Shown here piece by piece: positions 1-64,000 of a DNA stretch of 64,000 nucleotides. The notes under the pieces are model-generated. The model did no database searches and was not told where the DNA came from. It saw nothing but the letters and a program-made list of their open reading frames with translations. This stretch comes from Parcubacteria bacterium RAAC4_OD1_1 (GTDB taxonomy: Bacteria > Patescibacteriota > Minisyncoccia > Phycocordibacterales > UBA9973): assembly GCA_000505065.1 (NCBI GenBank), contig AWSN01000001.1, positions 196,567 through 260,566 of the forward strand. The letters run 5' to 3'. The translations under genes were made by a program, and so were the position numbers. Every line of letters begins with the position of its first letter. Positions within the stretch are counted from its first letter, which is position 1.

Positions 1-1120
1 TCCATGTAGATGGAATAAATTGAGAAGGACCCATAGCTCCACCCCAGCCTGGTACACCCTCTATAGGGCAAGATACTCTTGTATTGTATGGATCAATTCC
101 TAATTTTTTAGTAATAGTTAAAAATGGGGGAACATCTCTTGTTGGGCTCATACCATTTTTAAATATTTTACCAGTATTCATTCCTCTACTTTCTCCGGTT
201 TGTGAATCATTTAGATAGCAAAGTCCAACATTTTTTCCAATTCCTGTTTCTTGTTTAAGTATTCCAAGAATAAAAGCAGTTCGGACTCCAGTTTTTGAAG
301 ATGCATATTCTGCATATTTAACAGCATCACCAAAAGGTATTCCTCCACCAGAAACTCCCCCAGCAAGCTCAAAAAGTCTCGCTCTTATTTTTGTGGCTTC
401 GGCTTGTCTTTCTGCTATAACCTTAGAATATTCTACTTCTTTGTTTTTGCTAATAGAAAGAAGTTTTTGTTTTTCAGCTTCGCTTAATTCAACTTTTTTC
501 TTTGCATTTTCTAATTCAACCTTTGTATCTGTTTCTTTATTTTTCTTTTCTTCTAAACTTTTTCTTTCTTCTTCAGTAAGAGTTTTGACACCCCTTATTT
601 CATCCATAGAATTTTGTATTCCTTCTTTAATAGATGAAAAAGTAGCAAGATCACTATAAGCTTCTGATACGGACTCTTGAGAAAGCATAATAGAAAAAAT
701 TGATTTATTATCAAGCAATCTTTCTTTTCTTATAAGTTGAGCCAAAGATTCTTTTTCTTTTTCTATTTTTGAATTTAGAGATTGAATTTGTTTACTTTTT
801 TCTGTTATTTCACCTCCTAGTTTTTTTATTGTTAGATTTTTTGCTTGTATATCTAGTTTTGCTTTGTTTATTTGAGTGGTAAGAATTGAAATATCTCTTG
901 ATAAAGACGCTGATTGTCCTTTTTGTCCAGCAAGCTCTTTTTCTTTTTGAACTATTTCTTTTTCAAGTTGAATAAGCTCTTTTTCAAGTTTGGCTTTATC
1001 TATCTCTGCTGTTTCCAGAGCTTGATTAGCAGCTTCAGTTTTTATGTTTAAAAACACAAAACCACTTAAAAAAACTATAAACAAAATAAAAAATAAATAT
1101 AATTTAAATTTATACTGCAT
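1..1120 (-). CDS. Partial CDS (C-terminus beyond window start): N-terminal TM + long coiled-coil + lytic murein transglycosylase (MltB-like) domain
   Basis: Minus-strand ATG at 1120..1118 with open frame to position 1. Translation MQYKFKLYLFFILFIVFLSGF... then coiled-coil. Near window start it reads ...IEGVPGWGGAMGPSQFIPSTW, matching the MltB-family motif (GAMG..QF.PSTW). Not in the ORF track because there is no in-window stop. Confidence 0.6.
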   Translation of the reverse strand, partial: MQYKFKLYLFFILFIVFLSGFVFLNIKTEAANQALETAEIDKAKLEKELIQLEKEIVQKEKELAGQKGQSASLSRDISILTTQINKAKLDIQAKNLTIKKLGGEITEKSKQIQSLNSKIEKEKESLAQLIRKERLLDNKSIFSIMLSQESVSEAYSDLATFSSIKEGIQNSMDEIRGVKTLTEEERKSLEEKKNKETDTKVELENAKKKVELSEAEKQKLLSISKNKEVEYSKVIAERQAEATKIRARLFELAGGVSGGGIPFGDAVKYAEYASSKTGVRTAFILGILKQETGIGKNVGLCYLNDSQTGESRGMNTGKIFKNGMSPTRDVPPFLTITKKLGIDPYNTRVSCPIEGVPGWGGAMGPSQFIPSTW

Positions 1121-1178
1121 TTTGATATTATAGCATATTGAAACCCCATTTGGTATAAATGGGGTTTCAATTGGTATT

Positions 1179-1829
1179 TTATTCTTCTTTTGTTTCTCCT
1201 CCTTCTTCTTCTTTTTTACCTTTCTTTTCTACTTCAATAGAAGATAAGTCAACTGCTACCTCTTCTTCTTTTTCTTCTTTGATTGTAGTAACGAGAGCTA
1301 CAACTTCATCTTCGTTTGTTATAAGTTTAACTCCAATTGGAAGTTTAATATCTTTTGCGTGTATTTGATCTTCGAGTGTTTCTAGTTTGGTCAAATCTAC
1401 TTCTAGGTTGTGAGGTATATCTTTTGGAAGAGCTTCAATTTCTAATTCGTGGAGAACTTTAGTAAGTACACCCAAACCATTTTTCTCTGCTCCTGCTATA
1501 CCGATAAATTCAAGTGGAACTGTGACTTCTATAGATTTGTTCATATCGATTGCTAAGAAGTCTATATGTATAGGAAAGTCTTTTATTGGATCTTTTTGAA
1601 TTTCGTGTATAAGTACATCTACTTTTATAGGTTTGTCTCCTTTTATTTCTAATACTATTGCACTAGTTTCCCCTGCTACCTTTAATAATTTTGAAAATTC
1701 GATGCTCGGTACGGAAATCAGGGTGTTTTCCACGCGAGCGCCATAGACAACAGCTGGAACCATACCGTTATTTCGTATAGCATCTAGCTTATTTGCCTTA
1801 CTTCGCTTTGTTGCGGTTAATATATTCAT
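1179..1829 (-). CDS. rplY: 50S ribosomal protein L25 / general stress protein Ctc
   Basis: MNILTATKRSKANKLDAIRNNGMVPAVVYG... is a typical L25 N-terminus with an acidic C-terminal tail. ATG at 1829; the ORF-track start at 1865 is a TTG further upstream. Confidence 0.85.
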   Translation of the reverse strand: MNILTATKRSKANKLDAIRNNGMVPAVVYGARVENTLISVPSIEFSKLLKVAGETSAIVLEIKGDKPIKVDVLIHEIQKDPIKDFPIHIDFLAIDMNKSIEVTVPLEFIGIAGAEKNGLGVLTKVLHELEIEALPKDIPHNLEVDLTKLETLEDQIHAKDIKLPIGVKLITNEDEVVALVTTIKEEKEEEVAVDLSSIEVEKKGKKEEEGGETKEE

Positions 1830-2299
1830 AGGACAAATATTAACACTAAAATCAAATATTTGCAATAGATAATAAAAGGTGGTAAGGTTTGTGTAAAATA
1901 ACTTAAAATCAAAAAATATGAATACACTTGAAAACTTGTCATTTTCGGAGTTGCTTGATCTTTTAATAGATGAAGAAACTACAGATATTGAAAAATAGAG
2001 AGTTAAGAAGTTTCTTCTTAATAATTTTTGTGAAAATCCAAGTTATGCCTATAATCAGGCGATGGAAAATTTAAAAAACATTTCCGATGACAATCTTGTT
2101 ATTGCAAATTCCAGGCTTTGTGCCCGGGATATTGAAGAATCTTTGTTGGAAAATATGGAAACAATGTCTTTTGATGCAATTGAAAATATTGTTGAAGAAA
2201 AAATTGTAATCGGGAAAAAACATTGTATAAGGTTTTAAAAAATGGGTTAAAACCCATTTTTTTATTTTGATGTAGCAAGAACCATTCTTGCTAGTCACT

Positions 2300-2327
2300 G
2301 CTCCCCACTTGGGACGAAGTGGGAACC
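2300..2327 (+). repeat. Hairpin repeat R1 (GCTCCCCACTTGGGACGAAGTGGGAACC)
   Basis: Stem CCCACTT/AAGTGGG with loop GGGACG. First of six same-orientation copies in 2300..6660. Confidence 0.8.
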
Positions 2328-2363
2328 TTTTTGAGTAATAAAGAAAATATTGAATCCCGCATA

Positions 2364-2391
2364 TTGACAAATTCTATAAATATTATAGAAT
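2364..2391 (+). promoter_or_regulatory. Sigma70-like promoter for the 2472 gene
   Basis: TTGACA-N16-TAGAAT, followed by the ACTATACTCCTT motif shared with the other island promoters. Confidence 0.5.
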
Positions 2392-2471
2392 GATGAAAAA
2401 TATAAATCAGGGACTATACTCCTTGTTTTACATCAGCTTAAAATTTCTTTCACATTTAAAAAAAATAAAAT

Positions 2472-3197
2472 ATGACAACATTTGATTTTAACGACAATCA
2501 ACCTGAGTTTAGAGCTCGAGTTTTTGATGGAGACAAAAGTGTAAAAACAGAAAGACCCTATGAAATTTTTGGTAAAACAAAAAAATCAAAAGGAACAACT
2601 TTTTTGGATATGGAATGTGCCTGCGGTGCAACTGATTGCGTAAGTAGGATAAGCTTTTACTATAGTGGATTAAATCACTATTGCAACTCAAGAAATCTTG
2701 GCAGTGATACACAGATTAATATTAATCCTTCTCATAAAGAAGAAAATGGTAGGGCAAATAATGTAATGTGGGATCCGACTGATGAAAATGTTTCTGAATT
2801 TATTAATTTTTCAGAAACTGTACGAGAAGCAATTGCTTTCAAACAAAAGTTACTAAATGGTCTTTACGCAGAGTTACAGGTAAGAATTAAGGGAATTGAT
2901 TATTATGGTGAAGTACAACTGATTGTTCGTAAGGATGAAACAGATATGCTTTTTTATCTTTTTGAGATTCCTAATGTTTTTCCAAAAGTTCCATTGCTTA
3001 ACGAGGCGAAAACTTATCTTGAATGTTTAGGATTGGTTGCTACGTTACCAGCTGAAATAGATACCAGTAAAATAAAAAATGATTACGCTGATATGGCAAA
3101 TCCTTTTTTTAAACCTATCATTGAATGGGTTAAGTTGCTTGGAGAAGAAAATCAGATGGAACTTCAGATCAAAAACATTTGGGTAATACCTGAATAG
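2472..3197 (+). CDS. Hypothetical protein (241 aa)
   Basis: Full ORF in a hairpin-repeat-flanked cassette. No recognisable motif. Confidence 0.5.
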   Translation: MTTFDFNDNQPEFRARVFDGDKSVKTERPYEIFGKTKKSKGTTFLDMECACGATDCVSRISFYYSGLNHYCNSRNLGSDTQININPSHKEENGRANNVMWDPTDENVSEFINFSETVREAIAFKQKLLNGLYAELQVRIKGIDYYGEVQLIVRKDETDMLFYLFEIPNVFPKVPLLNEAKTYLECLGLVATLPAEIDTSKIKNDYADMANPFFKPIIEWVKLLGEENQMELQIKNIWVIPE

Positions 3198-3300
3198 TTT
3201 AGCAAATACCTCCCTATCATTTTTTGATAAGGGGGTATTTTTGAAAATTAAAAATATTATTTTAATACAAAAATCCTTTTTTTAAAAGGAGAATTTATTT

Positions 3301-3328
3301 GCTCCGAACTTGGGACGATGTTGGAACC
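3301..3328 (+). repeat. Hairpin repeat R2 (degenerate copy)
   Basis: GCTCCGAACTTGGGACGATGTTGGAACC matches the R-family consensus with 5 mismatches that disrupt the stem. Confidence 0.6.
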
Positions 3329-3485
3329 AGAATAGGACAAATAGAAAACCGCTAGTGATAGAGGTTTTCTATGCAGCTAGCGGCTGATTTACCGTTTTTA
3401 ATTGTTGAATACTTGCTCCAAGGGTAAAAGACTTTTAATGGCTTTGATTTTCTCTTGCCACTTTAAATTAAATCATTTTTTTAAA

Positions 3486-3749
3486 TTATCTTCTTTCAAG
3501 GTTTTTTTTGAAAGACTCAGCAAGAGAAGGTTTTTCTTCTCCGTTTTCACTTAAACACCAAACAAATTCTACTTCTGAACTTCTTTTTAGCGAAATTTCA
3601 GAAATAAGTTTTGCTCTGGTTTGTTCGTTATCGGGACCATAGATCTTGTATACATTCCTGTTTTTGACAGGATAAGTATCATCATCTATTCCTTCACCAC
3701 CAACAAAACCAATTTTAAAGATTGAAACAATCCACCAATAATTTTTCAT
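3486..3749 (-). CDS. Hypothetical small protein (87 aa)
   Basis: ORF preceded on the minus strand by TTGACA-N17-TAATGT (3788..3816). Confidence 0.4.
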   Translation of the reverse strand: MKNYWWIVSIFKIGFVGGEGIDDDTYPVKNRNVYKIYGPDNEQTRAKLISEISLKRSSEVEFVWCLSENGEEKPSLAESFKKNLERR

Positions 3750-3787
3750 CTTTTATGAGTTTAAAATTGTTTATACTTTTTTTCTTC

Positions 3788-3816
3788 ACATTACATTTAA
3801 ATCACTATTTTGTCAA
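3788..3816 (-). promoter_or_regulatory. Sigma70-like promoter for the 3486..3749 gene
   Basis: Minus strand reads TTGACAAAATAGTGATTTAAATGTAATGT. Confidence 0.45.
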
Positions 3817-3851
3817 ATAAGAAATCCCCCTCTACTAGAGGGAATTTACTG

Positions 3852-3879
3852 GCTCCCCACTTGGGACGAAGTGGGAACC
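3852..3879 (+). repeat. Hairpin repeat R3
   Basis: GCTCCCCACTTGGGACGAAGTGGGAACC, a perfect 7-bp stem. Preceded by the palindrome CCCTCTAcTAGAGGG. Confidence 0.8.
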
Positions 3880-4000
3880 TTAATGGTTAATGATAAGGAT
3901 AAAATTAAAAATTAAGGCCCAAACTTGGAATAATATTCAAAAGTTGTTTAGCAACAAAAAAAATAGTCTTGAAAGTATAAATACCATCAAGACTATATTT

Positions 4001-4627
4001 TTAATTAATGATTACAACACCATAAGAATAGGTAGGAAATCCTGTATTAGAATAATCATATTTCCACACCATCTCTTTTTTATCCCAATAGATAACTGGA
4101 ACTTCAGTCCAAGCGGCATCAAAAGGACAATAACAGATAGTACCTAAAAAAAGTATGTATGAATATTCTTTCCACTCCTCAGGAATAAGATCGGGGTGAA
4201 CTAAGAGATATTCGGCAACTCTTGCGTTAGCTAAAGATTTATTTGATATCTTTTTATAAGATGGATATGATCCATCAAATTCATCACATAATTCTTTATA
4301 TAACTCACAAGGACGGTCAAACTCTTTTGATGCAAATAAACTAATCTTGCTTAAATCCCATTTCAATAAACCGTTAGAAATGTGATTCATTACTGCATGA
4401 TGTGTCGTTGATTTTGGTTTTGTTCGCGTATCTATAATATGAATAGCTGATAATTCTTCTTTGCTTATTACACACGAATTATCCCTTATCACATCAAGAA
4501 CACTGGTTAAAATATTCCCCTCAGACAATGTTTTAATATCTCCATTTGTCCAACCATTACGACGAAAAGCCATTTTTAATTCATGAGCCTGGCTAACATC
4601 GAGCATTAAATCATCATTTGTACTCAT
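4001..4627 (-). CDS. Hypothetical protein (208 aa)
   Basis: ORF with an AGGAGA Shine-Dalgarno 8 nt upstream of the ATG and its own promoter module. Confidence 0.5.
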   Translation of the reverse strand: MSTNDDLMLDVSQAHELKMAFRRNGWTNGDIKTLSEGNILTSVLDVIRDNSCVISKEELSAIHIIDTRTKPKSTTHHAVMNHISNGLLKWDLSKISLFASKEFDRPCELYKELCDEFDGSYPSYKKISNKSLANARVAEYLLVHPDLIPEEWKEYSYILFLGTICYCPFDAAWTEVPVIYWDKKEMVWKYDYSNTGFPTYSYGVVIIN

Positions 4628-4799
4628 TGTTAAATCTCCTATATTTTTGCAACATATTTCTTTATTTGTTTTTTAGAAAATTGTTGCGAGTTAGTGCTGT
4701 TCTCAAATCGTTGTTGATTCTGCCGCAGCTAATAATAATCAATAATTAATTACTATTAGCCGAGGCAGAAGAATTTTAAAGAACTATAATACTCCTTAC

Positions 4800-4828
4800 A
4801 GTATAGCATATTATAACCTATTTGTCAA
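4800..4828 (-). promoter_or_regulatory. Near-consensus sigma70 promoter plus palindromic operator-like module
   Basis: Minus strand reads TTGACA-N17-TATACT, then GTAAGGAGTATTATAGTTCTTT. The palindrome CTATAaTACT..AGTATAG overlaps the -10. Confidence 0.55.
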
Positions 4829-4835
4829 TGTTAAA

Positions 4836-4858
4836 TACCCTTATAAAATAAGGGTATT
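4836..4858. other. Inverted repeat ATACCCTTAT-AAAA-ATAAGGGTAT
   Basis: 10-bp perfect arms between promoter and hairpin repeat R4. Possible terminator or insulator. Confidence 0.4.
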
Positions 4859-4865
4859 ATTACTG

Positions 4866-4893
4866 GCTCCCCACATGGGACGAAGTGGGAACC
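4866..4893 (+). repeat. Hairpin repeat R4
   Basis: GCTCCCCACATGGGACGAAGTGGGAACC, flanked by TACTG..CTTACTGG. Confidence 0.8.
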
Positions 4894-4970
4894 TTACTGG
4901 GAGAGTATAAATAGAAAAATCCACCTCAGTATAATGAAGGGATTTCCCTTCCACTAAAGTGGATTAATTT

Positions 4971-5429
4971 TTAATCGCCAGAAAGATCAGTGTATCCGTA
5001 TTCTTTTATTTTTCTCTTAATAAAATTTGATCCTTTCCTTACGCAAACTTCAATTGGCTTTGCTTTGTCTCTTGCTGTCAATCTGAATTTTGTACCATCT
5101 TTAAACTCTAAGACAACAGATGGTTCACCGTGTGTTGTTATAGCTGGTAAGGATAATTTTTTATTAAAAGGAATTATTGCATCCCCGATAATAAAATTAC
5201 TTTCCTCAATGTGGCATTTGATCCACCACTGAAAATCAGCAAAACCAACCGCGGGGTTTTCGTTCCACCCAGATATCATTGGAATACAAACATCATCAAC
5301 ATTTGATTTTTGATTTGTTAGTGTTAGTGCAGCAATATGCATGCGTAATTCATTTCCTATAGGTAATTGAGGATAAAGATACTCGATGTTACCAATAAAA
5401 ATTTCCTTTTCTAAAATTTTTGTTTTCAT
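4971..5429 (-). CDS. Hypothetical protein (152 aa)
   Basis: Full ORF in a repeat-flanked cassette. Confidence 0.5.
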   Translation of the reverse strand: MKTKILEKEIFIGNIEYLYPQLPIGNELRMHIAALTLTNQKSNVDDVCIPMISGWNENPAVGFADFQWWIKCHIEESNFIIGDAIIPFNKKLSLPAITTHGEPSVVLEFKDGTKFRLTARDKAKPIEVCVRKGSNFIKRKIKEYGYTDLSGD

Positions 5430-5543
5430 CTTGTTATTATTTAATTTTGTTTAACATTTAGTGAATTATCTACACCTCCAACAAGAAGCAAAGATAATCC
5501 ACCAAATACAATTAAATAATCAAAATATCAAAGAACTATACTA

Positions 5544-5572
5544 CTCTTTATAGTATAGCATAATAGAACCTA
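5544..5572 (-). promoter_or_regulatory. Near-consensus sigma70 promoter plus palindromic module
   Basis: Minus strand reads TTGACA-N17-TATACT, then ATAAAGAGTAGTATAGTTCTTTG. The palindrome ACTATACT..AGTATAGT spans the -10 and +1. Confidence 0.55.
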
Positions 5573-5585
5573 TTTGTCAATATCT

Positions 5586-5613
5586 GCTCCCCACATGGGA
5601 CGAAGTGGGAACC
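5586..5613 (+). repeat. Hairpin repeat R5
   Basis: GCTCCCCACATGGGACGAAGTGGGAACC, identical to R4. Confidence 0.8.
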
Positions 5614-5640
5614 TTAATAAAGGATTATAAATGATGTATA

Positions 5641-6576
5641 ATGATAATTATGATTGAAGCCCATAATATAATAAAACTAGAAGGAAATTCATTTGAGAGA
5701 GCGATTCGAAACGATTTTGGTTTTGACATTAATAATTCAGAGAAAATACAAAAAGGATACCAAAGCCAAGTATATAAGGCAAACCTAGATAATGAAGTTG
5801 TCTTTATAAGAATAAATAAAGATCCAAATGTTTTTGAAGTTGAACAGTTGGCCTATAAAATCTTTGAAGAAAAAGGGGTACCAGTTCCAAAAATTATTTC
5901 TTACAAAGAAAAACCAACATCAATAGGACAACCAACTATAATTATGACCTCCGTTGTAGGTAAAACTATCAGTGAAGCTAATCCTTCTCAAGAACAAAAT
6001 GATGTTATCTACGAAAACTTAGGAGAAATATTAAGAAAAATTAACGAAACTAAATTAGAAGGTTTTGGAGAATTAACAGTAGAAAATAACACCTTGGTTG
6101 GGAAATTTCCAAGTTGGAATGAATATTGTAAATCACAAAATGAACGCCACATTAAAGCTCTTAATTTTTGTGTGGAAAATAATTTTATAAAAAATGAAGA
6201 TGCAGATAAGATAAAAAGTATTTATAAAGAAATTGAGCAATTAAATTTTGGAAAAGCATCTCTTTTGCATAAAGATATACATCAAGGTCATTTTTTTGTT
6301 CAAGGATCAGATGTTACAGGAGTTATTGATTTAGGGTCATTAATGGCTGGTGACCCACGATATGATATTGCGATGAGTTTAGTTTTCCAAAACAAAAGAC
6401 AACAAAAACATTTTTTAAAAGGTTATAATAGTGATTTAGCTTATGATCCTATGGTTAATAAATATCTGATAACTATATTAATCAGAAAATTATATTTTAG
6501 AAGTAAACAAGAAATTAAAGGTAATGTTGATATTTTACTTTCGCCTCTAAAAGATTTACTAATTAAATTAATATAA
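5641..6576 (+). CDS. Aminoglycoside/choline-kinase (APH) family phosphotransferase
   Basis: Kinase-like motifs: beta-3 Lys in FIRINKD, catalytic-loop HKDIHQGHFFV, DLG, and GDPRYDIAMSL resembling APH GDPxYDLA. Confidence 0.6.
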   Translation: MIIMIEAHNIIKLEGNSFERAIRNDFGFDINNSEKIQKGYQSQVYKANLDNEVVFIRINKDPNVFEVEQLAYKIFEEKGVPVPKIISYKEKPTSIGQPTIIMTSVVGKTISEANPSQEQNDVIYENLGEILRKINETKLEGFGELTVENNTLVGKFPSWNEYCKSQNERHIKALNFCVENNFIKNEDADKIKSIYKEIEQLNFGKASLLHKDIHQGHFFVQGSDVTGVIDLGSLMAGDPRYDIAMSLVFQNKRQQKHFLKGYNSDLAYDPMVNKYLITILIRKLYFRSKQEIKGNVDILLSPLKDLLIKLI

Positions 6577-6635
6577 ATTCTAATTTAAAGAAAGATAGTA
6601 AAAATAACCTTAATTAAATAAGGTTAAATTTACTG

Positions 6636-6660
6636 GCTCCCCTAACAGGGTTCGAACTTT
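6636..6660 (+). repeat. Hairpin repeat R6 (divergent/degenerate)
   Basis: TACTGGCTCCCCTAACAGGGTTCGAAC shares the TACTGGCTCCCC prefix with R3/R4 but diverges afterwards. Confidence 0.4.
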
Positions 6661-6667
6661 TTGGTTT

Positions 6668-7549
6668 TTATAGGTTATTAAACAACTTTAAACGGTTATA
6701 AACTACTTCTTCTATAGCACCTACTGCATCCTTAAGTATTTTATAAGGAGCGATTTCGTTGGGATTTTCTTTTATATATTTTTCTAAGGCTTCTTTATAA
6801 GCGACTCTGATTTCTGTATTGATATGAATTATAGATATACCAGCTAGAATTGCATTTTTAAAATCTTCATCACTAATACCTGATCCACCATGTAATACAA
6901 GTGGTACACCTGCACTTTGTCTTATTTCTTTAATTCTTTCTATGTTTAATTTTGGATTTCCACCTTTTACCATACCATGAATATTACCTACTGATGGTGC
7001 AAGTAAATTTATACCAGTGTGTTCGACAAAGTATTTTGCATCTTCTATTTTTGTCATAGTTTCTTCACTGACGCCTTCGGGAATTTCTTCTAAGAGTTTT
7101 GAGGATGTGCCAATGAATCCTATCTCAGCTTCTACGAGTACATCTCTACCCTCTTTTGCATTTATATCTCTCGCATACTCTACGCATTTTTTTGTAAGAG
7201 CTATATTTTCTTCTAATGGTAATTTTACAGCATCTATGATGACGGTATCGAATCCATCATCTATACAAGCTTTAATTGATTCAAAACTATAATGATGATC
7301 CGCATTTAAAAATATTGGGAAATTATCTTTCTCTCGTGCATTCTTTACAAGAGCAGATACTTCGTCTCTTCCAATAAATTCTTCTTCCCCTTCTGACACT
7401 CCTATGATAACTGGGACATTAAGTTTCTTAGCTGCATTATAAATACCATGAAAGGCCTCAATATTTGAAATATTAAAATGCCCAATTGCTATTTTTTTCT
7501 TTTCTGCTTCTTTTATATATTCTCTTAAGGTTTTTATAATCATATACAA
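6668..7549 (-). CDS. fba: Class II fructose/ketose-bisphosphate aldolase
   Basis: AIGHFNISNIE and LHGGSG motifs. 293 aa, class II FBA/TBP aldolase family. Confidence 0.85.
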   Translation of the reverse strand: MYMIIKTLREYIKEAEKKKIAIGHFNISNIEAFHGIYNAAKKLNVPVIIGVSEGEEEFIGRDEVSALVKNAREKDNFPIFLNADHHYSFESIKACIDDGFDTVIIDAVKLPLEENIALTKKCVEYARDINAKEGRDVLVEAEIGFIGTSSKLLEEIPEGVSEETMTKIEDAKYFVEHTGINLLAPSVGNIHGMVKGGNPKLNIERIKEIRQSAGVPLVLHGGSGISDEDFKNAILAGISIIHINTEIRVAYKEALEKYIKENPNEIAPYKILKDAVGAIEEVVYNRLKLFNNL

Positions 7550-7579
7550 ACATTATAACATATATGGTATAATAAAAAA

Positions 7580-8572
7580 ATGATGGATGAAAAAATTGAT
7601 TTATTAGCAATTGGAGATATTGCGACAGAACCTTTTATTAAAATTAAAGAAGCAAAAGAAGAATGTGAGCCTAATGGTCATTGCAATCTTTGTCTTTCTT
7701 TTAGAGATAAGATCCCCTATGAAGAAGCAACTATTTGTTATGCAGTTGGTAATAGCCCCAATGTTTCAATTGGAGCTAGTCGGCTTGGACTCAATACTTA
7801 TCTTGTTTCTTATGTGGGTAACGATAGAGATGGTAGTGAAAATATAAATTTTTTAATAAACGAAAATGTAAAGACTGATTATATTCATATCGCAGATGGA
7901 CTGTCCACAAATTATCATTATGTTTTGTGGTACAACAAAGATAGAACGATTCTTGTTAAACATACAGATTTTCCATATGTTTTGCCATCCGATCTAAAAG
8001 AGCCTAAATGGATGTATCTTTCTTCTTTATCATCAAATTCTATTGAATATCACAAAACTATATCTCTATATTTAAAGAATCACGAAGAAGTAAAATTTGC
8101 TTTTCAACCTGGGACTTTTCAAATAAAATTTGGTTATGAGGAATTAAAAGAAATATATGAAAGAACTGATGTATTTTTTTGTAATAAAGAAGAATATCAA
8201 AAAATTTTAGAAACAAAGGAATCTGATGAAGTAAAATTGATGAAAATGATGCATAAAATTGGTCCCAAAATGTTAATTCTGACAAATTCTAAAGATGGAG
8301 CCTGGGCATATAATGGAGAAAACATTTGGTATATTAAAGCTCTTCCAGGGGATCCATTTGAAATGACTGGTGCCGGAGATGCTTTTGCTTCTGGTTTTAT
8401 TTCTTCTCTTATTATGGGGAATAATATAGAAACATCACTTCTTTATGGTTCTATAAATGCTAGATCTGTTATCGAAGAGATAGGTCCACATGAGGGGCTT
8501 TTAACAAAAGAAGAAATTGAAGAAGCAATAGAGAAAATTCCTGTTAAATTTAAAGCTAATAAAATTAATTAA
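7580..8572 (+). CDS. PfkB-family carbohydrate/nucleoside kinase
   Basis: Ribokinase-like fold with C-terminal GAGDAFASGF motif. Extended -10 TGGTATAAT at 7565..7573. Confidence 0.75.
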   Translation: MMDEKIDLLAIGDIATEPFIKIKEAKEECEPNGHCNLCLSFRDKIPYEEATICYAVGNSPNVSIGASRLGLNTYLVSYVGNDRDGSENINFLINENVKTDYIHIADGLSTNYHYVLWYNKDRTILVKHTDFPYVLPSDLKEPKWMYLSSLSSNSIEYHKTISLYLKNHEEVKFAFQPGTFQIKFGYEELKEIYERTDVFFCNKEEYQKILETKESDEVKLMKMMHKIGPKMLILTNSKDGAWAYNGENIWYIKALPGDPFEMTGAGDAFASGFISSLIMGNNIETSLLYGSINARSVIEEIGPHEGLLTKEEIEEAIEKIPVKFKANKIN

Positions 8573-9569
8573 GAATTTTTCTTTTCTTGACTTTTTTTAC
8601 AGCATTTTCTATATGAGAGATACCTATTTCGTAATGTTCTATGAGCTCATCTTTCTTACCAGATTGGCCAAATTTATTTTTAATAGCAATAAATTCTATT
8701 GGCACTGGATAATTTTTTGATAAAAAAGAAGCTATCATACTTCCCATTCCACCTATTTCTCCATGATCTTCCACTGTCACGATTGCTTTAGTTTCTTTAG
8801 CAATAGAAAGTACCCCTTCTTCATCGAGAGGTTTAATAGTAGATAAATTCATAACCTTAACTTTAATCCCCTCTTTTTCTAAATTTTTAGCTGCGATAAG
8901 AGCTCTATATACAATTGTCCCTGTCGCTATTATTCCTATTTCTGCGATACCTTTTTCAGGATAAAATAATATTTGAGATTTACCTATTTCAAATGGAGTG
9001 TCTTCTGTGGTAATAAATGGTGTATTGTTCCTATCTAATCTTATATAAGTAGGAAGATTATTATTTGCACAAGCAATAGTTGCTTTTCGAGCTTCTATGT
9101 TATCACAAGGAGAGATAACAATCATATTTGGAAGAGATGTGGTTAAAGCTATGTCTTCTAAGGATTGATGGCTCCCCCCATCTTCTCCAACTGTAATACC
9201 AGAATGTGTACCAATTATTTTTACAGGTTGATTATTGTAACAAATTGTAGTTCTTATTTGTTCCCAATTTCTTCCAGGGTTAAAAATTGCAAAAGAAGTT
9301 ATATATGGTATTTTACCCATAGATGCTAGTCCACTAGCTACTCCTGCCATATTTTGTTCACTTATTCCTACTTGAATAAATCTATTTGGAAATTTTTCTT
9401 TGAATAAATGTGTGCGAGTAGATTCTGTAAGATCTGCAGATAAAGCCACTACCTTTTCATTTTTAGTTCCTATTTCCAGAAGCCCTACCCCAAACCCATC
9501 ACGAGTAGATTTATTTTCTATATTATTACTAAATATTTTTGTATTTAATTTTAAAGATTGATTTAACAT
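8565..9569 (-). CDS. Transketolase, C-terminal subunit
   Basis: Pyrimidine-binding and C-terminal domains (ISEQNMAGVASGLA). Overlaps the N-terminal subunit gene by 7 nt. Confidence 0.85.
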   Translation of the reverse strand: MLNQSLKLNTKIFSNNIENKSTRDGFGVGLLEIGTKNEKVVALSADLTESTRTHLFKEKFPNRFIQVGISEQNMAGVASGLASMGKIPYITSFAIFNPGRNWEQIRTTICYNNQPVKIIGTHSGITVGEDGGSHQSLEDIALTTSLPNMIVISPCDNIEARKATIACANNNLPTYIRLDRNNTPFITTEDTPFEIGKSQILFYPEKGIAEIGIIATGTIVYRALIAAKNLEKEGIKVKVMNLSTIKPLDEEGVLSIAKETKAIVTVEDHGEIGGMGSMIASFLSKNYPVPIEFIAIKNKFGQSGKKDELIEHYEIGISHIENAVKKVKKRKILN

Positions 9570-10402
9570 ATTTTTGATAATTCATTTATAGCTAATTCAT
9601 ATTCTTCTTTATTTGGAGCTTTACCATGCCATCTATAGTCTCTTTCCCATTCTTTTACCCCCTTACATGGTATTGTATTTGCAATAATTACACTTGGTTT
9701 ATCTTTTATTTCTTTAACTTTTTCTATTGCATTGTGTATTGCTACAAAGTCGTGCCCATCTACCTCTTCTGTGTGCCAATTAAAGGCTCCGAATTTTATT
9801 CGTAGATTATTAAGTGGCATTATATCCTCGGTATTTCCATCTAGTTGGATATTATTTCTATCTACTATTAAAGTTAAATTCCCAAGATTTTCTTTAGCTC
9901 CCAGCATAATAGCTTCCCAGTTTTGTCCTTCATTAAGCTCTCCATCTCCTACAATACAAAAAATATTTTTATTTACTCCATTGTCTATCTTTGTAGCTAT
10001 TGCCATTCCTACTGCTTGAGAAAGACCTTCTCCAAGTGGGCCTGATGAAGTTTCAAGTATTGGTAAGAATTCTCTATGTGGATGACCTTGAAGTTTCGAA
10101 CCAAATTTTCGAAGAGTCCAAAGTTCTTCTTTTTTTAAGTATCCAATTTCAGCAAATGTAGCATAAAGCACTGGACAAATATGGCCATTTGAAAGTACTA
10201 GCCTGTCTCTTTCTTCCCATTTAGGATTATTCTTGTCATATTTCATTCCTACAAAATATAAATATGTAAAAATATCAGCCATTCCAAGAGGTCCTGCTGT
10301 ATGCCCAGATTGAGATTTATACAACATTTCAATAATATTTTTGCGAATATTATTTGCTTTTATTTTTAGTTCTTTAATTTTTTCTAAAGATAAGTTTTGC
10401 AT
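9563..10402 (-). CDS. Transketolase, N-terminal (TPP-binding) subunit
   Basis: SGHTAGPLGMADIF..GDGELNEGQ thiamine-diphosphate binding motifs. Split tkt as in archaea and small-genome bacteria. Confidence 0.85.
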   Translation of the reverse strand: MQNLSLEKIKELKIKANNIRKNIIEMLYKSQSGHTAGPLGMADIFTYLYFVGMKYDKNNPKWEERDRLVLSNGHICPVLYATFAEIGYLKKEELWTLRKFGSKLQGHPHREFLPILETSSGPLGEGLSQAVGMAIATKIDNGVNKNIFCIVGDGELNEGQNWEAIMLGAKENLGNLTLIVDRNNIQLDGNTEDIMPLNNLRIKFGAFNWHTEEVDGHDFVAIHNAIEKVKEIKDKPSVIIANTIPCKGVKEWERDYRWHGKAPNKEEYELAINELSKIC

Positions 10403-10450
10403 TTTATCATAATTATTATAACAAAATTAAAAAACAAATACTATATAAAT

Positions 10451-11149
10451 TTATCTATTCTTATCCAGACTCTCTAATTCTTTTATAGTTTCTATTATGT
10501 CGAGTCTTCCATTTAAGTATGATCCAACAACAAGTCTATCTGCTCCAGCTTTTACTAAAGCACTTGATGTATTTTCATTAACACTCCCGTCAATACTTAT
10601 AATTATATCTTTGTATTTTTCTTTAATTTCTTTTATTTTAACCAAAACTCTTTCATCGAAAGGTTCTCCTTGATATCCGATTTCTTTAATTCCCATTAAT
10701 TGTATAAAATCTATGATGTTTATAAATTTATCAAGTTTTATTGTTTCTGTATCGTTTTTAATAGATAAACCTATCTCTACATTTTCTCTTATATATGGAT
10801 CCATAGATTCTATAAATTCTTTTAATTTATTTTCATCTTCTGCCTCTAAATGAAATACTACTCTTTTTGCTCCGAGTCTAGTAAAAAACTCAAAATGATC
10901 TATACCGTCTTTTATCATTAAATCAAATTCAAAATCAAAATAATTCCAAAATGGCATCCCCTCATCTTCATTTAAAATATTTAAAATTTCTTTCCTATCT
11001 CCTGTATTCATAGGCCAAGAATATGTAGGTACAAATTTACCATCGCAAACATCTATTTGGACAACTTTGGATGTATTTACAAATCTTCCTAGTTTAGATC
11101 TAAGATCATTTATATCTTTTGCAAGTATCGCTGGTATAATTTCCATCAT
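10451..11149 (-). CDS. rpe: Ribulose-phosphate 3-epimerase-like
   Basis: IIPAILAKDI and IDVCDGKFVPT match Rpe IAPSILSADF and HVDVMDGHFVPN. C-terminal DGSVN..AGAD..VVGS. Confidence 0.65.
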   Translation of the reverse strand: MMEIIPAILAKDINDLRSKLGRFVNTSKVVQIDVCDGKFVPTYSWPMNTGDRKEILNILNEDEGMPFWNYFDFEFDLMIKDGIDHFEFFTRLGAKRVVFHLEAEDENKLKEFIESMDPYIRENVEIGLSIKNDTETIKLDKFINIIDFIQLMGIKEIGYQGEPFDERVLVKIKEIKEKYKDIIISIDGSVNENTSSALVKAGADRLVVGSYLNGRLDIIETIKELESLDKNR

Positions 11150-11219
11150 TTGAATAGGTTATAATTTCTAGGTTCTAGTGAATAGTAAATACTAATCACT
11201 AAAAACTAAATATTAATCA

Positions 11220-11678
11220 CTAATTTATAATTTCTTGTTCTTTTATTTTATTAAGTCTCTTTATATGTCTTTCGTCATTTGAAAATGGTGTCTCAAGAAA
11301 TATTTTTACTGCTTCTTTAGCTTCATCTTCTGTTATAAATCTGGCTCCTAAGGAAAGGATATTTGCATTGTTGTGCTCCCTCCCAAGTCTGACAATTTCT
11401 AGATTACCACCATAATATTCTATCGCTCGTATACCGTCTACTTTATTTGCAGAGATTTGCTCTCCTTCACCAGAACCACCTAAGATAATTCCTAATGACT
11501 CACTATCATTTGCTACTGATTCTGCAACGGGAATTATATAGTCTGGGTAATCATCAGTAGGAATTAAAGAAAAAGCTCCCTTGTCACCAAACTCATAACC
11601 AAGTTCTTTTATATATTCTTTTAATTTTTCTTTGAGCTCATATCCCGCATGATCCGAGCCGATATATATTTTTTGCAT
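11220..11678 (-). CDS. rpiB: Ribose-5-phosphate isomerase B
   Basis: MQKIYIGSDHAGYELKEKL... RpiB/LacAB family, 152 aa. Confidence 0.8.
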   Translation of the reverse strand: MQKIYIGSDHAGYELKEKLKEYIKELGYEFGDKGAFSLIPTDDYPDYIIPVAESVANDSESLGIILGGSGEGEQISANKVDGIRAIEYYGGNLEIVRLGREHNNANILSLGARFITEDEAKEAVKIFLETPFSNDERHIKRLNKIKEQEIIN

Positions 11679-11679
11679 T

Positions 11680-12729
11680 TTATTTTATAGAGTTACCTGT
11701 TTTAATTACGTGGTCAACAAGTGTATAAGTATAACCCATTTCGTTATCGTACCAACCCATAACTTTTATGAGGTTACCTCCAACAACACGGGTCATTTCA
11801 AGATCTGCAATACAAGCATGACTCTCACCTAAGATATCAGATGAGACTATTGGGTCTTCTGTAATAGTAAATATTTTATCCCAATGAGGATCTTTTGAAG
11901 CATTTTTAAGAATTTCATTAACTTCTTCTTTTGTTGTTTCTTTTTTAGAAATAAAAGTTACATCCACAATAGATCCACAAATAACAGGCACACGAATTGA
12001 TATTCCATCAAAGAGACCTTTAAGCACCGGAAAGGCTTCTGTGACGGCAATAGCTGCCCCTGTAGAGCTCGGTATGATGTTTTGAGCTGCCGCACGGCCT
12101 TCTCTTAGATCTTTCTTACTTGGACCATCCACGATTGATTGAGTAGCAGTGTATCCATGAACAGTGTTGAGTATTGCTTTTTCTATTCCAAGACTTTCGT
12201 GAAGTATAGCAATAAGTGGTGAAGCTGCATTGGTGGTACAAGAAGCATTTGAAGTGATATCACAAGTCCCAAATTTATCTTCATTTACACCAAGGAGAAT
12301 AGTCTCGCCATGAGTTTCAGAATCTTTACCTTTAGATGGCGCAGATATTACTACTTTTTTTGCTCCACAATCTAAGTGGAATTTTGCTTTATCATAGGAA
12401 GTAAATACCCCAGTGGACTCTACAACAACATCAATATCTAAATCTTTCCAAGGAAGCTTTGTTGTATCTTTTTCTGAAATATATTTTATTTTTTTATCAT
12501 CAATTACAATAAAAGAATTTAATCCTGCTTCATCTTTTTCTATTTCAATCTTTTTACCCCATTTACCATAGACAGTGTCATACTCAAGGAGATAAGAAAG
12601 GCTATCAATAGAACCAAGATCATTAATAGCAATTATTTCAATTTCAGGTTTATTCCAAGCAACCTTTAAAACAGCTCTACCAATCCTCCCAAAACCATTT
12701 ATCGCAACTCTTATTTTTTTGTTTTCCAT
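11680..12729 (-). CDS. gap: Glyceraldehyde-3-phosphate dehydrogenase
   Basis: NGFGRIGR NAD-binding motif and the ASCTTN catalytic-Cys region. Confidence 0.85.
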   Translation of the reverse strand: MENKKIRVAINGFGRIGRAVLKVAWNKPEIEIIAINDLGSIDSLSYLLEYDTVYGKWGKKIEIEKDEAGLNSFIVIDDKKIKYISEKDTTKLPWKDLDIDVVVESTGVFTSYDKAKFHLDCGAKKVVISAPSKGKDSETHGETILLGVNEDKFGTCDITSNASCTTNAASPLIAILHESLGIEKAILNTVHGYTATQSIVDGPSKKDLREGRAAAQNIIPSSTGAAIAVTEAFPVLKGLFDGISIRVPVICGSIVDVTFISKKETTKEEVNEILKNASKDPHWDKIFTITEDPIVSSDILGESHACIADLEMTRVVGGNLIKVMGWYDNEMGYTYTLVDHVIKTGNSIK

Positions 12730-12762
12730 AGTATTTATATTATAACATTTTATTATTAATAA

Positions 12763-14064
12763 TTAAGCTTTATTATCTTCATTATTATAATTCCAATTTG
12801 GATTATAATAATTACCCTTTCCATCTTCATTTTCATTCATCGCTGTGTATTTCATGAGCTCATTTATTTGTTCATCTGATAAATCAATTTGTTTTAGTTG
12901 TTTATATTGATAATCTTCTTTTAGTAATGGGTAATCATTAATATTAAAATTATCTTCTAATTGATAATTATATTTTTGTTTCGCCATCATCCTTAAACTA
13001 TTAAGTCTAGCTTTTATTTCTGTTTTTTTTATTAAATATTTTCTAACCTCGTCAACAGTTTCAAAATACTTAATTTCTGCTGATTTAATATTATTTATTG
13101 TTTCAATATTTTGAACTATAAAATTTTTTCTATATTGTTTTTCTATTGTATTTATAATATTACTCACAGTATTTTCTTTAAAAATTTTATTAAGGTCATT
13201 ATTATATATATAATTTGAATCTTTTTGTAAATCTTGTAAATATTCTTTAAATTTAGGCTCCAATTTTTTCTTTATATTAACCATATTGTCATATAATAAT
13301 AAATCTTCTGCCTCTTTTAGATTAAAAGATTTTAAAATTCTAGAAAATCCATCATCTTTTATTTGATGATCATCAGGTCTAATTTCAACAGCATGTGAAA
13401 ATTCATGATTAAACGCATTTTCATTCACCCCTACTTCAATTTCATTCCATTCAGAATTAAACGATCCTTCAAAGGCTGAAATATTACTTTTAGTTAATAT
13501 ACTAACTTTTTCTGCTTGTTTTAATCTTTCTTCATATTCTTTATCAATCTCCTTTATCTCTTCCTCGTTTAAAGTTTTATCACCATACATTTCTTTTTTT
13601 AAACGTTCCTTATATGATGGATCTTTTATATATTCAATATATCTATTTCTCATTATTTTATTAAAATCCTCATTATTTTCAGGTCTATTTTGATCTTCAA
13701 AAAAAGAAAAGACTCCATCTTTTCCAAATATTTCTTTTCTTCTGTCTATGAAATCTTGATTTTCTAATTCTTTTTCTATTTCCTCTTTGTAATCTTTATT
13801 TTCTTTTGAAATTCCTAAATCATTTTCAATTTCTTTAATTTTTTCTAATCTAATTGAATCGGTTTGTTTTTTTATTGATTCTTTTTCATTCTGATTTTGT
13901 GTTGTATCAGACACTATTTCAGTCTCATTTAGTTCTTTTTCTTTTCGATCAGACTTAACTTCTTGTGCTTCTAAGCTACCCAAAGAAGCAGAAACTACTC
14001 CAGCTCCAATAGCTGTTTTTGTAGCCACTTTTTTAACTTTTTCAAAATCAAATTTCATAACCAT
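12763..14064 (-). CDS. Hypothetical highly charged protein with N-terminal hydrophobic segment and HExxH motif
   Basis: N-terminus VATKTAIGAGVVSASLGSLEA (signal/anchor). NAFNHEFSHAVEI is a possible Zn-metallopeptidase-like motif, DUF4157-style. 433 aa. Confidence 0.5.
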   Translation of the reverse strand: MVMKFDFEKVKKVATKTAIGAGVVSASLGSLEAQEVKSDRKEKELNETEIVSDTTQNQNEKESIKKQTDSIRLEKIKEIENDLGISKENKDYKEEIEKELENQDFIDRRKEIFGKDGVFSFFEDQNRPENNEDFNKIMRNRYIEYIKDPSYKERLKKEMYGDKTLNEEEIKEIDKEYEERLKQAEKVSILTKSNISAFEGSFNSEWNEIEVGVNENAFNHEFSHAVEIRPDDHQIKDDGFSRILKSFNLKEAEDLLLYDNMVNIKKKLEPKFKEYLQDLQKDSNYIYNNDLNKIFKENTVSNIINTIEKQYRKNFIVQNIETINNIKSAEIKYFETVDEVRKYLIKKTEIKARLNSLRMMAKQKYNYQLEDNFNINDYPLLKEDYQYKQLKQIDLSDEQINELMKYTAMNENEDGKGNYYNPNWNYNNEDNKA

Positions 14065-14101
14065 ATATTACCATATTATAAATCATAATAAAATTTAGAA
14101 A

Positions 14102-14122
14102 TTTAGTAGTCCGACTACTAAA
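14102..14122 (-). terminator. Hairpin terminator downstream of gatB
   Basis: TTTAGTAGTC-CGA/GG-ACTACTAAA followed by a T-rich run on the minus strand. Confidence 0.4.
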
Positions 14123-14157
14123 ATTTCGAAATGTGGTGTAATTAAGATATTAATTTT

Positions 14158-15582
14158 TTATTTAATTAATTCTTTTAATAATTTAATTACAAGTTGTGGA
14201 TTGGCGCTACCTTTTGACTCTTTGATGACAGCCCCCACTAAAGACATTATAGCATTTTCTTTACCTCCTTTATATGTTTCTACAACAGTTGGATTTGCAT
14301 CTATTATTTTTTGTACTATTTCTTTGAGAGCTTCCTCGTCATTATTTTGAAGTAAATTTTTTACTTCTGCTATTTTCATTGGTGAATTATCTTCTACTAC
14401 TATTATAGCAAGGATATCTTTGGCTCCACGAGAAGAAATTTTTCCTCCATTTACCATTTCTATAAGTTCTACAAAATTTTTAATATCAGGAAGTTTTATA
14501 TTTAGATTGTTCTTTTTTAATCCTAAATAATCTGAAGTAATATAATTCGAAGCAATTTGAATTTTTGTTTTTTCAGATAAAGAATCGGCTACTTTTTCAA
14601 ACCAATCCCCAAGTTCTTTATCAAGAATATAGCTTTCTATATCTTCATCTTTGATACCATAATTATTTCGATATCTAACTCTCCTTTCTTCTGGAAGTTC
14701 TGGTAATTCATTTTTCATTTTTTCTATATCAAAAATTTCATTTAAATAAAGTTTTGGTAAATCTGGATCAGGAAAATATCTATAATCATTTGCATTTTCT
14801 TTTTTCCTTTGTGAAAAGGTTATGCCTTTATTTTCATCCCATCCACGAGTTTCTTGGACTATTTCACCACCTTTTCCACCTTCTAAAAGATCAGTCATTC
14901 TTTTTATTTCAAATTCAGCAGCACGTTCCATTGCTCGAAATGAATTTATATTTTTAACTTCAACTTTTGTGCCAAGCTTATTTTCATCTTCTGATACAGA
15001 AATATTTAATTCTACTCTCATTTGTCCTTTTTCCATATTGGCAAGAGATACTCCAAGATATCTTAAGAGTAGTTGAAGTTCACGCCCAAAGTTCCCCGCT
15101 TTTTTAGCATCGTGTATTACCGGCTCTGTGACAAGCTCCATAAGTGGTACTCCTGCACGATTAAAATCAACCAAGCTATAATTTTTTGTAGTATTTTCTG
15201 GATGTTTAGACGTAGCTGTATCTTCTTCTAAATGAACACGAGTAATTTTTATTCCATTGAGTTCCCCTCCTTCTACAATAGGATATTTATATTGAGATAT
15301 CTGGTAAGCTTTCGGAATATCGGGATAAAAATAATTTTTCCTATCAAATTCAGTAAAATTTGCAATATTACCACCTAAGGCAAGCCCCACTCTTATGACG
15401 CTTTCTACTGCCTTTTTGTTTATAACAGGAAGGGTTCCTGGTTCGGCTATACAAACTGGGCAGATATTTTTGTTTGGAAATTCTTCTTCAGAATCATTCT
15501 TGCATCCACAAAACATCTTTGTATTTGTGTTTAATTCAGCATGTATTTCAAGACCAATGGTTGTATAATATTTTTTTGACAT
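14158..15582 (-). CDS. gatB: Asp/Glu-tRNA(Asn/Gln) amidotransferase subunit B
   Basis: MSKKYYTTIGLEIHAELNT... is a GatB N-terminus. ATG at 15582; the ORF-track start at 15627 is further upstream. Confidence 0.85.
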   Translation of the reverse strand: MSKKYYTTIGLEIHAELNTNTKMFCGCKNDSEEEFPNKNICPVCIAEPGTLPVINKKAVESVIRVGLALGGNIANFTEFDRKNYFYPDIPKAYQISQYKYPIVEGGELNGIKITRVHLEEDTATSKHPENTTKNYSLVDFNRAGVPLMELVTEPVIHDAKKAGNFGRELQLLLRYLGVSLANMEKGQMRVELNISVSEDENKLGTKVEVKNINSFRAMERAAEFEIKRMTDLLEGGKGGEIVQETRGWDENKGITFSQRKKENANDYRYFPDPDLPKLYLNEIFDIEKMKNELPELPEERRVRYRNNYGIKDEDIESYILDKELGDWFEKVADSLSEKTKIQIASNYITSDYLGLKKNNLNIKLPDIKNFVELIEMVNGGKISSRGAKDILAIIVVEDNSPMKIAEVKNLLQNNDEEALKEIVQKIIDANPTVVETYKGGKENAIMSLVGAVIKESKGSANPQLVIKLLKELIK

Positions 15583-15659
15583 ATAGACAGTATAACAAAA
15601 TTTGTAAAATTTTGTATTGGTATACATACAAGTATTATGATATAATATATCTATACCAT

Positions 15660-16145
15660 ATGAATAAAAAAAGAAAATGGACTGAAATACAATTAGAAAA
15701 AGCTGTGAAAAATTCTAAAAGTTACAGAAATGTAATTAATATTTTAGGATTAAAACCAACTGGTGGAAATTATGATCAAATTAAAAAATACATAAGACAA
15801 GGTAATTTAAATATAAAACATTTTACTGGTAAAGTTTGGAATAAAGGACTTAAATTCCCTAATAGAAATTATATCGAACTTAAGGATATTTTAATAAAGA
15901 ATAGTTCATACCAAAGCCATAAGTTGAAAAAAAGATTGTTTTCTGTTAAAATAAAAGAACCTAAATGTGAAATTTGTGGGTGGGCTAAATACTCTATTGA
16001 TGGTAGATTGCCATTAGAGCTTGACCATATTAATGGAGATAGACATGACAACAGGTTGGAAAATATTAGGATTTTATGTCCAAATTGTCACAGTCTACAA
16101 TTAACACATAGAGGTAAAAATATAAGAAATGCCCGAGTGGTGTAA
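15660..16145 (+). CDS. HNH homing-type endonuclease
   Basis: MNKKRKWTEIQLEKAV... C-terminal HNH motif CEICGW..DHINGDRHDNRLENIRILCPNCH. The 3' end overlaps tRNA-Leu by 15 nt. TATAAT at 15641..15646. Confidence 0.75.
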   Translation: MNKKRKWTEIQLEKAVKNSKSYRNVINILGLKPTGGNYDQIKKYIRQGNLNIKHFTGKVWNKGLKFPNRNYIELKDILIKNSSYQSHKLKKRLFSVKIKEPKCEICGWAKYSIDGRLPLELDHINGDRHDNRLENIRILCPNCHSLQLTHRGKNIRNARVV

Positions 16146-16215
16146 TTGGTAGCCACGAGAGACTTAAAATTTCTTGCCATTTATTGGCGTGTGGGTTCAA
16201 GTCCCACCTCGGGCA
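16131..16215 (+). tRNA. tRNA-Leu (anticodon UAA)
   Basis: Cloverleaf parsed by eye: acceptor GCCCGAG/CTCGGGC, D-arm, anticodon loop CTTAAAA (TAA), long variable arm, T-arm GTGGG-TTCAAGT-CCCAC, discriminator A. Confidence 0.8.
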
Positions 16216-16240
16216 CAAATAGAAATAAAAGTAATTTTAG

Positions 16241-17557
16241 TTACTTAAACATTTTACTATTTGTTTTTGGGAGATAAAATAAAGGATCTAGATGTGCATT
16301 AGATTTTGTTAATCTTGGTTGTGTAAGTATCTTACCTGGACAACTTTGACTTTCAAAAGATTCCACAGCTACCCCATCAGAAGCATAAACAGAAATATGT
16401 AAATGTGGACCAGTAGAAGAACCAGAACCAAATACCCCTTTTACTCCACCTGATAATCCTACTATATCTCCAGTTTTTATTTTCTGACCTTTTTCAACAG
16501 AAATTGCAGATAAGTGACCATAAGTACTCGAAAGACCATTATTGTATTTGATCAAAACCCATTTACCAAAAGAAGCACCTTTACAAGAAAGATCTGTGTT
16601 CCCTGTATCTATTACAACTCCTGTAGCCATTGATTTAACTGGAGTCCCTGTTGATGATCTAAAATCAATTCCATAATGGAAAGTTGAAATACTTGAATTG
16701 AAAGGATTAATTCTAATACCATATTTTGAAGTTATTAAAATACTATCAAGTGGCCATGCCAATACCTCTGATCCTTTTTTAGGTAGAAAACTTGGATTAA
16801 TAAGTAATTTTAATTGAGCCTCATAGTCTTCCATTTCTTTTTCAAAAACATCTTTTCTTTTTTCTGCTTCTTTTAATAATTTCTGATATTCAGCTTCTTT
16901 GTTTTTAGTTTGATTAAGAAGATTATCTTTTTCTTTTTTAGTACTTAATATAGCAGATTCTTGAGCTCTAAGAGTTTGTTTTAGATTTTTTAATTTTTCT
17001 TGTTCGTTCAATTTTTCAATTTTAGAATTTATTAAATCTACTTTTTTATTTACAAGTTCTTCTTTGTGTTCTTTTACACTATTATTTATTTCTAAAATAT
17101 CATAATATTCTCTACTTGCTTCCCATAAACCATTTTTTGAAAGCATTATTTCAAGTAAAGTGTTTTTATCTTTTTTATAAAGAGCATTTATCATCTCACT
17201 TAAAGATTTTTCTGATGTTCTTATTGATTCCTCTTTATCTCCTATATTATTTGTGAGTTCATCTATAACAAGTGATGCAGCTCCAATTTTTTTTTCTACC
17301 TGAGCTCTTTCTTTAAGAAGTTTATCTCTAGTTAGGGTAAGTTCTTTGATAACTTTTGCTAAAGATTCTTTTTCGGCACTAGTCTTCGTAATAGCATCTT
17401 GATATTTTGCTATTTCTTTATCTAAAGCTTTTATCTGGCTGTTTATATCATTTATTTGATTTTCTATTTCTTTTTTAGTATCAGCGAAAGTATAAAAAAA
17501 GGAAAAACAAAAAAATACAATCATTACAAGTGATAAAATTGTTAATTTTCTCTTCAT
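16241..17557 (-). CDS. M23 family metallopeptidase with N-terminal TM and coiled-coil (EnvC-like)
   Basis: C-terminal HYGIDFRS..GPHLHISV M23 motifs. Long coiled-coil N-terminal region. Confidence 0.8.
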   Translation of the reverse strand: MKRKLTILSLVMIVFFCFSFFYTFADTKKEIENQINDINSQIKALDKEIAKYQDAITKTSAEKESLAKVIKELTLTRDKLLKERAQVEKKIGAASLVIDELTNNIGDKEESIRTSEKSLSEMINALYKKDKNTLLEIMLSKNGLWEASREYYDILEINNSVKEHKEELVNKKVDLINSKIEKLNEQEKLKNLKQTLRAQESAILSTKKEKDNLLNQTKNKEAEYQKLLKEAEKRKDVFEKEMEDYEAQLKLLINPSFLPKKGSEVLAWPLDSILITSKYGIRINPFNSSISTFHYGIDFRSSTGTPVKSMATGVVIDTGNTDLSCKGASFGKWVLIKYNNGLSSTYGHLSAISVEKGQKIKTGDIVGLSGGVKGVFGSGSSTGPHLHISVYASDGVAVESFESQSCPGKILTQPRLTKSNAHLDPLFYLPKTNSKMFK

Positions 17558-17570
17558 ATTTTTATTATAA

Positions 17571-19010
17571 CTATAAATTCTCTAGTTTCAAAGTCGCAGA
17601 TTTTAATCTTTCTAGAGTTTCTTCTTTTCCTAATATAAAAGATATTATAAACGGGTCTGGAGATTTAGAAAGACCAGAAAGTGCATATCTTACAGGGTGA
17701 AGCACTTGGCCTCTGTTTTCCTTAGATTCACTTATTTTATTTAATATTTCTTTTATATTTTCAAATTCAAATTTTTCTAATTCATTAAATACTTTTATAA
17801 CCTCATTTAAATTATTTTCTATAATTTTTTTATTTGTATTTTTAAATAGAAGAAGACTTGGATCTATTTCTGGTTTTTTGTAAAAGAAATCAAGTTCACC
17901 ACTATCTACCATAATTTTTACATCACTCCATTTTGATATTCTTTCTCTTATTAAAGGGACAAGTTTTTCATTTTTTAAAAATTCAGGAAGCCATTTTAAA
18001 ATATTTTCTTTAACAATCTTTTCATTTAAAAGTTTTATGTGTTCCTTGTTTATCCAATCTAATTTTTCTTCATTAAATTTTCCTCCACTTATGTGGATCT
18101 TGTCTATATCAAAAAGTTCTATAAATTCTTTTTTAGAAATTACTTCTTTCTCTCCTCCTGGATTCCAGCCAATATAAGCCAAAAAATTTATCATAGCTTC
18201 TGGTAAATATCCTTCTTTTTCATAATCTAGTATATCTTTTGCCCCATCTCTTTTCCCTAATTTTTTCTTACCATCTGGTCCCATAATAGGTGGCAACATT
18301 ACAAATTCTGGCCTTTTTATTTCTAATGCATCATAAAGAGATAAAAATTTAGGAACAGAAGAAATAAATTCATCGCCACGCATAATATGAGTCACTCCCA
18401 TTTCCAGATCATCTATAATATGAGCAAAATTATAAGTAGGATACCCATCACTTTTTATAAGGATAAAATCATCAAGAGCTTCTTCTCCAGCTTTTAAGTG
18501 TCCTCTTACAAGATCATCCCATTCATAACTTTTTATTTGGGGTACTTTAAATCGAAGTGGCATAGAGCCATCCCACACAGGAGGATTCTCTGGTCTGTAT
18601 TCTCTATAGAGAAAAGGTTTTTTATCTGCTTCAGCTTTTTTTCTAAAAATTTCAACTTCTTCTTCAGTAAAAGGATCTGCATAAGCAAAACCTTTATCTA
18701 TTAAAATTTGTGCATATTTTTTATATGAATCCAATCTTTCAGATTGTTTATAGGGGGTATTAGGTCCACCTATGTCTGGTCCCTCATCCCATTCTACCCC
18801 TAGCCATTTAAGAGATTTCATTATGTGTTCTATTGAACCTTCTACTTCTCTTGCTTTATCTGTATCTTCAATACGAAGAATAAAAGTCCCGTTATTTTTA
18901 CGAGCATAAGCCCAAGCATAGAGTGCAGTTCGGACTCCACCTACATGCATAAATCCTGTTGGTGAGGGGGCAAAACGAGTAACAACTTTTTTGTTTTGAT
19001 TTGGTTCCAT
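17571..19010 (-). CDS. gltX: Glutamyl-tRNA synthetase
   Basis: RFAPSPTGFMHVGGVRTALY (HIGH region) and a KMSKS-like loop. 479 aa. Confidence 0.85.
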   Translation of the reverse strand: MEPNQNKKVVTRFAPSPTGFMHVGGVRTALYAWAYARKNNGTFILRIEDTDKAREVEGSIEHIMKSLKWLGVEWDEGPDIGGPNTPYKQSERLDSYKKYAQILIDKGFAYADPFTEEEVEIFRKKAEADKKPFLYREYRPENPPVWDGSMPLRFKVPQIKSYEWDDLVRGHLKAGEEALDDFILIKSDGYPTYNFAHIIDDLEMGVTHIMRGDEFISSVPKFLSLYDALEIKRPEFVMLPPIMGPDGKKKLGKRDGAKDILDYEKEGYLPEAMINFLAYIGWNPGGEKEVISKKEFIELFDIDKIHISGGKFNEEKLDWINKEHIKLLNEKIVKENILKWLPEFLKNEKLVPLIRERISKWSDVKIMVDSGELDFFYKKPEIDPSLLLFKNTNKKIIENNLNEVIKVFNELEKFEFENIKEILNKISESKENRGQVLHPVRYALSGLSKSPDPFIISFILGKEETLERLKSATLKLENL

Positions 19011-19023
19011 AATATAACTTATA

Positions 19024-20151
19024 CTACTCTTCGTGAGTTAATGCAATTTCTATGGCTTCCTTTGCTATCATAAGAGATGCATCAGGATTAGAAAAAGCTA
19101 AAGCTTTATTTTTCATTTCTTCTAATTTTTTTGTATCATTTAAAAGTCTATCAATTTCAGATATAAGAACATGCGGAGTTAAATTTTCTTCTTCAATAAC
19201 TTTAGAGGCACCAGTTCGAGCATAATTATACGCATTTTTCTTTTGATGATTTCCATTTGATTTAGTTATTGGTATAAGAATAGAAGGTATCCCCCATGAT
19301 GCAATTTCAAATATTGCCGAGCCTGCTCTAGAAATAATCAATTTTGATACACCAGCTGACATTTTTGTAGTATTTATATTTAGAAATGCTATAGGCACAT
19401 ATCTTTCTATGTATGGATTATTTTCCATTATAAGCTTTGCACGAGAAGAAACATCGATGATATTATTAGGTCCTGTTTGATGAATAATTTGGTATTTATT
19501 TAGAAGTTGAGGTAATGAATCTAATATTATATCATTAATCTTTTCTGCTCCTTGTGATCCACCTATAACGAGTATGGTGGGGATACTAGGAGATAGTTTG
19601 AAATATTCAAAAGCTCCATTCTGATCCCCTTTTAGTATCTCTTTTCTGATTGGTTGGCCAGTAAGTGCAGTTTTATCTTTAGGTAAATATTCAACAGCTT
19701 CAGGCCAAGAGACCGCTACTCTTCTTGCAAATTTAGAAGCCCATAGATTTGCTTTACCTGGGTAAGAATCTGATTCGTGTACAATAATAGGTATTCTTAA
19801 AATTATTGCCGACAAAACTGCAGGAAAAGAAGCATAACCTCCTTTTGATATAACTACATCAGGATAAATTTTAAACATTTTTAAAAATCCTTTATACACA
19901 CCAGAAATAGTTTTAAAAATATCCGAAATATTCTTAAAAGAAAAATACAATCTTATTTTACCAGTTTCCACTTTTATGAATTCTATCTTATTGTCAAATA
20001 GTGCACGTTCATCATACGGAGCATCAGACATATAATAAATTTTTAAATTTGCAATTTTTTCTTGATCTCCAACCTCATTTAATTTTTGTGCTATTGCAAT
20101 TAATGGGTAGAAATGTCCACCCGTCCCCCCACCTGTTAACATTATTTTCAT
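19024..20151 (-). CDS. murG: UDP-GlcNAc--MurNAc-pentapeptide-undecaprenol GlcNAc transferase
   Basis: MKIMLTGGGTGGHFYP.. N-terminus. Start chosen at ATG 20151; an upstream TTG at 20187 is possible. Confidence 0.8.
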   Translation of the reverse strand: MKIMLTGGGTGGHFYPLIAIAQKLNEVGDQEKIANLKIYYMSDAPYDERALFDNKIEFIKVETGKIRLYFSFKNISDIFKTISGVYKGFLKMFKIYPDVVISKGGYASFPAVLSAIILRIPIIVHESDSYPGKANLWASKFARRVAVSWPEAVEYLPKDKTALTGQPIRKEILKGDQNGAFEYFKLSPSIPTILVIGGSQGAEKINDIILDSLPQLLNKYQIIHQTGPNNIIDVSSRAKLIMENNPYIERYVPIAFLNINTTKMSAGVSKLIISRAGSAIFEIASWGIPSILIPITKSNGNHQKKNAYNYARTGASKVIEEENLTPHVLISEIDRLLNDTKKLEEMKNKALAFSNPDASLMIAKEAIEIALTHEE

Positions 20152-20190
20152 ATCAGTATTATATACTAATTTATATAAATTTTCCAAGAA

Positions 20191-20226
20191 AAAAGGCCGA
20201 CACGTGTGACGACGGCCAGCCTTTTG
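20191..20226 (-). terminator. GC-rich rho-independent terminator after ftsW
   Basis: Minus strand reads GGCTGGCCGTCGTCACACGTGTCGGCC followed by TTTTTT. Atypically GC-rich for this genome. Confidence 0.55.
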
Positions 20227-20344
20227 TAATCAGTTGAGTTGTATTCGGACGCTTAATATTGAATACTTTTCTCAACTGATTTATTATTTTATGATGAACT
20301 ATTATTAATTATATTATATCATATATAAATTTAAAAGTCAATAA

Positions 20345-21451
20345 CTAATTTATTTTTTTTCTAAATCTTGAAATATTGAGCACTATCCCCACCATACCCA
20401 AAGAAAGTAATAATGCCGTTCCCCCGTGTGAAATAAAGACCAATGGTACACCTGTCAACGGGAAAACTCCTATAATAGAAGCAATATTCATAAAAGATTG
20501 AAATGTTATTATTGTTATAATTCCTATTACTAAAAGTTTACTAAATGAATCTGGCGAAGAAGTAGCTATTCGATAACCTCTTAATGCAAAAGCAACATAA
20601 AGAAGAATAACAACAAAAGCTCCCATAAATCCAAGCTCTTCTCCTATAACAGCAAAAATAGAATCCCCCTGAGGCTCTGGTAAATAAACGAATTTTTGTA
20701 TACTTTGCCCTAATCCCCTACCCGAAATTCCTCCTGAACCAATAGCGATAAGAGATTGGCGCAATTGATAAGAAGCACCACTTATATCATGGTTCGGATT
20801 TATAAAAGTAGTCACTCTTTCCATAAGGTATGGTTTGAAAAATATTAAAATTCCAAAACCTATTAAAAATATAAAAGAAAGCCCTATGATGTATTTCCAT
20901 GGAAGCCCAGAAACAAAAAGCATTACCATCGCCGTTGAAGCTATAAGAATAAGACTTTTTGTATCTGGTTGATTAAGTAAAAGAGCTCCAATAATTCCAA
21001 GTAAAATAATGAGTGGTAAAATACTATATCTAAGGTCAGTAACTTTATTTTTTACCCAAGATATCCATGATGCAAAATAAATAATAAATCCAATTTTTAA
21101 AAATTCAACTGGTTGAAAAGAATATCCTAATATATCTACCCATCTTTTTGCTCCTCCGTGAGATTGCCCAAGACTAGGAATAAAAACTAAAGCTGTCAAA
21201 ATTATAGAAATTATAAATATTGGAAGAGAATATTGTTTCCAAAATTTATAAGGTATTCGTAATGCTACATATAAAGCTAAAAGTCCACCTAAAAGTCCAA
21301 AAATAAATTGACCAGATAAAACACTATAAAATTTGGAAACATTTTTAGCAAGTATACCCAAAGAGGCTGAGGTAAACATTATTACTCCCGTAAAAACAAG
21401 ACAACATACAATTATAAAAAATATTTTATCTATTTTTTCTCTTTTGTTCAT
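20345..21451 (-). CDS. ftsW: FtsW/RodA (SEDS) family peptidoglycan polymerase
   Basis: 10-TM protein with conserved SEDS motifs, in a dcw-cluster context (mraY-ftsW-murG). Confidence 0.8.
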   Translation of the reverse strand: MNKREKIDKIFFIIVCCLVFTGVIMFTSASLGILAKNVSKFYSVLSGQFIFGLLGGLLALYVALRIPYKFWKQYSLPIFIISIILTALVFIPSLGQSHGGAKRWVDILGYSFQPVEFLKIGFIIYFASWISWVKNKVTDLRYSILPLIILLGIIGALLLNQPDTKSLILIASTAMVMLFVSGLPWKYIIGLSFIFLIGFGILIFFKPYLMERVTTFINPNHDISGASYQLRQSLIAIGSGGISGRGLGQSIQKFVYLPEPQGDSIFAVIGEELGFMGAFVVILLYVAFALRGYRIATSSPDSFSKLLVIGIITIITFQSFMNIASIIGVFPLTGVPLVFISHGGTALLLSLGMVGIVLNISRFRKKIN

Positions 21452-21458
21452 AAATGAT

Positions 21459-22517
21459 TTAACTTATTAATGAAAGTATAACACCAAGAGATGAAGCCAT
21501 TATAGAAATAATCCAATATCTCATTGTCACTTTATATTTGGACCATCCAATAGCTTCAAAATGATGATGGAGTGGAGCTAGACGAAAAACTTTTTTACCA
21601 TTTCGTATTTTTTTTGAAGCCATTTGAATCATAACAGAAACAGAGGTTGCAAAAAGAGGTAATGCGATCAAAGGTAAAAGTATCACTGTGTCGGTAAGAA
21701 ATGCAATAACAGAAAGTGTAACGGTAAGTCCTATCATACCTGTTTCCCCCATATAAAATCTTGCAGGAGGTATGTTAAACCACAAGAAAGCAAGTATCCC
21801 CCCAGCGATAACAGCAGAAAATGCAGACAAATCTATTTGATTATTAAAAAGAGCAATAAGTGAATAAGCTCCAAAAATAGATGCGAGTACTCCACCTGAA
21901 AGTCCATCTACTCCATCAATAACAGAAGAAGACCATACTGATAGAACCATAAAAATAAAAAATGGAATAAAAATAAAACCTAAATGAAAATATCCATACC
22001 AAGGGATATAGACACTATTTATTCCAAGTTTAAAATAAAACCATAAAGAAATAAGGAGACCTATAAAAATAATAATACTTATTTTAATAAATCGAAGAAC
22101 TATTGGGTCTGTCGTCCACTTACCACGACCAAATATTTGAATAAAATCATCACTAAGCCCAATAAGTGAAGCAATAATAAAAGTAAAAAGTGGTATTAGC
22201 GTTTGATTTCTACTTATAAAATATAATTTATTTGTAATATTATTACCTAAAATTGTATCTAGTATGAATAATATAAAAATAGACACAATAACAGCCATAA
22301 GAATTATAATACCTCCTGTTCTTGGGGTTGACATTTCAGCTTTTTCATCATGCACACGAGAAAATTCTTGTACTTTGTCTTTTGGAATATTTTCATTTCG
22401 AGGAACCTTTCTCCACATTTTATATTTGAAAAAGAAATGAGTTGCAAGTGGAGTAATTAAAATCCCAATAATAAAACTAAGTATTGCTGGTAAAAATATT
22501 TTTATAAAATTAGCCAT
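21459..22517 (-). CDS. mraY: Phospho-N-acetylmuramoyl-pentapeptide transferase
   Basis: Polytopic membrane protein with MraY motifs (DDxxD-like GLSDDFIQIF, VIDGVDGL). Confidence 0.85.
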   Translation of the reverse strand: MANFIKIFLPAILSFIIGILITPLATHFFFKYKMWRKVPRNENIPKDKVQEFSRVHDEKAEMSTPRTGGIIILMAVIVSIFILFILDTILGNNITNKLYFISRNQTLIPLFTFIIASLIGLSDDFIQIFGRGKWTTDPIVLRFIKISIIIFIGLLISLWFYFKLGINSVYIPWYGYFHLGFIFIPFFIFMVLSVWSSSVIDGVDGLSGGVLASIFGAYSLIALFNNQIDLSAFSAVIAGGILAFLWFNIPPARFYMGETGMIGLTVTLSVIAFLTDTVILLPLIALPLFATSVSVMIQMASKKIRNGKKVFRLAPLHHHFEAIGWSKYKVTMRYWIISIMASSLGVILSLIS

Positions 22518-23055
22518 TATTTTTGTCTTCTTTTAGAACTTCTAGTAATTCTTCGACTACTTTTTCGTAATTAGGTAATTCTTCTATTTTAGATACCCCC
22601 ATATAAGATAATAAATCAAAAGTTGGTTTATAGATTGTACGCCTGTTATCATTTATATCAACACCTCTTTCTACAAGACCACGAACTTGCAAATTTCTAA
22701 GTATGAAACTTGAGTTTACTCCTCTTATGTAGTCTATCTCACTTCTTGTCACTCCATTTTTATACAAAACAATAGAAAGTGTTTCAAGGGAAGCCTTCGA
22801 AAGTTCTTTATTTAATTCTTCTTTCCTTATTGATTCAATAAATGGGGTCATTTCGCTATTTATACCTAAGTATACTTCATCATCTTTCTTCATAAGTACT
22901 AATCCGCGAGATGAAAGTGATGTTTTTAAATTATCTATAGATTCTCTTACTTCATTTTCACTTACTTTTAATAACTCTCCAATTTTTGAAATTGAAATAT
23001 TCTCACCTTTGTAAAAAAGCAACCCCTCTATTTTTGATTCTAAATTTAAAGACAT
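22510..23055 (-). CDS. scpB: Segregation and condensation protein B
   Basis: ScpB wHTH repeats (LEGLLFYKGENISI...). Adjacent to scpA. Confidence 0.75.
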   Translation of the reverse strand: MSLNLESKIEGLLFYKGENISISKIGELLKVSENEVRESIDNLKTSLSSRGLVLMKKDDEVYLGINSEMTPFIESIRKEELNKELSKASLETLSIVLYKNGVTRSEIDYIRGVNSSFILRNLQVRGLVERGVDINDNRRTIYKPTFDLLSYMGVSKIEELPNYEKVVEELLEVLKEDKNNG

Positions 23056-23073
23056 AATTTTATTTATTACCTT

Positions 23074-23850
23074 TTAATTATTTTTCGACTCCAAATTATT
23101 TTCTTTTAAAGAATTAATCTCTATATCAGTAAAATTACCGTTTTGCATAACTTCGATAATACCCTCTCTTACCAATTCTAGCATAGCAAGGAAGGACACA
23201 ATAACATTTACTTTTATTTCTTCTTTATTATTAGAATCTCTACTTTTTACAAAATCTTTAAAAGATAAATTTATCGCTTTTTCTATTCTCTCTGTAAGGC
23301 TATTTATGATTTCTTCTATATTAATAACCTTTTTTATACTTATTTCAGGTGATTCTTTTTCTTTTTTAGGAATAGAATTTATAACTTTAGATACCAAAGA
23401 CAACATACTATCCTTGGTAATGTTTTTATCTGGAGAAAATATCGGATCATCCCAAGTTTTAGACATAGGAGTAAAAATAATTTCTATTCCAAAATTATTT
23501 TTTATATCAATACTTGCATTTTTGACTATTTGATAAATTTTTAATCTTTTTTCTAAATCAATAATTTTTTTATTTTCTTCTTCTGTAAGATTTATGTTTG
23601 GAAGTAAAGATTTTGATTTAATAAGTATAAGTGTTGCTGCAATAAGTATGAAATATGAAGCATCAGAAATCTTTTCACTTTCGGGTCTATTTTTGAAAGA
23701 TTTAATATACTCTATGTAATCATTTGTAACTTGAGCTAAAGATATTTCATTTATAAAAAGTTTTCTTGCTTCTATTAAACCCAAAAGAACATCTAAAGGG
23801 CCTTCAAAAACCCCTTGACTTATTCTGTATTGTGATACAGTTTCTTCCAT
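23074..23850 (-). CDS. scpA: Segregation and condensation protein A
   Basis: FEGPLDVLLGLIEARKLFINEISLAQVT is the ScpA N-terminal motif. Confidence 0.75.
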   Translation of the reverse strand: MEETVSQYRISQGVFEGPLDVLLGLIEARKLFINEISLAQVTNDYIEYIKSFKNRPESEKISDASYFILIAATLILIKSKSLLPNINLTEEENKKIIDLEKRLKIYQIVKNASIDIKNNFGIEIIFTPMSKTWDDPIFSPDKNITKDSMLSLVSKVINSIPKKEKESPEISIKKVINIEEIINSLTERIEKAINLSFKDFVKSRDSNNKEEIKVNVIVSFLAMLELVREGIIEVMQNGNFTDIEINSLKENNLESKNN

Positions 23851-23854
23851 AGTT

Positions 23855-25276
23855 TTATTCTTTTTTAGTAAAACTTATACTAAGTTCTTTTAATTGTTTA
23901 GAAGAAACAGGAGATGGAGAATCCATCATTAAGTCTTTACCCTCACCTGTTTTAGGGAATGCTATAACTTCACGAATATTTGGTTCGTTCTCTAAAAGCA
24001 TAACTAATCTATCAAAACCCCAAGCAATACCCCCATGAGGAGGGGTTCCTACTTGAAAAGCGTTTAGCATATGACCAAAATTTTTATCAATATCTTCATC
24101 TTTATGTCCAATAATATTTAAAACTTTTCTTAATGTTTCAGCTTCGTGAGCTCTAATACTTCCTCCTCCTATTTCATACCCATTTAGAACAATATCGTAT
24201 TGAGATGTTAATACTTCTCCTATCTTTTCATTTTTCATCATTTGTTCTTTATGTTTTTTGATAGGTTCAGAAAATGGGTTGTGGGTAAATGTCCATTCAC
24301 CTTCTGTATTTGGATTATCTGATTTGTCTGTTCTCTCAAAAAATGGAAAATCTATTACCCAACAAAAAGCTAAAAGATTTGGATCTTCTTTATTCTCTCT
24401 TAAATCCGGTCTATCATTACCATATTTTTCTATTGCATCCTTATAAGAGATTCTAGGAAAAGGAATCTGTTGTATTTTTTTATCTGGATAAAGTTTCATC
24501 ACAAGTTCTATAAGTAATCTCTCATTGACATCCATAACATCTTCTCTTTCTACAAAACTCATTTCCATATCTATTTGTGTAAATTCAGGCTGGCGGTCAC
24601 CTCTTGTGTCTTCATCTCTCATACAACGAGCCACTTGGAAGTATCTCTCCATACCTCCTGCCATAAGAAGTTGTTTATATTGTTGTGGTGATTGAGGAAG
24701 AGCATAAAAATTTCCAGGATATAGTCTAGAAGGGACAATATAATCACGAGCTCCTTCTGGAGTAGATTTTGTCAAAATTGGAGTTTCGATTTCAATAAAA
24801 TTTTCTTTATCTAAAAAGTCTCTGACAAATTTCGCCATTTTATGTCTATTTCTAATATTTTTTTGCATTCTTGGACGTCTTAAATCTAAATATCTGTATT
24901 TTAATCTGTTGTCTTCTCCTATTTCTTTTCCATCACTAGTTACATCAAATGGCGGAGTAATAGATTTATTCAATACTTCTATTTCCATTATTTCAAGCTC
25001 TATATCACCATTTAGAATACCTTCTTTAATATTTCTTTCTGGTCTTTTATTTACTTTTCCTTTTACACTGACCACAAATTCATTTCTTAATGTTTTACCA
25101 ATTTCTAATGTTTCTACATAGTTGGGTAAAATAACACCTTGAATAATTCCAGTCATATCTCTAAAATCCAAGAAAATCATTTTTCCTTGATCGCGACGGA
25201 CATCTACCCATCCAGAAATAAAAACTTCACCTCCCACAAAATCTTTCAAATCTTTTATATAAATACGTTTTGACAT
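23855..25276 (-). CDS. aspS: Aspartyl-tRNA synthetase, short form lacking GAD insertion (likely non-discriminating)
   Basis: Class II motifs, including CMRDEDTRGDRQPEFTQIDMEMSF (compare AspRS FRDEDLRADRQPEFTQ). 473 aa. gatB present in the window. Confidence 0.8.
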   Translation of the reverse strand: MSKRIYIKDLKDFVGGEVFISGWVDVRRDQGKMIFLDFRDMTGIIQGVILPNYVETLEIGKTLRNEFVVSVKGKVNKRPERNIKEGILNGDIELEIMEIEVLNKSITPPFDVTSDGKEIGEDNRLKYRYLDLRRPRMQKNIRNRHKMAKFVRDFLDKENFIEIETPILTKSTPEGARDYIVPSRLYPGNFYALPQSPQQYKQLLMAGGMERYFQVARCMRDEDTRGDRQPEFTQIDMEMSFVEREDVMDVNERLLIELVMKLYPDKKIQQIPFPRISYKDAIEKYGNDRPDLRENKEDPNLLAFCWVIDFPFFERTDKSDNPNTEGEWTFTHNPFSEPIKKHKEQMMKNEKIGEVLTSQYDIVLNGYEIGGGSIRAHEAETLRKVLNIIGHKDEDIDKNFGHMLNAFQVGTPPHGGIAWGFDRLVMLLENEPNIREVIAFPKTGEGKDLMMDSPSPVSSKQLKELSISFTKKE

Positions 25277-25306
25277 AAAGATATCTTTTAATTAATTAAT
25301 AAATTA

Positions 25307-25519
25307 TTAATGTGCTAATTTTGCTAATTTATCACAAGGCCACCCAAAAATGAAAGTCAAAGCTACTAATATCCAGTAAAATGGAGCGAAAGCAAAATAG
25401 ATAACTTTATCTTCTTTCCACATTGGTAAATACCACTTTTGAACTCTAACATAAAGTAAATTAAGTGGAACTGCAATTATATTTAAAATTATAATAATTA
25501 ATGATGCTATGTATTTCAT
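25307..25519 (-). CDS. Small hypothetical membrane protein (70 aa)
   Basis: Two predicted TM helices. The stop overlaps the trpS start by 4 nt. Confidence 0.35.
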   Translation of the reverse strand: MKYIASLIIIILNIIAVPLNLLYVRVQKWYLPMWKEDKVIYFAFAPFYWILVALTFIFGWPCDKLAKLAH

Positions 25520-26490
25520 ATATTTACTCCTATTTTATTTCTGATAATATCCATTTTTTGAGTTATACCATTTTTAACAAAAGAAGCCCCTTCTTTCAAA
25601 ATATTTATTACTTCATCTTTATGGTTTTCATAATATATCCTTTTTTCTCTCATTGGTGATATAAAATTTATAATTTCATTTATAAGCATTTCTTTAGATT
25701 CTTTATATGAAAGTCCACCATCTTTATATCTTTTTTTCAAAGATAATAATTCTTCTCCTTTTAAGAATAATTTATGTAAAGTAAAAATATTACATTCTTC
25801 AGGGTCTTTAGGATCTTCTGGTCTTTTTGAATCAGTGACAATACTCATTACAGCTTTTTTAATTTCTTCATCTGTTCCAAAAAGTGGAATTGTATTTTTA
25901 TAACTTTTACTCATTTTTCTACCATCTATTCCAGGAACAATTGCAACTTCTTTAAGTATTAAAGCTTCTGGGAGTTTAAAAGTTTCTCCATAAATGTTGT
26001 TAAACTTTATTGCTATATCTCTGGCGTATTCTAAATGTTGTCTTTGGTCTTGGCCGACTGGGACTATATCTGCATCTTGTATTAGAATATCTGAAGCCAT
26101 AAGTACAGGGTAATCGAAAAGGCCAACATTTATTTCCTTTGCTTTTTGATATGCATCTTTATAAGCTGTAGCTCTTTCTAGAAATGGCATAGTTATTATA
26201 CAATTAAAATACCAGGTAAGCTCTGTGACTGAAGGTATGTCTGATTGTTTAAAAAGATGAACATTTTTAGGATCAAGACCACAAGCTAAATAGTCCATAG
26301 CAACATTTAAAATATTATTTGAAAGTTCTTTTTTGTTCTGAATAGTAGTCATTGCATGAAAATCTGCAATAAATATAAAAGCTTCATATGAATCTTGTAA
26401 ATCAACAAATTGCTTTATTGCTCCAAAATAGTTTCCTATATGGATAGTTCCTGAGGGTTGTATCCCTGATAATAATCTCTTTTTAGTCAT
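25516..26490 (-). CDS. trpS: Tryptophanyl-tRNA synthetase
   Basis: SGIQPSGTIHIGNYFGA (HIGH-like region) and KMSKS. 324 aa. Confidence 0.85.
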   Translation of the reverse strand: MTKKRLLSGIQPSGTIHIGNYFGAIKQFVDLQDSYEAFIFIADFHAMTTIQNKKELSNNILNVAMDYLACGLDPKNVHLFKQSDIPSVTELTWYFNCIITMPFLERATAYKDAYQKAKEINVGLFDYPVLMASDILIQDADIVPVGQDQRQHLEYARDIAIKFNNIYGETFKLPEALILKEVAIVPGIDGRKMSKSYKNTIPLFGTDEEIKKAVMSIVTDSKRPEDPKDPEECNIFTLHKLFLKGEELLSLKKRYKDGGLSYKESKEMLINEIINFISPMREKRIYYENHKDEVINILKEGASFVKNGITQKMDIIRNKIGVNI

Positions 26491-26527
26491 ATATCATATA
26501 ATACCAAAATATAAAAAGTTTTGCACA

Positions 26528-26618
26528 TTTTATCCCCACACCTATTTTATAAAAATGACTAATATATAAGATTTAAATGAAAAACATAAAATGGGTGTAG
26601 GGATTTATCCCCCATTTT
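26528..26618. promoter_or_regulatory. Inverted/direct repeats with DnaA-box-like TTATCCCCA motifs upstream of dnaB
   Basis: ATCCCCACACCTATTTTAT and its near-perfect inverse ATAAAATGGGTGTAGGGAT (17/19). A third TTTATCCCCCATTTTATA follows. Confidence 0.35.
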
Positions 26619-26633
26619 ATACAGAAATTCTGT

Positions 26634-26662
26634 TTGATACTAATCCTTGAACCTGATACAAT
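26634..26662 (+). promoter_or_regulatory. Sigma70-like promoter for dnaB
   Basis: TTGATA-N17-TACAAT. GGTGAG Shine-Dalgarno 6 nt before the ATG at 26674. Confidence 0.5.
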
Positions 26663-26673
26663 GGTGAGACATT

Positions 26674-28065
26674 ATGGCAAATAAAAATAATAACCTAAGA
26701 ATACCTCCACAAAACATAGATGCAGAAATGGCCGTGCTTGGATCTATTATGATTCGTCCAGGAGCAATATATGAAATAAACGACATAATAACTAAAGATT
26801 CTTTTTATGTCTCTAAACACAGAGAAATTTATAATATAATGCTTGAGCTTTCAAGTAAGGGTGAACCTATTGATATATTGTCTATATCTCATAAATTAGA
26901 AGAAAAAGGTATGCTTGAATCAATGGGTGGTAGTACTTACCTTACAGAGCTCACTAATGCAGTTCCCGCTTCAACATCTATTAAGTATTATGCTGAAATC
27001 GTAAACAAGAAACATTTACTTAGAAAAATAATCGAAGCCGGGAATGATATTTCTGAATTAGGTTTCAGAGAAGAAACTGAAGATGTTCTAGAGATTCTAG
27101 ACCAAGCTGAAAAAAGAATGATGGGTATAAATAATACCTCAGGTGGGCATATATTTGTATCTATGAAAGATAGCCTTCCTGAAGCTTGGGAGAGATTAGA
27201 AAAATTACATGAAAAGAAAGGAGAGCTTCGTGGTGTTTCCACTGGGTTCCATGACCTTGATCAATACCTTTCAGGTCTTCAAAAATCTGACCTAATAATT
27301 TTAGCCGCTCGTCCATCTGTTGGTAAAACCACTTTTGCCCTAGACATAGCAAGGCAAGCAGCTCTTCGCCATAATACTCCAACTGTGATATTTTCTCTTG
27401 AAATGAGTACTCAACAATTAGTAGATAGGATGCTTGCTGCTGAATCTCATGTAAATGCATGGAATCTTAGAACTGGAAATCTTTCTCAAGAAAATGAATT
27501 TGCAAAAATAAGAGATTCTTTAGATAGGTTATCCAAAGCACCTATCTTTATAGATGATCTAGCTGGTAATTCTATTGTCCGAATGAGATCTGTTTGTAGA
27601 AGAATAAAAGCAAATCATGGTATAGGTCTAATTATTGTGGACTATTTACAACTTATGTCTACTTCAAAAAATTATGACAATATGGTGAATCAAGTAACTG
27701 AGATATCTAGATCATTAAAAGGTTTAGCTAAAGAGTTTAATGTTCCTGTTATTGCACTTTCTCAGCTTTCTCGTGCTGTGGAGTCTCGTGGAGGTAAACC
27801 AAGACTTTCTGATCTTCGTGATTCTGGGTCTATCGAACAAGACGCGGACATTGTGATGTTTATACATAGAGAAGATAAAGGTAAAGATGAATCAGAAAAA
27901 ACAAATATTGCTGAAATTTTAATAGAAAAGCATAGAAATGGACCTGTAGGAAAGATTGATTTATATTTTGACGAAAAATCTACTACTTTTATGTCTATTG
28001 ATAAAAATTCTTCTTCTGGATTTGATAATATCGGAGGTGGAAGTAGCTCATTTGAAGAATTTTAG
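26674..28065 (+). CDS. dnaB: Replicative DNA helicase DnaB
   Basis: DnaB N-terminal domain, Walker A GKTTFAL, Walker B IIVDYLQLM. Confidence 0.9.
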   Translation: MANKNNNLRIPPQNIDAEMAVLGSIMIRPGAIYEINDIITKDSFYVSKHREIYNIMLELSSKGEPIDILSISHKLEEKGMLESMGGSTYLTELTNAVPASTSIKYYAEIVNKKHLLRKIIEAGNDISELGFREETEDVLEILDQAEKRMMGINNTSGGHIFVSMKDSLPEAWERLEKLHEKKGELRGVSTGFHDLDQYLSGLQKSDLIILAARPSVGKTTFALDIARQAALRHNTPTVIFSLEMSTQQLVDRMLAAESHVNAWNLRTGNLSQENEFAKIRDSLDRLSKAPIFIDDLAGNSIVRMRSVCRRIKANHGIGLIIVDYLQLMSTSKNYDNMVNQVTEISRSLKGLAKEFNVPVIALSQLSRAVESRGGKPRLSDLRDSGSIEQDADIVMFIHREDKGKDESEKTNIAEILIEKHRNGPVGKIDLYFDEKSTTFMSIDKNSSSGFDNIGGGSSSFEEF

Positions 28066-28075
28066 GGTAATATTT

Positions 28076-28690
28076 ATGGATAATATAGAAAAATTAACTC
28101 AAAAATTTAAAGAATTCCCAGGTATAGGAGAAAGACAAGCTAAAAGATTTGTGTATTTTTTGCTTCATAAAAATCCATCTTATGTAAAAGAATTAGGAGA
28201 TGAAATACTTTCTATAAAAAATAAAATCAAACAGTGTCCATCTTGTTATTTATTTTTTCAAAATGATAATTTTGATTTATGTGAAGTTTGTTCTTCGTCA
28301 AAAACTGATAAAACTTCCCTTCTTATTATCGAAAAAGATGCAGATATGGAGTCTATTAAGAAAAGTAAAACTTACAATGGAATGTATTTTATATTGGGAG
28401 GGCTTGTGCCTATCGTCACCAAAGATACTCCAACCTTTATAAGAATTAAAGAATTATTGAAAACAGTAGAAGAGAAAATAAAAAAAGATAATTTAAAAGA
28501 AATTGTAATTGCATTATCACTAAATCCCCAAGGGGAACATACAGATATGTATTTAAGAGAAATGTTATCTCCAATAATAAATAAATATCAAATAAAAATA
28601 GTTTCTTTAGGACGCGGACTCTCTACTGGTACAGAGCTTGAATATTCTGATTCTGAAACTATAAAGAATGCATTTAAGAATCGATCATAA
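28076..28690 (+). CDS. recR: Recombination protein RecR
   Basis: MDNIEKLTQKFKEFPGIGERQAKRF (HhH), C4 zinc finger CPSCYLF..CEVC, Toprim domain. ATG at 28076 inside the longer track ORF. Confidence 0.85.
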   Translation: MDNIEKLTQKFKEFPGIGERQAKRFVYFLLHKNPSYVKELGDEILSIKNKIKQCPSCYLFFQNDNFDLCEVCSSSKTDKTSLLIIEKDADMESIKKSKTYNGMYFILGGLVPIVTKDTPTFIRIKELLKTVEEKIKKDNLKEIVIALSLNPQGEHTDMYLREMLSPIINKYQIKIVSLGRGLSTGTELEYSDSETIKNAFKNRS

Positions 28691-28706
28691 TAATATAAAA
28701 ACAAAT

Positions 28707-28737
28707 CAGTCCTAAGCAAGACTTAGGACTGATTTTG
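28707..28737. terminator. Bidirectional rho-independent terminator
   Basis: AATCAGTCCTAAG-CAAGA-CTTAGGACTGATT, a 13-bp perfect stem flanked by T-runs on both strands. Lies between convergent recR and the NHL gene. Confidence 0.7.
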
Positions 28738-28755
28738 ACTCTCTTGGTTTTATTT

Positions 28756-30633
28756 CTACTTCATCACCCCCCTCGTCATTTTACCCACGATACCATCACC
28801 TACAAGATTATTTGCAAGTTGGAATTTAATAACTGCTTGTTTGGTTTTGAGACCAAAGTAGGTAGTTTCGTTGTTTAATGATCCTGGTCCAGTTAGAGAT
28901 ACAGGATAATTGTGAGTATTTAGATATGATTGTAATTCTTTGACATCATTACCTATCATTTTGTATTTAAGGGTTCTTGTTTTATATTTGATTGTATTAA
29001 TGGGGCTATCTTTTTGATTTGGTGTATTAAAAGAAGTTATTACTTGATTGATTTGATTTGGATATTGTTTTAATAAATCGTTTGCTGTTTCAGTTTTTCC
29101 GATTGAAATTAAATTAATGTATCGTGATGATACAGTTGAACCAGAAGAACGACGAGGTCGTGTGGTTGAACCATTTGTTATCTCTATTGTATAGGATTTA
29201 CTATCTGTGAATGGTTCGATTGTTGATTCATCTGTCCAAGTATCACTTGCTTTGATGGTGAAAGTGTATGTTCCTGCTGTTGTTGGTGTACCGGATAATG
29301 TATCACTTGTTAGAGTTAATCCGTCTGGTAATGAACCACTTCCAACTTCATATGTGACTACCCCTTGATATCCGCTTGATTCAAAAGTTTTAGAATAAGC
29401 AGTACCTATTTCTCCATCATCTAATGAATCAGTATCTATTTTGATGAGATCAAAAATCATTATACGATTATTGTTATCATCAGCTATATATAAACGATTA
29501 TTTACATAATCATAAGCAGTTCCAGATGGAAAATTAAAATTATTTTGAGTTGTTCCATAAATAGCAGTAGTAAAATTAATTTGTCCTAAAATATTAATTG
29601 CATATTCACCATTCTCAATTGTGGTTGTATCAAAAACTAAAACACGTCCTAGCCCATCAGTAACAAATAAACGTTTATTTTCTTGATCAAAAGTTAGCCC
29701 ATAAGGACTTTCTGTACTTAAATTATATTGTGTTGTTCCTGAATCTGTAGTAGTAAAGTTTAATTGTCCTAGTACATTAATAGCATTTTCTCCGTTTTCT
29801 ATGGTTGCCATATCAAAGACCATAATACGACTATTATCTGAATCTCCCACATAAAGATAATTTCTATCAGAATCATAAGACAAACCTCCATAAGGATTAT
29901 TTAATCCATTTTGATTTGTGTTATAAGTATTTGTTGTAAAATCAGGTTGACCAAGGACATATGATGCATTCATGCCATTTGTAATATTTGAAACATTAAA
30001 AATCATTATGCGATTATTATTATAATCTCCAGCGTAAAGGCGATTATTAATTGAGTCATAAGCAAGATTAGCTGGGCCATTGAGACCATTTTGAGATGTT
30101 GCACTAGTGTTTGAGGTAAAATCAGGTTGACCAAGGACATATGATGCATTCATGCCATTGGTTATAGTTAATGTATCAAAAACTAAAATACGATTATACT
30201 CAGCAACAAATAAACGATTGTTTACTGAATCATAAGCTAACCCCCAAGGATAAGACATTTTACTTTGTGTCGTTCCAAAATCTATCGTATCAAAATCAGG
30301 TTGACCAAGGACATAGTCTGCATTGTGGTCTACAAGAGTACCATCTGTATTTAAATTGAAAACTAAAACTCTGTTATTAGATGAATCATTTACAAATAAT
30401 CTATGATGTACTGTATCTACTGCCATATCACCCTCGGGGTCATTTATAGCATTTACCCCAATAATATTCTCTGCATTATTTGCACTGCTTGTGGTCCACA
30501 CTGGTGTACCATCTATTGTATTTTGTCCAATAACATCTACAGCATTGTAAACATTAGCAAAAACATTGCTTGCGAAAGTTAATAAAAAAATTGTTAATAA
30601 AATATTTAAACCTTTTATATGTTTTATCATCAT
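28756..30633 (-). CDS. Secreted NHL-repeat protein with Ig-like domain and C-terminal peptidoglycan-binding domain
   Basis: Signal peptide. Six ~48-aa repeats (YVLGQPDFT..NGLN.P.GLAYD..NNRLYV.D..NNRIMIF, NHL-like). LPDGLTLTSDTLSGTPTTAGTYTF Ig-like segment. C-terminal PG_binding_1-like ...VGDGIVGKMT. Confidence 0.7.
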   Translation of the reverse strand: MMIKHIKGLNILLTIFLLTFASNVFANVYNAVDVIGQNTIDGTPVWTTSSANNAENIIGVNAINDPEGDMAVDTVHHRLFVNDSSNNRVLVFNLNTDGTLVDHNADYVLGQPDFDTIDFGTTQSKMSYPWGLAYDSVNNRLFVAEYNRILVFDTLTITNGMNASYVLGQPDFTSNTSATSQNGLNGPANLAYDSINNRLYAGDYNNNRIMIFNVSNITNGMNASYVLGQPDFTTNTYNTNQNGLNNPYGGLSYDSDRNYLYVGDSDNSRIMVFDMATIENGENAINVLGQLNFTTTDSGTTQYNLSTESPYGLTFDQENKRLFVTDGLGRVLVFDTTTIENGEYAINILGQINFTTAIYGTTQNNFNFPSGTAYDYVNNRLYIADDNNNRIMIFDLIKIDTDSLDDGEIGTAYSKTFESSGYQGVVTYEVGSGSLPDGLTLTSDTLSGTPTTAGTYTFTIKASDTWTDESTIEPFTDSKSYTIEITNGSTTRPRRSSGSTVSSRYINLISIGKTETANDLLKQYPNQINQVITSFNTPNQKDSPINTIKYKTRTLKYKMIGNDVKELQSYLNTHNYPVSLTGPGSLNNETTYFGLKTKQAVIKFQLANNLVGDGIVGKMTRGVMK

Positions 30634-30660
30634 AAAATCATATCATAATATATTATAAAT

Positions 30661-30691
30661 AAAAAGGGTAAGGTCTTCCCTTACCCTTTTT
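30661..30691. terminator. Rho-independent terminator after rplU
   Basis: AAAAAGGGTAAGG-TCTTC-CCTTACCCTTTTT, a perfect 13-bp stem with flanking A/T runs. Confidence 0.7.
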
Positions 30692-30694
30692 CAT

Positions 30695-31072
30695 CTATTT
30701 AATTGCTGAAATTTTGACTTCCGTAAATGGTTGTCTATGCCCATTTCTTTTTAAATATCTACTTTTTTGTTTGTATTTAACCACCTTAACCGTTTTTCCT
30801 TTTGCTGTTTTTATAAAAATTGATTCTACTTTTGCATTTGTGATATATGGTGAGCCAATAGTTGTATCTACCCCATTGTCTACAAGTAAAATTTTATCAA
30901 AAATTATTTTATCTCCAGCTTTAAATTCCCCGTCTAGTTTTTCAATACGAATAACTTCTCCTACGGAGACTTTGTATTGCTTTCCACCAGTTGCTATAAC
31001 TGCGAATTCTTGATTTTCCACCTTATTTTCTTTTATTGTTTTTGTTTCTTTTTTAACCATATAAATATTCAT
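30695..31072 (-). CDS. rplU: 50S ribosomal protein L21 with N-terminal extension
   Basis: FAVIATGGKQYKVSVGEVIRIEKL... is the L21 core. The first ~22 aa are an extension, or the true start lies downstream. Confidence 0.75.
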   Translation of the reverse strand: MNIYMVKKETKTIKENKVENQEFAVIATGGKQYKVSVGEVIRIEKLDGEFKAGDKIIFDKILLVDNGVDTTIGSPYITNAKVESIFIKTAKGKTVKVVKYKQKSRYLKRNGHRQPFTEVKISAIK

Positions 31073-31164
31073 TATTTAAACAAGGCCTTATTCATAAAAG
31101 GCACTAGAAACAATAATACACAAAAATTTGGAAAAAAGCAAGTCTTTGAGCTATACTACTATAT

Positions 31165-31899
31165 ATGATATGGAAATATAAGCATGGAAACGTTCTAATT
31201 ATGGATTTGGAATCACCTACTCAAAATGAAGCTAAATATATAGAAGAAGAATATCAGATTCCTGAATATTTTAGTAAAAAAATAATAATTAAAGATTATA
31301 TGCCCATCTTAGAAAGTGGAGAGGGTTTTATTTTTATGTCTTTTATTGTGCCATTTATAAATGGTAATGTTGGATTAAGTTTCTTGTCCGGAGATAATAT
31401 TTTAGTGATATCTCATAAGAAAAAATTAGAACCAATCCTTAAATATTATCAAGATTTAGAAATAGATTTAAGTTTAAATAAAATAAATATAGATGGTGTC
31501 AATAGTGACAGAATAATGGTAAATCTAATTAGTAAAATTTTTGAACATAAAATAAAATATTTAGAAAAAATTAAATTTATTTTAAAAAATAATATGGAAA
31601 ATAAAAATGGATCATATATAGATTTATCAGATTTTTTAAATAAATATGAAATTAATTTATCTTTGAGCAAAGATATAATAAAAGAGCTTGGTTCTGTGCT
31701 TAAACTAGAAAAAGTGCTAGATATACATTCATCTATAGTTAAACTAGAAGAAGAAATAAAAGTATATAAAAAAATTAACACATCCATATATTTAGATCAA
31801 ATGAAAGAAAAATCAATAAAAAATAAAATCAAAAAAAATTTCCTAATCTTTGTTTTACTAGTTTTCATTATTATGTTAATTTATTTAATATGGCTATAA
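31165..31899 (+). CDS. Hypothetical protein with single C-terminal TM helix (244 aa)
   Basis: Soluble N-domain plus C-terminal FLIFVLLVFIIMLIYLIWL. No confident family assignment. Overlaps cysS by 10 nt. Confidence 0.45.
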   Translation: MIWKYKHGNVLIMDLESPTQNEAKYIEEEYQIPEYFSKKIIIKDYMPILESGEGFIFMSFIVPFINGNVGLSFLSGDNILVISHKKKLEPILKYYQDLEIDLSLNKINIDGVNSDRIMVNLISKIFEHKIKYLEKIKFILKNNMENKNGSYIDLSDFLNKYEINLSLSKDIIKELGSVLKLEKVLDIHSSIVKLEEEIKVYKKINTSIYLDQMKEKSIKNKIKKNFLIFVLLVFIIMLIYLIWL

Positions 31900-33254
31900 A
31901 ATTTTATAATACATTGCACAGAAAAAAAGAAGTATTTAAATCTATCAAAAATAAAAAGGTTGGGCTTTATACGTGTGGTCCGACTGTTTACGATCTGCCC
32001 CATATTGGTAATTTCCGAGCTTATATATTTAGTGACCTTGTAAAAAGATATTTATTGTGGAAAGGATATGATGTAAAGCACATAATGAATATTACAGATA
32101 TAGACGATAAAACAATCAAAAAATCTATAGAACAAAATAAAAAACTTAAGGATATTACTGAATTTTATATTACTGAATTTTATAAAGATTGCAACAGTTT
32201 GAATATTTTAAAAGCAGATAAATACACAAAAGCTACTTCTTATATAGAAGAAATGATAAAAATGATAAATAACTTAATGAAAAAAGGCTATGCTTATAAG
32301 GTAGATGGTGGCTCAATTTATTTTGATATTCATAAATTTAAAGATTATGGCAAACTTTCAAACTTTAAATTAAAAGATTTGAAAACAAACGCAAAAGGAA
32401 GACTTAACAATAAAGATGAATACGGAAAAGATGATGTTAGGGATTTTGCATTATGGAAATCTTACGACAAAGAAGATGGGGAGATATATTTCGAATCTCC
32501 TTTTGGTCGTGGGCGTCCTGGCTGGCATATAGAATGCTCTGCAATGAGTACATATGAGCTTGGTAAAAATTTTGATATACATACAGGCGGAGTAGACAAT
32601 ATTTTCCCTCATCATGAGAATGAAATAGCTCAATCTAAATGTGGAACGGGTGGTGATTTTGTAAAATATTGGATGCACAATGAACACCTGCTAGTAGATG
32701 GTAAAAAGATGTCTAAATCTTTAGGAAATTTTTATACTCTTAGAGATTTGAATGAAAAAGATATAGACCCTATTGCTTTTAGATATTTTATTTATGGAAG
32801 TCATTATAGAAATAAAATAAACTTCACTTTAAATGCTCTATCGGGAGCAGAGAATGCTTTAAAAAAATTAAGGGAATTCTATCAAAATCTTCCTGTTGTT
32901 TTAAATACTAAAAAAATAAATAAATCTTATGCGGATAAATTTACTAAAGTTATGGATGATGATTTAAATACTTCAAAGGCTTTGGCTGTTGTATGGAATT
33001 TGGTAAAAGATAAAAAGATAAATGATAGTTCTAAAAAAGCGACACTCTTTTACTTTGATAAAGTCTTAGGATTTGATTTAGATAAAAAAGTTGATGAAAT
33101 AATTCCAGAAGAAATCAAAAAGATTGCCGAAGAAAGAGAGCTTGCTCGTAAAAATAAAGATTGGAGTAAAAGTGATAATCTACGAGAAGAAATAGCTTCA
33201 TTGGGTTATGAAATCAAAGATACTCAAGACGGATATAAAATAAATAAAAAATAA
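31890..33254 (+). CDS. cysS: Cysteinyl-tRNA synthetase
   Basis: CGPTVYDLPHIGN (HIGH region) and KMSKSLGN. 454 aa. Confidence 0.9.
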   Translation: MAIKFYNTLHRKKEVFKSIKNKKVGLYTCGPTVYDLPHIGNFRAYIFSDLVKRYLLWKGYDVKHIMNITDIDDKTIKKSIEQNKKLKDITEFYITEFYKDCNSLNILKADKYTKATSYIEEMIKMINNLMKKGYAYKVDGGSIYFDIHKFKDYGKLSNFKLKDLKTNAKGRLNNKDEYGKDDVRDFALWKSYDKEDGEIYFESPFGRGRPGWHIECSAMSTYELGKNFDIHTGGVDNIFPHHENEIAQSKCGTGGDFVKYWMHNEHLLVDGKKMSKSLGNFYTLRDLNEKDIDPIAFRYFIYGSHYRNKINFTLNALSGAENALKKLREFYQNLPVVLNTKKINKSYADKFTKVMDDDLNTSKALAVVWNLVKDKKINDSSKKATLFYFDKVLGFDLDKKVDEIIPEEIKKIAEERELARKNKDWSKSDNLREEIASLGYEIKDTQDGYKINKK

Positions 33255-33255
33255 A

Positions 33256-33287
33256 AGCGCTTTGTATATTTCAACAAAGCGCACTTA
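33256..33287. terminator. Hairpin after cysS
   Basis: AAGCGCTTTGT-ATATTTCA-ACAAAGCGC inverted repeat between convergent genes. Confidence 0.45.
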
Positions 33288-33302
33288 TCTTATACACTAA
33301 AA

Positions 33303-33467
33303 CTAATTATAATTGGTTTTAGTTTTTAGATTCTTTTCCATTCCTTCATCTAGAATGGTAATTTTTGTGGAATCACCAACCTCAATTAGATGATAAATGA
33401 ATTCATCTACCTCTTCATCAGAGTGTAGAAAATTGATCTGCTGTAAAAACTGAAAATCTGGAATCAT
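33303..33467 (-). CDS. Small hypothetical ORF (54 aa), below ORF-track threshold
   Basis: ATG..TAG ORF MIPDFQFLQQINFLHSDEEVDEFIYHLIEVGDSTKITILDEGMEKNLKTKTNYN, driven by an island-type promoter at 33511..33540. Confidence 0.25.
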   Translation of the reverse strand: MIPDFQFLQQINFLHSDEEVDEFIYHLIEVGDSTKITILDEGMEKNLKTKTNYN

Positions 33468-33510
33468 ATGTTTAGAATTTAAAAATTAATTTCAAAAGAA
33501 CTATAGTTAT

Positions 33511-33540
33511 ATTATATCACACAAATAACCTATTTGTCAA
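33511..33540 (-). promoter_or_regulatory. Island-type promoter module (TTGACA-N18-TATAAT plus AACTATAGTTCTTT)
   Basis: Minus strand reads TTGACAAATAGGTTATTTGTGTGATATAATATAACTATAGTTCTTTTG. Same architecture as the promoters at 4800 and 5544. Confidence 0.5.
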
Positions 33541-33543
33541 TAC

Positions 33544-35232
33544 CTATTTTGCACTAGGTAACTCCACATAGAAAGTCGAGCCTTTATTCTCCCCTTCCGA
33601 TTCTACCCAAATCTTACCACTATGAGCTTTCACTATCTCCTTAGCAAGATAAAGTCCTAGACCTGAACCCCCAGTATTCATCCTAGCCCCTTCCCCCCTT
33701 TCAAATTTACTAAATAAATTATCTTTTTCTTTTTTATTTTTTATACCAATTCCAGTATCTTTCACATTAATTAAAATATGATCATCTCTATTTTCCATAA
33801 AAATATTTATTTCCCCTTCTTTAGTATATTTAATAGAATTATCTATAAGATTTATAAATACTTGCCTTATTTTATCTTTATCTCCATATGTATGATAATT
33901 TCCATTTAATTCTTTATTAAATGTTATTTTAAGTCCTTTTTTTTCCGCAGTAATACTTAAATCTTTAGAAACCTCTTCAAGAATGACCCCAATATCAAAA
34001 TTTTCTTTCTGATATTGCATACCACCAGATTCAATTTTAGAAACATTAAGTAAATCTTCAACTGTTATAACCAAGCTACTACTTGATTCTAATATTCTGT
34101 CTAATATTTCCTTTGTTTTATTATTTATCTTTCCATAATCCCCTTCAAGCACCATAGAAGCATATCCCTTTATTGCTGTGAGTGGACTCCTCAATTGATG
34201 TGAAGCAAGTGAAAGGAATTCTGTTTTTAATTTATCTAATTCTTTTAATCTATCATTTGCAATTTCTAAACTAAAATTTGATTCTTCTAATCTTCCTTTT
34301 GATTTTTCAAGCTGATCAGAAAGATTCTCAATATATATTCTTTGGTCAGATTCTTTTTTTAGATTTTTAAAAAGTATATAAATAAGAGCAGAAGAAAGTA
34401 TGAGTGTGACAAGGGTAAGTACCCTATCAGTTCCACTTGAAACAAAGAATAGCTGAACTGCCATTAAAATCACAAAACCAAAAACTGTAAAATAGGTACT
34501 AATAATTTTAAGATTAAAGATATCTAAACTAAAAATGGAATAAGTCATAACCATTAAAAATATTGGGGTGGCAAAAAGAGCATATAGATTAATTTCATAA
34601 AAAGCAGTTGTTGTTGCAAGATATGTACTAACACTAAAAATTAACAGAAATACAAACATTGATAGATTAACAAATAGATGTGATTTTCTATTAGAATTAA
34701 TTTTGTTTTTAAATAATGGTAATAATAAATAAAATAATATAAATAATAATGATGCTAATTCTAAATAAAATCTATAATTTAGTAAAAAATTATTATTTAA
34801 AGCTTCACAGACTGGATAATCAAACCCTATTAGTGATTTTTGAATAATAGTTATACTTGCTGGAATTAATGCTAATAAAAACAAGAGGATCTTGTAAAAA
34901 ATCTTAATATCTTGACCCTTATTAAGTACAATCACAAAATAAACACCTAATAAATAAAATACTATTTCTACATAATCAATAGGAGCCCACAAAGAATAAA
35001 CTAAAAAGTAATTATTAGATACCCATGTTACTAGGTCTAATATTAGCCAGATGGAAAATGTAACAGAAAATCCTAAAAATATTTTTGATAAAATATTTTT
35101 TTTAGATTTTAAAATAACTAAAATAGATAGTGATAATATAAAAAATATAGGGATTAGATGCGAATAATAAGCTATAGGTCTAGATACTTCTGTTGTTATA
35201 AAACAAGTATTGATTAAAGAGTTGAATTCCAT
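33544..35232 (-). CDS. Sensor histidine kinase with ~8-TM N-terminal receptor domain (orphan, no adjacent response regulator)
   Basis: HisKA H-box LASHQLRSPLTAIKGYASM. HATPase_c motifs DTGIGI and GGSGLGLYLAKEIV. Confidence 0.8.
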   Translation of the reverse strand: MEFNSLINTCFITTEVSRPIAYYSHLIPIFFILSLSILVILKSKKNILSKIFLGFSVTFSIWLILDLVTWVSNNYFLVYSLWAPIDYVEIVFYLLGVYFVIVLNKGQDIKIFYKILLFLLALIPASITIIQKSLIGFDYPVCEALNNNFLLNYRFYLELASLLFILFYLLLPLFKNKINSNRKSHLFVNLSMFVFLLIFSVSTYLATTTAFYEINLYALFATPIFLMVMTYSIFSLDIFNLKIISTYFTVFGFVILMAVQLFFVSSGTDRVLTLVTLILSSALIYILFKNLKKESDQRIYIENLSDQLEKSKGRLEESNFSLEIANDRLKELDKLKTEFLSLASHQLRSPLTAIKGYASMVLEGDYGKINNKTKEILDRILESSSSLVITVEDLLNVSKIESGGMQYQKENFDIGVILEEVSKDLSITAEKKGLKITFNKELNGNYHTYGDKDKIRQVFINLIDNSIKYTKEGEINIFMENRDDHILINVKDTGIGIKNKKEKDNLFSKFERGEGARMNTGGSGLGLYLAKEIVKAHSGKIWVESEGENKGSTFYVELPSAK

Positions 35233-35241
35233 TTTATTTTT

Positions 35242-36051
35242 TTAATTATTACTAATAAATGATTTAATCTTAATATCGTGAGAATGCCAATGAAAATCTT
35301 CTTCCACATCTAGATCCATTGGAGGGATTGGAATAATTAGTGGTTTTAGCCCTGTTAATTTAGAAACCTTTATAAAAGCAGGAATTAAAACATTTTTTGT
35401 AAACTCTCCTTCATTTTCTCCTAATAAAAAATTTTCAAAAAGAACACCGTGATAAATAAAAAGTAATAAAAAATTAGTATAATAATCAATTGCTTTTCCT
35501 CCATTTTTTTTAAACCAATCTGATGCTTCAAAAAATATATTATCATTAAAATGATAATTGTAATGATTAAAAAGTTTATGATGAAAATTAATTAAAGACT
35601 CGTTATTTTGAGTACTCACTTCTTTTAATTTTTTACCATTATATTTATTAAAATCTACTATAGTTACTTTCTCTTCTATGTTTTCACCATTTTTATTTGG
35701 TATATTTTTATGAAGTCTTAGTTGACCAAGTGAATGCTTATAACTATTATTAGATGTAAATTTATCATCCCCATATTCAAAGAATATTGGATTTAATTCA
35801 AAAATAGAACAAATATCAATAAATGATCTCATTTCGTAATTTGGTGTAGCCACCTGCCTAAACATAACAGCGTTATTTAAATTATTTCTTAATGGCTCTG
35901 GAATATTAAAATCTAAAATATTATTTATCTTTTCAGATAAAGTTTTATCTTCTTTTCTTTTTTTTAATTCAATTAAAGCCTCTGATAACGGAGTGTATAT
36001 CATCTTATGAAAAATTTCTCTATTTTTTATTATATGTTCAATATCCTCCAT
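35242..36051 (-). CDS. Hypothetical protein (269 aa)
   Basis: Full ORF, no recognisable motif. In a co-directional run with HK, EamA and polyamine genes. Confidence 0.45.
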   Translation of the reverse strand: MEDIEHIIKNREIFHKMIYTPLSEALIELKKRKEDKTLSEKINNILDFNIPEPLRNNLNNAVMFRQVATPNYEMRSFIDICSIFELNPIFFEYGDDKFTSNNSYKHSLGQLRLHKNIPNKNGENIEEKVTIVDFNKYNGKKLKEVSTQNNESLINFHHKLFNHYNYHFNDNIFFEASDWFKKNGGKAIDYYTNFLLLFIYHGVLFENFLLGENEGEFTKNVLIPAFIKVSKLTGLKPLIIPIPPMDLDVEEDFHWHSHDIKIKSFISNN

Positions 36052-36060
36052 ATATAATAT

Positions 36061-36444
36061 TTACTGAGTTATTATACTGCAAATTTCACCCATTTCTTCA
36101 TCTAAAATACAGTCTATTTTATTACATTCTATGAGTCCACCTTCACACATAAGCTTGCAGTCTTCATTTGGGCACTTATTGAAATCATAAGCTTTTAAAC
36201 TATACCTCTTGAAAGATTTAAGTTGATTGGGTGGACAATCATCAGGATTTGAACAATCTCTTATTGTGCAAATTTCTAAATTTGAATCACATGGTATCTC
36301 TATTATAAAATCAAAATCTTTTTTAAAATAAAAAAAATAAAAACCAGATAATATGACTATTAAAAATAGTAATATATTTATTAGAGTAAATATTGTTAAG
36401 AATTTCTTAGGTTTAACTTCTGAAACAGATATCTTATCTTCCAT
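36061..36444 (-). CDS. Membrane-anchored cysteine-rich small protein
   Basis: One TM helix followed by ~80 extracytoplasmic residues containing 14 Cys (CDSNLEICTIRDCSNPDDCPPNQ...). Confidence 0.45.
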   Translation of the reverse strand: MEDKISVSEVKPKKFLTIFTLINILLFLIVILSGFYFFYFKKDFDFIIEIPCDSNLEICTIRDCSNPDDCPPNQLKSFKRYSLKAYDFNKCPNEDCKLMCEGGLIECNKIDCILDEEMGEICSIITQ

Positions 36445-36461
36445 ATAAATATTGTATCATA

Positions 36462-37382
36462 TTACTTTAGTAATAAAAAGCTTCCGATTATCATAATAAC
36501 TATTGCAATTATTTTAGGAATAAGAACTTCTTTAGACAAATCTTCTTTTAATATTTTAGGAAAAAATTTTGTGGTAAAGATAGTTAACACTAAAAGAATT
36601 GCTGGCTGGAAGCTACTTACAAGATAAACCATAGTAATAGGTGCAAGCATTATGGCAAAATTAGTAAGGATATTTCCGGAGACACTCATAAGCTCACTTA
36701 CTATATTGATTATAAAAATCTTTTTTCCACCAGTTTTATTCATATAATTAAATTCATTTCTATATTTATGAGAAAAAAGATATATAAGAAGCCCCACAAA
36801 TCCTAAACTTAAATATTCCCAAAAAGATGATACCCAAAAATTACCATCTATTGTTACAAATTTAAATAAAAACCCGGCAATAGCAATAGCAAGTGAAGCA
36901 AAAAGCATATAAAAAGCAGGCTTCTTTTTAAACCTCCTCTTTCCTTCTTTAAAATCAAAAGAAATAATAATAGAACCAAGAAGTACAACAATAGACCCTA
37001 AAATTTGTCCACGAGTTAAAATTTCTCCAAGAAAAAAATAACCCAAGAAATAACCAAAAATAGGTACAGTAAGAAACCAAGGCACCACAGAAGACACATC
37101 TTCTATCTCAAGTGCATAAAGATAAAATACTATCCACACTATTGTGAGCCCTCCACAAATAAAAAGAATTAATTTATCTATATTGGGGATATCAAATATA
37201 CCTTTTATAAATATAAAAATAAAAAATGCTATAAATAACCCAATTAAACTAGAAAAAAGGACCAACCCTCCTGAGGTTCGCTCTTTTTCTTTTTGTGAAA
37301 ATCTTTGGACTAAATAATTATCTGCGACATTTACTACCGCCCAAAGTATTGGTGCCACAAGGGCAATCAAAAACCAATTCAT
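36462..37382 (-). CDS. EamA/DMT-superfamily transporter
   Basis: 10 predicted TM helices in a duplicated 5+5 EamA architecture. Confidence 0.75.
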   Translation of the reverse strand: MNWFLIALVAPILWAVVNVADNYLVQRFSQKEKERTSGGLVLFSSLIGLFIAFFIFIFIKGIFDIPNIDKLILFICGGLTIVWIVFYLYALEIEDVSSVVPWFLTVPIFGYFLGYFFLGEILTRGQILGSIVVLLGSIIISFDFKEGKRRFKKKPAFYMLFASLAIAIAGFLFKFVTIDGNFWVSSFWEYLSLGFVGLLIYLFSHKYRNEFNYMNKTGGKKIFIINIVSELMSVSGNILTNFAIMLAPITMVYLVSSFQPAILLVLTIFTTKFFPKILKEDLSKEVLIPKIIAIVIMIIGSFLLLK

Positions 37383-37427
37383 AATTTTATTGTGAGCTCA
37401 ATTTATTATATGGTAATTTATTCATAT

Positions 37428-37940
37428 CTATTTATTATCTTTAATCCAAATTTTTAAAAAATTAAATCTCTCTTTCCAAAACTTTTTCCAACCCATATCT
37501 TGATTTTCCATAATCTCTTGAAAATAAATATTATTTATAATTGTAAAAATTTCTTTAGCTTCTTCTATTTCTGTTTTTGGAAAATATTTATCTTTATAAA
37601 TACTTTTTCTAAACATAAAATGATTCGTCTCATGACAAATAGTCCTTATTGGTGTTTGAGTTGAAGCAGATATAGATATACCCTCTTCTATGTCCATAGA
37701 ATATGGAGTAGAATTTAAAAAACATTTAAAATTTTTAGGTAAATCTGCTTTAAAAATTTCACTCATTCTAGATATAAAAAATTTCTCAACCTCTGGTGTC
37801 CAGACTAATTCAAATTTACCAATAATTTCATTATCTACAGGAAAAATTCCAGTCTTTTTTTCTTGGTCAAAAATCAATTCACAAGCATTAATCTTTTCTT
37901 GGCATTTCTCATCTATTTTTTTATCATAAATAAACTCCAT
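37428..37940 (-). CDS. Hypothetical small protein with HExxH motif (putative metallopeptidase-like)
   Basis: RTICHETNHFMF contains HETNH. 170 aa, no signal peptide. Confidence 0.45.
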   Translation of the reverse strand: MEFIYDKKIDEKCQEKINACELIFDQEKKTGIFPVDNEIIGKFELVWTPEVEKFFISRMSEIFKADLPKNFKCFLNSTPYSMDIEEGISISASTQTPIRTICHETNHFMFRKSIYKDKYFPKTEIEEAKEIFTIINNIYFQEIMENQDMGWKKFWKERFNFLKIWIKDNK

Positions 37941-38004
37941 AACTTAATTATACATCAAATAAAAAGAGCAGCAAGGATTCAATATCTACATTCCTAGATT
38001 ATTT

Positions 38005-39057
38005 TTATATATAATCCTGCATTGTTAGGCAATGTATCGCTCCACCGCCTATTATTAATTGAGAACAATCAATGCCAATTACTTTATGTTTTTTAAATAA
38101 TGATTGGATTATCTTCATAGCTTTTTTGTCGTTTGGGTCATTAAAAACAGACATTAAAATTACAGAATTTCCAATATAAAAATTAGCATAAGACACTGGG
38201 GCCTTCTCTCCATTTTTATAATTCATATGAGGCATTGGAAGTTTGACTAATTTAAATTTTTTACCTTTTTCATTAGTGGCTTTTTTAAACCTATTATAAT
38301 TTTCTTTCAAAATATTATAATTTTCATCTTTTTTATTATTTTCATAGGCACAGACGATAGTATTTGAGTTCACAAATCGAGCTATTTCATCTATATGCCC
38401 ATCTGTATGATCATTTGTAAGTCCATCTTTGAGCCAAATTATATTTTCAGCCCCGAGATACGCCTTTAAATAAATCTCTGTACGACTTCGATCTAAATCA
38501 GGATTCCTATTTGGATTCAAAAGGCACTGTTCTGTAGTCATAATTGTTCCCTTACCATTTGATTCTACCGCTCCACCTTCTAAAATTATTTCGGGCTTAA
38601 AAACCTCATATTTAGATTTATCTAAAATATCATTGAAAACCTTATCGTCTTTTAATAAATCCGCAAAAAATGGATCATCACCCTTACCATAAGCATTATA
38701 ATTCCATTTTACAAAAGCCAATTTATCATTTTTTTTATTAAACAAAGTTATAGGAGCATAATCCCTTACCCAAACATCTGCATAATCAGGTTTTATATAA
38801 AAAGTAATATTTTTTATATTGATTCCATAATTGATAAACAATTTTGAAATTCTCTCTTTTTCAAATTCACTTAAGATAATTAATTTTATTTTTTCACTTA
38901 CTTCTATTTTTTTTATTATCTCACAATAAGTATCTTCAATTTCACTTAAAATATTAGGGAAAGTAATATCTCCATATGGCCAAGCAAGCCAAACAGCTGA
39001 ATGCTTTTCCCATTCTGCTGGCATATAGTATCCTAGTTCTTTTGGAATTATAATCAT
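38005..39057 (-). CDS. aguA: Agmatine deiminase
   Basis: PAD_porph family. MPAEWEKHSAVWLAWPY N-terminus and GGGAIHCLTMQ catalytic-Cys C-terminus. Confidence 0.85.
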   Translation of the reverse strand: MIIIPKELGYYMPAEWEKHSAVWLAWPYGDITFPNILSEIEDTYCEIIKKIEVSEKIKLIILSEFEKERISKLFINYGINIKNITFYIKPDYADVWVRDYAPITLFNKKNDKLAFVKWNYNAYGKGDDPFFADLLKDDKVFNDILDKSKYEVFKPEIILEGGAVESNGKGTIMTTEQCLLNPNRNPDLDRSRTEIYLKAYLGAENIIWLKDGLTNDHTDGHIDEIARFVNSNTIVCAYENNKKDENYNILKENYNRFKKATNEKGKKFKLVKLPMPHMNYKNGEKAPVSYANFYIGNSVILMSVFNDPNDKKAMKIIQSLFKKHKVIGIDCSQLIIGGGAIHCLTMQDYI

Positions 39058-39073
39058 ATTGTTCTAAAGGTGG

Positions 39074-39157
39074 AACAAATTATTTTATGAAAAAATGTCT
39101 GGCACTGGCTCCCGCCCCCCTCGTCCGAGAACTTTTTCAGAGAATTTAATTTGTGTA
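39074..39157 (-). repeat. MITE-like TIR element, copy A (in the 5' leader of aguA)
   Basis: Terminal inverted repeats AACAAATTATTTTATGAAAAAATGTC ... GACTTTTTCAGAGAATTTAATTTGTGT. Core GGCACTGGCTCCCGCCCCCCTCGTCC. Ends ~17 nt before the aguA ATG. Confidence 0.7.
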
Positions 39158-39172
39158 ACTTTTTTATATTAT

Positions 39173-40036
39173 CTATTTTATCTTATCTATTATTTTTTTA
39201 TAAGTATCAGGTCTTCGATTTCTCATAAATCCCCAATCTTCGGAGATAATATCATTCATGGATAAATCCAGTGTTTGTATTATTATCTCATCTTTTTTAG
39301 AATTAGCTCTTTTGAGAACTTTACCAAAAGCATCTGTCACAAAAGATTGCCCCCAGAAATTTAAATTACCTTCTTTACCTACTCTATTTACAGCGATAAC
39401 AGGAAGACTATTAGCAATAGAATGCCCTCTCATCACTGTTTCCCATGCATCATGCCAATCTCCATCTTTTGGTTTGTTCCCTATAATATTACCTATTGCG
39501 GTAGGATAAAATATCATTTCTGTGCCTGAAAGTTTAGAAACTCTAGCTGCTTCAGGAAACCATTGATCAAAACAGATAAGTACAGTATAAGATACATCTT
39601 TGTGTTTATATAAACTATACCCATTATCCCCTTCGGCAAAATAATCCTTTTCATAAAAGCTTGGATCATGAGGTATGTGTATTTTCCTATAAGACTTTCC
39701 AATTTCTCCTTTTTCATTCAAAACTACAACCGTATTAAAATATTTTCCTGCTTTAGTTTTTTCATAAATTGGTAGAATTATAGAGCAACCATATTTTTTA
39801 GAAATTACAGAAAATGCATTTGTAGATTCCCCAGGAATAGTCTCTAAATAATCTTTTATATCCACACCTTTTTCTCTAGGAAAATACGGGGTCTTATAAA
39901 GCTCTTGCAAGCAAATAATCTCTGCTCCCTTTTTAGCGGCAGTTTCTACCATCTTTAAAGTCTTTTCTAAATTTGATTTCAAATTATTAGAAACTGAACT
40001 TTGTATTAACCCAACTTTTATTAATTTTTTTGACAT
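39173..40036 (-). CDS. aguB: N-carbamoylputrescine amidohydrolase (CN-hydrolase family)
   Basis: Nitrilase-superfamily fold. Context with aguA. 287 aa. Confidence 0.8.
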   Translation of the reverse strand: MSKKLIKVGLIQSSVSNNLKSNLEKTLKMVETAAKKGAEIICLQELYKTPYFPREKGVDIKDYLETIPGESTNAFSVISKKYGCSIILPIYEKTKAGKYFNTVVVLNEKGEIGKSYRKIHIPHDPSFYEKDYFAEGDNGYSLYKHKDVSYTVLICFDQWFPEAARVSKLSGTEMIFYPTAIGNIIGNKPKDGDWHDAWETVMRGHSIANSLPVIAVNRVGKEGNLNFWGQSFVTDAFGKVLKRANSKKDEIIIQTLDLSMNDIISEDWGFMRNRRPDTYKKIIDKIK

Positions 40037-40055
40037 ATTGTTTCCAAAAGCGAAA

Positions 40056-40137
40056 TAAATTATTTTATGAAAAAATGTCTGGCACCGGCTCCCGTCCCCT
40101 AAATCCGAGGACTTTTTTCAGAATATAATTTGTGAAG
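40056..40137 (-). repeat. MITE-like TIR element, copy B (in the 5' leader of aguB)
   Basis: Same element, ~85% identical to copy A. Ends ~19 nt before the aguB ATG. Confidence 0.7.
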
Positions 40138-40146
40138 CTTTTTGTT

Positions 40147-41349
40147 TTACGACAACCTATTTTTAAAATCTTTATAATTAAACCTTTTTACAATTTTAAT
40201 CTTTTTATCTTTACCCATTATAGCAATATTTGGAAGGTTTATACCATTAAATGTATTATTCTTCACCATTGTATAAATAGCCATATTCATAAATACAACC
40301 CTGTCTCCTATTTTAAGAGGATTTTTAAAAGCATACTCACCTATAACATCACCAGTAAGGCAAGATGGCCCTACGAGCCTATAAACATTCTCATTATCTT
40401 CACTTGGGAGCTCAGCTCCCAAGATGGTTGGAAGATATGGCATCTCTATCACATCTGGCATATGGCAAGTAGGAGAAATATCCAAAACTGCAATATTTTT
40501 ACCATTTCTAAAGATATCTATCACGCTTCCCACCAAGACGCCAGCATTGAGTGCCACAGCCTCTCCAGGCTCAAGATACACCTCTAGGTGTGGATACCTA
40601 ACCTTAAAATCTTTAATAATCTTTTTAAGTAAATCTAAATCATAATCCTCTCTTGTGATATGATGCCCACCACCAAAATTTACCCATTTCATTTTTGCAA
40701 AAAATTTACCAAATTTTTCCTCAAAGACTTTAAGAGATCTTTCAAGTGCGTCAGCATTAAGCTCGCAAAGATTATGAAAATGAAGTCCTTCTATGCCATC
40801 TAAATTATCTTCCTCAAAATTTGCTCTTGTAACTCCAAATTGAGAATTAGGTCGTGATGGGTCATACATCTCAATCTCTGATTCACTATGTTCCAAGTTC
40901 ACACGGATACCACAAGAAACCCGCTTCTTAGATTTTTCAACAATTTTTTGAAATTTATTCCATTGTGAAAATGAATTAAAAACAAGATGATCAGAATATT
41001 TTATATAATCTTTTATGTTTTCTTCTGTATAAGAAGGAGAAAATGTGTGAACTTCCTTTTTAAATTCTTCATACCCTAGACGTGCTTCATTTACCGAGCT
41101 TGCTTCACTACCAGAAAGATACTTGCGAACCAAAGGAAAAGTAGAAAACATAGAAAAACCTTTCATAGCAAGAAGTATCTTGCAACCTGTTTCTTTTTGT
41201 ACTTCATTTAGAATCTTTAAATTCTTTTCAGTATGTGGCAAAGAAACTACATAGGTTGGTGTATCTTTTAACTTACTTAATTCTTTTTCACTCCAACCTT
41301 CTTCGTTTATCCAAGGCTCAACAAACGGTTCGTTACAATTTTTTGACAT
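40147..41349 (-). CDS. nspC: Carboxynorspermidine/carboxyspermidine decarboxylase
   Basis: Fold-III PLP decarboxylase of ~400 aa with CANSDC-like N-terminus. Adjacent to the CANSDH gene. Confidence 0.75.
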   Translation of the reverse strand: MSKNCNEPFVEPWINEEGWSEKELSKLKDTPTYVVSLPHTEKNLKILNEVQKETGCKILLAMKGFSMFSTFPLVRKYLSGSEASSVNEARLGYEEFKKEVHTFSPSYTEENIKDYIKYSDHLVFNSFSQWNKFQKIVEKSKKRVSCGIRVNLEHSESEIEMYDPSRPNSQFGVTRANFEEDNLDGIEGLHFHNLCELNADALERSLKVFEEKFGKFFAKMKWVNFGGGHHITREDYDLDLLKKIIKDFKVRYPHLEVYLEPGEAVALNAGVLVGSVIDIFRNGKNIAVLDISPTCHMPDVIEMPYLPTILGAELPSEDNENVYRLVGPSCLTGDVIGEYAFKNPLKIGDRVVFMNMAIYTMVKNNTFNGINLPNIAIMGKDKKIKIVKRFNYKDFKNRLS

Positions 41350-41376
41350 AATATTTAAATATATTAACTAATAATT

Positions 41377-43092
41377 TTAATAAATTTCATTCTGGTAGCA
41401 TTTTTCACAATATATAATCTCTGGTCTCTCTGGGGCGTAAGGGGTTTCAAATTCATTATTACATCCTTCTTTCATACACTTACGATGCCAAAGCTTAAAT
41501 GGATTCCTTTGAGATAATCTTTCATAATGCCTACAATTAGGGCAATATCTAGGCAGTGCTATATTATGACGCCTTAAAAAAGATAATTCTTCTGGCATTA
41601 TTCTATAAGCAAGGGTACATTGAGTCAATTCATTCCCGTTATTAGGGCAAGATATTATTTCATTGATAATTTCATCTTTTACATCCTTTATATGATCTGG
41701 TAAATCTTCACTTTTAATAGTTACATTGTAATTTCTTTCAATTGGTTTTCTATACAAATAACCTTCTTCAGAAATAGAATTCTTACTTTTAGGATAATAT
41801 TCTTGAGCTATGGTTTCATTGTAAGCAAATGGAGATAATTCGGGTGGAAAAAATTCACCATATTTATATACTCTACCTTTATTATCTATATATGGCATAT
41901 CTGACATATGGTCTATTATTTTGGGAATTAACTTCTCATATTCTTCTTTGGTGTATTGTTTGTTCAAGATACAATATTCACCCTTTCTAATTCCAATGCA
42001 ACCAAAAAGATTTTTTGAATTGTAACACATATAAGTATAATTTGTATCTATACTTCCATGATTTAAAACACAAAATAGATTATTAAAAGCCTTCAATCCA
42101 GAATCAACCCCTTCATACATTAAAGAAGTTCCTACTCCAAATCCATACATATCATAACTATCTTTAGCGTCGAAACCATGAATTAAATATTTTGAATCTT
42201 CTACAAGCCCATATATATCAAAACAATTTTTAATATTTTTAGAATTCAAAATAGCATCACCAACACAATCCACTGACTTTATAATCCCAGCATATTTATT
42301 TGGATAATTCAAAATAAAATTTTTATATTTATTTTTAAATTCATTCAATATCTTATAACTACCAAAATCTAGTTCCTTTTTTATTTTTTCATATTCTTCT
42401 TTTAAATATTGTTCATTTAATATACAAAATTTTTTATTTCTTAAATTTACACAACCAATACAATCTTGACAATTAATACATTCTTTAAGAAAAATAGAAT
42501 TTATTGATTGATCTGCACCAAAAGAAAAGAAAGTCTTATAAGATGAATCACAAAAAGAATCTTCATAACATTCTTCACATTTCTGAATTTTATATGTATC
42601 AAAACAATTTTTCAAACTAGAGGCACCAAGAGAATACATAGTATCTTCTGCTAAATAAGATGCGTAAACTAAATAGCAATTTTTTAAGTCTAAAGCATGA
42701 TTTACATAAGGTGAATTTATGCAATTATTATTACCTAAATTTTGAAGTGGTACTTTTGATATTAACTCTTTGAATTGCTCAAAAAATGGTTTAGAGAAAT
42801 CATATTCTTTTCCGTAATCTTTTGGATCCCATTTATCACTCCACCATATATCACGATCATAAACTTTAACATTAGCCTTTGGGTGAAACATAGTAATCAT
42901 ATTATTGCCACCAAAATCACAAATTCTCCTAAAAAGAGCTCTTTCATTTCTCCAAACCATTCTTCTTACCACCCTACACTCCGGGCAAAATGTCGGTGGA
43001 GAGACTTTTATTTTTTCATAAAATACAAAATCTTCCGGCTCAATAATAAAGTCATTTTTACAATTCTGACATTTTTTAATCTCATTTTGCAT
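41377..43092 (-). CDS. Cysteine-rich repeat protein of unknown family (571 aa) embedded in the polyamine operon
   Basis: N-terminal zinc-ribbon CQNC..x24..CPEC. Internal ~120-aa duplicated modules ending C(I/F)LN(E/K)QY(L/T)KEEYEK(I/L). C-terminal CPNC..C..GC..YCEKC. Paralog at 63034..64000. Confidence 0.6.
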   Translation of the reverse strand: MQNEIKKCQNCKNDFIIEPEDFVFYEKIKVSPPTFCPECRVVRRMVWRNERALFRRICDFGGNNMITMFHPKANVKVYDRDIWWSDKWDPKDYGKEYDFSKPFFEQFKELISKVPLQNLGNNNCINSPYVNHALDLKNCYLVYASYLAEDTMYSLGASSLKNCFDTYKIQKCEECYEDSFCDSSYKTFFSFGADQSINSIFLKECINCQDCIGCVNLRNKKFCILNEQYLKEEYEKIKKELDFGSYKILNEFKNKYKNFILNYPNKYAGIIKSVDCVGDAILNSKNIKNCFDIYGLVEDSKYLIHGFDAKDSYDMYGFGVGTSLMYEGVDSGLKAFNNLFCVLNHGSIDTNYTYMCYNSKNLFGCIGIRKGEYCILNKQYTKEEYEKLIPKIIDHMSDMPYIDNKGRVYKYGEFFPPELSPFAYNETIAQEYYPKSKNSISEEGYLYRKPIERNYNVTIKSEDLPDHIKDVKDEIINEIISCPNNGNELTQCTLAYRIMPEELSFLRRHNIALPRYCPNCRHYERLSQRNPFKLWHRKCMKEGCNNEFETPYAPERPEIIYCEKCYQNEIY

Positions 43093-43122
43093 TTTATTTT
43101 TATTTAGAAACTAAAATCTTTC

Positions 43123-44373
43123 TTAGTAATTCTTTTTTAATTCTTTTGGAATATCTTTTAGATTTTTGATTATTGTTTTGAGTCCTACTTTTTCCATTTC
43201 TTCTATAAACACTTTTGAATCAAGAGACTTATCTTCTGTGTTTTTAACTCCGACTCCTCCCCATTTACCTTCGAGGACTAATTTAGCTACAGTTACAGTC
43301 GGTATGGCTGTGGTATACCCTATGGCATTTCCGTTTGTTTCTTTGTATGCTTCATGGTGATCACAAACATTATAAATATATACATATTTATTCTTCTTAT
43401 TTTTCTTTCCAGCGATTATATTACCAATATTTGTCTTACCAACATATCCACTATTGAAATCTTCACCTTTTGGAAGTATTGCTTTTAAGAATTTAACTGG
43501 CACCACTTCTTTGCCATCATAATTTATTGGGTCAATTCTAGTTAAGCCGACATTATAAAGCACACGAAGATAAGTAAGATAATTCTTTGAGAATGTCATC
43601 CAAAAACGAATTCTCTTCAATCCTTTAATATGAGTAGGGATAGTTTCAAGTTCTTCGTGATACATTAGATAAGGAGTAAATTTACCAGCTTCTGGAAAAT
43701 TAAATTCAAAATAAGGAGCATCTTCATCAATAAGCTTACCCTTCTCTAGCCATTTACCATCTTTCCAATACTTAATTGGTAAAATAAGTTCACGTAGATT
43801 TATCTCTGGGTCAAAGTTTGGAGCAAATTTAATCTTTTCATCTTTTGATCCACCATTACAATCAAGTATGTCTATGGTATCTATCTGATCAAAAATATAA
43901 TCTCTTGCATAAGCAGAATAGATATTTGAAACACCTGGATCAAACCCAGCTCCTAAAATAGCAAGCAAACCTTTTTTCTTAAATGCTTCATTTTTAGCTA
44001 ATTGTTTCTCATAAGAGAATCCATAATGCTCTGGGTGCTCATAGCAAGCTGTATCTATATACCTTACCCCATATTCTAAACAAGCATCCATAACTACAAG
44101 ATTGTCATAAGGACTCCCCCAATTTACCACCAAATCAGGGCGTACCTCATTTAAAATATTTAGAAAATTTTTACCTGTACCCACATCTGTGATATGTATT
44201 TTTAGGTCTACTTTACCCTTAGACTTTTTCTTTACAGAATCTCTCACAGATTCGCACTTCTTCAAAGTCCTACCTACAACGTGAATCTCTCCAAAAACCT
44301 TTGGATATTGAGCCATCTTATGAAGTCCAACACTTCCTACATTTCCACATCCTATAACTAAAATTTTATTCAT
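43123..44373 (-). CDS. Carboxynorspermidine dehydrogenase/synthase (saccharopine dehydrogenase-like)
   Basis: MNKILVIGCGNVGSVGLHKMAQ Rossmann N-terminus. 416 aa, CANSDH family. Confidence 0.75.
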   Translation of the reverse strand: MNKILVIGCGNVGSVGLHKMAQYPKVFGEIHVVGRTLKKCESVRDSVKKKSKGKVDLKIHITDVGTGKNFLNILNEVRPDLVVNWGSPYDNLVVMDACLEYGVRYIDTACYEHPEHYGFSYEKQLAKNEAFKKKGLLAILGAGFDPGVSNIYSAYARDYIFDQIDTIDILDCNGGSKDEKIKFAPNFDPEINLRELILPIKYWKDGKWLEKGKLIDEDAPYFEFNFPEAGKFTPYLMYHEELETIPTHIKGLKRIRFWMTFSKNYLTYLRVLYNVGLTRIDPINYDGKEVVPVKFLKAILPKGEDFNSGYVGKTNIGNIIAGKKNKKNKYVYIYNVCDHHEAYKETNGNAIGYTTAIPTVTVAKLVLEGKWGGVGVKNTEDKSLDSKVFIEEMEKVGLKTIIKNLKDIPKELKKNY

Positions 44374-44519
44374 TTTATTTAAAGCATAATTAAAATAATA
44401 ACCTTTATATTTTACTACAAACCACTCAAAATAAAAAGCCTTGATTTTTGGTGTAAATACTATAAAATTAAAGAGTTTATAGTTAATACATCCACCAATT
44501 TTAAAAGGTGGTAAATAAA

Positions 44520-45857
44520 ATGTCTAAAACAATAATCGTCAATAAATTTGGTGGAGGAATTCTAAAGAAAGATTTTATTCCCCTAATATCAAAAAGATTA
44601 AAAGAACAACTTAAAAATGGTACGAGGCCCATTGCTGTTCTTTCTGCTATGCCAGGAGTCACAGATGAACTTCTTGCTTTTGTGGCAATAATTAGAGAAA
44701 ATAATACTAAAGAAAATGTAGAATCTCATATAGAGAACATAAAAAAGAAACATTTCGATATAATAGAATCTATCGATATTGATAAAAATCAAATCACTTA
44801 TTTAAAAAATGATATTCTTAATTCTTTAAACAAACTAAAGGATGACTTAAATAAAAACAAAAAATTTGATAATAAATTAGAAGATAAAATAGTTTCTTAT
44901 GGTGAGAGACTTTCTACTATAATAATGAGCTATTACTTCAAAAAAACAATTCCTGAAGTAGAGACATTGCTTGCCGAAGACATTCCTATAATTACAGATG
45001 ATAATTTCAAAAATGCTAATATAAATTATGAAGTATCTAAAAAGAATCTAATAGAAAAAATAAAAAATACAAAAGGGCTCGTTGTGATATCTGGATTCAC
45101 TGGTAAAACTAAAAACGGAGAGATCACTACACTCGGTCGTGGTGGGACAGATACGACAGCGTGCTTTGTGGGGTCTGTACTCAATGCATCTAAGGTAGTT
45201 CTATGGAAAGATGTAGGTGGAGTACTCTCTGCTGACCCTAGAATTATAAAAGATGCTAAAACTATACCTTTTATAGATTATTTTGAAGCAGAAGAAGCGG
45301 GTAAGATAATACACGACAAAGCTATACAATATATAAAAATAAATGAGATCCCAGTAGAAGTTTGCTCAATAATAAACCCTAAACAAAAAACAAAAATAGG
45401 AAAATCATCCAAAAGAACTTTTGGAGCTAAACTTGTAAGTATTAAAAAAGATTTAAATTTTATTTTAATTACAGATGAAAATAAAAAACTTAACGACTTA
45501 ACGCTTTTAGTATCTCAGATATTCAACAAATACAAACTAGAAATAACTTTAATAAGTAATTCCAAATATAGTCTTCAAATAATTTCAGATAATAAAAATG
45601 GAAATTTAGAAAAAGCATGTTTAGAGATAAAAGAAAAAGTGGAAGAAATAAATGTAACCAAAGCTGTGATGATCTTTGCTATAGGAATGTTTGAAGCTAA
45701 AGATGTAAGTACTTTTAATGATATAATACTAAAACAAAATGCAGATTTATTAATAAGTGCTTTCTATTATGAAGACTGTAGAAGGATAGAAGCTATAATA
45801 AATACAAGTGATACAAATAAAGTCGTAAAAGCAGTTTATAAAAAATTTATTAAATAA
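44520..45857 (+). CDS. lysC: Aspartate kinase
   Basis: VNKFGGGIL amino-acid-kinase motif plus C-terminal ACT-like region. AAGGTGG Shine-Dalgarno 8 nt upstream of ATG 44520. The ORF-track start at 44508 is GTG. Confidence 0.75.
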   Translation: MSKTIIVNKFGGGILKKDFIPLISKRLKEQLKNGTRPIAVLSAMPGVTDELLAFVAIIRENNTKENVESHIENIKKKHFDIIESIDIDKNQITYLKNDILNSLNKLKDDLNKNKKFDNKLEDKIVSYGERLSTIIMSYYFKKTIPEVETLLAEDIPIITDDNFKNANINYEVSKKNLIEKIKNTKGLVVISGFTGKTKNGEITTLGRGGTDTTACFVGSVLNASKVVLWKDVGGVLSADPRIIKDAKTIPFIDYFEAEEAGKIIHDKAIQYIKINEIPVEVCSIINPKQKTKIGKSSKRTFGAKLVSIKKDLNFILITDENKKLNDLTLLVSQIFNKYKLEITLISNSKYSLQIISDNKNGNLEKACLEIKEKVEEINVTKAVMIFAIGMFEAKDVSTFNDIILKQNADLLISAFYYEDCRRIEAIINTSDTNKVVKAVYKKFIK

Positions 45858-45863
45858 TTTAAA

Positions 45864-45945
45864 TATAAAAGTTACACAAATTATATTCTGAAAAAAGTCC
45901 TCAGACGAGGGGGACGGGAGCCGGTGCCAGACATTTTTTCATAAA
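45864..45945 (+). repeat. MITE-like TIR element, copy C (in the 5' leader of asd, inverted on the + strand)
   Basis: Reverse complement matches copies A/B/D. Same orientation relative to the downstream gene. Ends ~28 nt before the asd ATG. Confidence 0.7.
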
Positions 45946-45973
45946 ATAATTTGTTTCGCTTTAAAAATTAAAG

Positions 45974-47062
45974 ATGAAAAAAATTAAAGTTGGGATATTG
46001 GGTGCGACAGGAATGGTTGGGCAAAATTATATAAAACTATTAGAAAATCATCCTTGGTTTGATGTTGTGTACTTAGCTGCATCAACAAATTCTGCTGGAT
46101 TAAAATATACTGACGCTGTAAAGGGACGATGGCAGATGACTACCCCTATCCCTAAAAAAATAGAAAATATTAAAGTTGAAGATGTGTCTCAAATAGAAAA
46201 AGCAAAAGGTAAATGTAATTTTGTTTTCTCTGCATTTGAAATTAGTGATAAAAATATCGTAAAAGAAATAGAAGAAAAATATGCAGAAGCTGGCATCCCC
46301 GTAGTTTCTAACGCATCTGCAAATAGGTGGACCACCGATGTCCCTATGCTTATTCCTGAGATAAATGCCTCTCATACAGACATAATAACCACCCAAAAGA
46401 AGAATCATGGGTGGAAAGATGGATTCATTGCTGTAAAGCCTAATTGTAGCTTACAGAGCTATTTAACCCCTATCTATGCTCTAAATAAAGCTGGATTCCC
46501 TATCAAAAGGATATTTATAACAACCTTACAAGCAGTTTCCGGAGCCGGTTATCCTGGAGTACCAAGCCTAGATATGATAGATAATGTAGTTCCTTTTATA
46601 GGAGGAGAAGAAGAAAAAACAGAAAATGAACCACTTAAAATTCTAGGGGAAATTAAAAATGGTAAATTTGAAAAAAATAAAGAATTAAAAATTTCAGCTC
46701 AATGCATGAGAGTTCCCGTATCAGATGGTCATCTTGCTTGTGTTAGTATTTTATTTAAAAACAAAAAACCAACAAAAGAACAAATAATAAAAATCTGGAA
46801 TGAATTCGAGTCTGTTCCCCAAGATTTAAAATTACCATTTGCCCCAGTCCAACCAATAATATATACCGAAGAAGAAAATCGCCCTCAACCCAAAAAAGAC
46901 CGTAATAATGACAAGGCAATGGCTGTTACAGTCGGTAGGCTTCGAGAATGCAATATCTTTGATTATAAATTCGTGGCACTTTCACACAACACAGTTCGTG
47001 GAGCTGCTGGTGGTGGAATATTGAATGCTGAACTTTTGGTTAAAAAAGGATTAATAAAATAA
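45974..47062 (+). CDS. asd: Aspartate-semialdehyde dehydrogenase
   Basis: MKKIKVGILGATGMVGQ N-terminus and catalytic Cys region. 362 aa. Confidence 0.85.
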   Translation: MKKIKVGILGATGMVGQNYIKLLENHPWFDVVYLAASTNSAGLKYTDAVKGRWQMTTPIPKKIENIKVEDVSQIEKAKGKCNFVFSAFEISDKNIVKEIEEKYAEAGIPVVSNASANRWTTDVPMLIPEINASHTDIITTQKKNHGWKDGFIAVKPNCSLQSYLTPIYALNKAGFPIKRIFITTLQAVSGAGYPGVPSLDMIDNVVPFIGGEEEKTENEPLKILGEIKNGKFEKNKELKISAQCMRVPVSDGHLACVSILFKNKKPTKEQIIKIWNEFESVPQDLKLPFAPVQPIIYTEEENRPQPKKDRNNDKAMAVTVGRLRECNIFDYKFVALSHNTVRGAAGGGILNAELLVKKGLIK

Positions 47063-47752
47063 TTATCTCACTTCTAAAAAAATTTTAGGGTGATTATCAA
47101 GTATATTTGTTTTTATTTCAGGAAAAATTTCTCCTTTTTGTAATAGTCCAACAAATTCTGTTATCCTGGTTTTATAAGGGTAAACATATGCTTCAAATAA
47201 AACTCCACGGGCTTTAACTTGTACCATTAATTCTGGTAGTTCTTCTAAAATATATCTTCCAAATTTATTTATCTCATTATTATTAAATGTCCTTTTTTCT
47301 TTTGAAACCCATTCTTTTACAAAATTTTCTATATAATTTTTAAAATTAATATTTTTATCATATAAATTATATAAATATTTAACTTTCTCTTTATATTTAG
47401 AATCTGCAATATCTGACCATGTAGCATATATTATTTTTGCTTGTTCATCTTGACTAAAAGACAAACTAACCCTTTCTTTTATTTTAATAAAAAGATTCCT
47501 TCCGTACCTTATTGCAACCTCTTCTGCGTGACTATCAGACAATTTATTACGAACAGATAAATTAATCCCATGTATTGAGTCAGCAATATAAATTATTACA
47601 TACTCTTTAGTGTGCAATAATGACCATTTAACTAATTTTTCTATATTATCTATACTAAACCATTTATTACCCAAACTAATAGCTACCCCAATATTATATT
47701 TTTTGAGTTCTATATCATTTTTATGGCAACCTCTTATTTGATGTAATTCCAT
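47063..47752 (-). CDS. Cyclodipeptide synthase (CDPS) family protein
   Basis: Catalytic-Ser motif GVAISLGNKWFS (AlbC GISAGNSYFS, YvmC GISPFNSRFS). YILEELPEL (AlbC YVLAELPLF, catalytic Y/E). AYVYP..TRITEFVGLL (AlbC CYHIDTPITAFL). 229 aa. Confidence 0.6.
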   Translation of the reverse strand: MELHQIRGCHKNDIELKKYNIGVAISLGNKWFSIDNIEKLVKWSLLHTKEYVIIYIADSIHGINLSVRNKLSDSHAEEVAIRYGRNLFIKIKERVSLSFSQDEQAKIIYATWSDIADSKYKEKVKYLYNLYDKNINFKNYIENFVKEWVSKEKRTFNNNEINKFGRYILEELPELMVQVKARGVLFEAYVYPYKTRITEFVGLLQKGEIFPEIKTNILDNHPKIFLEVR

Positions 47753-47780
47753 AAATGTATTTTAATATAATTTTCTGTAA

Positions 47781-49157
47781 CTACCAACCAAATTCTTTAC
47801 CTACGTCTTCAGGAGATTCTCGTTTTCGTGCTACAACTATATGTCCATTTTCAGCAATTAATTTTAATGGAGAAGAAAGCATGCAATGATGTGATGCTAA
47901 AGCATCTTGATAAGCTCCCGTATCAAAAAATGCGACATAAAGAGTATCGTTGGGATCATAATTATAATCTGGTAAGACAACTGTATCATTAACTCCTGTG
48001 TAAATATCATCTGAATCACACGAAGAACCTGATATCCAAATATCATTTAATTTATTGTCAAATTTATTATTAACAGGAGCAACAAACCATTTTTGATTTA
48101 TACCCCAAACATCAGGTAAATCATTCATCAAGCTTCCATCTATTACATACCATTTTTTTGCTCCAACTTTTTTATTATTTATTATCTTAGTATCAATAAC
48201 TTTAAAAATTGTTATTTGAGCAGGAGCTACCATATACTTTCCCCATTCACAAATAAGATTTGGATGAGAAATTCCCCTCTTTTCTGATTCTTTTTTAAGA
48301 AGTTCAAAAAGTTTTTCTAATATTTTTTCAACAGAATATTTTTTATTTCTTTCAAAAGGAATAGGCATACCACCTCCAATATCTAAAGTATCTAGTGATG
48401 GATTTGTTTCTTTTAATTTAAAATATACATTGAGAGCATATTTGGTGGTTTCAACAAGATCAGATAATTTTTCAATTTTTCCAATTCTATAATGTAAAAC
48501 TTTTAAATTTCTAAAAGATGACATTTTAAGAAGTTCATTTCTGGAAAAACCAAATCTATCTATTTGTTTATTCCAATTTATTTTTGATTTTACTGGTATA
48601 TCAAGTCTAATTCCAACATCGTATTTGGAATTCTGAAAAGTTTTAAGCTCACTAGGACCCTCTATAATAGGTACAACTTTAAGTCCTCTGTGTTGAAGTT
48701 CATCAATAAGATTTATATATCTATCTGTCTTAGGTCCATTACATAAAATACGCATCTTTTCGTTAAAAGATTGCTGTTCTAGCATTTTTTTAACAATATA
48801 AAGTTCATTATAGGATGAAGTTTCAATATTTGCTCCTTCTCCCACCATAGCAAGTACTACTTCTTTTGTTTGACTTGCTTTCATGGGGTAGTGATAAAAA
48901 AACTTCCCCTGATATTTTAATTTTTTAATTAATGAATCAGATAAATCAAGTAGATCTTCAACTCTTTCCTCGATAATATAAGGAAAAAGAATTTCAAGTG
49001 ATGTCCCGAATTTTTCTGCTAGATATTTTATATTATAAACATTATTACCTTCCTTTGCGATAAGATCCCCATCTTTATTGTAATCGAAATATTGTGTATT
49101 AAAATCCTTTATACCAAGCTTCCAAAGTTTCTTAGAAGCAATTGAGCGTTTGGTCAT
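47781..49157 (-). CDS. Fold-III PLP-dependent decarboxylase, biosynthetic arginine decarboxylase (SpeA)-like
   Basis: YHYPMKASQTKEVVLAMVGEGANIETSSYNEL resembles SpeA YPIKVNQHRRVIESL..GLEAGSKAEL. LEILFPYIIEERV resembles LLIRFPQILQHRL. Would supply agmatine to aguA. A DAP-decarboxylase (lysA) role is not excluded. Confidence 0.65.
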   Translation of the reverse strand: MTKRSIASKKLWKLGIKDFNTQYFDYNKDGDLIAKEGNNVYNIKYLAEKFGTSLEILFPYIIEERVEDLLDLSDSLIKKLKYQGKFFYHYPMKASQTKEVVLAMVGEGANIETSSYNELYIVKKMLEQQSFNEKMRILCNGPKTDRYINLIDELQHRGLKVVPIIEGPSELKTFQNSKYDVGIRLDIPVKSKINWNKQIDRFGFSRNELLKMSSFRNLKVLHYRIGKIEKLSDLVETTKYALNVYFKLKETNPSLDTLDIGGGMPIPFERNKKYSVEKILEKLFELLKKESEKRGISHPNLICEWGKYMVAPAQITIFKVIDTKIINNKKVGAKKWYVIDGSLMNDLPDVWGINQKWFVAPVNNKFDNKLNDIWISGSSCDSDDIYTGVNDTVVLPDYNYDPNDTLYVAFFDTGAYQDALASHHCMLSSPLKLIAENGHIVVARKRESPEDVGKEFGW

Positions 49158-49246
49158 CTCATTACATAAGGCATCTTACACTTACCTTTAATAAATAATA
49201 TTAATAAAATATATTATACCAAAACTGAAAAATTTGTAAAGATAAA

Positions 49247-50332
49247 CTATAAACCTTCTTCTTTTAATTTTTCTATTAATTCTTTATTCTTTTTTGAAAG
49301 TTTAGGCATAGTAATATTTACTTTTACTATAATATCTCCTCTTCCATAATTATTTGGAACACCCTTACCTCGTACTCTTAATAATTCTCCATTATTTATT
49401 CCTTCTGGAATTTTTATTTCCAAATTTCCACCATCTAAAAGTTTAAGCTTATAAGTAGAACCTAAAAGTGCATCAGTAAGCTTGATTTTTATTTCTGTAA
49501 TTAGATTATCTCCATCTCTTTTATATATATCATTTGATTTTACTTTCAATCTAATAAATAAATCTCCAAATCTTCCACCTTGCACTCCATCTCCCTCTCC
49601 ATTCAATTTTAATCTTTGCCCATCTTCGACTCCACTAGGAATATTTATAGATATAACATCATCACTTTTGTTAATTCCTATTCCTTTACAATTAGAACAT
49701 TTTTCTTCAGGGATTTTTCCAGATCCGCTACATTCTCCACAAGCAGATACAGATTCAAAATTTCCAAGTATTGTTCTTTTAACTTCTCTTATTTTTCCAG
49801 CACCACCACATTTTTTACAATTATTTAATTTAGTACCCTTTTTTGCTCCAGTACCCTCACAAACTTTACAAGTTGAATTTCTATTAATGCGAATATCTTT
49901 TGAAACTCCAAAAATAGATTCCTCAAATGTTAAATCAAGAAGAACTTCTAGATCTCGCCCTTTTTTCTGGCCTCCTCTAGAACGACCACCCATTCCACCT
50001 CCAAAGAAGTCACCAAAAATATCTCCTAAATCTCCCATGTCAAATTCTACTCCACCATTCGCATTTCTGAAATCAAAACCACCAAAACCTCCAAACCCAG
50101 ACGTTCCAGGATTAAACCCACCCATATCTGCACTACCAAATTGATCATAGTTTGATCTTTTCTTATCATCAGAAAGGATCTGGTAAGCTTCATTTACTTC
50201 CTTGAACTTTGTATCATCACCCTTGTTTTTATCAGGATGGTAAGTGTGTGCAAGCTTATGAAAAGCTTTTTTAATTTCATCTTTTGATGCACCTTTATTT
50301 ACTCCCAAAATTTTATAATAGTCTTTGGACAT
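49247..50332 (-). CDS. dnaJ: Chaperone DnaJ
   Basis: J-domain with HPD, G/F-rich region, four CxxCxGxG repeats. Confidence 0.9.
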   Translation of the reverse strand: MSKDYYKILGVNKGASKDEIKKAFHKLAHTYHPDKNKGDDTKFKEVNEAYQILSDDKKRSNYDQFGSADMGGFNPGTSGFGGFGGFDFRNANGGVEFDMGDLGDIFGDFFGGGMGGRSRGGQKKGRDLEVLLDLTFEESIFGVSKDIRINRNSTCKVCEGTGAKKGTKLNNCKKCGGAGKIREVKRTILGNFESVSACGECSGSGKIPEEKCSNCKGIGINKSDDVISINIPSGVEDGQRLKLNGEGDGVQGGRFGDLFIRLKVKSNDIYKRDGDNLITEIKIKLTDALLGSTYKLKLLDGGNLEIKIPEGINNGELLRVRGKGVPNNYGRGDIIVKVNITMPKLSKKNKELIEKLKEEGL

Positions 50333-50361
50333 AATTTTTATATAATACCATAGTTTAATAA

Positions 50362-50476
50362 AAATTTCTGAAATAATTCTTATCGAGGGGGCGGTTGAGG
50401 CTGACGAGCCGAAACTTCAGCATAAATTTCAGTAGAAATTTTGCGGACCCGAGAGAAGAAGTTATTTCAGAAATTT
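50362..50476 (-). repeat. TIR-flanked structured element between dnaK and dnaJ
   Basis: 15-bp perfect terminal inverted repeats AAATTTCTGAAATAA / TTATTTCAGAAATTT. GC-richer core with nested hairpin AAATTTC-AGTA-GAAATTT and a GGCTCGTCAGCC..CCGCCCCCTCG segment resembling the MITE core. Confidence 0.55.
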
Positions 50477-50496
50477 TATCTATTATTTCTATTTTA

Positions 50497-52386
50497 TTAT
50501 TTACCCTCTTCTTTTACTTCTGCATCTTTTATTTCTGGTTCTTGTTCCTCTGGTGTAGGATTATTTCCTTCGGGTTGTGCGTTTCCTGCTTTACTCATAG
50601 CTTCACCTATTTTAGAAATTTCAGACGAAAGTTCTTCTGTAGATTTCTTAATAGCTTCGATATCATTTCCTTCTTTTACAGTTTTAAGAGAAGTTATCTT
50701 ACCTTCTACTTCTGTTTTTAAAGAAGAATCTATTTTATCTCCATAATCTTTCAAGGATTTTTCTGCAGTAAAGATCATCATATCGGCAGTATTTTTAATA
50801 TCTGCAATTTCTTTTTTCTTTGCATCTTCTTCAGCATGAGCTTCTGCATCTTCTTTCATTTTCTTTATATCTTGATCTGTAAGACCAGAGGAAGCTTCAA
50901 TACGAATAGATTGAACTTTTCCTGAAGCTTTATCCATAGCTTTAACATTAAGTATTCCATTTGCATCAACATCAAAAGAAACTTCAACTTGTGGTATACC
51001 ACGTGGAGCAGGAGGAATACCGTCTAAAATAAACCTTCCGAGAGATTTATTGTCTGTTGCCATTGGGCGCTCACCTTGAACAATATGAATTTCTACACTT
51101 GTTTGATTGTCAGCAGCAGTTGAAAAAACTTGTGATTTAGAAGTAGGAATTGTAGTATTTCTCTCTACAAGCTTTGTAGCAACACCTCCTAAAGTTTCAA
51201 TACCCAAAGATAATGGAATAACATCAAGAAGTAAAACATCACGGACATCCCCTTGAAGAACTCCCCCTTGTACAGCAGCACCAAGCGCTACAACTTCGTC
51301 TGGATTGATTGAACGATTTGGCTCTTTACCAAAAAGTTTTTTCACTTCTTCTACTATTTTTGGCATTCTTGTTTGACCTCCAACCATTATTATTTCATTA
51401 ATATCATCCATTTTAAAAGGACTTGCTTCCATTGCACGCTTTGTAATTTCTATTGAACGATTTATATATTCTTCAGCTAATGACTCTAGGGTTGCACGGG
51501 ACATCTTTATAAGTAAATGCTGAGGACCTTCTGCACCAGATGTTATAAATGGAATATTTACTTCTGTTTCCATTGTAGTTGAAAGTTCAATTTTTGCTTT
51601 TTCAGCTGCTTCATCAAGTCTTTGAAGGGCAAGAGGATCTTTGGTGACATCTATTCCTGATTGTTTCTTAAATTCATCTGCTAACCAATGAATTATTTTT
51701 TGATCAATATCACGACCCCCCATATGAGAATCTCCATCTGTTGACTTCACTTCAATGACATCATCTGAAACTTCAAGAACAGAAACATCAAATGTTCCAC
51801 CTCCAAAATCAAAAACTACAATCTTTTCATTTTTCTTATTATTAAACCCATAAGCAAGAGCAGCGGCGGTTGGTTCGTTTATAATTCTTTTAACATCAAG
51901 CCCAGCGATCATTCCTGCATCTTTTGTAGCTTTTCTTTGTGCATCATTAAAATAAGCAGGAACAGTAATTATCGCTTCTGTTATTTTTTCTCCAAGTTTT
52001 GCTTCGACATCGGCTTTAATTTTAGAAAGTATCATTGCAGAAATTTCTTCTGGACGAAACCATTTTTCACCAATATTTACTTCTGCCCCAGAATCTTTAC
52101 CTTTTTGAATTTTAAATGGGGCAGTCTTTGAAGTTTTCTGTATTTCAGGATCTTCAAACATATGACCCATAAATCTTTTAATACCATAAATTGTATTTTG
52201 TGGATTTGTCACAGACTGACGCTTTGCAAGAAGACCCACTAACCTATCACCATTTTTAGAAATAGCGACAATAGATGGAGTAGTTCTTCCACCTTCTATG
52301 TTCTCTATAATCTTTGGTTGACCACCTTCAATGATAGCAACCGCACTGTTTGTTGTACCCAAATCTATACCTATTATTTTTGACAT
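50497..52386 (-). CDS. dnaK: Chaperone DnaK (Hsp70)
   Basis: [18 protein letters not shown], and full Hsp70 architecture. 629 aa. Confidence 0.95.
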
Positions 52387-52400
52387 ATATTTTGTAGCAA

Positions 52401-52483
52401 AACAAATTATTTTATGAAAAAATGTCTGGCACTGGCTCCCGTCCCCTATAGCCCCTAGACTTTTTTCAGAATATAATTTGTGA
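52401..52483 (-). repeat. MITE-like TIR element, copy D (in the dnaK 5' UTR)
   Basis: Same element. Lies between the dnaK promoter (52533..52561) and the start codon, ending ~15 nt before the ATG. Confidence 0.7.
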
Positions 52484-52532
52484 AGCTAATTATTAAATTA
52501 ATAATGTTTTTATAATAAAATTATACAAACTA

Positions 52533-52561
52533 ATTATATACTAACGAAGTTATTTTGACAA
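52533..52561 (-). promoter_or_regulatory. Sigma70-like promoter for dnaK
   Basis: Minus strand reads TTGTCA-N17-TATAAT. The -35 overlaps the left arm of the palindromic operator. Confidence 0.55.
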
Positions 52562-52586
52562 GTATTTAGTGGTCACTAAATACTTG
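52559..52586. promoter_or_regulatory. Perfect palindromic operator (13 bp + GT + 13 bp) between divergent dnaK and regulator promoters
   Basis: CAAGTATTTAGTG-GT-CACTAAATACTTG. Overlaps the dnaK -35 and abuts the regulator -35. Confidence 0.6.
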
Positions 52587-52615
52587 TTGAATATTATATT
52601 TATATATGATATACT
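52587..52615 (+). promoter_or_regulatory. Sigma70-like promoter for the PaaX-like regulator gene
   Basis: TTGAAT-N17-TATACT, 9 nt before the ATG at 52625. Confidence 0.5.
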
Positions 52616-52624
52616 GTCAATAGT

Positions 52625-53155
52625 ATGAAAAAACGTGATTTTTCAAGGAAAATTATAAAAATGCTTTCTGAGAAGCCAGCTATTTCTCTATCTGAAATAG
52701 AAGAAAAGATACTAAATGATAAGTCTACAAAATATGCTTTAAATCGCTCTATAAAGGGTCTAAAAGACTCAGGGCTGATCGAAAACATAGATTCTGGTCA
52801 AAGTAAGTATGCAAAGCTTACAAAGGAAGGTAAGAAAAAGGCCCATAGTATTAAGCTTGAATGTGAGAATGCTGTAATAAGTAATACTTGGGATGGATTT
52901 TGGAGAATTATAATTTTAGATGTAGAAGAAGACAGAAAAAGTGAAAGAGAAGCAATTAGGTATCTACTTAAAAAAGCAGGATTTGTATCTGTAAAAAATT
53001 CTGTTTGGATTTCTATGTATCCTTTCGAATACCTGTTTACAAATATAAAAAATGATTTAGATCTTACAACAGAACTTATGATAATAGTCACAGATAAGAT
53101 CGACAAAAAAACAGAAAAAGAATTTTTATCTCTCTGTTTAACTAAAACAGAGTGA
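52625..53155 (+). CDS. PaaX-like winged-HTH transcriptional regulator (candidate dnaK-operon repressor)
   Basis: N-terminal wHTH. C-terminal WDGFWRIIILDVEEDRKSEREAIRYLLKKAGFVSVKNSVWISMYP matches the PaaX_C pattern WDG.W..v..D.pE..R..R..LR..L...GF..L.NSVWiSP. 176 aa. Confidence 0.6.
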   Translation: MKKRDFSRKIIKMLSEKPAISLSEIEEKILNDKSTKYALNRSIKGLKDSGLIENIDSGQSKYAKLTKEGKKKAHSIKLECENAVISNTWDGFWRIIILDVEEDRKSEREAIRYLLKKAGFVSVKNSVWISMYPFEYLFTNIKNDLDLTTELMIIVTDKIDKKTEKEFLSLCLTKTE

Positions 53156-53164
53156 GGCAAGACC

Positions 53165-53770
53165 TTACTCTGTTTTAAATTCAAAAATATTAACTTTGGC
53201 TGGACGTATTATTCTATGACCTATTTTGTATCCAGATTGTACTATTTTAGCTATATTATGATCGCTTTTTTTATCTTTTGTATCAATAATTTCTATCGAT
53301 TCATGAATAGATGGATCAAAAGGGATACCTACCCTATCTATTTTTTCTACGCCCGCGTCTTCAAGTCCTTTCATAAATTGTGTATAAATATATTCTACCC
53401 CCATACGCCAATTTTTATCTACCTTTTCCCAATTTTCTTTATTAGAAAAAGCCATATCAAAACTATCCAATGCTGGTAATAAATCATTCATAAATTTTTC
53501 TTTCGTCAAAATAGAACTTCTAATATGAGAATCACCATGCTCTTTTTGTAAATTTACATAATCAGCTTTCGCTCGTTGCCAACCAGTCAAATATTCATCA
53601 CGTTCATTTCGTAATTTTTTATTTTCTTCTCTTAATCTCTTAACTATATCTTTAGATGGTAAAGGTTCTCCATCCTCAGTACTATCAATAAATTCTACGT
53701 CATCTAAAACGTCTTCATTCTCAATATTTTTTTCTTTATTTTGATTTTTTATTTCTTCTTCTTTCATCAT
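53165..53770 (-). CDS. grpE: Nucleotide exchange factor GrpE
   Basis: GrpE coiled-coil plus C-terminal beta domain (VQSGYKIGHRIIRPAKV). Start set at MMKEEE (53770). The longer track ORF overlaps rpsI. Confidence 0.8.
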   Translation of the reverse strand: MMKEEEIKNQNKEKNIENEDVLDDVEFIDSTEDGEPLPSKDIVKRLREENKKLRNERDEYLTGWQRAKADYVNLQKEHGDSHIRSSILTKEKFMNDLLPALDSFDMAFSNKENWEKVDKNWRMGVEYIYTQFMKGLEDAGVEKIDRVGIPFDPSIHESIEIIDTKDKKSDHNIAKIVQSGYKIGHRIIRPAKVNIFEFKTE

Positions 53771-53864
53771 AATATTCTTATAATAATAAAAATTCCAGAC
53801 TTTTTCAAGTCTAGAATTTTTAATTTTAACGTTTAGACCTAAACACTCCATGTCGGTCGACGCT

Positions 53865-54278
53865 TTAGCGTTTAGACCATTGTGGAGCTTTACGAGCTTT
53901 CTTGAGTCCAAATTTTCTTCTTTCTTTCTGTCTTGGATCACGTTTTAACATTTTTGCTTTCTTAAGTGGAATTCTAAGCTCTTTATCTGAAGAAACAAGA
54001 GCTCTAGATATCCCATGACGAACCGCTTCTGCTTGAGAATGTATCCCCCCGCCTTTTGTAGTAATAATAACTTCAAACTTATCTGTTCCACCTGCTGCTT
54101 CAAAAGCACCTGTAACTATTTTTCTTAATTCAAGTGTTTTAAAATATTCATTTAAATCTTTCCCATTTATCGTATAAGAATTTTTACTTGCTTTTACAAG
54201 TTTTACAACAGCAGAAGAAGTCTTCCTTCGGCCAACTGCTCTTATGTATTCTTTTGTAGATGATTTTGTTGTTGCCAT
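53865..54278 (-). CDS. rpsI: 30S ribosomal protein S9
   Basis: C-terminal ...KKARKAPQWSKR and the GGG..QAEAVRHGI S9 signature. Confidence 0.9.
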   Translation of the reverse strand: MATTKSSTKEYIRAVGRRKTSSAVVKLVKASKNSYTINGKDLNEYFKTLELRKIVTGAFEAAGGTDKFEVIITTKGGGIHSQAEAVRHGISRALVSSDKELRIPLKKAKMLKRDPRQKERRKFGLKKARKAPQWSKR

Positions 54279-54303
54279 CTTAAATTTAATTAAATTATAA
54301 TAT

Positions 54304-54654
54304 TTAGTCTTTTATAACTAAAAGTTTCATCATTTTAGGTCTCAACTTATTTCCAGGAAGCATATTGTAAACTGCAAGCTCATAAAGCTTTTTCCAACCA
54401 TGTTTTTTTATTATTGTATCATTTGTAGCAAATTTAAGCCCACCTGGGTATCCTGAATATCTCTCATGTAAAGTTTCTTTCATTCTTGTTTCTGTCATTT
54501 TAGTTTTACTTGCATTCTCTATTATGACTTCTACATCCAAAACTTTATTTGGAGTATAATCTACACTTTTTTTACCCATAAGAGATTTAGCAGCTTCACT
54601 AGCTACTCTTCCCAATGTTTTACCTTCTGCGTTTATTGTATATACTGTTTTCAT
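54304..54654 (-). CDS. rplM: 50S ribosomal protein L13
   Basis: MKTVYTINAEGKTLGRVASEAAKSLMGK matches the L13 N-terminus. Start at ATG 54654. Confidence 0.85.
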   Translation of the reverse strand: MKTVYTINAEGKTLGRVASEAAKSLMGKKSVDYTPNKVLDVEVIIENASKTKMTETRMKETLHERYSGYPGGLKFATNDTIIKKHGWKKLYELAVYNMLPGNKLRPKMMKLLVIKD

Positions 54655-54661
54655 AAAATAA

Positions 54662-55015
54662 TTATACAAATTCAATTATTGCCATTTTACTTGCATCTCC
54701 TAATCTTCTTGGAAGTTTAGTTATGCGTGTATACCCCCCACTACGACCTTTGTATTTAGGAGCAATGACATCTATCAATTTATTTGCTTCACTTGTAAGA
54801 TTGTACAAACGAGATACTATCAAACGACGAGAAGCAAGAGTACCCATATTTGCTTTTGTTATAAGCTTCTCTATTTCTGGTCTTAATTCTTTTGCTTTTG
54901 CTTCTGTTGTTTCTATCTTTTCGTGAGATATCAATGCTAACATAAGCCCCTTAAGTAGTGCCTTTCTTTGATTTCTCTTTCTTCCAAATTTTCTAATGTT
55001 ATTGTGATGTCTCAT
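54662..55015 (-). CDS. rplQ: 50S ribosomal protein L17
   Basis: MRHHNNIRKFGRKRNQRKALLKGL is the L17 N-terminus. Confidence 0.9.
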   Translation of the reverse strand: MRHHNNIRKFGRKRNQRKALLKGLMLALISHEKIETTEAKAKELRPEIEKLITKANMGTLASRRLIVSRLYNLTSEANKLIDVIAPKYKGRSGGYTRITKLPRRLGDASKMAIIEFV

Positions 55016-55055
55016 ATATAAATTAATTACTAATTAATAATTACAAATTAAGATT

Positions 55056-56042
55056 TTACTTCAGTGTGATTCCATATTCTCCGAGAACCTTTTTAATCTC
55101 TTGAATCCCCTTATCTCCAATTCCTTCTATTTCAAGTAAATCTTCTTTTTTCTTGCGAGCAATACCTCCAATAGTCCTTATGTTTGCTCCTGTCAATGCA
55201 TTTAATGTACGAGTAGAAAGTGCTAATGAGTCAATTCTTGTTTTTAATGTATCTGTAAATTCTGTATTTTCTCCCTTCTTTTCTTCTTTTTCTTCATCAT
55301 CTGTTTTATCTTCTATTTGCTCTTCTATAATTTCTTTTTTTGTTCTAGATGCAATAGAATGTCCAATGATTGATTCTAATTGTTCTACCATTATAACAAT
55401 TGCTTTTTCAAGAGCTTCTCGAGGAGATAATGTGCCGTCTGTTTCGATGGTCACACGTAAACGATTGTGATTTGTTTTATCACCAACACGCATATTCTCA
55501 ACTTCATAAGAAACTCTACGGATAGGAGTAAAAATAGCATCTAATGATATCATACCTACTTCATTTTTAGTTTTTTGATGCATTTCTTTTGAAACAAAAC
55601 CAAGTCCTTTTTCAACTGTCATTTCAATTGAGAGATTAGCTTTACTTGTGATTTCAGTAATGTATAAATCTTTATTAAGAACTTCTACTTGACCAGAAGT
55701 TTCTATATCTTCGGCTGTAACCTTTTTAGGACCTTTAACATTTAATTTCACAACTTGAGGTTCATCTGTAAGTAATTTAAAGCGAACTTGCTTCAAATGA
55801 AGAAGAATAGTTATAACATCTTCTTTTACTCCATCCATAACTGAAAATTCATGATCTACCCCTTCTATTTTCAAAGAAGTAATAGCTGAACCTGTAAGAG
55901 AAGACAATATAATACGGCGAAGTGAATTACCTAAAGTATGCCCATACCCAGGGTAAAGGCCATCTATTTCATAAACACCCTTTGTGTCTACTTCTGTTAC
56001 TACAGATAATTTTGATGGTAATATTATATTTGAATCAGACAT
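55056..56042 (-). CDS. rpoA: DNA-directed RNA polymerase subunit alpha
   Basis: N-terminal dimerisation domain and C-terminal CTD (GIGDKGIQEIKKVL). 328 aa. Confidence 0.9.
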   Translation of the reverse strand: MSDSNIILPSKLSVVTEVDTKGVYEIDGLYPGYGHTLGNSLRRIILSSLTGSAITSLKIEGVDHEFSVMDGVKEDVITILLHLKQVRFKLLTDEPQVVKLNVKGPKKVTAEDIETSGQVEVLNKDLYITEITSKANLSIEMTVEKGLGFVSKEMHQKTKNEVGMISLDAIFTPIRRVSYEVENMRVGDKTNHNRLRVTIETDGTLSPREALEKAIVIMVEQLESIIGHSIASRTKKEIIEEQIEDKTDDEEKEEKKGENTEFTDTLKTRIDSLALSTRTLNALTGANIRTIGGIARKKKEDLLEIEGIGDKGIQEIKKVLGEYGITLK

Positions 56043-56107
56043 ATGATATTAATTTTGGAAAGCAAAAAGCTTTCATATTATTTATTAAAAACGAACCATA
56101 CGTACTA

Positions 56108-56716
56108 TTAACGACTATAAAATTCTAGAACTGTATTAAGATCGATAAACCCTTCGACGTTTTTAGGTTTACCTTCTACAATTCCAGATAGGCTATCTAT
56201 GTTAAATTTTAACCAATTAGGACAAGTATAATCCTTTAGTTTGTTTGCCATATCAGAGAAAAGTGAACTCTTAGAGCTTTGAGGTCTGACAGATATAGTA
56301 TCTCCTATTCGCACATGCATTGAAGGAACTGTTATTTTCTTGTTATTTACCAATATGTGTCCATGAGAAACAAGCTGTCTAGCAAGTCTTCTTGTGCTTG
56401 CAATACCAAGACGATAAACAATATTATCCAATCGATACTCAAGTAATTCAAAAAGATACTCGGTAGAAGAAACTCCTTTTTTAGCAACAGAATCTTTTAC
56501 ATAATTTGAAAATTGCTTTTCTGAAAGACCATACATAAAACGAACCTTTTGTTTTTCGATAAATTGAAGTCCGTAACCAGATAAAACTTTTGGTTTTTTA
56601 TTTTTTTTATTTTTTGCATGCTTCCCTTCAGAAACAACAAATTTAGTATTTTGACATTTTTCAAATACTCCAGGACCTAAGCGTCTACAAATTTTATATT
56701 TTTGAACTTTTTTCAT
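56108..56716 (-). CDS. rpsD: 30S ribosomal protein S4
   Basis: KICRRLGPGVFEKCQ zinc-finger-type N-terminus and S4 domain. Confidence 0.9.
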   Translation of the reverse strand: MKKVQKYKICRRLGPGVFEKCQNTKFVVSEGKHAKNKKNKKPKVLSGYGLQFIEKQKVRFMYGLSEKQFSNYVKDSVAKKGVSSTEYLFELLEYRLDNIVYRLGIASTRRLARQLVSHGHILVNNKKITVPSMHVRIGDTISVRPQSSKSSLFSDMANKLKDYTCPNWLKFNIDSLSGIVEGKPKNVEGFIDLNTVLEFYSR

Positions 56717-56726
56717 AAATTATTTA

Positions 56727-57179
56727 TTAAACACGACGAGGCTTTTTAGGCTTTGGGCCATTATGAGGCACTGGTGTTAAATCTTTAATACTTGTAATCT
56801 CTATATCAAATGCCATAAAAGCTCTGATTGTAGGCTCGCGACCACTTCCAACTCCTTTTACTTTTACATCAACTTCTTTTATTCCTAAAGCTTTTGCTTT
56901 TTCTCCTATAATAGAACCAGCTTTAGAGGCAGCAAATGGTGTACCCTTTTTTGCTCCTTTAAAACCTAATGCTCCAGCAGATGTGGAAAAAAGTGCATTA
57001 CCATCTTTATCAGTAAGAACCACTTTCGTATTATTAAAAGTAGCTTCAACATTTAAAATACCAGCAACAATCTTCTTCTTAGGAGATTTTGAACCTCCCT
57101 TAGGAGAATTTTCTATCTGTACTTCTTCTGTATTTTTTATTTCTTCTTCTTTTTTAGTTATTATTTTTACTTTTCCCAT
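56727..57179 (-). CDS. rpsK: 30S ribosomal protein S11
   Basis: ATFNNTKVVLTD..GNALFSTSAG..TPFAA S11 core. Start at MGKVK (57179). The longer track ORF runs through the intergenic tandem repeat. Confidence 0.85.
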   Translation of the reverse strand: MGKVKIITKKEEEIKNTEEVQIENSPKGGSKSPKKKIVAGILNVEATFNNTKVVLTDKDGNALFSTSAGALGFKGAKKGTPFAASKAGSIIGEKAKALGIKEVDVKVKGVGSGREPTIRAFMAFDIEITSIKDLTPVPHNGPKPKKPRRV

Positions 57180-57186
57180 ATGATTT

Positions 57187-57225
57187 AAGTTTATAAAGTT
57201 TATAAAGTTTGCAAAGTTTATAAAG
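57187..57225. repeat. Tandem 9-mer (AAGTTTATA)x4 immediately upstream of rpsK
   Basis: AAGTTTATAAAGTTTATAAAGTTTGCAAAGTTTATAAAG. Each unit forms the palindrome CTTTATAAAG. Confidence 0.7.
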
Positions 57226-57267
57226 TAAACACTTTCAACTTTATAACTTCCCACATAACTACTTATT

Positions 57268-57648
57268 TTAAGTCTTACTTTCTTTTCTTCTTCCGGACGC
57301 CATCGTCTTTCTGACATTACCTCTAATAGTTCTTGAATTTGTTTTTGTTCTTTGACCTCTCACTGGCAATCTTTTCATATGTCTAGTGCCCCTATATGAC
57401 TTTATATCTTTTAATCTTTTTACATTAGAAGCTATTTCACGCTTTAAAACACCTTCTATTGTCATACTCTCTATTATTTTACGAATAGCATTTTCTTGAT
57501 CAACGGTAAGAGTATCTGCTTTTAATGTTTTATCAACACCTGCTTCTTTTAATATTGTTCTAGCACGAGAAACCCCAATCCCATATAAAGATGTGAGTGC
57601 TATATCTAAATGTTTGTTGTTTGGAATATTTATACCTAGTATTCTCAT
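57268..57648 (-). CDS. rpsM: 30S ribosomal protein S13
   Basis: MRILGINIPNNKHLDIALTSLYGIG is the S13 N-terminus. Confidence 0.9.
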   Translation of the reverse strand: MRILGINIPNNKHLDIALTSLYGIGVSRARTILKEAGVDKTLKADTLTVDQENAIRKIIESMTIEGVLKREIASNVKRLKDIKSYRGTRHMKRLPVRGQRTKTNSRTIRGNVRKTMASGRRKESKT

Positions 57649-57654
57649 ATAAAA

Positions 57655-57765
57655 TTATTGTTTTTGCTTATGTTTAGGATTTGAACAAATAACACGAAGA
57701 TGACCATTTCGTTTAACTATTTTACATTTTGTACAAATTTTTTTAACAGATGCTTTTATTTTCAT
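57655..57765 (-). CDS. rpmJ: 50S ribosomal protein L36
   Basis: [36 protein letters not shown], 36 aa. Below the ORF-track size cutoff. Confidence 0.85.
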
Positions 57766-57925
57766 AAATTCTTTTATTCTTTTAAAAGCGAAAGAAAAAC
57801 ATAGGGCTAATACCCTCTTATTTTTACTTAAGCGTATATTTTTTTATATTACACTAATTTAATAAAAAACGCAAGCCCCCACCCCTGTACTTTTTAATAT
57901 GAGCAGAAGACAAGTCCTTATATCT

Positions 57926-58138
57926 CTACATTCTTTTGATAACGCGACCCTTGCCACCATATGGATCAAGTAATACTTCTACCCTATCTCCAACCAAAAC
58001 TTTTATTCTATTCATACGCATTTTACCAGAAAGATAGGAAATGATAATTTTATCATTTCCTATATCTACTCTAAAAAGAGTGTTGGGTAATGCTTCTGTC
58101 ACTATACCTGTTACAATATTTTCGTTGTCTTTTATCAT
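57926..58138 (-). CDS. infA: Translation initiation factor IF-1
   Basis: S1-like OB fold (GIVTEALPNTLFRVDIGNDKIIISYLSGKMR). 70 aa. Confidence 0.85.
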   Translation of the reverse strand: MIKDNENIVTGIVTEALPNTLFRVDIGNDKIIISYLSGKMRMNRIKVLVGDRVEVLLDPYGGKGRVIKRM

Positions 58139-58170
58139 TTAATATTTATAATAATAACAAAAATAAAATT

Positions 58171-59496
58171 TTAGTCAATGGTAATTTTTATTTTATCTTT
58201 ATCTTCTGGTAATAATTTTTTCCAAGGAGGAAAAACAGAAAGTGATGCATGAGACACACCTGGATCTAACAAAAAAACAGAATTGGCATCTATCTTTTTA
58301 AGATTTACTAATTTACTTTTTAAAAATGATATATCAGGATTCCACAAAAGATTAACATTACCATTTAAAAGAAATTCAACATTATTTATCTCTTTATGAA
58401 CCAATTGATCAGATTCGTAAAAATTAAATTTTAAATCCTTTATGTTTGTAATATCAATTTGATTTATTTCTTTATCTTTTATATCTACAGAAAACAATTT
58501 TATAAGATTATTTTTCAAATCTTTTTCTTCTATTAAAATAGCAGTAAGACTTCCTGATAATAGAACAGAAGCTTTTGGATCTTTAGAGTAACCAATAGTG
58601 TCAGTATTATAAGAAAAAGAACTTGCTCCTTGGTAATATATATATCCTTCTGGAATTTCTGCTTTTAATTTCTTTTCTAATACATTTTTAAGAGTAGAAT
58701 TTGCAAAAATTTTTAAATTATCTTCATTTACACTTCCTATTTTATAAGCTTCTCCAGAAATACCCCCAACAAGTGGAGATTTGAGATTAGCATATATTTT
58801 GCTATATTTATCCATTCCTTTAAATTCACTTATATAAAATTTTTTTGGACTGCCATTGTAGGACTCACCTGCAAGAAAAGAAGTGATGGGGGTAGAGACT
58901 TCTCCTAAAACTTTTTTACCATTTACTATTTTATACCCAGGGATGATTACAGTATTATCTGTTTTGTAAGTTTTACCATTTTCATCTACTAAGAAAGTTC
59001 CAGCTAAAAGCTTTTGTGAAGTTGTAGCAAATTCATTATAAAAAACTACTTCACCTTTAGCCTTAATGGATACATTTTCCTTTTCTGATAATTCAATATT
59101 TTTCTTTTCTTCTCCTGTCACAATCATAACTTCAAAATTTATTTTACTTTCGTCGTCTCCTGAAAGAATAAATTTTTTATCTTTCAATATTAAATTTTCA
59201 TTTCTTTTTGTTATATGAATACTCGCATTATAAAAATATTCAGAAGCCCAAAACATAATACCTAAGGAAAACATAAAAATAAAAAGTAAAGATAAGCTTT
59301 TGCTCAAACCACGTTTTTTTTCTTTTATCTCTGGAAAAGATTGAATCCTTTCTCTTTTTTTAATTTTTGATATATATTTATCTATTTTTATATCTTCATC
59401 ATTAATTTCTTTTTTATTATCTTTAATGATAATTTTTTTTGTTATTTTTTTAAATTTTAAATCCTCAAGTATAATTTTAGACATATTTTTTTTCAT
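58171..59496 (-). CDS. Hypothetical bitopic membrane protein (cytoplasmic N-terminus, 1 TM, large extracytoplasmic domain)
   Basis: TM LSLLFIFMFSLGIMFWA at ~aa 65-85. Overlaps the upstream actin-like ATPase gene by 20 nt. Possible PilN/O- or FtsQ-like partner. Confidence 0.5.
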   Translation of the reverse strand: MKKNMSKIILEDLKFKKITKKIIIKDNKKEINDEDIKIDKYISKIKKRERIQSFPEIKEKKRGLSKSLSLLFIFMFSLGIMFWASEYFYNASIHITKRNENLILKDKKFILSGDDESKINFEVMIVTGEEKKNIELSEKENVSIKAKGEVVFYNEFATTSQKLLAGTFLVDENGKTYKTDNTVIIPGYKIVNGKKVLGEVSTPITSFLAGESYNGSPKKFYISEFKGMDKYSKIYANLKSPLVGGISGEAYKIGSVNEDNLKIFANSTLKNVLEKKLKAEIPEGYIYYQGASSFSYNTDTIGYSKDPKASVLLSGSLTAILIEEKDLKNNLIKLFSVDIKDKEINQIDITNIKDLKFNFYESDQLVHKEINNVEFLLNGNVNLLWNPDISFLKSKLVNLKKIDANSVFLLDPGVSHASLSVFPPWKKLLPEDKDKIKITID

Positions 59497-60667
59497 TTTT
59501 TCTCATTACCGCTATTGCTTCGACCATAAGAAAAGGATCACAAGTCCCTTCTTCTACACTGCACATACTTAAGAATTCTGGACCATCCAGGGTGACGACA
59601 GAACACTTCCCTCCTTCTAATACTTTTTGTATATGTTCTTCTGTACGCAATACAGTGACAAACCATTCTTTTATATCATTATCTGCAGTTAAAAAAATTG
59701 TATTGGGTAAAACAAGATTCCTTGGTAATGTACTTACTGCTTCTATAAAAGCTTCACCCCAAGAATTTTCTATTGATTTAAGTAAGGGTGTAATTTCTTT
59801 TTTATAATTTTCAGAAATATCATTTTTGCAATAAAGACCAAATATTTCCTCGGCATCACGTAATTCTATTTCCATCTTTGTACACATATATTTAAAAAAT
59901 GTTTTCTTCCCAAAAGGAAAAGACAACGATGCTTTTAGTATTCCATTTAAAACTATACCCACATCTGTCATTTCTCCACTAATATCCAAAATAATATAAG
60001 AATTAGGATGTATGTATTTATCTCTTATTGCCACGTATGTATCCATCATAAATGAAGAGAATTTAATAGGTGATCTATAAAAATTTTTTTCTATTGTATT
60101 TTTAATTTTTTCAAGAAGAATAATTGGGGACATAGAAATAAACATATTAATTTCTACAGATTTTGTCATTTTGTTTATAGGGTTATCTACATAATAACCA
60201 TTCAGAGACATTCCCATTATATGATGCTCAATCATTTTTGGTTTGGTTCTTAATTTATCATAACGGATAGAAAAAGATTCATTTACTTTTAAAAGCTCTT
60301 CTTTGACAAGATCATCAGCCAGTTTTTGATTAAAATAAAAATATTTATCTTTAGTGTGTTTTATTAATCTAGTTTCAGAAATATACCAAGGAGAAGATAA
60401 AACACAATATATTTCATCTATTTTCCAATGACCCATTTTCTTAATTTCTATAGCAGAAAAAGTTATAGCATCTAGAGTTTCTCTTAAGAGTTTAGAAACA
60501 TTGTTATCTTTGTTTATTTTTATTTCAGACCTAGCAGATTTTATAATAGAAGGAATAAAATTATTATCAGCTGACATCTTTACAATACCTACTGTGACAC
60601 TACTAGAACCAATATCAAAAATAGCAACAACTTTATCTTTATTTTTTGTTTTAAACAAAAATCTCAT
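59477..60667 (-). CDS. Actin-like ATPase, FtsA/PilM family
   Basis: Phosphate-1 VVAIFDIGSSSVTVGIV and phosphate-2 ILDISGEMTDVGIV motifs. Confidence 0.6.
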   Translation of the reverse strand: MRFLFKTKNKDKVVAIFDIGSSSVTVGIVKMSADNNFIPSIIKSARSEIKINKDNNVSKLLRETLDAITFSAIEIKKMGHWKIDEIYCVLSSPWYISETRLIKHTKDKYFYFNQKLADDLVKEELLKVNESFSIRYDKLRTKPKMIEHHIMGMSLNGYYVDNPINKMTKSVEINMFISMSPIILLEKIKNTIEKNFYRSPIKFSSFMMDTYVAIRDKYIHPNSYIILDISGEMTDVGIVLNGILKASLSFPFGKKTFFKYMCTKMEIELRDAEEIFGLYCKNDISENYKKEITPLLKSIENSWGEAFIEAVSTLPRNLVLPNTIFLTADNDIKEWFVTVLRTEEHIQKVLEGGKCSVVTLDGPEFLSMCSVEEGTCDPFLMVEAIAVMRKNEKKYV

Positions 60668-60706
60668 ATAAGATATTATATCATATCTAAAAACAAAAGT
60701 ATTTTA

Positions 60707-62452
60707 TTATTCCAATACAGCCTTTATTCGGCGGACTCCAGCGGAGGAAGCTTCTTCTTTCTGGATTTTAAATACTCCCAATTCGGAAGTATTCGTAATA
60801 TGAGGACCCCCACAGAATTCTTTAGATATGGCTTCCCCCTTCTCATCCTCTACAAAGTATAATGATACAATATCAGGATATTTCGCTCCAAATTCCATCT
60901 CAGCTCCAATCTTTTCTGCTTCAAGTAAAGGCATTTCTTTTCTAACTACATTTAAACCCCTTTGTATTTTATCATTTACCCAGTCCTCTACCTTTTTCTT
61001 TTCTTCATCTGTAAGCTTTCTATCAAACATAAAATCCATACGAAGTCTTTCCTCGGTAATATTACTTCCTCTTTGTTTAATATTTTTATCAATTACATTT
61101 TGAAGCCCTGCAAGAAGTAAATGATGCGCGGTATGAAGTTTTATTGTTTTTTCATTATGATTTGCAAGCCCACCCTTAAACATTCCCGCAGATGCAGTTT
61201 GTGAAAGCTTTTGATGTTCTTCCATTTTTTTATTAAAACCAACTCTATCTATTTTTACACCTTTCTCTTTTGCAAGTTCTTCTGTAAGTTCTATTGGAAA
61301 TCCATAGGTGGTAAATAAAACAAATGGATCAGTCCCTTTTTCAAATTCTTTCAATCCTCTTTCTAATGTTTCTCTAAATTTACTTTCTTCTTTTTCTATT
61401 TCTATTTTAATTAAATTTTTATTCTTATCTAATTCAGAATAAGCGACACTATAATTTGCAATTACAATATCTGAAAGCAATAACAAATCTTTTTCTTTCA
61501 TTCCAATTTTATCTCCAAACCTTATCGCTCGGCGAATTATCCTTCTAAGCACATATCCAGCACCTGCATTAGAAGGTATTGCACCGTCTCCTATCATAAA
61601 TACAGTAGTACGAATATGATCCGCGATTATTCTTTCTATTTTTTCATCTCTCACATTTGAAAGTTCTTTAATTTTTTCTAAAATTGACACAAACAAATCT
61701 GTATCAAATACAGTTTTTACACCTTGCTTTACCATCACAATTCTTTCAAGCCCCATTCCTGTATCTACATTATGTTGTGCAAGCTTTCCAACTACTATGC
61801 CACTCTTCTTTTCATACTGCATAAAAACATTATTCCAGATCTCTATCACTCTACCCTCATCATCCGCCTTTACAAATTCGTCATGAGTTATATCTCCAAG
61901 AGGAGTTTCATTAGGATCATAAAATATTTCTGTATCTGGTCCACATGGGCCATTATCCCCTGCACTCCACCAATTATTCTTCGCAGGTAAAAAATAAATT
62001 CTATTTTCTGGCAAATACTTTTTCCAGATATTAAAAGCCTCTTCATCCCTTGGAGCATTTTCATCTCCTTCGAAAACCGTCACATATATTCTATCTTTAT
62101 TTAAACCAAGTCCAACTTTTTCATCAGTTAAAAATTGAAATGAATATAGAATTGCTTCTTCTTTAAAATAATCACCGAGTGACCAGTTCCCAAGCATTTC
62201 AAAAAATGTAAGGTGTCTATTATCCCCCACATCATCTATATCTCCAGTTCTGACGCACTTCTGTGCATCACAAAGCCTAGTTCCCATAGGATGCTTTTGA
62301 CCAAGTAAATAAGGAACAAGTGGTTGCATCCCTGCCGTATTAAAAAGAACCGAAGGATCATTCTCAGGTATAAGAGAAGCACTAGGTATTATCTTGTGAT
62401 CTTTAGACTTAAAAAAATCTAAAAACTTTTGTCTGATTTCGTTTGGTGTCAT
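60707..62452 (-). CDS. alaS: Alanyl-tRNA synthetase, short form (no C-terminal C-Ala domain)
   Basis: AlaRS catalytic core (FNTAGMQPLVPY), tRNA-recognition and editing domains (HTAHHLL..CGGPHITNTSE). 581 aa against ~870 typical. Confidence 0.85.
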   Translation of the reverse strand: MTPNEIRQKFLDFFKSKDHKIIPSASLIPENDPSVLFNTAGMQPLVPYLLGQKHPMGTRLCDAQKCVRTGDIDDVGDNRHLTFFEMLGNWSLGDYFKEEAILYSFQFLTDEKVGLGLNKDRIYVTVFEGDENAPRDEEAFNIWKKYLPENRIYFLPAKNNWWSAGDNGPCGPDTEIFYDPNETPLGDITHDEFVKADDEGRVIEIWNNVFMQYEKKSGIVVGKLAQHNVDTGMGLERIVMVKQGVKTVFDTDLFVSILEKIKELSNVRDEKIERIIADHIRTTVFMIGDGAIPSNAGAGYVLRRIIRRAIRFGDKIGMKEKDLLLLSDIVIANYSVAYSELDKNKNLIKIEIEKEESKFRETLERGLKEFEKGTDPFVLFTTYGFPIELTEELAKEKGVKIDRVGFNKKMEEHQKLSQTASAGMFKGGLANHNEKTIKLHTAHHLLLAGLQNVIDKNIKQRGSNITEERLRMDFMFDRKLTDEEKKKVEDWVNDKIQRGLNVVRKEMPLLEAEKIGAEMEFGAKYPDIVSLYFVEDEKGEAISKEFCGGPHITNTSELGVFKIQKEEASSAGVRRIKAVLE

Positions 62453-62486
62453 ATAAGATATATTATACTAAAAAAGTTAAAGAGAA

Positions 62487-62519
62487 AAGCCCCGCCCAGA
62501 CACAGTCAGAGCGGGGCTT
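62487..62519. terminator. Rho-independent terminator after the mgtC-family gene
   Basis: AAGCCCCGC-N15-GCGGGGCTT, a 9-bp GC stem followed by TTTTCTCTTT on the minus strand. Confidence 0.65.
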
Positions 62520-62526
62520 AATTTAA

Positions 62527-63018
62527 TTAATGTAAATCTTCATGACTTTCTTCATTAAAAAATTTTGTTTTCTTAATTTGCTCTTCTACAAACCATAAAA
62601 CCACAAATATAAATAAAGTAAGAAAAGTAGAAACAATTGCAATATTAAAAAGTCCAAAACCTGTTGCCATACCGATACCAGCAGCAACCCAAAGCCCCGT
62701 CGCAGTAGTAAGACCCATTACCTTTGAATCTTTAGAAAAAATAAGCCCAGTACCAAGGAATCCTACTCCAACAACAATCTGTGCCACAATCATAAGAGGA
62801 TTCATCCCGAGGTATGAAGCATAAGAATTTACCATTTCATTAGAGATAATTACAAACAAAGCTGAACCCATAGACACAAGCGCATAAGTCCTCATTCCCG
62901 CTGTTTTATGAGCCCAAACTCTCTCTACTCCAATAATCATACCAAGGAAAAGAGCTACTAATAATTTAACTATGATATCTATAGTCACTTGATCTAAAAA
63001 ATTATTTAACATAAACAT
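62527..63018 (-). CDS. mgtC: MgtC/SapB family membrane protein
   Basis: LGMIIGVERVWAHKTAGMRTYALVSMGSALF is the MgtC signature. 163 aa. Confidence 0.75.
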   Translation of the reverse strand: MFMLNNFLDQVTIDIIVKLLVALFLGMIIGVERVWAHKTAGMRTYALVSMGSALFVIISNEMVNSYASYLGMNPLMIVAQIVVGVGFLGTGLIFSKDSKVMGLTTATGLWVAAGIGMATGFGLFNIAIVSTFLTLFIFVVLWFVEEQIKKTKFFNEESHEDLH

Positions 63019-63033
63019 ATTATAACATATCTT

Positions 63034-64000
63034 TTAATAAACTTCATTCTGATAGCACCTCTCACAATAAACTATTTCAGGTCTATCAGGAGAATATGAA
63101 GTCTCAAAAGTATTAGTACAGCCTTCTTTCATACAGGATCTATGCCAGAGTTTAAGAGGGTTTCTTTGTGAGAGTCTTTCATAGTGTCTACAGTTAGGAC
63201 AGAGTCTTGGGATGGGGAGATTCATACGGCGGTAGAACTGGTATTCTTCGGGGATAATTTTGAATGCTTCTGTGCATTGATGATTACAGTCTTTGTGTAA
63301 ACATTCTATGACTTTACCTACTATGGATTCATCTGTATCATTTATATCATCTGGTATATCACTATTCTTGATATCTATAGTATAGTTTCTTTCTTCTTTA
63401 TCTTTCCATTTGTATCCTTGCTCTTGTGCTTCTTCTTTAGTTAATGGATAGTATTCTTGAGCTATTGTTTCGTTATATGCAAAGGGAGAGAGTTCAGATG
63501 GGAAGAATTCACCGTATTTATATACTCTACCTTTACTATCTATATAGGGCATATCTGACATGTGTTGGATAATTTTAGGGACTAATTCTTCGTATTGTTC
63601 TTTGGTGTATTGGCGGTTGAGGATGCAGTATGATTTGTTTTTAAGACCGATGCAGGCAAAACAGTTGGAGCAATTAATACAAAGATGGACTAATTCAGTA
63701 TTTTTATTTCCTTTAGAGTGAGAAAAAAATTTAGTTAAATAACCTCCGTCAGCAGCAAGAGAAGACTCATAACATAATTCATTATTTAAACCACCATTTA
63801 TATCATAACTATCTTTCAGTCCATCAAATATCCGCCAACAATTTTTTGCATTTTCTGATTTAGTAACAATAAAAGAATTTTTAACATTTTTTGAATTTAA
63901 AATATCATCACCATAAGAATCAACACTATTAACAATATGAGCAAATTTATGAATACTATTTTTAATTAAAGCATAAAACTCTATTTTCAATTTTAATAAA
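63034..64000 (-). CDS. Cysteine-rich repeat protein, paralog of 41377..43092 (partial, N-terminus beyond window end)
   Basis: C-terminal ~200 aa are highly similar to the first copy (YTKEQYEELVPKIIQHMSDMPYIDSKGRVYKYGEFFP..PRLCPNCRHYERLSQRNPLKLWHRSC..YCERCYQNEVY). ~70% nucleotide identity. No stop upstream of 64000. Confidence 0.55.
   Translation of the reverse strand, partial: LLKLKIEFYALIKNSIHKFAHIVNSVDSYGDDILNSKNVKNSFIVTKSENAKNCWRIFDGLKDSYDINGGLNNELCYESSLAADGGYLTKFFSHSKGNKNTELVHLCINCSNCFACIGLKNKSYCILNRQYTKEQYEELVPKIIQHMSDMPYIDSKGRVYKYGEFFPSELSPFAYNETIAQEYYPLTKEEAQEQGYKWKDKEERNYTIDIKNSDIPDDINDTDESIVGKVIECLHKDCNHQCTEAFKIIPEEYQFYRRMNLPIPRLCPNCRHYERLSQRNPLKLWHRSCMKEGCTNTFETSYSPDRPEIVYCERCYQNEVY

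Follow-up and report, generated by a model that had tools for sequence, protein, structure and literature searches.

Islander-type tDNA islands grow by tandem accretion of integrative elements at tRNA genes. Integron attC sites measure 57-141 nt and have the order R''(RYYYAAC)-L''...L'-R'(GTTRRRY), with extrahelical bases. The Xer-dependent pdif modules of Acinetobacter are small gene modules bounded by 28-bp sites of 11-6-11 geometry on which a host recombinase acts in trans; pdif sites are plasmid-borne, conform to the dif consensus and face in alternating directions, and IMEX arrays lie at the replication terminus. In Prochlorococcus, tycheposon islands likewise form by tandem accretion of integrative elements at tRNA genes (bioRxiv 10.1101/2020.12.28.424599). 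The cis-mobilizable CIMEs and microCIMEs of streptococci keep their att sites but carry no recombination or transfer genes, stand in tandem at one target, including as gene-less units of 130-220 bp, and have the 3' end of the aldolase gene fda among their targets (PMC7563491). Tandem accretion at tRNA genes, as in tycheposon islands and CIMEs, together with integron cassette arrays, offers the closest known analogues of the locus described here.

Repeats and gene units between rplY and fba

The window, by which we mean the whole stretch of 64,000 nucleotides analysed, contains an island of gene cassettes (A to E) and junction elements (R1 to R6 and b'):

1179..1829, minus strand: left flank, ribosomal protein L25 (rplY), 216 aa as called on the source contig
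2300..2327, minus strand: R1, R-type junction element (minus strand GGTTCCCACTTCGTCCCAAGTGGGGAGC), 54-bit match to the class covariance model; in tRNA orientation, the 3' end of cassette A
2328..3300, plus strand: cassette A, 241-aa gene of unknown function (2472-3197); promoter TTGACA-16-TAGAAT (2364-2391, plus strand); terminator hairpins (3209-3298)
3301..3328, minus strand: R2, b-type junction element (minus strand GGTTCCAACATCGTCCCAAGTTCGGAGC)
3329..3851, minus strand: cassette B, 87-aa gene of unknown function (3486-3749); promoter TTGACA-17-TAATGT, read by eye (about 3790-3818, minus strand); hairpin/terminator (3822-3847)
3852..3879, minus strand: R3, R-type junction element, same as R1
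3880..3915, minus strand: gene-less 36-nt unit between b' and R3, sequence read directly
3916..3942, minus strand: b', degenerate b-type element of cassette C (TTTTGAATATTATTCCAAGTTTGGGCC)
3943..4865, minus strand: cassette C, 208-aa gene (4001-4627) with a long leader; promoter TTGACA-17-TATACT (4800-4828, minus strand); hairpin (4837-4858); terminator (about 3955-3995)
4866..4893, minus strand: R4, R-type junction element, A variant
4894..5585, minus strand: cassette D, 152-aa gene (4971-5429); promoter TTGACA-17-TATACT directly after R5 (5552-5580, minus strand); terminator (about 4915-4965)
5586..5613, minus strand: R5, R-type junction element, A variant
5614..6633, plus strand: cassette E, APH-family kinase gene (5650-6576), 308 aa as called on the source contig; promoter TTAATA-17-TATAAT (5614-5642); hairpin (6607-6628)
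6634..6664, minus strand: R6, tRNA-type junction element (minus strand CCAAAAA-GTTCGAACCCTGTTAGGGGAGCCA), about 10 nt from the fba stop codon
6668..7543, minus strand: right flank, class-II fructose-bisphosphate aldolase (fba), 291 aa as called on the source contig

A pattern search returned exactly four matches to CCCACWTGGGACGAAGTGGG, at 2304, 3856, 4870 and 5590, all on the plus strand; 100 shuffled sequences gave none, and none is expected by chance. The repeat is an imperfect 28-nt palindrome of 11-6-11 geometry (GCTCCCCACTT GGGACG AAGTGGGAACC) whose R-type arms are CCCACTT/AAGTGGG. R1 and R3 are the same over the full 28 nt; R4 equals R5, and both carry a T-to-A change that gives an A.A mismatch within the 7-bp stem. 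These four copies are identical at 27-28 of 28 positions, and the sequences flanking them are unrelated. Repeat search and fuzzy scan also recover R2, which shares 24 of 28 bases; in them R6 (6636 onward) has only TTTACTGGCTCCCC in common with the other copies and then diverges. Of these six copies, four are near-identical over 28 nt, one reaches 86% and one is partial, and the degenerate b' adds a seventh. Every copy is intergenic, the spacings from R1 to R6 being 1001, 551, 1014, 720 and 1050 nt, and R1-R6 are co-oriented (6/6) despite gene strands of +,-,-,-,+. A fuzzy scan allowing up to 8 mismatches found no copy beyond 2300-6664, whether in the rest of the 64-kb window or in the 7.5 kb to its left, and the sole extra match of the covariance model in the window had E=0.89; within the 71 kb searched, the repeat is confined to the island and to a single orientation.

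In its minus-strand reading, GGTTCCCACTTCGTCCCAAGTGGGGAGCCA, the repeat forms a hairpin running into a tRNA-Asn-like acceptor-arm 3' end (GGAGCCA), and terminates in GGGGAGCCA; after R3 comes CAGTAAAT and then a hairpin. R and b types both retain (G)GGAGC(CA), and their stems differ by two compensatory pair differences. R6 is a 24-nt canonical tRNA 3' fragment, with T-loop, 3' T-stem, acceptor 3' strand, G73 and CCA; it lacks the 5' half, and no tRNA is called there. Canonical T-loop, acceptor and (C)CA fragments occur at R6, at 52-79 of contig L007 and at 2320-2341 of contig L031; L031 holds an R6-homologous element with the same flank. Since the repeat mimics the tRNA-Asn 3' end on the other strand, it belongs with tRNA-targeted att sites and not with integron attC sites. 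As in tDNA islands, direct repeats of a tRNA 3' end stand at the unit boundaries; no intact tRNA gene was found in or beside the island.

The cassettes are single-gene promoter-ORF-terminator modules of 0.5-1 kb, each with its own strong promoter (10-11/12 sigma-70 match) and terminators, and with mixed gene strands. The promoter modules beside the repeats are homologous to each other but only 88% identical, against 96-100% for the repeat copies. The 36-nt unit at 3880-3915 resembles an empty cassette. When all window ORFs of 80 aa or longer were searched with XerD by phmmer, no match fell below E = 0.9.

The preliminary description of this locus thus holds for the six same-orientation copies, their intergenic placement at 550-1050 bp, the A mismatch in R4 and R5, the gene strands, the position between rplY and fba and the lack of an integrase in the window. 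It had called both R2 and R6 degenerate, which fits R2, whereas R6 is a different family member; b' lies beyond the copies it listed.

Counterparts in other genomes

In arrays on at least five other Patescibacteria contigs, small genes are set apart by related elements (TTCGAACATCGTCCC...AAGTTCGGAGCA). The covariance model matched five window and 18 non-window elements, only within such arrays and on one strand per locus. Contig L022 has at least ten junctions in 12 kb, and the array of L028 is headed by an intact tRNA-Asn(GUU) gene (8015-8090), with co-oriented elements and a homologue of cassette D. The hairpin is TTCCCAC..GTGGGGA in the window and TTCGAAC..GTTCGGA elsewhere, and loop inserts in other arrays are variable, of 30-40 nt. 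The R2 variant is common in other genomes (83-90% to the L007, L026 and L028 elements), and b' is homologous to L007 1004-1029.

Other arrays hold cassettes A, C and D again, at 70-89% DNA identity and with different neighbours, and for A and C the homology begins exactly at GGAGC. The homologue of cassette A in L031 (76% identical, same promoter and leader) has different junction partners on both sides, one end keeping GGAGC(C)AAATAAAT and the other a hairpin arm. Cassette C is 89% identical over 957 nt to L007 73-1026, where a tRNA-Asn 3'-end fragment of about 36-45 nt precedes it in place of the hairpin and identity starts exactly at GGAGCCAG. Cassette D has homologues in five contigs (L022, L024, L026, L028 and L030), in each of which the cassette promoter has a junction element immediately upstream and the neighbours differ. 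The same array design, with shuffled cassettes, is present in at least six genomes. No precomputed Pfam match to Phage_integrase lies in the 10-20 kb around these five arrays; an integrase gene inside each element, as in tDNA islands, was found neither there nor in the window.

In relatives with about 70% identical L25, the interval from fba to rplY holds a single small gene and lacks the repeat. The relative L013 has, at the same locus, cassettes with the same promoter module and no junction element, and some junctions in L024 lack one. Neither circular junctions nor excision variants were observed, nor was an empty site within a single population.

These comparisons support the cassette array and the DNA-level role of the repeat that had been proposed from the window: co-oriented elements punctuate arrays of up to ten or more units in other genomes, the fba-rplY gap differs among relatives, and the same cassettes stand beside other neighbours with homology breaking exactly at the repeat. 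That proposal had overlooked the tRNA mimicry, the tRNA fragment in R6 and the promoter and terminator of each unit.

Resemblance to described arrays

As in tycheposon islands, a tRNA gene stands at the start of the L028 island, partial tRNA 3' ends in one orientation divide successive units, new units would push older ones along, the cargo consists of small accessory genes and the host genomes are streamlined. Here, by contrast, there is about one gene per unit and no integrase in any unit, the tRNA fragment has been remodelled to a short hairpin keeping only (G)GGAGC(CA), every unit has a conserved promoter module, and the window array lies at the fba 3' end without an intact tRNA. CIMEs share with the island tandem units without recombination genes, bounded in the island by putative att sites, and, in the 36-nt stretch, a gene-less unit; the window array also adjoins an aldolase gene, like the streptococcal fda target. 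Units bounded by direct-repeat sites without a recombinase are likewise found here, with between-genome reshuffling at GGAGC breakpoints; mobilisation in trans or in cis would make the accretion CIME-type. CIMEs, however, adjoin an integrase-supplying ICE or IME and number one to three per site, whereas the arrays here run to 5 to 10+ units and have no ICE or IME within view and a tRNA-Asn-derived att site.

Integron arrays and CALINs also consist of 0.5-1.5-kb, mostly single-ORF cassettes of unknown functions, shuffled between hosts, with a structured co-oriented site at each junction that is homogeneous within a genome and different between genomes; their integrase may be absent nearby. They differ from our arrays, where sites are 28-37 nt against 57-141 nt, the R-type lacks AAC/GTT core triplets, breakpoints fall at GGAGC, cassettes have strong promoters and terminators of their own in either orientation, the site is related to a tRNA 3' end and no IntI was found. 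We rejected a canonical attC array on the 28-nt R-type with its CCCACTT/AAGTGGG arms; the b-type does contain AAC...GTT, but with only 10 nt between and no L boxes. Promoterless, co-oriented cassettes driven by Pc, with intI/attI at one end, do not match the self-promoted, terminated units on mixed strands, and no integrase was found.

Like pdif modules and IMEX arrays, the island has 28-bp, 11-6-11 sites bounding small gene modules, but the sites neither alternate nor match the dif consensus, nor do they lie at a terminus. Chromosomal dif and pdif were rejected because the dif-like ATAA/TTAT inner arm is missing, placement at the terminus because both flanks have the same gene strand and negative skew, and pdif-like alternation because all sites are direct repeats. 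CRISPR was rejected since the spacings of 551-1050 nt hold expressed-looking genes, against spacers of 25-70 nt; no cas-like match was found among the island proteins.

Origin of the junctions

We favour, with moderate confidence, the reading that the repeats are att-type junctions of integrase-less, promoter-bearing gene cassettes, accreted by a site-specific recombinase encoded elsewhere. Successive rounds of site-specific recombination at a derivative of the tRNA-Asn 3' end would have assembled the array. On the minus strand, a cassette would start with GGAGC(C)A(G/A)TAAAT, in many cases with an insulating hairpin next to it, continue as one autonomous transcription unit (promoter, ORF and terminator) in either orientation, and end in a short hairpin whose 3' strand runs into the next GGAGC, mimicking the acceptor 3' end of the host tRNA-Asn. 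The candidate enzyme is most simply a tyrosine integrase targeting the tRNA-Asn 3' end, which would exchange strands in or beside the shared (G)GGAGC(C) core. Circular cassettes may be inserted beside the tRNA-Asn gene or any existing junction, and cassettes between two directly repeated junctions may be excised. As the analysis showed neither a recombinase nor any circular form or excision variant, we infer the recombination, its chemistry and enzyme, and the present activity of the system.

Some observations run against att-type junctions. The window array has only the R6 fragment and no adjoining intact tRNA-Asn, and neither the window nor the surroundings of five other arrays yielded a recombinase gene. 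The element-free locus of L013 implies that cassettes can also move or persist without a junction element. Some junctions in other arrays, as in L024, are bare too. Loop inserts of 30-40 nt fit poorly with a double-stranded core site of fixed geometry, and the near-identity of the copies could reflect gene conversion instead of recent recombination.

The tRNA-fragment junctions at R6, L007 and L031, the degeneracy of R2 and b' and the lack of an integrase in or near any array examined would also suit fossil footprints: displaced tRNA-Asn 3' fragments and decayed att sites, immobile today, left by one ordinary integrative element or prophage after another, each of which then shed its integrase and the bulk of its genes. 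Tandem integration that leaves partial tRNAs and degenerate remnants has good published precedent (10.1101/2020.12.28.424599; CIMEs, PMC7563491). We regard the fossil reading as rather unlikely: four copies are 96-100% identical when the adjoining homologous promoter modules reach 88%, all units are tidy modules of 0.5-1 kb and not random remnants, the tRNA end has been remodelled to a hairpin with compensatory changes, and the design recurs, with cassettes shuffled, in at least six genomes. The same compensatory changes, which keep the hairpin, would favour a system acting on folded single-stranded DNA, as with integron attC, IS200/IS605 or REP hairpins, in which an integron-type integrase or HUH (Y1) enzyme would replace a classical tRNA-targeting integrase. 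Loop inserts range from 0 to about 40 nt, a tolerance also seen in the variable part of attC, b-type arms hold ..AAC / GTT.. triplets in attC order, and strictly co-oriented elements separate cassettes of 0.5-1.5 kb. Yet the R-type has CAC/GTG in place of these triplets, the elements, at 28-37 nt, fall short of every attC in length, long variants fold no better than shuffles in 4/7 cases (z -0.2 to +0.4), the L031 copy has non-complementary arms, breakpoints fall at GGAGC outside the stem instead of at G|TT, and no IntI-like or HUH gene was seen, which makes this mechanism distinctly improbable.

A cis-acting role in expression is very doubtful, be it as insulator or terminator, as operator just upstream of the cassette promoter, or as an RNA micro-helix that would imitate the acceptor stem of tRNA-Asn (9 bp + G73 + CCA) and punctuate transcripts via RNase P or the CCA-adding enzyme. 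It would account for the -35 TTGACA 4-6 nt past GGAGC in many copies (R5; L024, L026, L028), for the minus-strand fold of a 9-bp helix followed by GCCA (z = -2.3) and for the terminator-like score of R1. But R1, R2 and R6 face the 3' ends of convergent genes, making orientation independent of transcription; most copies lack a T-tract and many lack CCA (GGAGCAG or GGAGCAAA), the Rfam search gave no match, and between-genome homology breakpoints coincide with the element. As to an ordinary dispersed REP/BIME-type repeat, which the preliminary description had considered, or an array of Xer (dif-like) sites, the intergenic, imperfect 28-nt palindrome of 11-6-11 form would suit either. Both are nonetheless extremely unlikely: the 71 kb searched holds zero copies beyond the island and one orientation within it, on which ground REP/BIME was rejected, and for Xer, the sites show no likeness to the dif consensus, do not alternate as in Acinetobacter pdif modules, and lie away from the replication terminus, between minus-strand flanking genes with negative GC skew.

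This ultra-small Patescibacteria bacterium thus carries five self-contained single-gene units joined by 28-base hairpins that mimic the end of the tRNA-Asn gene, and under the att-type reading that we prefer, the joints of this island are most likely the remains of cut-and-paste action by a recombinase.

The repeat and its likeness to the tRNA-Asn 3′ end

The repeat is real and limited to the island. Its core, CCCACWTGGGACGAAGTGGG, was found four times by pattern search, on the plus strand only, and not once in 100 shuffles. R1 and R3 are the same over 28 nt, and so are R4 and R5; a single T/A change separates the two pairs and places an A.A mismatch within the 7-bp stem of R4 and R5. The preliminary description had counted six copies at 2290–6665; four are indeed near-identical and R2 retains 24 of the 28 bases, but R6 has only TTTACTGGCTCCCC in common with the others, and a seventh, degenerate copy is present. 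The gene strands (+,−,−,−,+), the intergenic location of the copies and the rplY and fba flanks agree with that description.

Features of the island (2300–6664) and its left border
1919–2238: interval between rplY and R1, with two short ORFs
2304, 3856, 4870 and 5590, plus strand: cores of the R-type copies R1, R3, R4 and R5
3301: R2, the b-type copy
3880–3915: gene-less 36-nt unit between b′ and R3
3916–3942: b′, the degenerate b-type copy
4772–4829 and 5524–5581, minus strand: promoter/leader module of cassettes C and D
6634–6664, minus strand: R6 (repeat at 6636), a tRNA-type junction beside fba

A fuzzy scan with up to eight mismatches and a covariance model found no further copies in the 64-kb window and the 7.5 kb to its left, which speaks against the REP/BIME-like option raised at the outset; the source genome was read over 71 kb and the other contigs as pieces of 1–20 kb. 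In the genome contig collection, the exact R pattern had three matches, each a coincidental in-frame occurrence within coding sequence of an unrelated genome of higher GC, and it had none in viral or JGI metagenome contigs. The b-type pattern did not match viral contigs, blastn of the island did not match phage or plasmid collections, and Rfam gave nothing at gathering thresholds and noise alone up to E 10. Two independent short-read contigs (L005 and L006, from Logan assemblies SRR6486333 and SRR944699) terminate exactly at R4, presumably because R4 and R5 have more than 31 identical bases in common. Assemblies based on k-mers would systematically fragment such arrays, and MAGs would under-report them.

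Read on the minus strand, the repeat (GGTTCCCACTTCGTCCCA(A/T)GTGGGGAGC(C)AG) is a 7–9-bp hairpin whose 3′ strand runs on into GGAGCCA, corresponding to the acceptor 3′ strand with G73 and CCA in a tRNA of the tRNA-Asn type. On its minus strand R6 (GTTCGAACCCTGTTAGGGGAGCCA) is canonical from the T-loop through the 3′ T-stem and the acceptor strand to CCA, the 5′ two-thirds of the tRNA being absent. The assignment to tRNA-Asn comes from two loci in other genomes: contig L028 carries an intact tRNA-Asn(GUU) ending in ...GGTTCGATCCCTGCCTCCGGAGCC, and a fragment in L007, TAAGCGATTGGTCGTAGGTTCGATCCCTACCCACGGAGCCA, matches it from the anticodon loop on. Since the R-type 3′ strand in the window (GTGGGGAGCCA) matches R6 (TAGGGGAGCCA) over 9–10 nt, and b-type elements elsewhere (GTTCGGAGC) match the local tRNA-Asn over CGGAGC, the junction element appears to track the 3′ end of the host tRNA-Asn. 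ARAGORN, run over the junctions of the window and of L007, called neither a tRNA nor a tmRNA there. Just upstream of the intact tRNA-Asn of L028, at 7884–7960, a 5′ fragment like the start of the same tRNA (TTCCAGAGTAGCT...) precedes GC-rich hairpins; the fragment might be the footprint of a second integration or a 5′ piece that was displaced.

A covariance model made from nine short copies retrieved 23 elements that stand out from noise; 5 of them belong to the window and 18 to contigs of other genomes (L007, L022, L024, L026/L027 and L028). All are intergenic and lie on one strand per locus, gene strands being mixed in the window and in L026, and the L022 array has at least 10 junctions in 12 kb. 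Their common form is TTCGAACATC(R)(Y)CCC, then 0–40 nt, then AAGTT(Y)GGAGCA. Two compensatory pair changes, C-G to G-C and C-G to A-T, set the R-type of the window apart from the b-type, the 9-bp helix being otherwise invariant; these pairs represent essentially one evolutionary event, so that they lend modest support to a structural constraint on the helix, in alignments that are biased to the imposed structure and hold few independent variants. The predicted R-type fold is significant (z = −2.3) and those of most long-loop variants are not. Some cassettes without the tRNA-like element are separated by a different junction repeat (L024 736–777 and 3319–3360; L022 3279–3321 and 6681–6723), which contains three GTGAAC motifs (e.g. 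TTGTGAACATGTAAATGTTGTGAAC) and may be part of another promoter/operator type.

The cassettes and their counterparts in other genomes

Judging from its predicted signals, every inter-repeat unit (cassettes A–E) would be an autonomous transcription unit. Of the sigma-70 matches in 5 kb, the top three (11/12) belong to the promoters at 2364 (cassette A), 4828 (C) and 5580 (D); that of E is a 10/12 match immediately past R5, and terminator-like hairpins are enriched (9 observed against 2.2 expected). Within the window, a conserved 58-nt promoter/leader module is confined to cassettes C and D, with 88% identity between the two. The same module stands upstream of unrelated ORFs in different cassettes and genomes (L007 113–172; L013 9272–9328; L022 3645–3704, 7230–7292 and 8682–8744; L028 11278–11421 and 11934–12047). 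It consists of TTGACAAAT..N..TATGCTATACT, an inverted repeat over the −10 (such as CTATACTA..TAGTATAG or CTATCA..TGATAG) and then ATAGTTCTTTGATATTTTGATT. The module has the look of a common operator/leader, pointing to co-regulation of the cassettes.

Most cassettes encode proteins without detectable family or fold relatives. In the window, the product of E is an APH-family kinase (Pfam PF01636, 5.6e-23) that falls under all specific NCBIfam cutoffs, and the proteins of A, B, C and D had no match in Pfam, PADLOC, PHROGs, NCBIfam or PDB sequences. Sister arrays carry Fic, HD, NYN, zeta-toxin-like, NUDIX, NT5C, SocA/Panacea, DinB, NADAR and similar small accessory genes, a content typical of cassettes or islands. 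The N-terminal ~48 of the 208 residues of the cassette-C protein (window 4484–4627; 21–26% of length) recur elsewhere, with 70–79% identity to the N-termini of otherwise different proteins of 158–261 aa (P0058–P0069) and 50% identity to P0070 at 33% coverage, which points to a shared, swappable module. The gene-less 36-nt unit resembles an empty cassette, comparable to the streptococcal microCIMEs. Between rplY and R1 there are two ORFs in different frames, one of 26 codons that ends in TAG and one of 58 codons; taken together they resemble a small gene that was disrupted, or one more decayed cassette. ORF0, from this region, proved not homologous to a 77-aa protein of L007.

Cassette C (window 3919–4870) is 89% identical to L007 73–1026 over 957 nt. 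The identity begins exactly at GGAGCCAG, upstream of which stands the R4 hairpin in the window and a tRNA-Asn fragment in L007, and it stops within the cassette's own 3′ element (b′ in the window, TTCGAACATCACCCCAAGTTCGGAGC in L007). Distant homologues (40–45%) occur in Bacteroidota-like and other contexts (L008–L010), with no junction elements at these loci. Cassette A has a 76%-identical homologue in L031 that retains promoter and leader and has GGAGC(C)AAATAAAT at one end and an arm GGT(T/C)C(C/T)CACTT..TCCC at the other. On neither side are its neighbours those of the window: one is an R6-type tRNA fragment that abuts a PIF1-like helicase gene, the other is unrelated DNA. Homologues of cassette D in L022, L024, L026, L028 and L030 (62–84% protein identity) have different neighbour genes in each case. 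Their DNA homology (70–83%) covers promoter, gene and terminator and ends at or just short of the flanking elements, and every locus has an element, degenerate in some cases, immediately ahead of the D promoter. In both the window (6657–6690) and L031 (2340–2365), the R6-type fragment is followed by ~20 similar nucleotides, TTTTTGG(T/G)(T/G)TTTATA, directly abutting the stop codon of the convergent gene, fba and the PIF1-like helicase respectively; the end-piece of the array would therefore itself be conserved and portable.

The island is flanked by ATP synthase, prfA, L31 and L25 on one side and by fba, pfkB, tkt, rpe, rpiB and gap on the other, all minus-strand housekeeping genes, with a negative GC skew to either side, so that it does not mark the replication terminus; a terminus dif site was ruled out on the same grounds. 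Its G+C (0.29–0.32) equals that of the surroundings. In relatives with ~70% identical L25, gene order is conserved and the fba–rplY gap holds one small gene and no junction element (145 aa with the same promoter module upstream in L012/L013; 113 aa in L015). This gap thus seems to be a variable hotspot, and the five-cassette array specific to this lineage.

Proposed recombination at a common core and competing explanations

Site-specific recombination in or beside a common (G)GGAGC(C) core would be the simplest model for all mapped breakpoints. The partner of a circular cassette with one site (hairpin, GGAGC and AGTAAAT...) would be either the tRNA-Asn 3′ end or any junction already in place, and excision would then be possible between direct repeats. 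Such a model would explain the single site orientation whatever the gene strand, the tRNA-Asn-headed L028 array and the tRNA-fragment junctions, the reshuffling of cassettes between genomes, the near-identical copies beside unrelated DNA and the gene-less 36-nt unit. Crossover within the hairpin loop, considered from the hybrid L031 site, was dropped, all mapped breakpoints being at GGAGC; an L031 arm diverged at the same rate as the remaining cassette is the simpler reading.

The window array has no intact tRNA. A tyrosine recombinase search of the window came back empty, in line with the integrase-free window first described, and no recombinase was found in the fetched parts of five other arrays; neither cassette circles nor deletion variants were seen. 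On balance, we lean towards the repeats being recombination junctions of an active or recently active trans-mobilised system; a now fossil state of the same junctions is distinctly less probable. A single-strand attC-like or HUH-type mechanism would account for the variable loops and compensatory changes, but fits the sequence features and breakpoints poorly, and we judge it unlikely. Slightly less likely still is a purely cis-regulatory or RNA role (insulator, operator or RNase-P-processed micro-helix), which the frequent GGAGC-N4-6-TTGACA arrangement and the fold of the helix with GCCA would suit, whereas some copies face convergent genes and the breakpoints also contradict it. REP/BIME, dif/pdif and CRISPR readings, each missing its defining features, are together very improbable.

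Relation to known systems and significance

In the pdif modules of Acinetobacter and in IMEX arrays at dif, 28-bp 11-6-11 sites bound small gene modules and the host recombinase acts in trans. The island is like these in function, but it has no dif-like inner arm, lies off the terminus and has sites that do not alternate in orientation. It is also functionally like integron cassette arrays and CALINs, although the attC features tested were lacking, so that it does not belong to the integron family. Its tRNA-fragment separators between units recall the tandem accretion of tycheposon islands at tRNA genes, with partial-tRNA separators (bioRxiv 10.1101/2020.12.28.424599). As att-type bounded, integrase-less units, its cassettes are similar in function to streptococcal CIMEs and gene-less microCIMEs, which are att-bounded and integrase-less and have the 3′ end of the aldolase gene fda as one target (PMC7563491). 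A standard tDNA island it is not, because no unit has an integrase and this locus has no intact tRNA. A horizontal-transfer survey of 125 Patescibacteria genomes reports genomic islands, its text making no mention of tRNA, integrase, direct repeat or cassette (PMC12455944). Full-text literature searches found no published description of these junction elements.

The genomes of Patescibacteria (CPR) are tiny and few mobile elements have been recognised in them, yet up to about 13% of such a genome has been credited to horizontal transfer, by no known route (PMC12455944). An array anchored at tRNA-Asn, whose one-gene cassettes come with promoters, would provide this gene flux with a concrete mechanism. 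It would also be a new case of convergence on the logic of integrons and tycheposons, and would yield short, defined recombination sites; it offers a direct handle on the responsible recombinase, through co-occurrence, and on more cassettes. More tentatively, Patescibacteria might own an integron-like platform of autonomous cassettes with regulated promoter and terminator and a hairpin site mimicking the tRNA-Asn acceptor, which an unlinked recombinase would insert, excise and shuffle at tRNA-Asn and, as secondary sites, at places like the fba 3′ end. If true, this platform would be a dedicated way for minimal genomes to sample accessory genes.

Follow-up and report, generated by a model that had tools for sequence, protein, structure and literature searches.

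A shared promoter as the probable portable expression module of small gene cassettes arrayed between tRNA-like hairpin sites

The genomes of candidate-phyla-radiation bacteria are tiny and contain few recognised mobile elements, and little is understood of how accessory genes are acquired and exchanged among them. We analysed a 64-kb stretch of DNA from Parcubacteria bacterium RAAC4_OD1_1, referred to below as the window. Between the genes for fructose-bisphosphate aldolase (FBA) and ribosomal protein L25 it contains an island of five one-gene cassettes on the minus strand (6657..2300). A relic of the 3' end of tRNA-Asn heads the array, and a 28-nt hairpin site (...GGAGC) closes each cassette. 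The units measure 0.55–1.05 kb and hold a single gene each.

6636..6657 (-): T-site, a 22-nt relic of a tRNA-Asn 3' end (GTTCGAACCCTGTTAGGGGAGC), 10 nt past the stop of the FBA gene
5586..6635 (-): cassette 1, closing in site R1
5641..6576 (opposite strand to the sites): APH/fructosamine-kinase family gene of cassette 1 (Pfam PF01636)
5586..5613 (-): R1, 28-nt hairpin site (GGTTCCCACTTCGTCCCATGTGGGGAGC)
5429..4971 (-): 152-aa ORF, no Pfam match
4866..4893 (-): R2, 28-nt hairpin site, closing cassette 2
4627..4001 (-): 208-aa ORF, no Pfam match
3852..3879 (-): R3, 28-nt hairpin site, closing cassette 3
3301..3851 (-): cassette 4, with a terminator-like hairpin, a promoter, the 87-aa ORF, a terminator and site R4
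TTGACA at 3816..3811 and TAATGT at 3793..3788 (-): promoter of cassette 4, of a different family from the module described below and without boxA; the same family is found twice in locus L021
3749..3486 (-): 87-aa ORF of cassette 4
3328..3301 (-): R4, a diverged site
2300..3300 (-): cassette 5, closing in site R5 (2327..2300)
2472..3197 (opposite strand to the sites): 241-aa ORF of cassette 5, with its own promoter at 2364..2391 (+)

The five sites are direct repeats confined to 3.3 kb, with none in the other 60 kb of the window, and their orientation is constant even though the genes of cassettes 1 and 5 are inverted. The 3' module of cassette 4 is common to L012 and L017, and there is a strain-level difference within this cassette (L010). 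Logan contigs stop at R1 and R2; the 28-nt repeat breaks short-read assemblies at this locus. An earlier note on this DNA had missed the repeat between the island genes, the tRNA-like site at 6657..6636 and the presence of the aminoglycoside-phosphotransferase-family (APH) kinase gene inside the array.

The genes for the 152-aa and 208-aa proteins and a small ORF far outside the island are preceded by copies of one promoter module, here called P1, P2 and P3, respectively.

5526..5580 (-): P1 module, with the -35 element at 5580..5575 and a TG-extended -10 element at 5560..5552
5558..5551 (CTATACTA) and 5543..5536 (TAGTATAG) (-): inverted-repeat arms of P1, separated by a 7-nt spacer
5536..5526 (-): boxA-like element of P1, GTTCTTTGATA
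5525..5430 (-): structured 5' leader of the 152-aa gene, a long hairpin (-33.6 kcal/mol, z = -5.5)
4774..4828 (-): P2 module, with the -35 element at 4828..4823 and the -10 element at 4805..4800
4784..4774 (-): boxA-like element of P2, GTTCTTTAAAA, an exact match to GYTCTTTAANA
from 4773 to the ORF at 4627..4001 (-): structured leader of the 208-aa gene (-35.3 kcal/mol, z = -5.9)
33490..33540 (-): P3 module, with the -35 element at 33540..33535 and TGATATAAT at 33519..33511
33501..33490 (-): degenerate boxA-like element of P3, GTTCTTTTGAAA, with an extra T within the motif
33303..33467 (-): 54-aa ORF driven by P3, an orphan

All three promoters are close to the sigma-70 consensus (TTGACA, a spacer of 17–18 nt and TGnTATACT or TGnTATAAT). 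The 14-mer TTGACAAATAGGTT occurs exactly three times in the window, always on the minus strand (5580..5567, 4828..4815 and 33540..33527), compared to no copies in dinucleotide shuffles. The 11-mer TATAGTTCTTT also has exactly three copies, at 5540..5530, 4788..4778 and 33505..33495, where none would be expected, and the two sequences are invariably paired. P1 and P2 lie 752 nt apart and are 88% identical over 58 nt. These repeats bear out the claim in the earlier note that three promoters are shared, with a correction of 8 nt to one of them: the promoter placed at 5544..5572 (-) is at 5580..5552. The presence of the 14-mer at just these three sites in the window also argues against a generic housekeeping promoter, the outcome which that note had named as fatal to its proposal. 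Two supposed variants of the module are, however, something else. The promoter upstream of the 2472 gene (2364..2391) has only generic hexamers in common with it, and the one upstream of 3486..3749 (at 3816..3788) is the promoter of another family listed above for cassette 4. The sole database match to the 54-aa ORF is itself, in RAAC4_OD1_1. Because a repeat search of the 64-kb window found no 28-nt hairpin site near P3, this promoter and its ORF are not demonstrably cassette-borne.

For the conserved sequence downstream of the -10 element, previously read as the right arm of a palindrome together with its flank, a boxA-like leader element is the better explanation. This sequence overlaps GTTCTTTGATA, which matches the published consensus for boxA (the NusB/NusE site), GYTCTTTAANA (PMC5725501). 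Indeed, GTTCTTTGATA, GTTCTTTAAAA and GCTCTTTGATA all match this consensus, including the critical residues G2, C5 and U6; a purine is tolerated at position 9 (PMC3177189), where the motif in L023 has C. Across the modules the pattern is G[T/C]TCTTT-N-A-N-A, in which C4 and, at positions 8–9, GA or AA are conserved. In 173 kb comprising the window and related loci, 13 of 22 matches to the boxA pattern fall 3–22 nt past a TTGACW-N16-19-TANNNT promoter, compared to 0.08 expected. The element follows the -10 by 9–15 nt in 14 modules, and would therefore be promoter-proximal in a transcript beginning at the predicted start sites (near 5545 for P1). The remaining boxA-like matches in the window have no promoter ahead of them and are about as numerous as chance predicts (8 found, 8.7 expected), and no rRNA operon is present in the window or the retrieved related loci. 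The motif is missing from many cassettes, including about 10 of about 10 in L154 and three of the five in the window.

The module is also found in other genomes. At least six other contigs have it directly 3' of the site that bounds a cassette, and an alignment shows the -35, TG-extended -10 and boxA elements to be kept in 11 copies from six contigs, with three further copies in L155. Two unrelated ORFs of another genome (L152) have leaders that, measured between boxA and the ATG, are 83–86% identical to the one in front of the 152-aa gene, so promoter and leader travel as a unit. This supports one suggestion of the earlier note, a portable promoter cassette travelling with its genes.

The 28-nt site also occurs in three GTDB Paceibacterota genomes and 13 metagenome contigs, a total of 16 other Paceibacterota/Patescibacteria contigs, and forms arrays of 2–4 or more copies in L021, L022, L023 and L155. 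Its sequence, TTCCNAC...GT(T/G)(C/G)GGAGC, folds as a 7–9 bp stem (5' TTC... / ...GGA 3') followed by GC, and its sequence is similar to the top of the acceptor stem of tRNA-Asn together with G73 and C74. Variants with enlarged loops (from 10 to 46 nt) retain a 7-bp closing stem and the GC. Covariation within the stem is weak, with 81.5% of cells pairing compared to 79.8% in shuffles, a level that 49 of 500 shuffles also reach. One trait of tRNA-targeted islands, insertion next to a tRNA gene at its 3' end, is evident in five related loci (L013, L016, L020, L021 and L152), whose arrays start from the final base of a genuine tRNA-Asn(GTT) gene ending ...GGTTCGATCCCTACCCACGGAGC; the window holds the 22-nt relic only. 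A second such trait, an element-encoded integrase, is absent. Each unit contains a single ORF, and no recombinase domain, including PF00589, was found in the flanking ORFs, the approximately 45 window ORFs scanned or the ORFs adjoining the related arrays examined. The case for mobility is consequently one of comparative anatomy, as no recombinase gene adjoins any of these arrays. There is no Y1_Tnp domain among the window ORFs scanned, and L013 contains one gene for a Y1 (IS200-like) transposase, 4.5 kb from its array.

Homologs of the 152-aa protein (62–84% identity) occur in five related contigs, within arrays of small, mostly Pfam-less genes and beside differing neighbours. The related arrays encode Fic, zeta-toxin, NYN, NUDIX, HD and SocA domains. 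The few comparisons made between cassettes of different genomes show homology that ends at the site. Homologous cassettes in L021 follow differing site ends (...GGGGAGC and ...TTTGGAGC), which places the cassette boundary at or after GGAGC; a few homology breakpoints suggest that the crossover would fall after this sequence. A comparison of sites across the related loci found no conserved left-end hairpin.

The repeats, their conservation across genomes, the linkage to tRNA-Asn, the exchange of modules among unrelated ORFs and the enrichment of boxA matches just after promoters lead us to consider it somewhat probable that the shared promoter is a portable expression module of small gene cassettes, arrayed between tRNA-like hairpin sites. 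The module would consist, in order, of a near-consensus sigma-70 promoter (TTGACA, 17 nt, TGnTAnnnT), a boxA-like element some 10–15 nt further on and a long leader hairpin ending just before the start codon, and would be carried by a subset of cassettes. A cassette would run from an optional terminator through promoter, leader, one ORF and terminator to a hairpin site (about 28 nt, with GGAGC as its last bases), the sites being stacked in a single orientation. Cassettes would be gained, lost and shuffled through site-specific recombination at the hairpin site, catalysed by an enzyme encoded elsewhere, and each would be expressed from its own promoter after insertion. The boxA-like RNA may recruit NusB/S10, which would allow RNA polymerase to pass the long, untranslated and structured leader without premature termination. 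More tentatively, these arrays could represent an integron-like form of gene capture in Patescibacteria (Paceibacterota), a proposal that we regard as plausible although short of probable. Self-expressing single-gene cassettes, each equipped with a promoter and terminator of its own and in many cases a boxA antitermination leader, would insert serially at the 3' end of tRNA-Asn by means of a folded site that mimics the acceptor stem and G73-C74, with the recombinase acting in trans. We found no description of this arrangement in the literature searched.

Alternatively, the hairpins might act in RNA or structurally, as tRNA-like punctuation or processing signals, or as insulators or terminators of a REP-like kind, at a hotspot where genes are acquired through ordinary recombination; 'boxA' would then be the U-rich tail of a weak terminator. 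This is unlikely, although the site does look like the minihelix of an acceptor stem with G and C after it and is invariably located 12–20 nt past an intrinsic terminator, the -10/+1 repeat with TTCTTTGATATTTT is terminator-shaped (-10.1 kcal/mol), and the Y1 transposase gene near the L013 array would also fit. A signal at the 3' end of mRNA would not be expected to keep a fixed orientation beside inverted genes, and the sites are clustered rather than dispersed. The end of cassette homology at the site, in those few comparisons, also argues against it, and a U-tract has no need of the conserved C4 and GA/AA at positions 8–9. Moreover, the -10/+1 hairpin is A+T-rich and cannot be transcribed from its own promoter, because its left arm is the -10 element.

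The earlier note had also read the palindrome over -10 and +1 as an operator. A dimeric repressor which binds there and co-regulates the island genes with the 54-aa ORF as one regulon is, in our view, doubtful. The inverted repeat is perfect in P1 (8 bp with a 7-nt spacer), matches at 6/7 to 6/8 in P2, and has a different geometry in P3, where the interval from the -10 to TATAGTTCTTT is 6 nt shorter. In 11 of 11 modules the -10 region can pair over 3–8 bp with the segment that precedes boxA, and arms from the same module pair marginally better than arms from different ones (mean 5.2 versus 4.5 bp, p = 0.035), but this excess disappears when wobble pairs are allowed (p = 0.13). Within one genome the arms differ between L022a (ACAATAATAA/TTAGTATTGT) and L022b (TTCTATA/TATAGTA), and L152 contains three versions (L152a–c). 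Those of P1 and P2 are alike whereas those of P3, which also lacks the spacing, are not, and there is no common half-site. Conservation instead reflects the consensus on each side (TGCTAT... / ...ATAGTA-GTTCTTTGATA). Given the imperfect repeat, the varying arms and the lack of a DNA-binding regulator gene in or adjoining the island (from a domain scan of island and flanking ORFs), a regulon under a single regulator is poorly supported.

It is improbable that the 28-nt repeat is a dif-like 11-6-11 site at which host XerC/D integrates the cassettes, as for Xer-exploiting elements or Acinetobacter pdif modules. The sites in the window fit a reading with arms of 11 nt (GGTTCCCACTT / AAGTGGGGAGC) on either side of a 6-nt centre, totalling 28 nt, with the left arm and centre better conserved than the right arm, and the absence of a dedicated recombinase nearby is as expected for a housekeeping enzyme. 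However, GC skew has a negative sign in the 6.8 kb left of the island as well as in the 58 kb right of it, and the genes are not convergent, and so the island is not at the replication terminus. Variants with 29–46 nt between the arms, which retain just the outer 7-bp stem, are difficult to reconcile with a 6-bp centre; a genuine tRNA-Asn 3' end replaces the site at array heads; and the sites are all direct, unlike the alternating pdif modules. Finally, the similarity of P1 to P2 might point to local duplication alone, with recent paralogous copies in one island, P3 as a third and no wider system, but the occurrence of module and site in many other genomes with other genes makes this highly improbable.

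If the cassette interpretation is correct, the boundary site, the tRNA-Asn anchor and the transferable promoter and leader would together provide a searchable mechanism for the flexible gene pool of candidate-phyla-radiation bacteria. They would also provide a rule for locating accessory and defence genes in metagenome-assembled genomes, as arrays past tRNA-Asn with ...GGAGC hairpins. To our knowledge, boxA-type antitermination signals on mobile protein-coding genes would be a new case.

Several known systems share features with these arrays. In HUH systems (IS200/IS605 TnpA, and REP with RAYT), short, imperfect, direct hairpins likewise bound a DNA segment, the inferred boundary is fixed a few nt 3' of the hairpin foot, and insertion would adjoin a short sequence also carried by the resident right end. 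In contrast, the arrays here have no conserved left-end hairpin, no Y1 transposase was found among the window ORFs scanned, and the copies are clustered rather than genome-wide. Leaders with boxA and Nus-factor antitermination are known from rrn operons, phage lambda nut sites, suhB and CRISPR arrays (PMC5725501, PMC7665894, PMC3177189), and as in these cases an 11-nt motif lies early in a long, untranslated, structured transcript from a strong promoter; boxA upstream of untranslated CRISPR arrays is a parallel to the cassette leaders. The putative boxA described here, assigned by its match to the consensus, differs from known cases in being on mobile protein-coding cassettes of a candidate-phyla-radiation bacterium.

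The tycheposons of Prochlorococcus (bioRxiv 10.1101/2020.12.28.424599) also show successive insertions beside a tRNA gene, with tRNA-derived repeats between cargo, in streamlined hosts. However, they have a tyrosine or serine recombinase and replication genes of their own, extend over several kb and have plain partial-tRNA flanks, whereas the units here encode no recombinase and their internal sites are a conserved, self-complementary derivative rather than a copy of the tRNA end. Integrons (IntI, attI, attC) likewise have one gene per cassette with an imperfect-palindrome site at the cassette 3' end, sites which are all direct with a distinct one at the array head, a site kept as a stem with a variable loop, and cassette proteins of mostly unknown or accessory function. 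In contrast to integrons, no integrase gene (intI) adjoins the array and the head site is the 3' end of tRNA-Asn. The site is 26–62 nt long and ends in GGAGC, without the RYYYAAC/GTTRRRY boxes of attC and with a boundary other than G|TT. Finally, integron cassettes depend on the common promoter Pc, whereas those described here bring their own promoter, leader and terminator.

The promoters of the 152-aa ORF (P1), the 208-aa ORF (P2) and the distant 54-aa ORF (P3) share the sequence TTGACAAATAGGTT, which is present as three exact copies on the minus strand (5580..5567, 4828..4815 and 33540..33527, respectively) and absent from shuffles of the window. Another sequence, TATAGTTCTTT, also occurs exactly three times, each copy being 40-50 nt 3′ of one TTGACAAATAGGTT copy. 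Each of the three fits the sigma-70 promoter consensus closely and has a TG-extended -10, two with the architecture TTGACA-17-TGCTATACT and one with TTGACA-18-TGATATAAT. The shared promoter proposed in an earlier note is upheld, although its second coordinate pair was 8 nt off (the correct position is 5580..5552). The inverted repeat that was described with it is perfect in P1 only (CTATACTA-7-TAGTATAG); it is imperfect in P2 and falls in another register in P3.

Alignment of 11 copies of this module from six contigs (the window and the related loci L015, L020, L022, L023 and L152), plus 3 in L155, reveals a conserved -35 of the form TTGAC(A/T), a spacer of 17-18 nt that is variable apart from its ATGC end, and a -10 of the form TAnnnT followed by 9-15 nt ending in (A)TAG(T/C)A. 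The final block, G(T/C)TCTTT-N-A-N-A, is a match to the published boxA consensus GYTCTTTAANA (PMC5725501). It retains G2, C5 and U6, the bases of boxA that make specific contacts to NusB, and its position 9 is a purine, like that of Aquifex (PMC3177189). The motif alone is not enriched within the window, but its position is: across 173 kb (the window and related loci), 13 of the 22 matches lie 3-22 nt past a TTGACW-N16-19-TANNNT promoter, compared to an expectation of 0.08. If transcription starts about 7 nt past the -10, the motif would begin at +4 to +9 of the RNA. We regard boxA in a promoter module as a known signal in a new context.

A long hairpin is predicted 3′ of boxA in both P1 (-33.6 kcal/mol, z = -5.5) and P2 (-35.3 kcal/mol, z = -5.9), its base being formed by pairing between the segments that immediately follow boxA and immediately precede the start codon. 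In L152, two cassettes for unrelated proteins (93 and 159 aa) have leaders that match that of P1 at 83-86% identity between boxA and the ATG; the homolog of the 152-aa gene in L152 carries another leader past boxA. The occurrence of P1-like leaders on unrelated ORFs argues that promoter and leader have been swapped among ORFs, in agreement with the portable promoter envisaged previously. P3 and its 54-aa gene, an orphan in homolog searches, carry the module in degenerate form and have no hairpin site; this copy may be decayed or separately recombined.

In every module the -10 region is partly complementary to the segment preceding boxA, mostly on account of the consensus blocks TGCTAT and ATAGTA. 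Arms from the same module pair over 5.2 bp versus 4.5 bp for cross pairs, a marginal excess (p = 0.035, or 0.13 with wobble pairs), and the arms vary between modules within one genome, so that no common operator of the kind suggested in the earlier note is seen. The supposed variants of the module at 2364..2391 (+) and 3816..3788 (-) have only generic hexamers in common with it, the latter being a separate promoter family with two further occurrences in L021. A further promoter family is found past GGAGC sites in L157 (1-190, 2506-2686 and 6508-7791). It reads TTGACAATT..TGCTATTGT, the -10 complement CAATAGTG, then TTTTTTGA(C/T)A. The -10/+1 complementarity recurs here, ahead of a T-rich block in which U replaces the boxA C.

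A 28-nt sequence, GGTTCCCACTTCGTCCCAWGTGGGGAGC (minus strand), separates the island genes as a direct repeat in five copies and is found nowhere else in the 64-kb window. The array is headed by a relic of a tRNA 3′ end covering the T-loop, T-stem, acceptor strand, G73 and C74, and it thus comprises five units of which the aminoglycoside-phosphotransferase-family (APH) kinase gene is the first.

6657..6636, minus strand: tRNA 3′-end relic GTTCGAACCCTGTTAGGGGAGC, 10 nt past the stop codon of FBA (fructose-bisphosphate aldolase)
5613..5586, minus strand: 28-nt site closing cassette 1 (R1)
4893..4866, minus strand: 28-nt site closing cassette 2 (R2)
3879..3852, minus strand: 28-nt site closing cassette 3 (R3)
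3328..3301, minus strand: 28-nt site closing cassette 4 (R4), diverged
2327..2300, minus strand: 28-nt site closing cassette 5 (R5)

The orientation of the sites is uniform, even though the genes of cassettes 1 and 5 sit on the opposite strand. Most sites are preceded by an intrinsic terminator, a T-rich run and a spacer of 12-20 nt, and are followed by either a second terminator-like hairpin or, immediately, a promoter. Among the five cassette proteins and the 54-aa ORF, Pfam matched the APH gene alone, leaving four of the five cassette proteins without a match, and neither the flanks nor the ~45 window ORFs scanned yielded a recombinase domain.

The stem of the site is similar to the upper end of the acceptor stem of tRNA-Asn, with pairs equivalent to 1-72 (U-A), 2-71 (Y-G) and 3-70 (C-G) followed by G73 and C74, and the whole 28-mer can be aligned to the tRNA-Asn 3′ end GGTTCGATCCCTACCCACGGAGC with small indels. 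The copies in the window are also readable as 11-6-11, in the manner of dif. In L150 and L155, only the 7-bp closing stem TTCGAAC/GTTYGGA and a GC are kept around loops of 10 to 46 nt, and a folded stem-loop fits these variants better than does a duplex core site. The folded reading draws mainly on these variants in loop size. Covariation was considered as proof of folding and set aside: it is weak in the site stem (81.5% of cells paired versus 79.8% in shuffles, with a C.C mismatch in 15 of 21 sequences) and marginal in the -10/+1 repeat, and neither proves structure.

The window's own repeat gave no match in a scan of a genome collection without RAAC4_OD1_1, whose complete genome (693,530 bp) derives from aquifer sediment. 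A degenerate site pattern was found in three Paceibacterota genomes and 13 metagenome contigs, and a profile search detected arrays of 2-4 or more site copies in L021, L022, L023 and L155. In L013, L016, L020, L021 and L152, the first cassette begins right past the last base (...GGAGC) of an intact tRNA-Asn(GTT), while the L015 array begins at a tRNA-end relic, as does that of the window. L152 also contains a degenerate tRNA-like sequence, TCCAGAGTAGCT...TCGAGGAGC (3880-3945), about 70 nt 5′ of the intact tRNA-Asn heading its array. At each of the L155 sites (3031, 4379, 5077, 8649 and 11562), one and the same short hairpin, GGTATTACCTTTAGTAATAC, stands between site and promoter, apparently a 5′ cassette module specific to this lineage.

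The promoter region of cassette 4 in the window is homologous to sequence found in L021 both after the tRNA end and after an internal site, and the two L021 ends preceding these regions differ from each other. The 3′ module of this cassette (terminator and site) recurs in L012/L017 with other sequence downstream. L010, a scaffold from a different population (sample ANAN16-1), shares the ribosomal protein L25 gene and the 241-aa cassette with the window, but an 81-aa TPR-repeat gene (1-280) replaces the 87-aa gene of the window (3486-3749); between these two, nothing but the final seven codons and the 3′ module (3′ UTR and site R4) corresponds. These three comparisons suggest that cassette homology across contexts ends at the site. 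Homologs of the 152-aa protein (62-84% identity) are present in L150, L152, L154, L155 and L157 with varying neighbours. The surrounding arrays contain small genes, mostly without a Pfam match; those that can be annotated encode Fic, zeta toxin, NYN, HD, NUDIX and SocA, which are typical accessory or toxin-type domains. An L157 protein was ruled out as the same APH cassette, being only 25% identical.

A 125-190-nt 'cassette' without an ORF, absent from the window, occurs in L020 (~870-1000, minus strand), L022 (~895-1020), L013 (~6500-6650 and ~7480-7630) and L025. The tRNA-Asn 3′ end is found in reverse complement at its start (GCTCCGTGG...) and as a direct copy at its end (...CCCTACCCACGGAGC), and the predicted fold is branched and very stable (-56.3 kcal/mol, z = -8.4). 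Such a unit may be a tRNA-like RNA or else a site that folds as DNA.

We infer that site-specific recombination at the hairpin site moves the cassettes, that tRNA-Asn is where they primarily insert, and that the enzyme responsible is encoded at another genomic location or on a different element. Each cassette would be an autonomous transcription unit. In a subset of them, the boxA-like RNA would, by analogy, load NusB/S10 and so let polymerase cross a structured, untranslated leader of 110-165 nt without premature termination. Precedents for boxA in leader traversal are provided by rRNA operons and CRISPR arrays (PMC7665894). Viral-contig scans gave no phage attP or integrase lead: the site pattern found only coding TWDEVGT motifs in two phage contigs, and the tRNA-end pattern was too generic, with 120+ unrelated matches.

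Elsewhere in the window, a conserved ~100-nt element lies directly 5′ of four start codons, those of agmatine deiminase, CN-hydrolase, asd (aspartate-semialdehyde dehydrogenase) and dnaK.

39062-39137: copy of the ~100-nt element
40042-40117: copy of the ~100-nt element
45890-45975, plus strand: copy of the ~100-nt element
52389-52464: copy of the ~100-nt element

The element has a G+C-rich core (GGGGACGGGAGCCRGTGCCAGACA) enclosed by long inverted arms that are rich in A+T (ACAAATTATATTCTGAAAAAAG / CATTTTTTCATAAAATAATTTGT). No Rfam family matches it, and it may represent an operator common to these genes, an RNA leader or a mobile element of small size. One copy adjoins a 176-aa ORF beside dnaK (52625-53155, plus strand), a possible regulator with a PaaX central (Cas2-like) domain and a winged-helix N-terminus. 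At curated family thresholds Rfam returned only tRNAs and one fluoride riboswitch, and searches of L020/L022 and of window 39000..40200 at relaxed thresholds gave nothing above chance level. A 229-aa ORF (47063-47752, minus strand) scores 32 bits against the cyclodipeptide synthase family PF16715, whose cut-off is 27 bits, a match that looked noteworthy for a genome this small. Internal repeats with a ~180-nt period occupy 29480-30330 within a 625-aa ORF (28756..30633), and a 225-nt segment is repeated at 77% identity in two ORFs 21.6 kb apart (41783-42007 and 63437-63661).

Our literature searches yielded no account of such arrays from candidate-phyla-radiation bacteria, and nothing relevant on mobile elements or Nus factors in RAAC4_OD1_1. 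The array works like that of an integron, but a canonical integron is rejected because there is no adjacent integrase (intI), there are no attC/R boxes, and each cassette has its own promoter rather than a common Pc. It likewise works as do tycheposons, the tRNA-anchored islands formed by repeated insertion, but has no element-borne recombinase, and its internal sites are not plain tRNA copies. A chromosomal dif or Xer-integrated array is opposed both by the loop-expanded site variants and by the GC skew, which is negative on either side of the island and therefore places it away from the replication terminus. Tests for REP/IS200 elements were negative, and a CRISPR-like array is dismissed on account of 'spacers' that are 0.5-1 kb long and contain genes. 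We rate the island as a variant of site-specific gene-cassette arrays.

Follow-up and report, generated by a model that had tools for sequence, protein, structure and literature searches.

A palindromic repeat upstream of four genes

The window, that is, the whole 64,000-nucleotide stretch of DNA that we analysed, comes from Candidatus Nomurabacteria RAAC4, a tiny uncultured bacterium that belongs to the Candidate Phyla Radiation (CPR)/Patescibacteria. Four of its genes, assigned by Pfam, are each preceded by a copy of a palindromic repeat, and the dnaK copy is accompanied by a promoter and a candidate operator:

38005-39057, minus strand: aguA
39061..39164, minus strand: copy A, flanked by the stop of aguB (39173) and the start of aguA (39057); covariance-model match, 90.8 bits
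39173-40036, minus strand: aguB
40041..40143, minus strand: copy B, flanked by the stop of an nspC-like gene (40147) and the start of aguB (40036); covariance-model match, 111.7 bits
45866..45968, plus strand: copy C, flanked by the stop of the aspartate kinase gene (45857) and the start of asd (45974); covariance-model match, 113.9 bits
45974-47062, plus strand: asd
50497-52386, minus strand: dnaK
52388..52491, minus strand: copy D, in the predicted dnaK 5' UTR, after the promoter and ahead of the ATG (52386); covariance-model match, 91.2 bits
52533..52561, minus strand: dnaK promoter TTGTCA-17-TATAAT, upstream of copy D, 11/12 consensus matches
52554..52591, no strand: palindrome AAGTATTTAGTGACCACTAAATACTT, overlapping the dnaK -35 box; candidate operator

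A first-pass annotation of this DNA had proposed four copies of a ~85-nt element with inverted-repeat arms, a GC-rich core and a variable segment of 10-15 nt. The core GGCACYGGCTCCCGYCCCC has four exact matches in the window (at 39101, 40081 and 52428 on the plus strand and 45910 on the minus strand) compared with none in 100 shuffled windows, and a covariance-model search of the window scored the four copies at 91-114 bits, with nothing else above 19 bits on the element's own strand. The number of copies is thus borne out, and arms, core and variable segment were all seen on reading and aligning the copies. The size is not: because pairing continues into an outer stem, the paired unit measures ~103 nt per copy. 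Copies A, B and D, which lie on the minus strand, had moreover been written as their antisense strand. The Rfam search suggested in that annotation returned no match to the element, nor did a search of viral contigs.

The promoter reported upstream of the dnaK copy is present and is conserved in four relatives (L030, L031, L067 and L068), with a different UTR downstream; in relatives, other repeat families occupy the element's place. From its sequence, AAGTATTTAGTGACCACTAAATACTT is a candidate operator for the divergently encoded regulator with a PaaX_M domain (gene at 52625-53155). Both half-sites of the palindrome vary (TAGCGGTCGCTA in L030 and L031, TTGCGGTCACTA in L067), and the fully palindromic form is found only in L030 and L031. 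Since copy D lies downstream of this conserved promoter and operator, it is predicted to be part of the dnaK 5' UTR, as had been proposed. Its fold z-score is -3.6 to -3.8.

Hairpin architecture and sequence constraint

Each unit is built from an outer stem (P0), an AU-rich stem of about 22 bp (P1) with two fixed mismatches, and an asymmetric GC-rich tip, laid out in copy C as follows:

45867..45872, plus strand: 5' strand of P0 (AAAAGT), pairing with 45958-45963
45876..45899, plus strand: 5' arm (ACAAATTATATTCTGAAAAAAGTC), AU-rich stem P1 and GUC
45900..45912, plus strand: small apical hairpin of CUC, a variable 7-nt loop and GGG
45913..45929, plus strand: conserved unpaired 3'-side segment GACGGGAGCCGGUGCCA
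45930..45954, plus strand: 3' arm (GACATTTTTTCATAAAATAATTTGT), pairing with the 5' arm including GUC/GAC
45958..45963, plus strand: 3' strand of P0 (GCTTTA), followed by 10 nt and the ATG

The apical hairpin with its loop corresponds to the variable segment of the first-pass annotation.

Folding and covariation indicate that the hairpin is kept by compensatory changes: across the alignment 92.1% of cells are paired (58.5% or less in slid controls), and 12 pairs show two-sided changes versus 5.5±1.4 in shuffles, none of 500 shuffles reaching 12. All six P0 pairs carry two-sided changes among 18 copies, with compensating changes even between same-locus copies (ATGC/GCAT vs AAAG/CTTT). Helix 2, which holds the 5' arm, is 95.7% paired with six such pairs, and the GUC/GAC pairing underwent a G-C to A-U double change in the aguA copy of L028. 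Variant-arm copies (L017 and L019) and a copy in tsaD have wholly different arms with pairing retained. The apical loop varies (GGACGA, GGAUUUA, AGACGA, GGACUUA), and the U.G pair of its hairpin is retained in 14 of the 18 copies. The positions of a bulged A and of two mismatches, A.A and C.U, are fixed. In the long stems, G.U and A.C counts of 9 vs 8 do not distinguish an RNA from a DNA hairpin; the sense strand is favoured by the small apical hairpin only.

The arms are kept as sequence, beyond mere pairing, and the 5' arm is near-invariant among copies not chosen by pattern, which suggests a sequence-specific partner, for example a protein or transposase. The segment GACGGGAGCCGGUGCCA is invariant among pattern-found copies, but those searches demanded it; in copies not selected by pattern it changes (GGGAACC, GGGATC), with CGGTGCCAGA fixed. 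Six copies were counted in genome representatives and four more distinct ones in metagenome contigs. The copies outside the window were retrieved by exact-match core patterns and are therefore silent on core conservation.

Element identity is 83-91% within the RAAC4 group, at a fourfold-site identity of 0.59-0.78, and again 83-91% for same-locus copies compared with L028, at a fourfold-site identity of 0.42-0.46 (saturated), while the flanks cannot be aligned between relatives. Divergence of the element plateaus at about 15%, independent of host divergence. Locus-specific traits are shared as well: the asd copies of L026 and L028 have a common outer stem at an asd fourfold identity of 0.41, and the aguA copies of RAAC4 and L026 have a common derived indel (TCTCTGAAAAAG). 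The matrix of between-copy identities is star-like, same-locus copies being no closer than others. Judged from these alignments, sequence and pairing are kept far beyond neutral expectation. Because the element outconserves neutral sequence, it is not plain neutral MITE scatter, in agreement with the first-pass annotation.

Placement, orientation and empty sites

In the window, all four copies are oriented alike with respect to the gene that follows, as had been noted, with 16-20 nt between the conserved 3' arm and the ATG, and three of the four start 3-8 nt past the stop codon of a co-directional upstream gene. These three are thus fillers of intercistronic spacers rather than elements merely set ahead of a start. 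The orientation rule extends to about 12 distinct sites in several genomes (aguA, aguB, asd, dnaK, rplT, murD, csoR-copA, csoR-DUF305-like, argS, thrS, eno and tatD-rpsF), all sense to the flanking genes; given equally likely orientations, the chance of such uniformity is about 2^-12. The claim that the element always lies just 5' of a start codon is broken by orthologous tatD-rpsF copies, which adjoin the tatD stop codon with the rpsF start ~230 nt away and a separate terminator and promoter after the element. The element, present in few copies per genome (at least 4-5), was found only in spacers predicted to be transcribed, and in sense: in intercistronic gaps, 5' UTRs or a gene's 3' flank. 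In the 5' UTRs, it is preceded by a T-box leader or by a promoter under regulation. The thrS copy sits between a T-box-like leader with its terminator and the ATG; this leader matches the Rfam T-box below threshold (29 bits, E 1e-4) and has the specifier ACC, a threonine codon.

Strict sense orientation would also be expected of a portable promoter, one of the functions first suggested, in which the downstream gene is driven from the 3' arm, with TTCATA for the -35 and TAAAAT, or else the CGCTTTAAAA that follows, for the -10, giving operon-internal genes their own start near the ATG in a host favouring leaderless mRNAs. The arm-to-ATG distance of 13-26 nt at most sites, the location of host promoters right at most genes, the AT-rich -10-like hexamers read after the 3' arm in many copies, and the promoters that Correia elements create at their own ends (PMC2649163) fit this idea. 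However, a promoter scan of the copies yielded one weak site (9/12 matches, 45858-45887), located at the 5' end of copy C and not in the 3' arm, region counts were not above shuffles, and there is no TGn extension, whereas the host's own promoters have one. The TAAAAT box is missing in variant-arm copies, which have GAAAAAG instead, the possible -10 hexamer behind CGC differs between copies (TTTGGA, TTTAGA, TACAAA and others), and the distance to the ATG spreads over 13 nt. Moreover, two copies are preceded by control regions of their genes, and such a promoter would bypass the putatively repressor-controlled dnaK promoter and the thrS T-box leader; the tatD-rpsF copies have their own promoter and terminator downstream, and the covariation of two stems is left unexplained. 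We regard the promoter idea as weak and very improbable. The scan found no terminator-like site at any window copy.

The two strands differ in their content of start codons: 14 of the 18 copies have no ATG on the sense strand, while every one has at least one on the antisense strand. On the antisense strand, U6 is moreover preceded at a distance of 2 nt by a hairpin (-5.2 kcal/mol); on the sense strand, no hairpin adjoins U6. From these features, the orientation bias may partly be a filter against antisense ATGs and the hairpin-U6 arrangement. A TAnnnT box lies 4-9 nt ahead of the start in 45% of window genes, and a Shine-Dalgarno-like motif is present in only 6%, under the random rate.

Comparison with relatives, as the first-pass annotation had advised, revealed both filled and empty sites. 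The aguA site is filled in L065, L026 and L028 and empty in L066, where aguB and aguA overlap by ATGA; the aguB site is filled in L028 and empty in L065, where nspC and aguB overlap by GTGA. In L030-L032, aguB and aguA are adjacent or overlapping, the asd site holds same-locus copies in L026/L008 and L028, and thrS of L062 has neither T-box nor element. At empty sites the neighbouring genes overlap by RTGA, and filled alleles retain a stop codon to the left of the element and an ATG to its right. Given these empty sites with overlapping genes in relatives, the element is mobile or, at the least, can be dispensed with; empty alleles in fairly close relatives show that it is not required for aguA or aguB expression. 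A diverged relative of the element lies in frame inside tsaD (38.9 bits), adding ~30 residues that form an extra segment compared with solved TsaD structures. The MITE-like label thus holds for a multi-copy palindrome with filled and empty sites and this in-frame relative. No target-site duplication could be proved at filled versus empty sites, and no transposase with ends matching the element was found. The distribution of filled and empty sites requires that the element was either lost precisely several times or inserted several times at identical sites and, given the latter, part of the conservation could mirror recent insertion.

These data bear on a selfish or neutral MITE with no host function, whose orientation is a survival filter and whose conservation reflects recent, repeated insertion of an active master copy at a handful of sites that are tolerated or favoured. 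The filled and empty sites, the tsaD relative, the star-like identities and the strand asymmetry in ATG content would all follow, as would our observation that the 5' UTR of dnaK and the region upstream of aguB harbour three unrelated repeat families in different genomes. Nevertheless, we think it unlikely: the derived indel of the RAAC4 and L026 aguA copies and the outer stem common to the L026 and L028 asd copies despite saturated synonymous sites point to long vertical inheritance without decay, and the 15% plateau whatever the host divergence, the compensating changes between same-locus copies and the lack of a visible transposase partner likewise speak against it.

The near-invariance of both arms and part of the core, together with the fixed mismatches and bulge, could instead reflect a platform for a sequence-specific protein that recognises the arms and the CGGUGCCAGA segment, whether as DNA, like a recombinase, nucleoid protein or regulator, or as RNA, like a processing or translation factor, the element being a cis-regulatory site of a regulon-like gene set. 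Most of its genes have housekeeping roles or high expression (dnaK, eno, rplT, aminoacyl-tRNA synthetases, polyamine pathway), but they have no common pathway, the element is dispensable in relatives, variant-arm and tsaD copies retain pairing and not arm sequence, and no candidate protein was found. As a double-stranded DNA site would have no need of outer-stem covariation either, we hold this to be quite unlikely.

A proposed RNA hairpin family and its known counterparts

The reading we favour, with a probability of about 0.5 for the whole of it, is that the four copies belong to an undescribed ~103-nt MITE-like palindromic repeat family in Candidatus Nomurabacteria that has its counterparts in Correia, ERIC and RPE, is transcribed along with its genes as an RNA hairpin and would act at the RNA level. 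The element would have arrived by transposition-like insertion, and a 3-4 bp duplication of the stop/start overlap on insertion would explain the survival of both genes. Sense orientation alone would persist because an antisense transcript would bear upstream AUGs, presumably harmful where the host does not use Shine-Dalgarno sequences, and a hairpin beside U6. Retained copies would be co-transcribed, their hairpin uncoupling neighbouring cistrons through a role in mRNA processing or stability, as a target of a double-strand RNase or as a barrier to exonucleases, by analogy with Correia/NEMIS, ERIC and REP. The element would act as neither promoter nor terminator.

Correia/NEMIS repeats of Neisseria are likewise non-coding, ~100-150 bp long with ~25 bp inverted repeats and a conserved core, lie near genes and are co-transcribed, as we predict for the Nomurabacteria element, and fold into a long hairpin. 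This hairpin binds RNase III and is cleaved or protected, altering expression of neighbouring genes (PMC2649163, PMC2229807). Correia/NEMIS repeats carry an IHF-binding site, duplicate a TA target, create promoters at their ends and occur in both orientations and in hundreds of copies, whereas the Nomurabacteria element has few copies, no TA ends, no convincing promoter, a strict sense orientation and no sequence similarity to them.

REP/BIME and REPIN-RAYT repeats are also hairpin-forming extragenic repeats in operon spacers, and the E. coli malE-malF REP shows that such repeats can stabilise upstream mRNA. REPs are typically located at the 3' ends of genes and in the gaps between convergent ones, and the long persistence of REPIN-RAYT is tied to a Y1 transposase. 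In contrast, the Y1 (IS200-like) genes of relatives are flanked by hairpins (loop AGCCTTGCT) unrelated to the element, and no Y1 gene was seen in the window.

ERIC/IRU of enterobacteria and YPAL of Yersinia are imperfect palindromes in transcribed intergenic regions, filled or empty between relatives, whose RNA hairpins are proposed to affect flanking transcript stability (PMC2229807). The Nomurabacteria element resembles them in its imperfect palindrome, its spacers predicted to be transcribed and its filled and empty sites; unlike it, ERIC occurs in both orientations, and the two have no sequence similarity. To our knowledge, same-locus conservation past synonymous saturation has not been reported as a defining trait of ERIC or YPAL.

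Rickettsia palindromic elements (RPE), of 105-146 bp in a reduced genome, can insert in frame into conserved protein genes (PMC2229807). The diverged relative in TsaD is a like case of a palindromic repeat adding residues to a protein. Unlike RPE, the main Nomurabacteria family lies between genes and keeps to the direction of transcription, the only in-frame case seen having different arms.

Copies of the element in the window and in related genomes

The first-pass annotation had described four copies of an inverted-repeat element just upstream of start codons, and all four stand: the GC-rich core GGCACYGGCTCCCGYCCCC is present at four window positions and in none of 100 shuffles, and under a covariance model made from 14 copies the window copies reach 91-114 bits over 103 nt. 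On the strand of the element itself, no other window match exceeds 19 bits; on their reverse strands the same copies score 22-31 bits. Alignment of the four gives, in gene orientation, the consensus CACAAATTATATTCTGAAAAAAGTCCTCGGACGAGGGGGACGGGAGCCRGTGCCAGACATTTTTTCATAAAATAATTTGTT, with an ATG 16-20 nt further on. Their common orientation relative to the downstream gene had been read correctly; the strand noted for copies A, B and D is the one antisense to their genes.

Genes beside the copies and in the polyamine cluster
38005-39057, minus strand: aguA, agmatine deiminase-type (Pfam); copy A lies before it
39173-40036, minus strand: aguB, CN-hydrolase (Pfam); copy B lies before it
40147-41349: nspC-like decarboxylase, polyamine cluster
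43123-44373: saccharopine-dehydrogenase-type gene, like carboxyspermidine dehydrogenase, polyamine cluster
45974-47062, plus strand: asd (Pfam); copy C lies before it
47781-49157: speA-like decarboxylase, polyamine cluster
50497-52386, minus strand: dnaK (Pfam); copy D lies in its 5' UTR

Three of the four copies start 3-8 nt past the stop codon of an upstream co-directional gene (aguB, the nspC-like decarboxylase gene and the aspartate kinase gene), and these copies therefore fill intercistronic spacers. The surrounding polyamine gene cluster (38005-49157) looks complete and also includes aguA, aguB, aspartate kinase and asd; in two related loci (L030 and L031) a deoxyhypusine-synthase-like gene replaces aspartate kinase and asd. 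Between asd and the speA-like gene lies a cyclodipeptide-synthase-like ORF (47063-47752, minus strand; Pfam CDPS, E 1e-7), which is unexpected for a 0.69-Mb genome.

Beyond the window, an exact-pattern scan of species-representative genomes returned six copies, upstream of rplT, a murD-like gene, a copper ATPase gene, argS, thrS and asd, the genes being identified by reading their N-termini. These copies belong to two Nomurabacteria MAGs and to MAG CAZUAA01, which is labelled Saccharibacteria, yet has an AguB 97% identical to that of RAAC4. Four more distinct copies came from a metagenome scan (one upstream of enolase, one after a csoR-like gene and two orthologous copies between tatD and rpsF); the remaining matches of that scan were chance hits in GC-rich contigs or the 3' end of tRNAs. 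In viral contigs, none of 29 pattern matches fitted the covariance model. Applied to the fetched loci, the model recovered further copies with a diverged core that the patterns had missed. Since pattern-found copies were selected for an intact core, core conservation can be read only from the window and model-found copies. In total there are about 12 distinct sites, and at every one the element is sense to its flanking gene or genes. Asd and AguB encoded in the window match the proteins of Candidatus Nomurabacteria RAAC4_OD1 with full identity. The paper on the RAAC4 genome (693,528 bp, 31% GC, from Rifle aquifer sediment) does not mention the element (PMC3812714).

Pairing, constraint and orientation

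RNAalifold resolves four parts: a variable outer stem (AAAGC/GCTTT), a 3x3 internal loop, a long AU-rich stem and an asymmetric tip. The inverted-repeat arms are 22-25 nt long, and the outer stem comes in addition to them. The long stem, of about 22 bp, contains a bulged A as well as A.A and C.U mismatches that are fixed; in the tip, the 17 nt GACGGGAGCCRGUGCCA follow a small hairpin whose loop varies. The earlier idea that the palindromic ends could form a hairpin is supported by compensatory changes in the stems: among 18 copies, 12 pairs changed on both sides compared with 5.5±1.4 in shuffles, and none of 500 shuffles reached 12. Paired cells amount to 92.1% in the same 18 copies and to at most 58.5% when partners are slid by one to three columns. 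The tatD-rpsF copies have wholly different arms (GCAAGCTTTATCAATAAAAAAG.../...TTTTTTTTGAAAAAGTTTGC) and the diverged copy in the tsaD locus L004 has arms in which the A and U runs are swapped; pairing is retained in both, which supports the hairpin. Counting G.U against A.C as a test of RNA versus DNA hairpin proved uninformative for the long stems (9 versus 8), so that the two are not told apart there, and the sense strand is favored by the small apical hairpin only, where 14 of the 18 copies have a U.G pair and copy A has three G.U pairs.

The element is more conserved than its surroundings. RAAC4 and the related locus L028 are saturated at fourfold sites (42-46% identical) and the spacer around the element is unalignable, whereas three same-locus element pairs are 84-86% identical. 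Within the RAAC4 group, fourfold identity is 0.59-0.78 and element identity 83-91%. Because these element values are so close at such different host distances, divergence levels off at about 15%. The aguA copies of RAAC4 and CAZUAA01 have a derived indel in common, and an outer stem specific to the asd locus, ATGC/GCAT, is common to the copies of CAZUAA01 and L028 there, at an asd fourfold identity of 0.41; both favor vertical descent over repeated fresh insertion. In copies not selected by pattern, the arms are near-invariant as sequence, more so than the core. An alternative is that the element may serve as a platform for a sequence-specific protein, a reading that this invariance favors and that the copies whose arms differ and still pair speak against.

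The one-way orientation has to be read against how the host initiates translation. A TAnnnT hexamer ends 4-9 nt before the start in 45% of window genes versus 19% of random positions, and the TGn extension is found in 16% versus 1.2%. Shine-Dalgarno-like motifs are rarer at genes than at random positions (6% versus 10%). This combination indicates that the host relies for the most part on leaderless or Shine-Dalgarno-independent translation. Both a Shine-Dalgarno motif and a close -10 box are lacking at the element-bearing genes. The sense strand of the element lacks ATG in 14 of 18 copies, whereas every one of the 18 carries at least one ATG on the antisense strand; the antisense strand also has a hairpin of -5.2 kcal/mol placed 2 nt before U6, and the sense strand has none so placed. 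In a host without Shine-Dalgarno initiation, AUGs upstream of the gene and a signal resembling a terminator would do harm, and selection against antisense copies can therefore account for at least part of the orientation bias with no positive function involved. A purely selfish element subject to such an orientation filter is an alternative account, against which the levelling-off of divergence speaks.

Promoter, terminator and other candidate identities

A portable promoter, which the first-pass annotation had put forward, is weakly supported. A promoter scan found only one weak site at a copy, which lies at the 5' end of copy C and has 9/12 matches; counts in the region were no higher than in shuffles. 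No sigma-70 -35/-10 pair at 16-18 nt spacing is conserved at a fixed position in the element, the TAAAAT box of the 3' arm is missing from the variant-arm copies, and the hexamers that follow the arm differ from copy to copy. A terminator scan in the sense direction likewise returned no site at any copy, and the strongest sense-strand hairpin ends 18 nt before U6.

Two copies lie behind regulation of their own. The dnaK copy follows TTGTCA-17-TATAAT and a palindromic operator, both kept in four relatives with differing downstream UTRs, which supports the earlier claim that this copy is transcribed as 5' UTR. The thrS copy of CAZUAA01 lies between a T-box-like leader (GGGUGGAACCGCG box, ACC specifier and terminator) and the ATG. 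A strong internal promoter or terminator would defeat this upstream regulation; both copies must be read through, which argues against an intrinsic terminator role.

These leaders have features of interest in themselves. Overlapping the -35 box of dnaK is AAGTATTTAGTGACCACTAAATACTT, a palindrome of 26 bp, and a PaaX_M-domain winged-helix gene is divergent from dnaK (window 52533-53155; L030 3486-4243; L031 3462-4211; also in the related loci L067 and L068); the arrangement is kept in relatives, with varying half-sites. Gene and palindrome are a candidate heat-shock repressor/operator pair, distinct from HrcA/CIRCE. The short thrS leader (L007 880-1020, minus strand) matches the Rfam T-box at 29 bits (E 1e-4; gathering threshold 93 bits), and this low score suggests a reduced T-box variant in a CPR genome; a partial ThrS query gave mostly fragmentary matches.

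No Rfam family accounts for the element. Rfam 15 found only a tRNA in the window; the element itself, searched at E up to 10, gave only spurious miRNA and rRNA matches; and gathering as well as permissive thresholds on the element, the T-box region and alternative dnaK UTRs gave only the sub-threshold T-box match.

Further identities were considered and set aside. A polyamine riboswitch was considered, polyamine synthesis being touched by three of the four window copies and the dnaK-dnaJ-speA operon, but copies elsewhere precede rplT, murD, argS, thrS, eno and copA, the arms are better conserved than the core, and a switchable expression platform is absent. A sigma-54 promoter (TGGCAC, antisense strand) was rejected because its -12 GC does not fall in register and because the site points away from the gene. 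An integron attC site does not fit either, as the ends GCTTCAC and GTTTCGC depart from RYYYAAC...GTTRRRY and are mutually non-complementary, and the flanking genes are housekeeping genes. The tRNA-like 3' end GAGCCGGTGCCA, identical to the tRNA acceptor end in five metagenome matches, was treated as chance; the element has no 5' strand complementary to it, and the tRNA-Leu of the window is unrelated. Finally, the small antisense peptide MSGTGSRPP... is non-coding, as its stop positions vary among copies, and the element has no conserved ORF.

Mobility, other repeats and classification

Comparison of orthologous loci revealed the presence/absence polymorphism expected of a mobile repeat. In L065, a Logan contig whose AguB is 97% identical to that of the window, the nspC-like gene and aguB overlap by GTGA and the element is absent. 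In L066 (AguB 94% identical to that of L028), an ATGA overlap joins aguB and aguA and no element lies at the site, as is also true of the more distant L030-L032, where the two genes are adjacent or overlapping. The aguA site is filled in L028, RAAC4, L065 and CAZUAA01. The thrS gene of L062 has neither T-box nor element and reads TGCTATTAT, 7 nt, then ATG. Empty sites read TCGTGAAAAAG and AAAATGATC, and in filled alleles a left-hand stop (TAA) and a right-hand ATG are retained; this would fit a 3-4 bp duplication of the RTGA overlap, but the junctions are too diverged for proof and the element ends lack sharp definition. Consistent 5'-TA-3' ends are absent, the ends reading AAAGCTTCAC... and ...CGCTTTAAAA; such ends are also missing in RPE and some other families (PMC2229807). 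As to a partner transposase or IS with matching inverted repeats, arm sequence was found outside element copies at none of the 66 loci examined; of the 693-kb RAAC4 genome, the analysis covered 64 kb.

The diverged L004 copy is an in-frame insertion in tsaD, oriented antisense to that gene, and adds residues 241-276 relative to solved TsaD structures; the frame read through is that of the small antisense peptide. Within this gene (L004 2840-2975) the 13-mer CTCCCTCGTCCGA occurs twice, 45 nt apart, once in the inserted palindrome and once encoding the native LPRPM motif in a different reading frame. Target-site homology and local duplication are both possibilities.

A REP/RAYT link was rejected. 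On either side of the Y1 genes of L028 and L031 lie CCCCTAAGCCTTGCTTAGGGG and CCAGCCTTGCTGG, sequences with no relation to the element. At L028 6130-6910 and L031 2050-2770 and 20420-20465, inverted REP-like hairpins with a common loop, AGCCTTGCT, border these IS200-like, RAYT-like genes, and a REPIN-like doublet occurs in L031 as well; REP/RAYT-type systems are thus present in Nomurabacteria.

Unrelated repeats occupy the same sites in other genomes, namely the dnaK UTR and the region upstream of aguB. The dnaK 5' UTR of L030 (4125-4215), L031 (4100-4185) and L068 holds a long hairpin of different sequence (CTTCRCAGAAATATTAAAATTTT, GC-rich core, AAAAATTTTAAYATYTCTG) with an architecture like that of the element; its fold z is -4.8 and -5.5, and its core stems compensate between L030 and L068. 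A third family of about 85 nt, the 'GCAAGGCATTT' family (AAATGCAC..TTTTCTGCTGAAAA..CTCGGCYC..GCCTGYGCAAGGCATTT..AAAGACTATTTTA), gave no Rfam match and is found at three loci.

Copies of the third family
L066 62-145: upstream of aguB
L026 9890-9990: upstream of aguB
L067 ~1260-1380, minus strand: dnaK 5' UTR

In the window itself, a second repeat family, CTGGCTCCCCACWTGGGACGAAGTGGGAACC, with the hairpin CCCACWT-GGGACG-AAGTGGG, occurs at 2294-2352, 3846-3904, 4860-4918 and 5580-5638, with a degenerate copy near 3290-3320, among an APH-type kinase gene and small ORFs without Pfam match. Both ACTGGCTCCC and a GC hairpin that includes GGACGA recur in the antisense core of the main element, and by this resemblance the family may be a core-only relative.

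Taken together, we consider it well supported, and probable at roughly four in five, that the element belongs with the MITE-like palindromic repeats and is both dispensable and duplicative: it is non-coding and under 200 bp (about 103 nt), has four copies in the window and at least five in CAZUAA01, terminal inverted repeats with a long stem-loop, and both filled and empty sites. The original observation holds, and its interpretation is supported in part. CPR/Patescibacteria genomes are usually viewed as streamlined; they do carry mobile palindromic repeats, which split formerly overlapping, translationally coupled genes and then persist, constrained and in one orientation. The element can serve as a marker for strain-level comparison. 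It is also a source of gene-calling errors (spurious small ORFs, an inflated TsaD) and may add to assembly breaks, short repeats having been unresolvable during assembly of the RAAC4 genome (PMC3812714).

From position, constraint, covariation and analogy with Correia/NEMIS, ERIC and REP elements (PMC2649163, PMC2229807), we infer that the retained copies may act as co-transcribed RNA hairpins that affect mRNA processing or stability and uncouple neighboring cistrons. If the constraint reflects such an RNA-level role, it would offer a route to study operon-internal genes without Shine-Dalgarno sites in hosts not yet genetically manipulable. A more ambitious and, in our judgment, improbable reading is that the element and the two other families are a domesticated module by which CPR bacteria whose translation is leaderless and independent of Shine-Dalgarno sites express genes not first on their transcript. 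The hairpin, whose conserved AU-rich tail ends 4-16 nt before the AUG, would then direct an endonucleolytic cut or position the ribosome, and internal cistrons, like genes that follow a long regulated leader, would gain a short, AUG-free, translatable 5' end. Such a module, if true, would be a bacterial counterpart of organelle intercistronic processing signals. As to class, no interspersed repeat family has been described for CPR/Patescibacteria genomes in the literature searched, and the element is a new family of a known element type, that of the Correia, ERIC, RUP and RPE repeats as defined for MITEs (PMC2229807).
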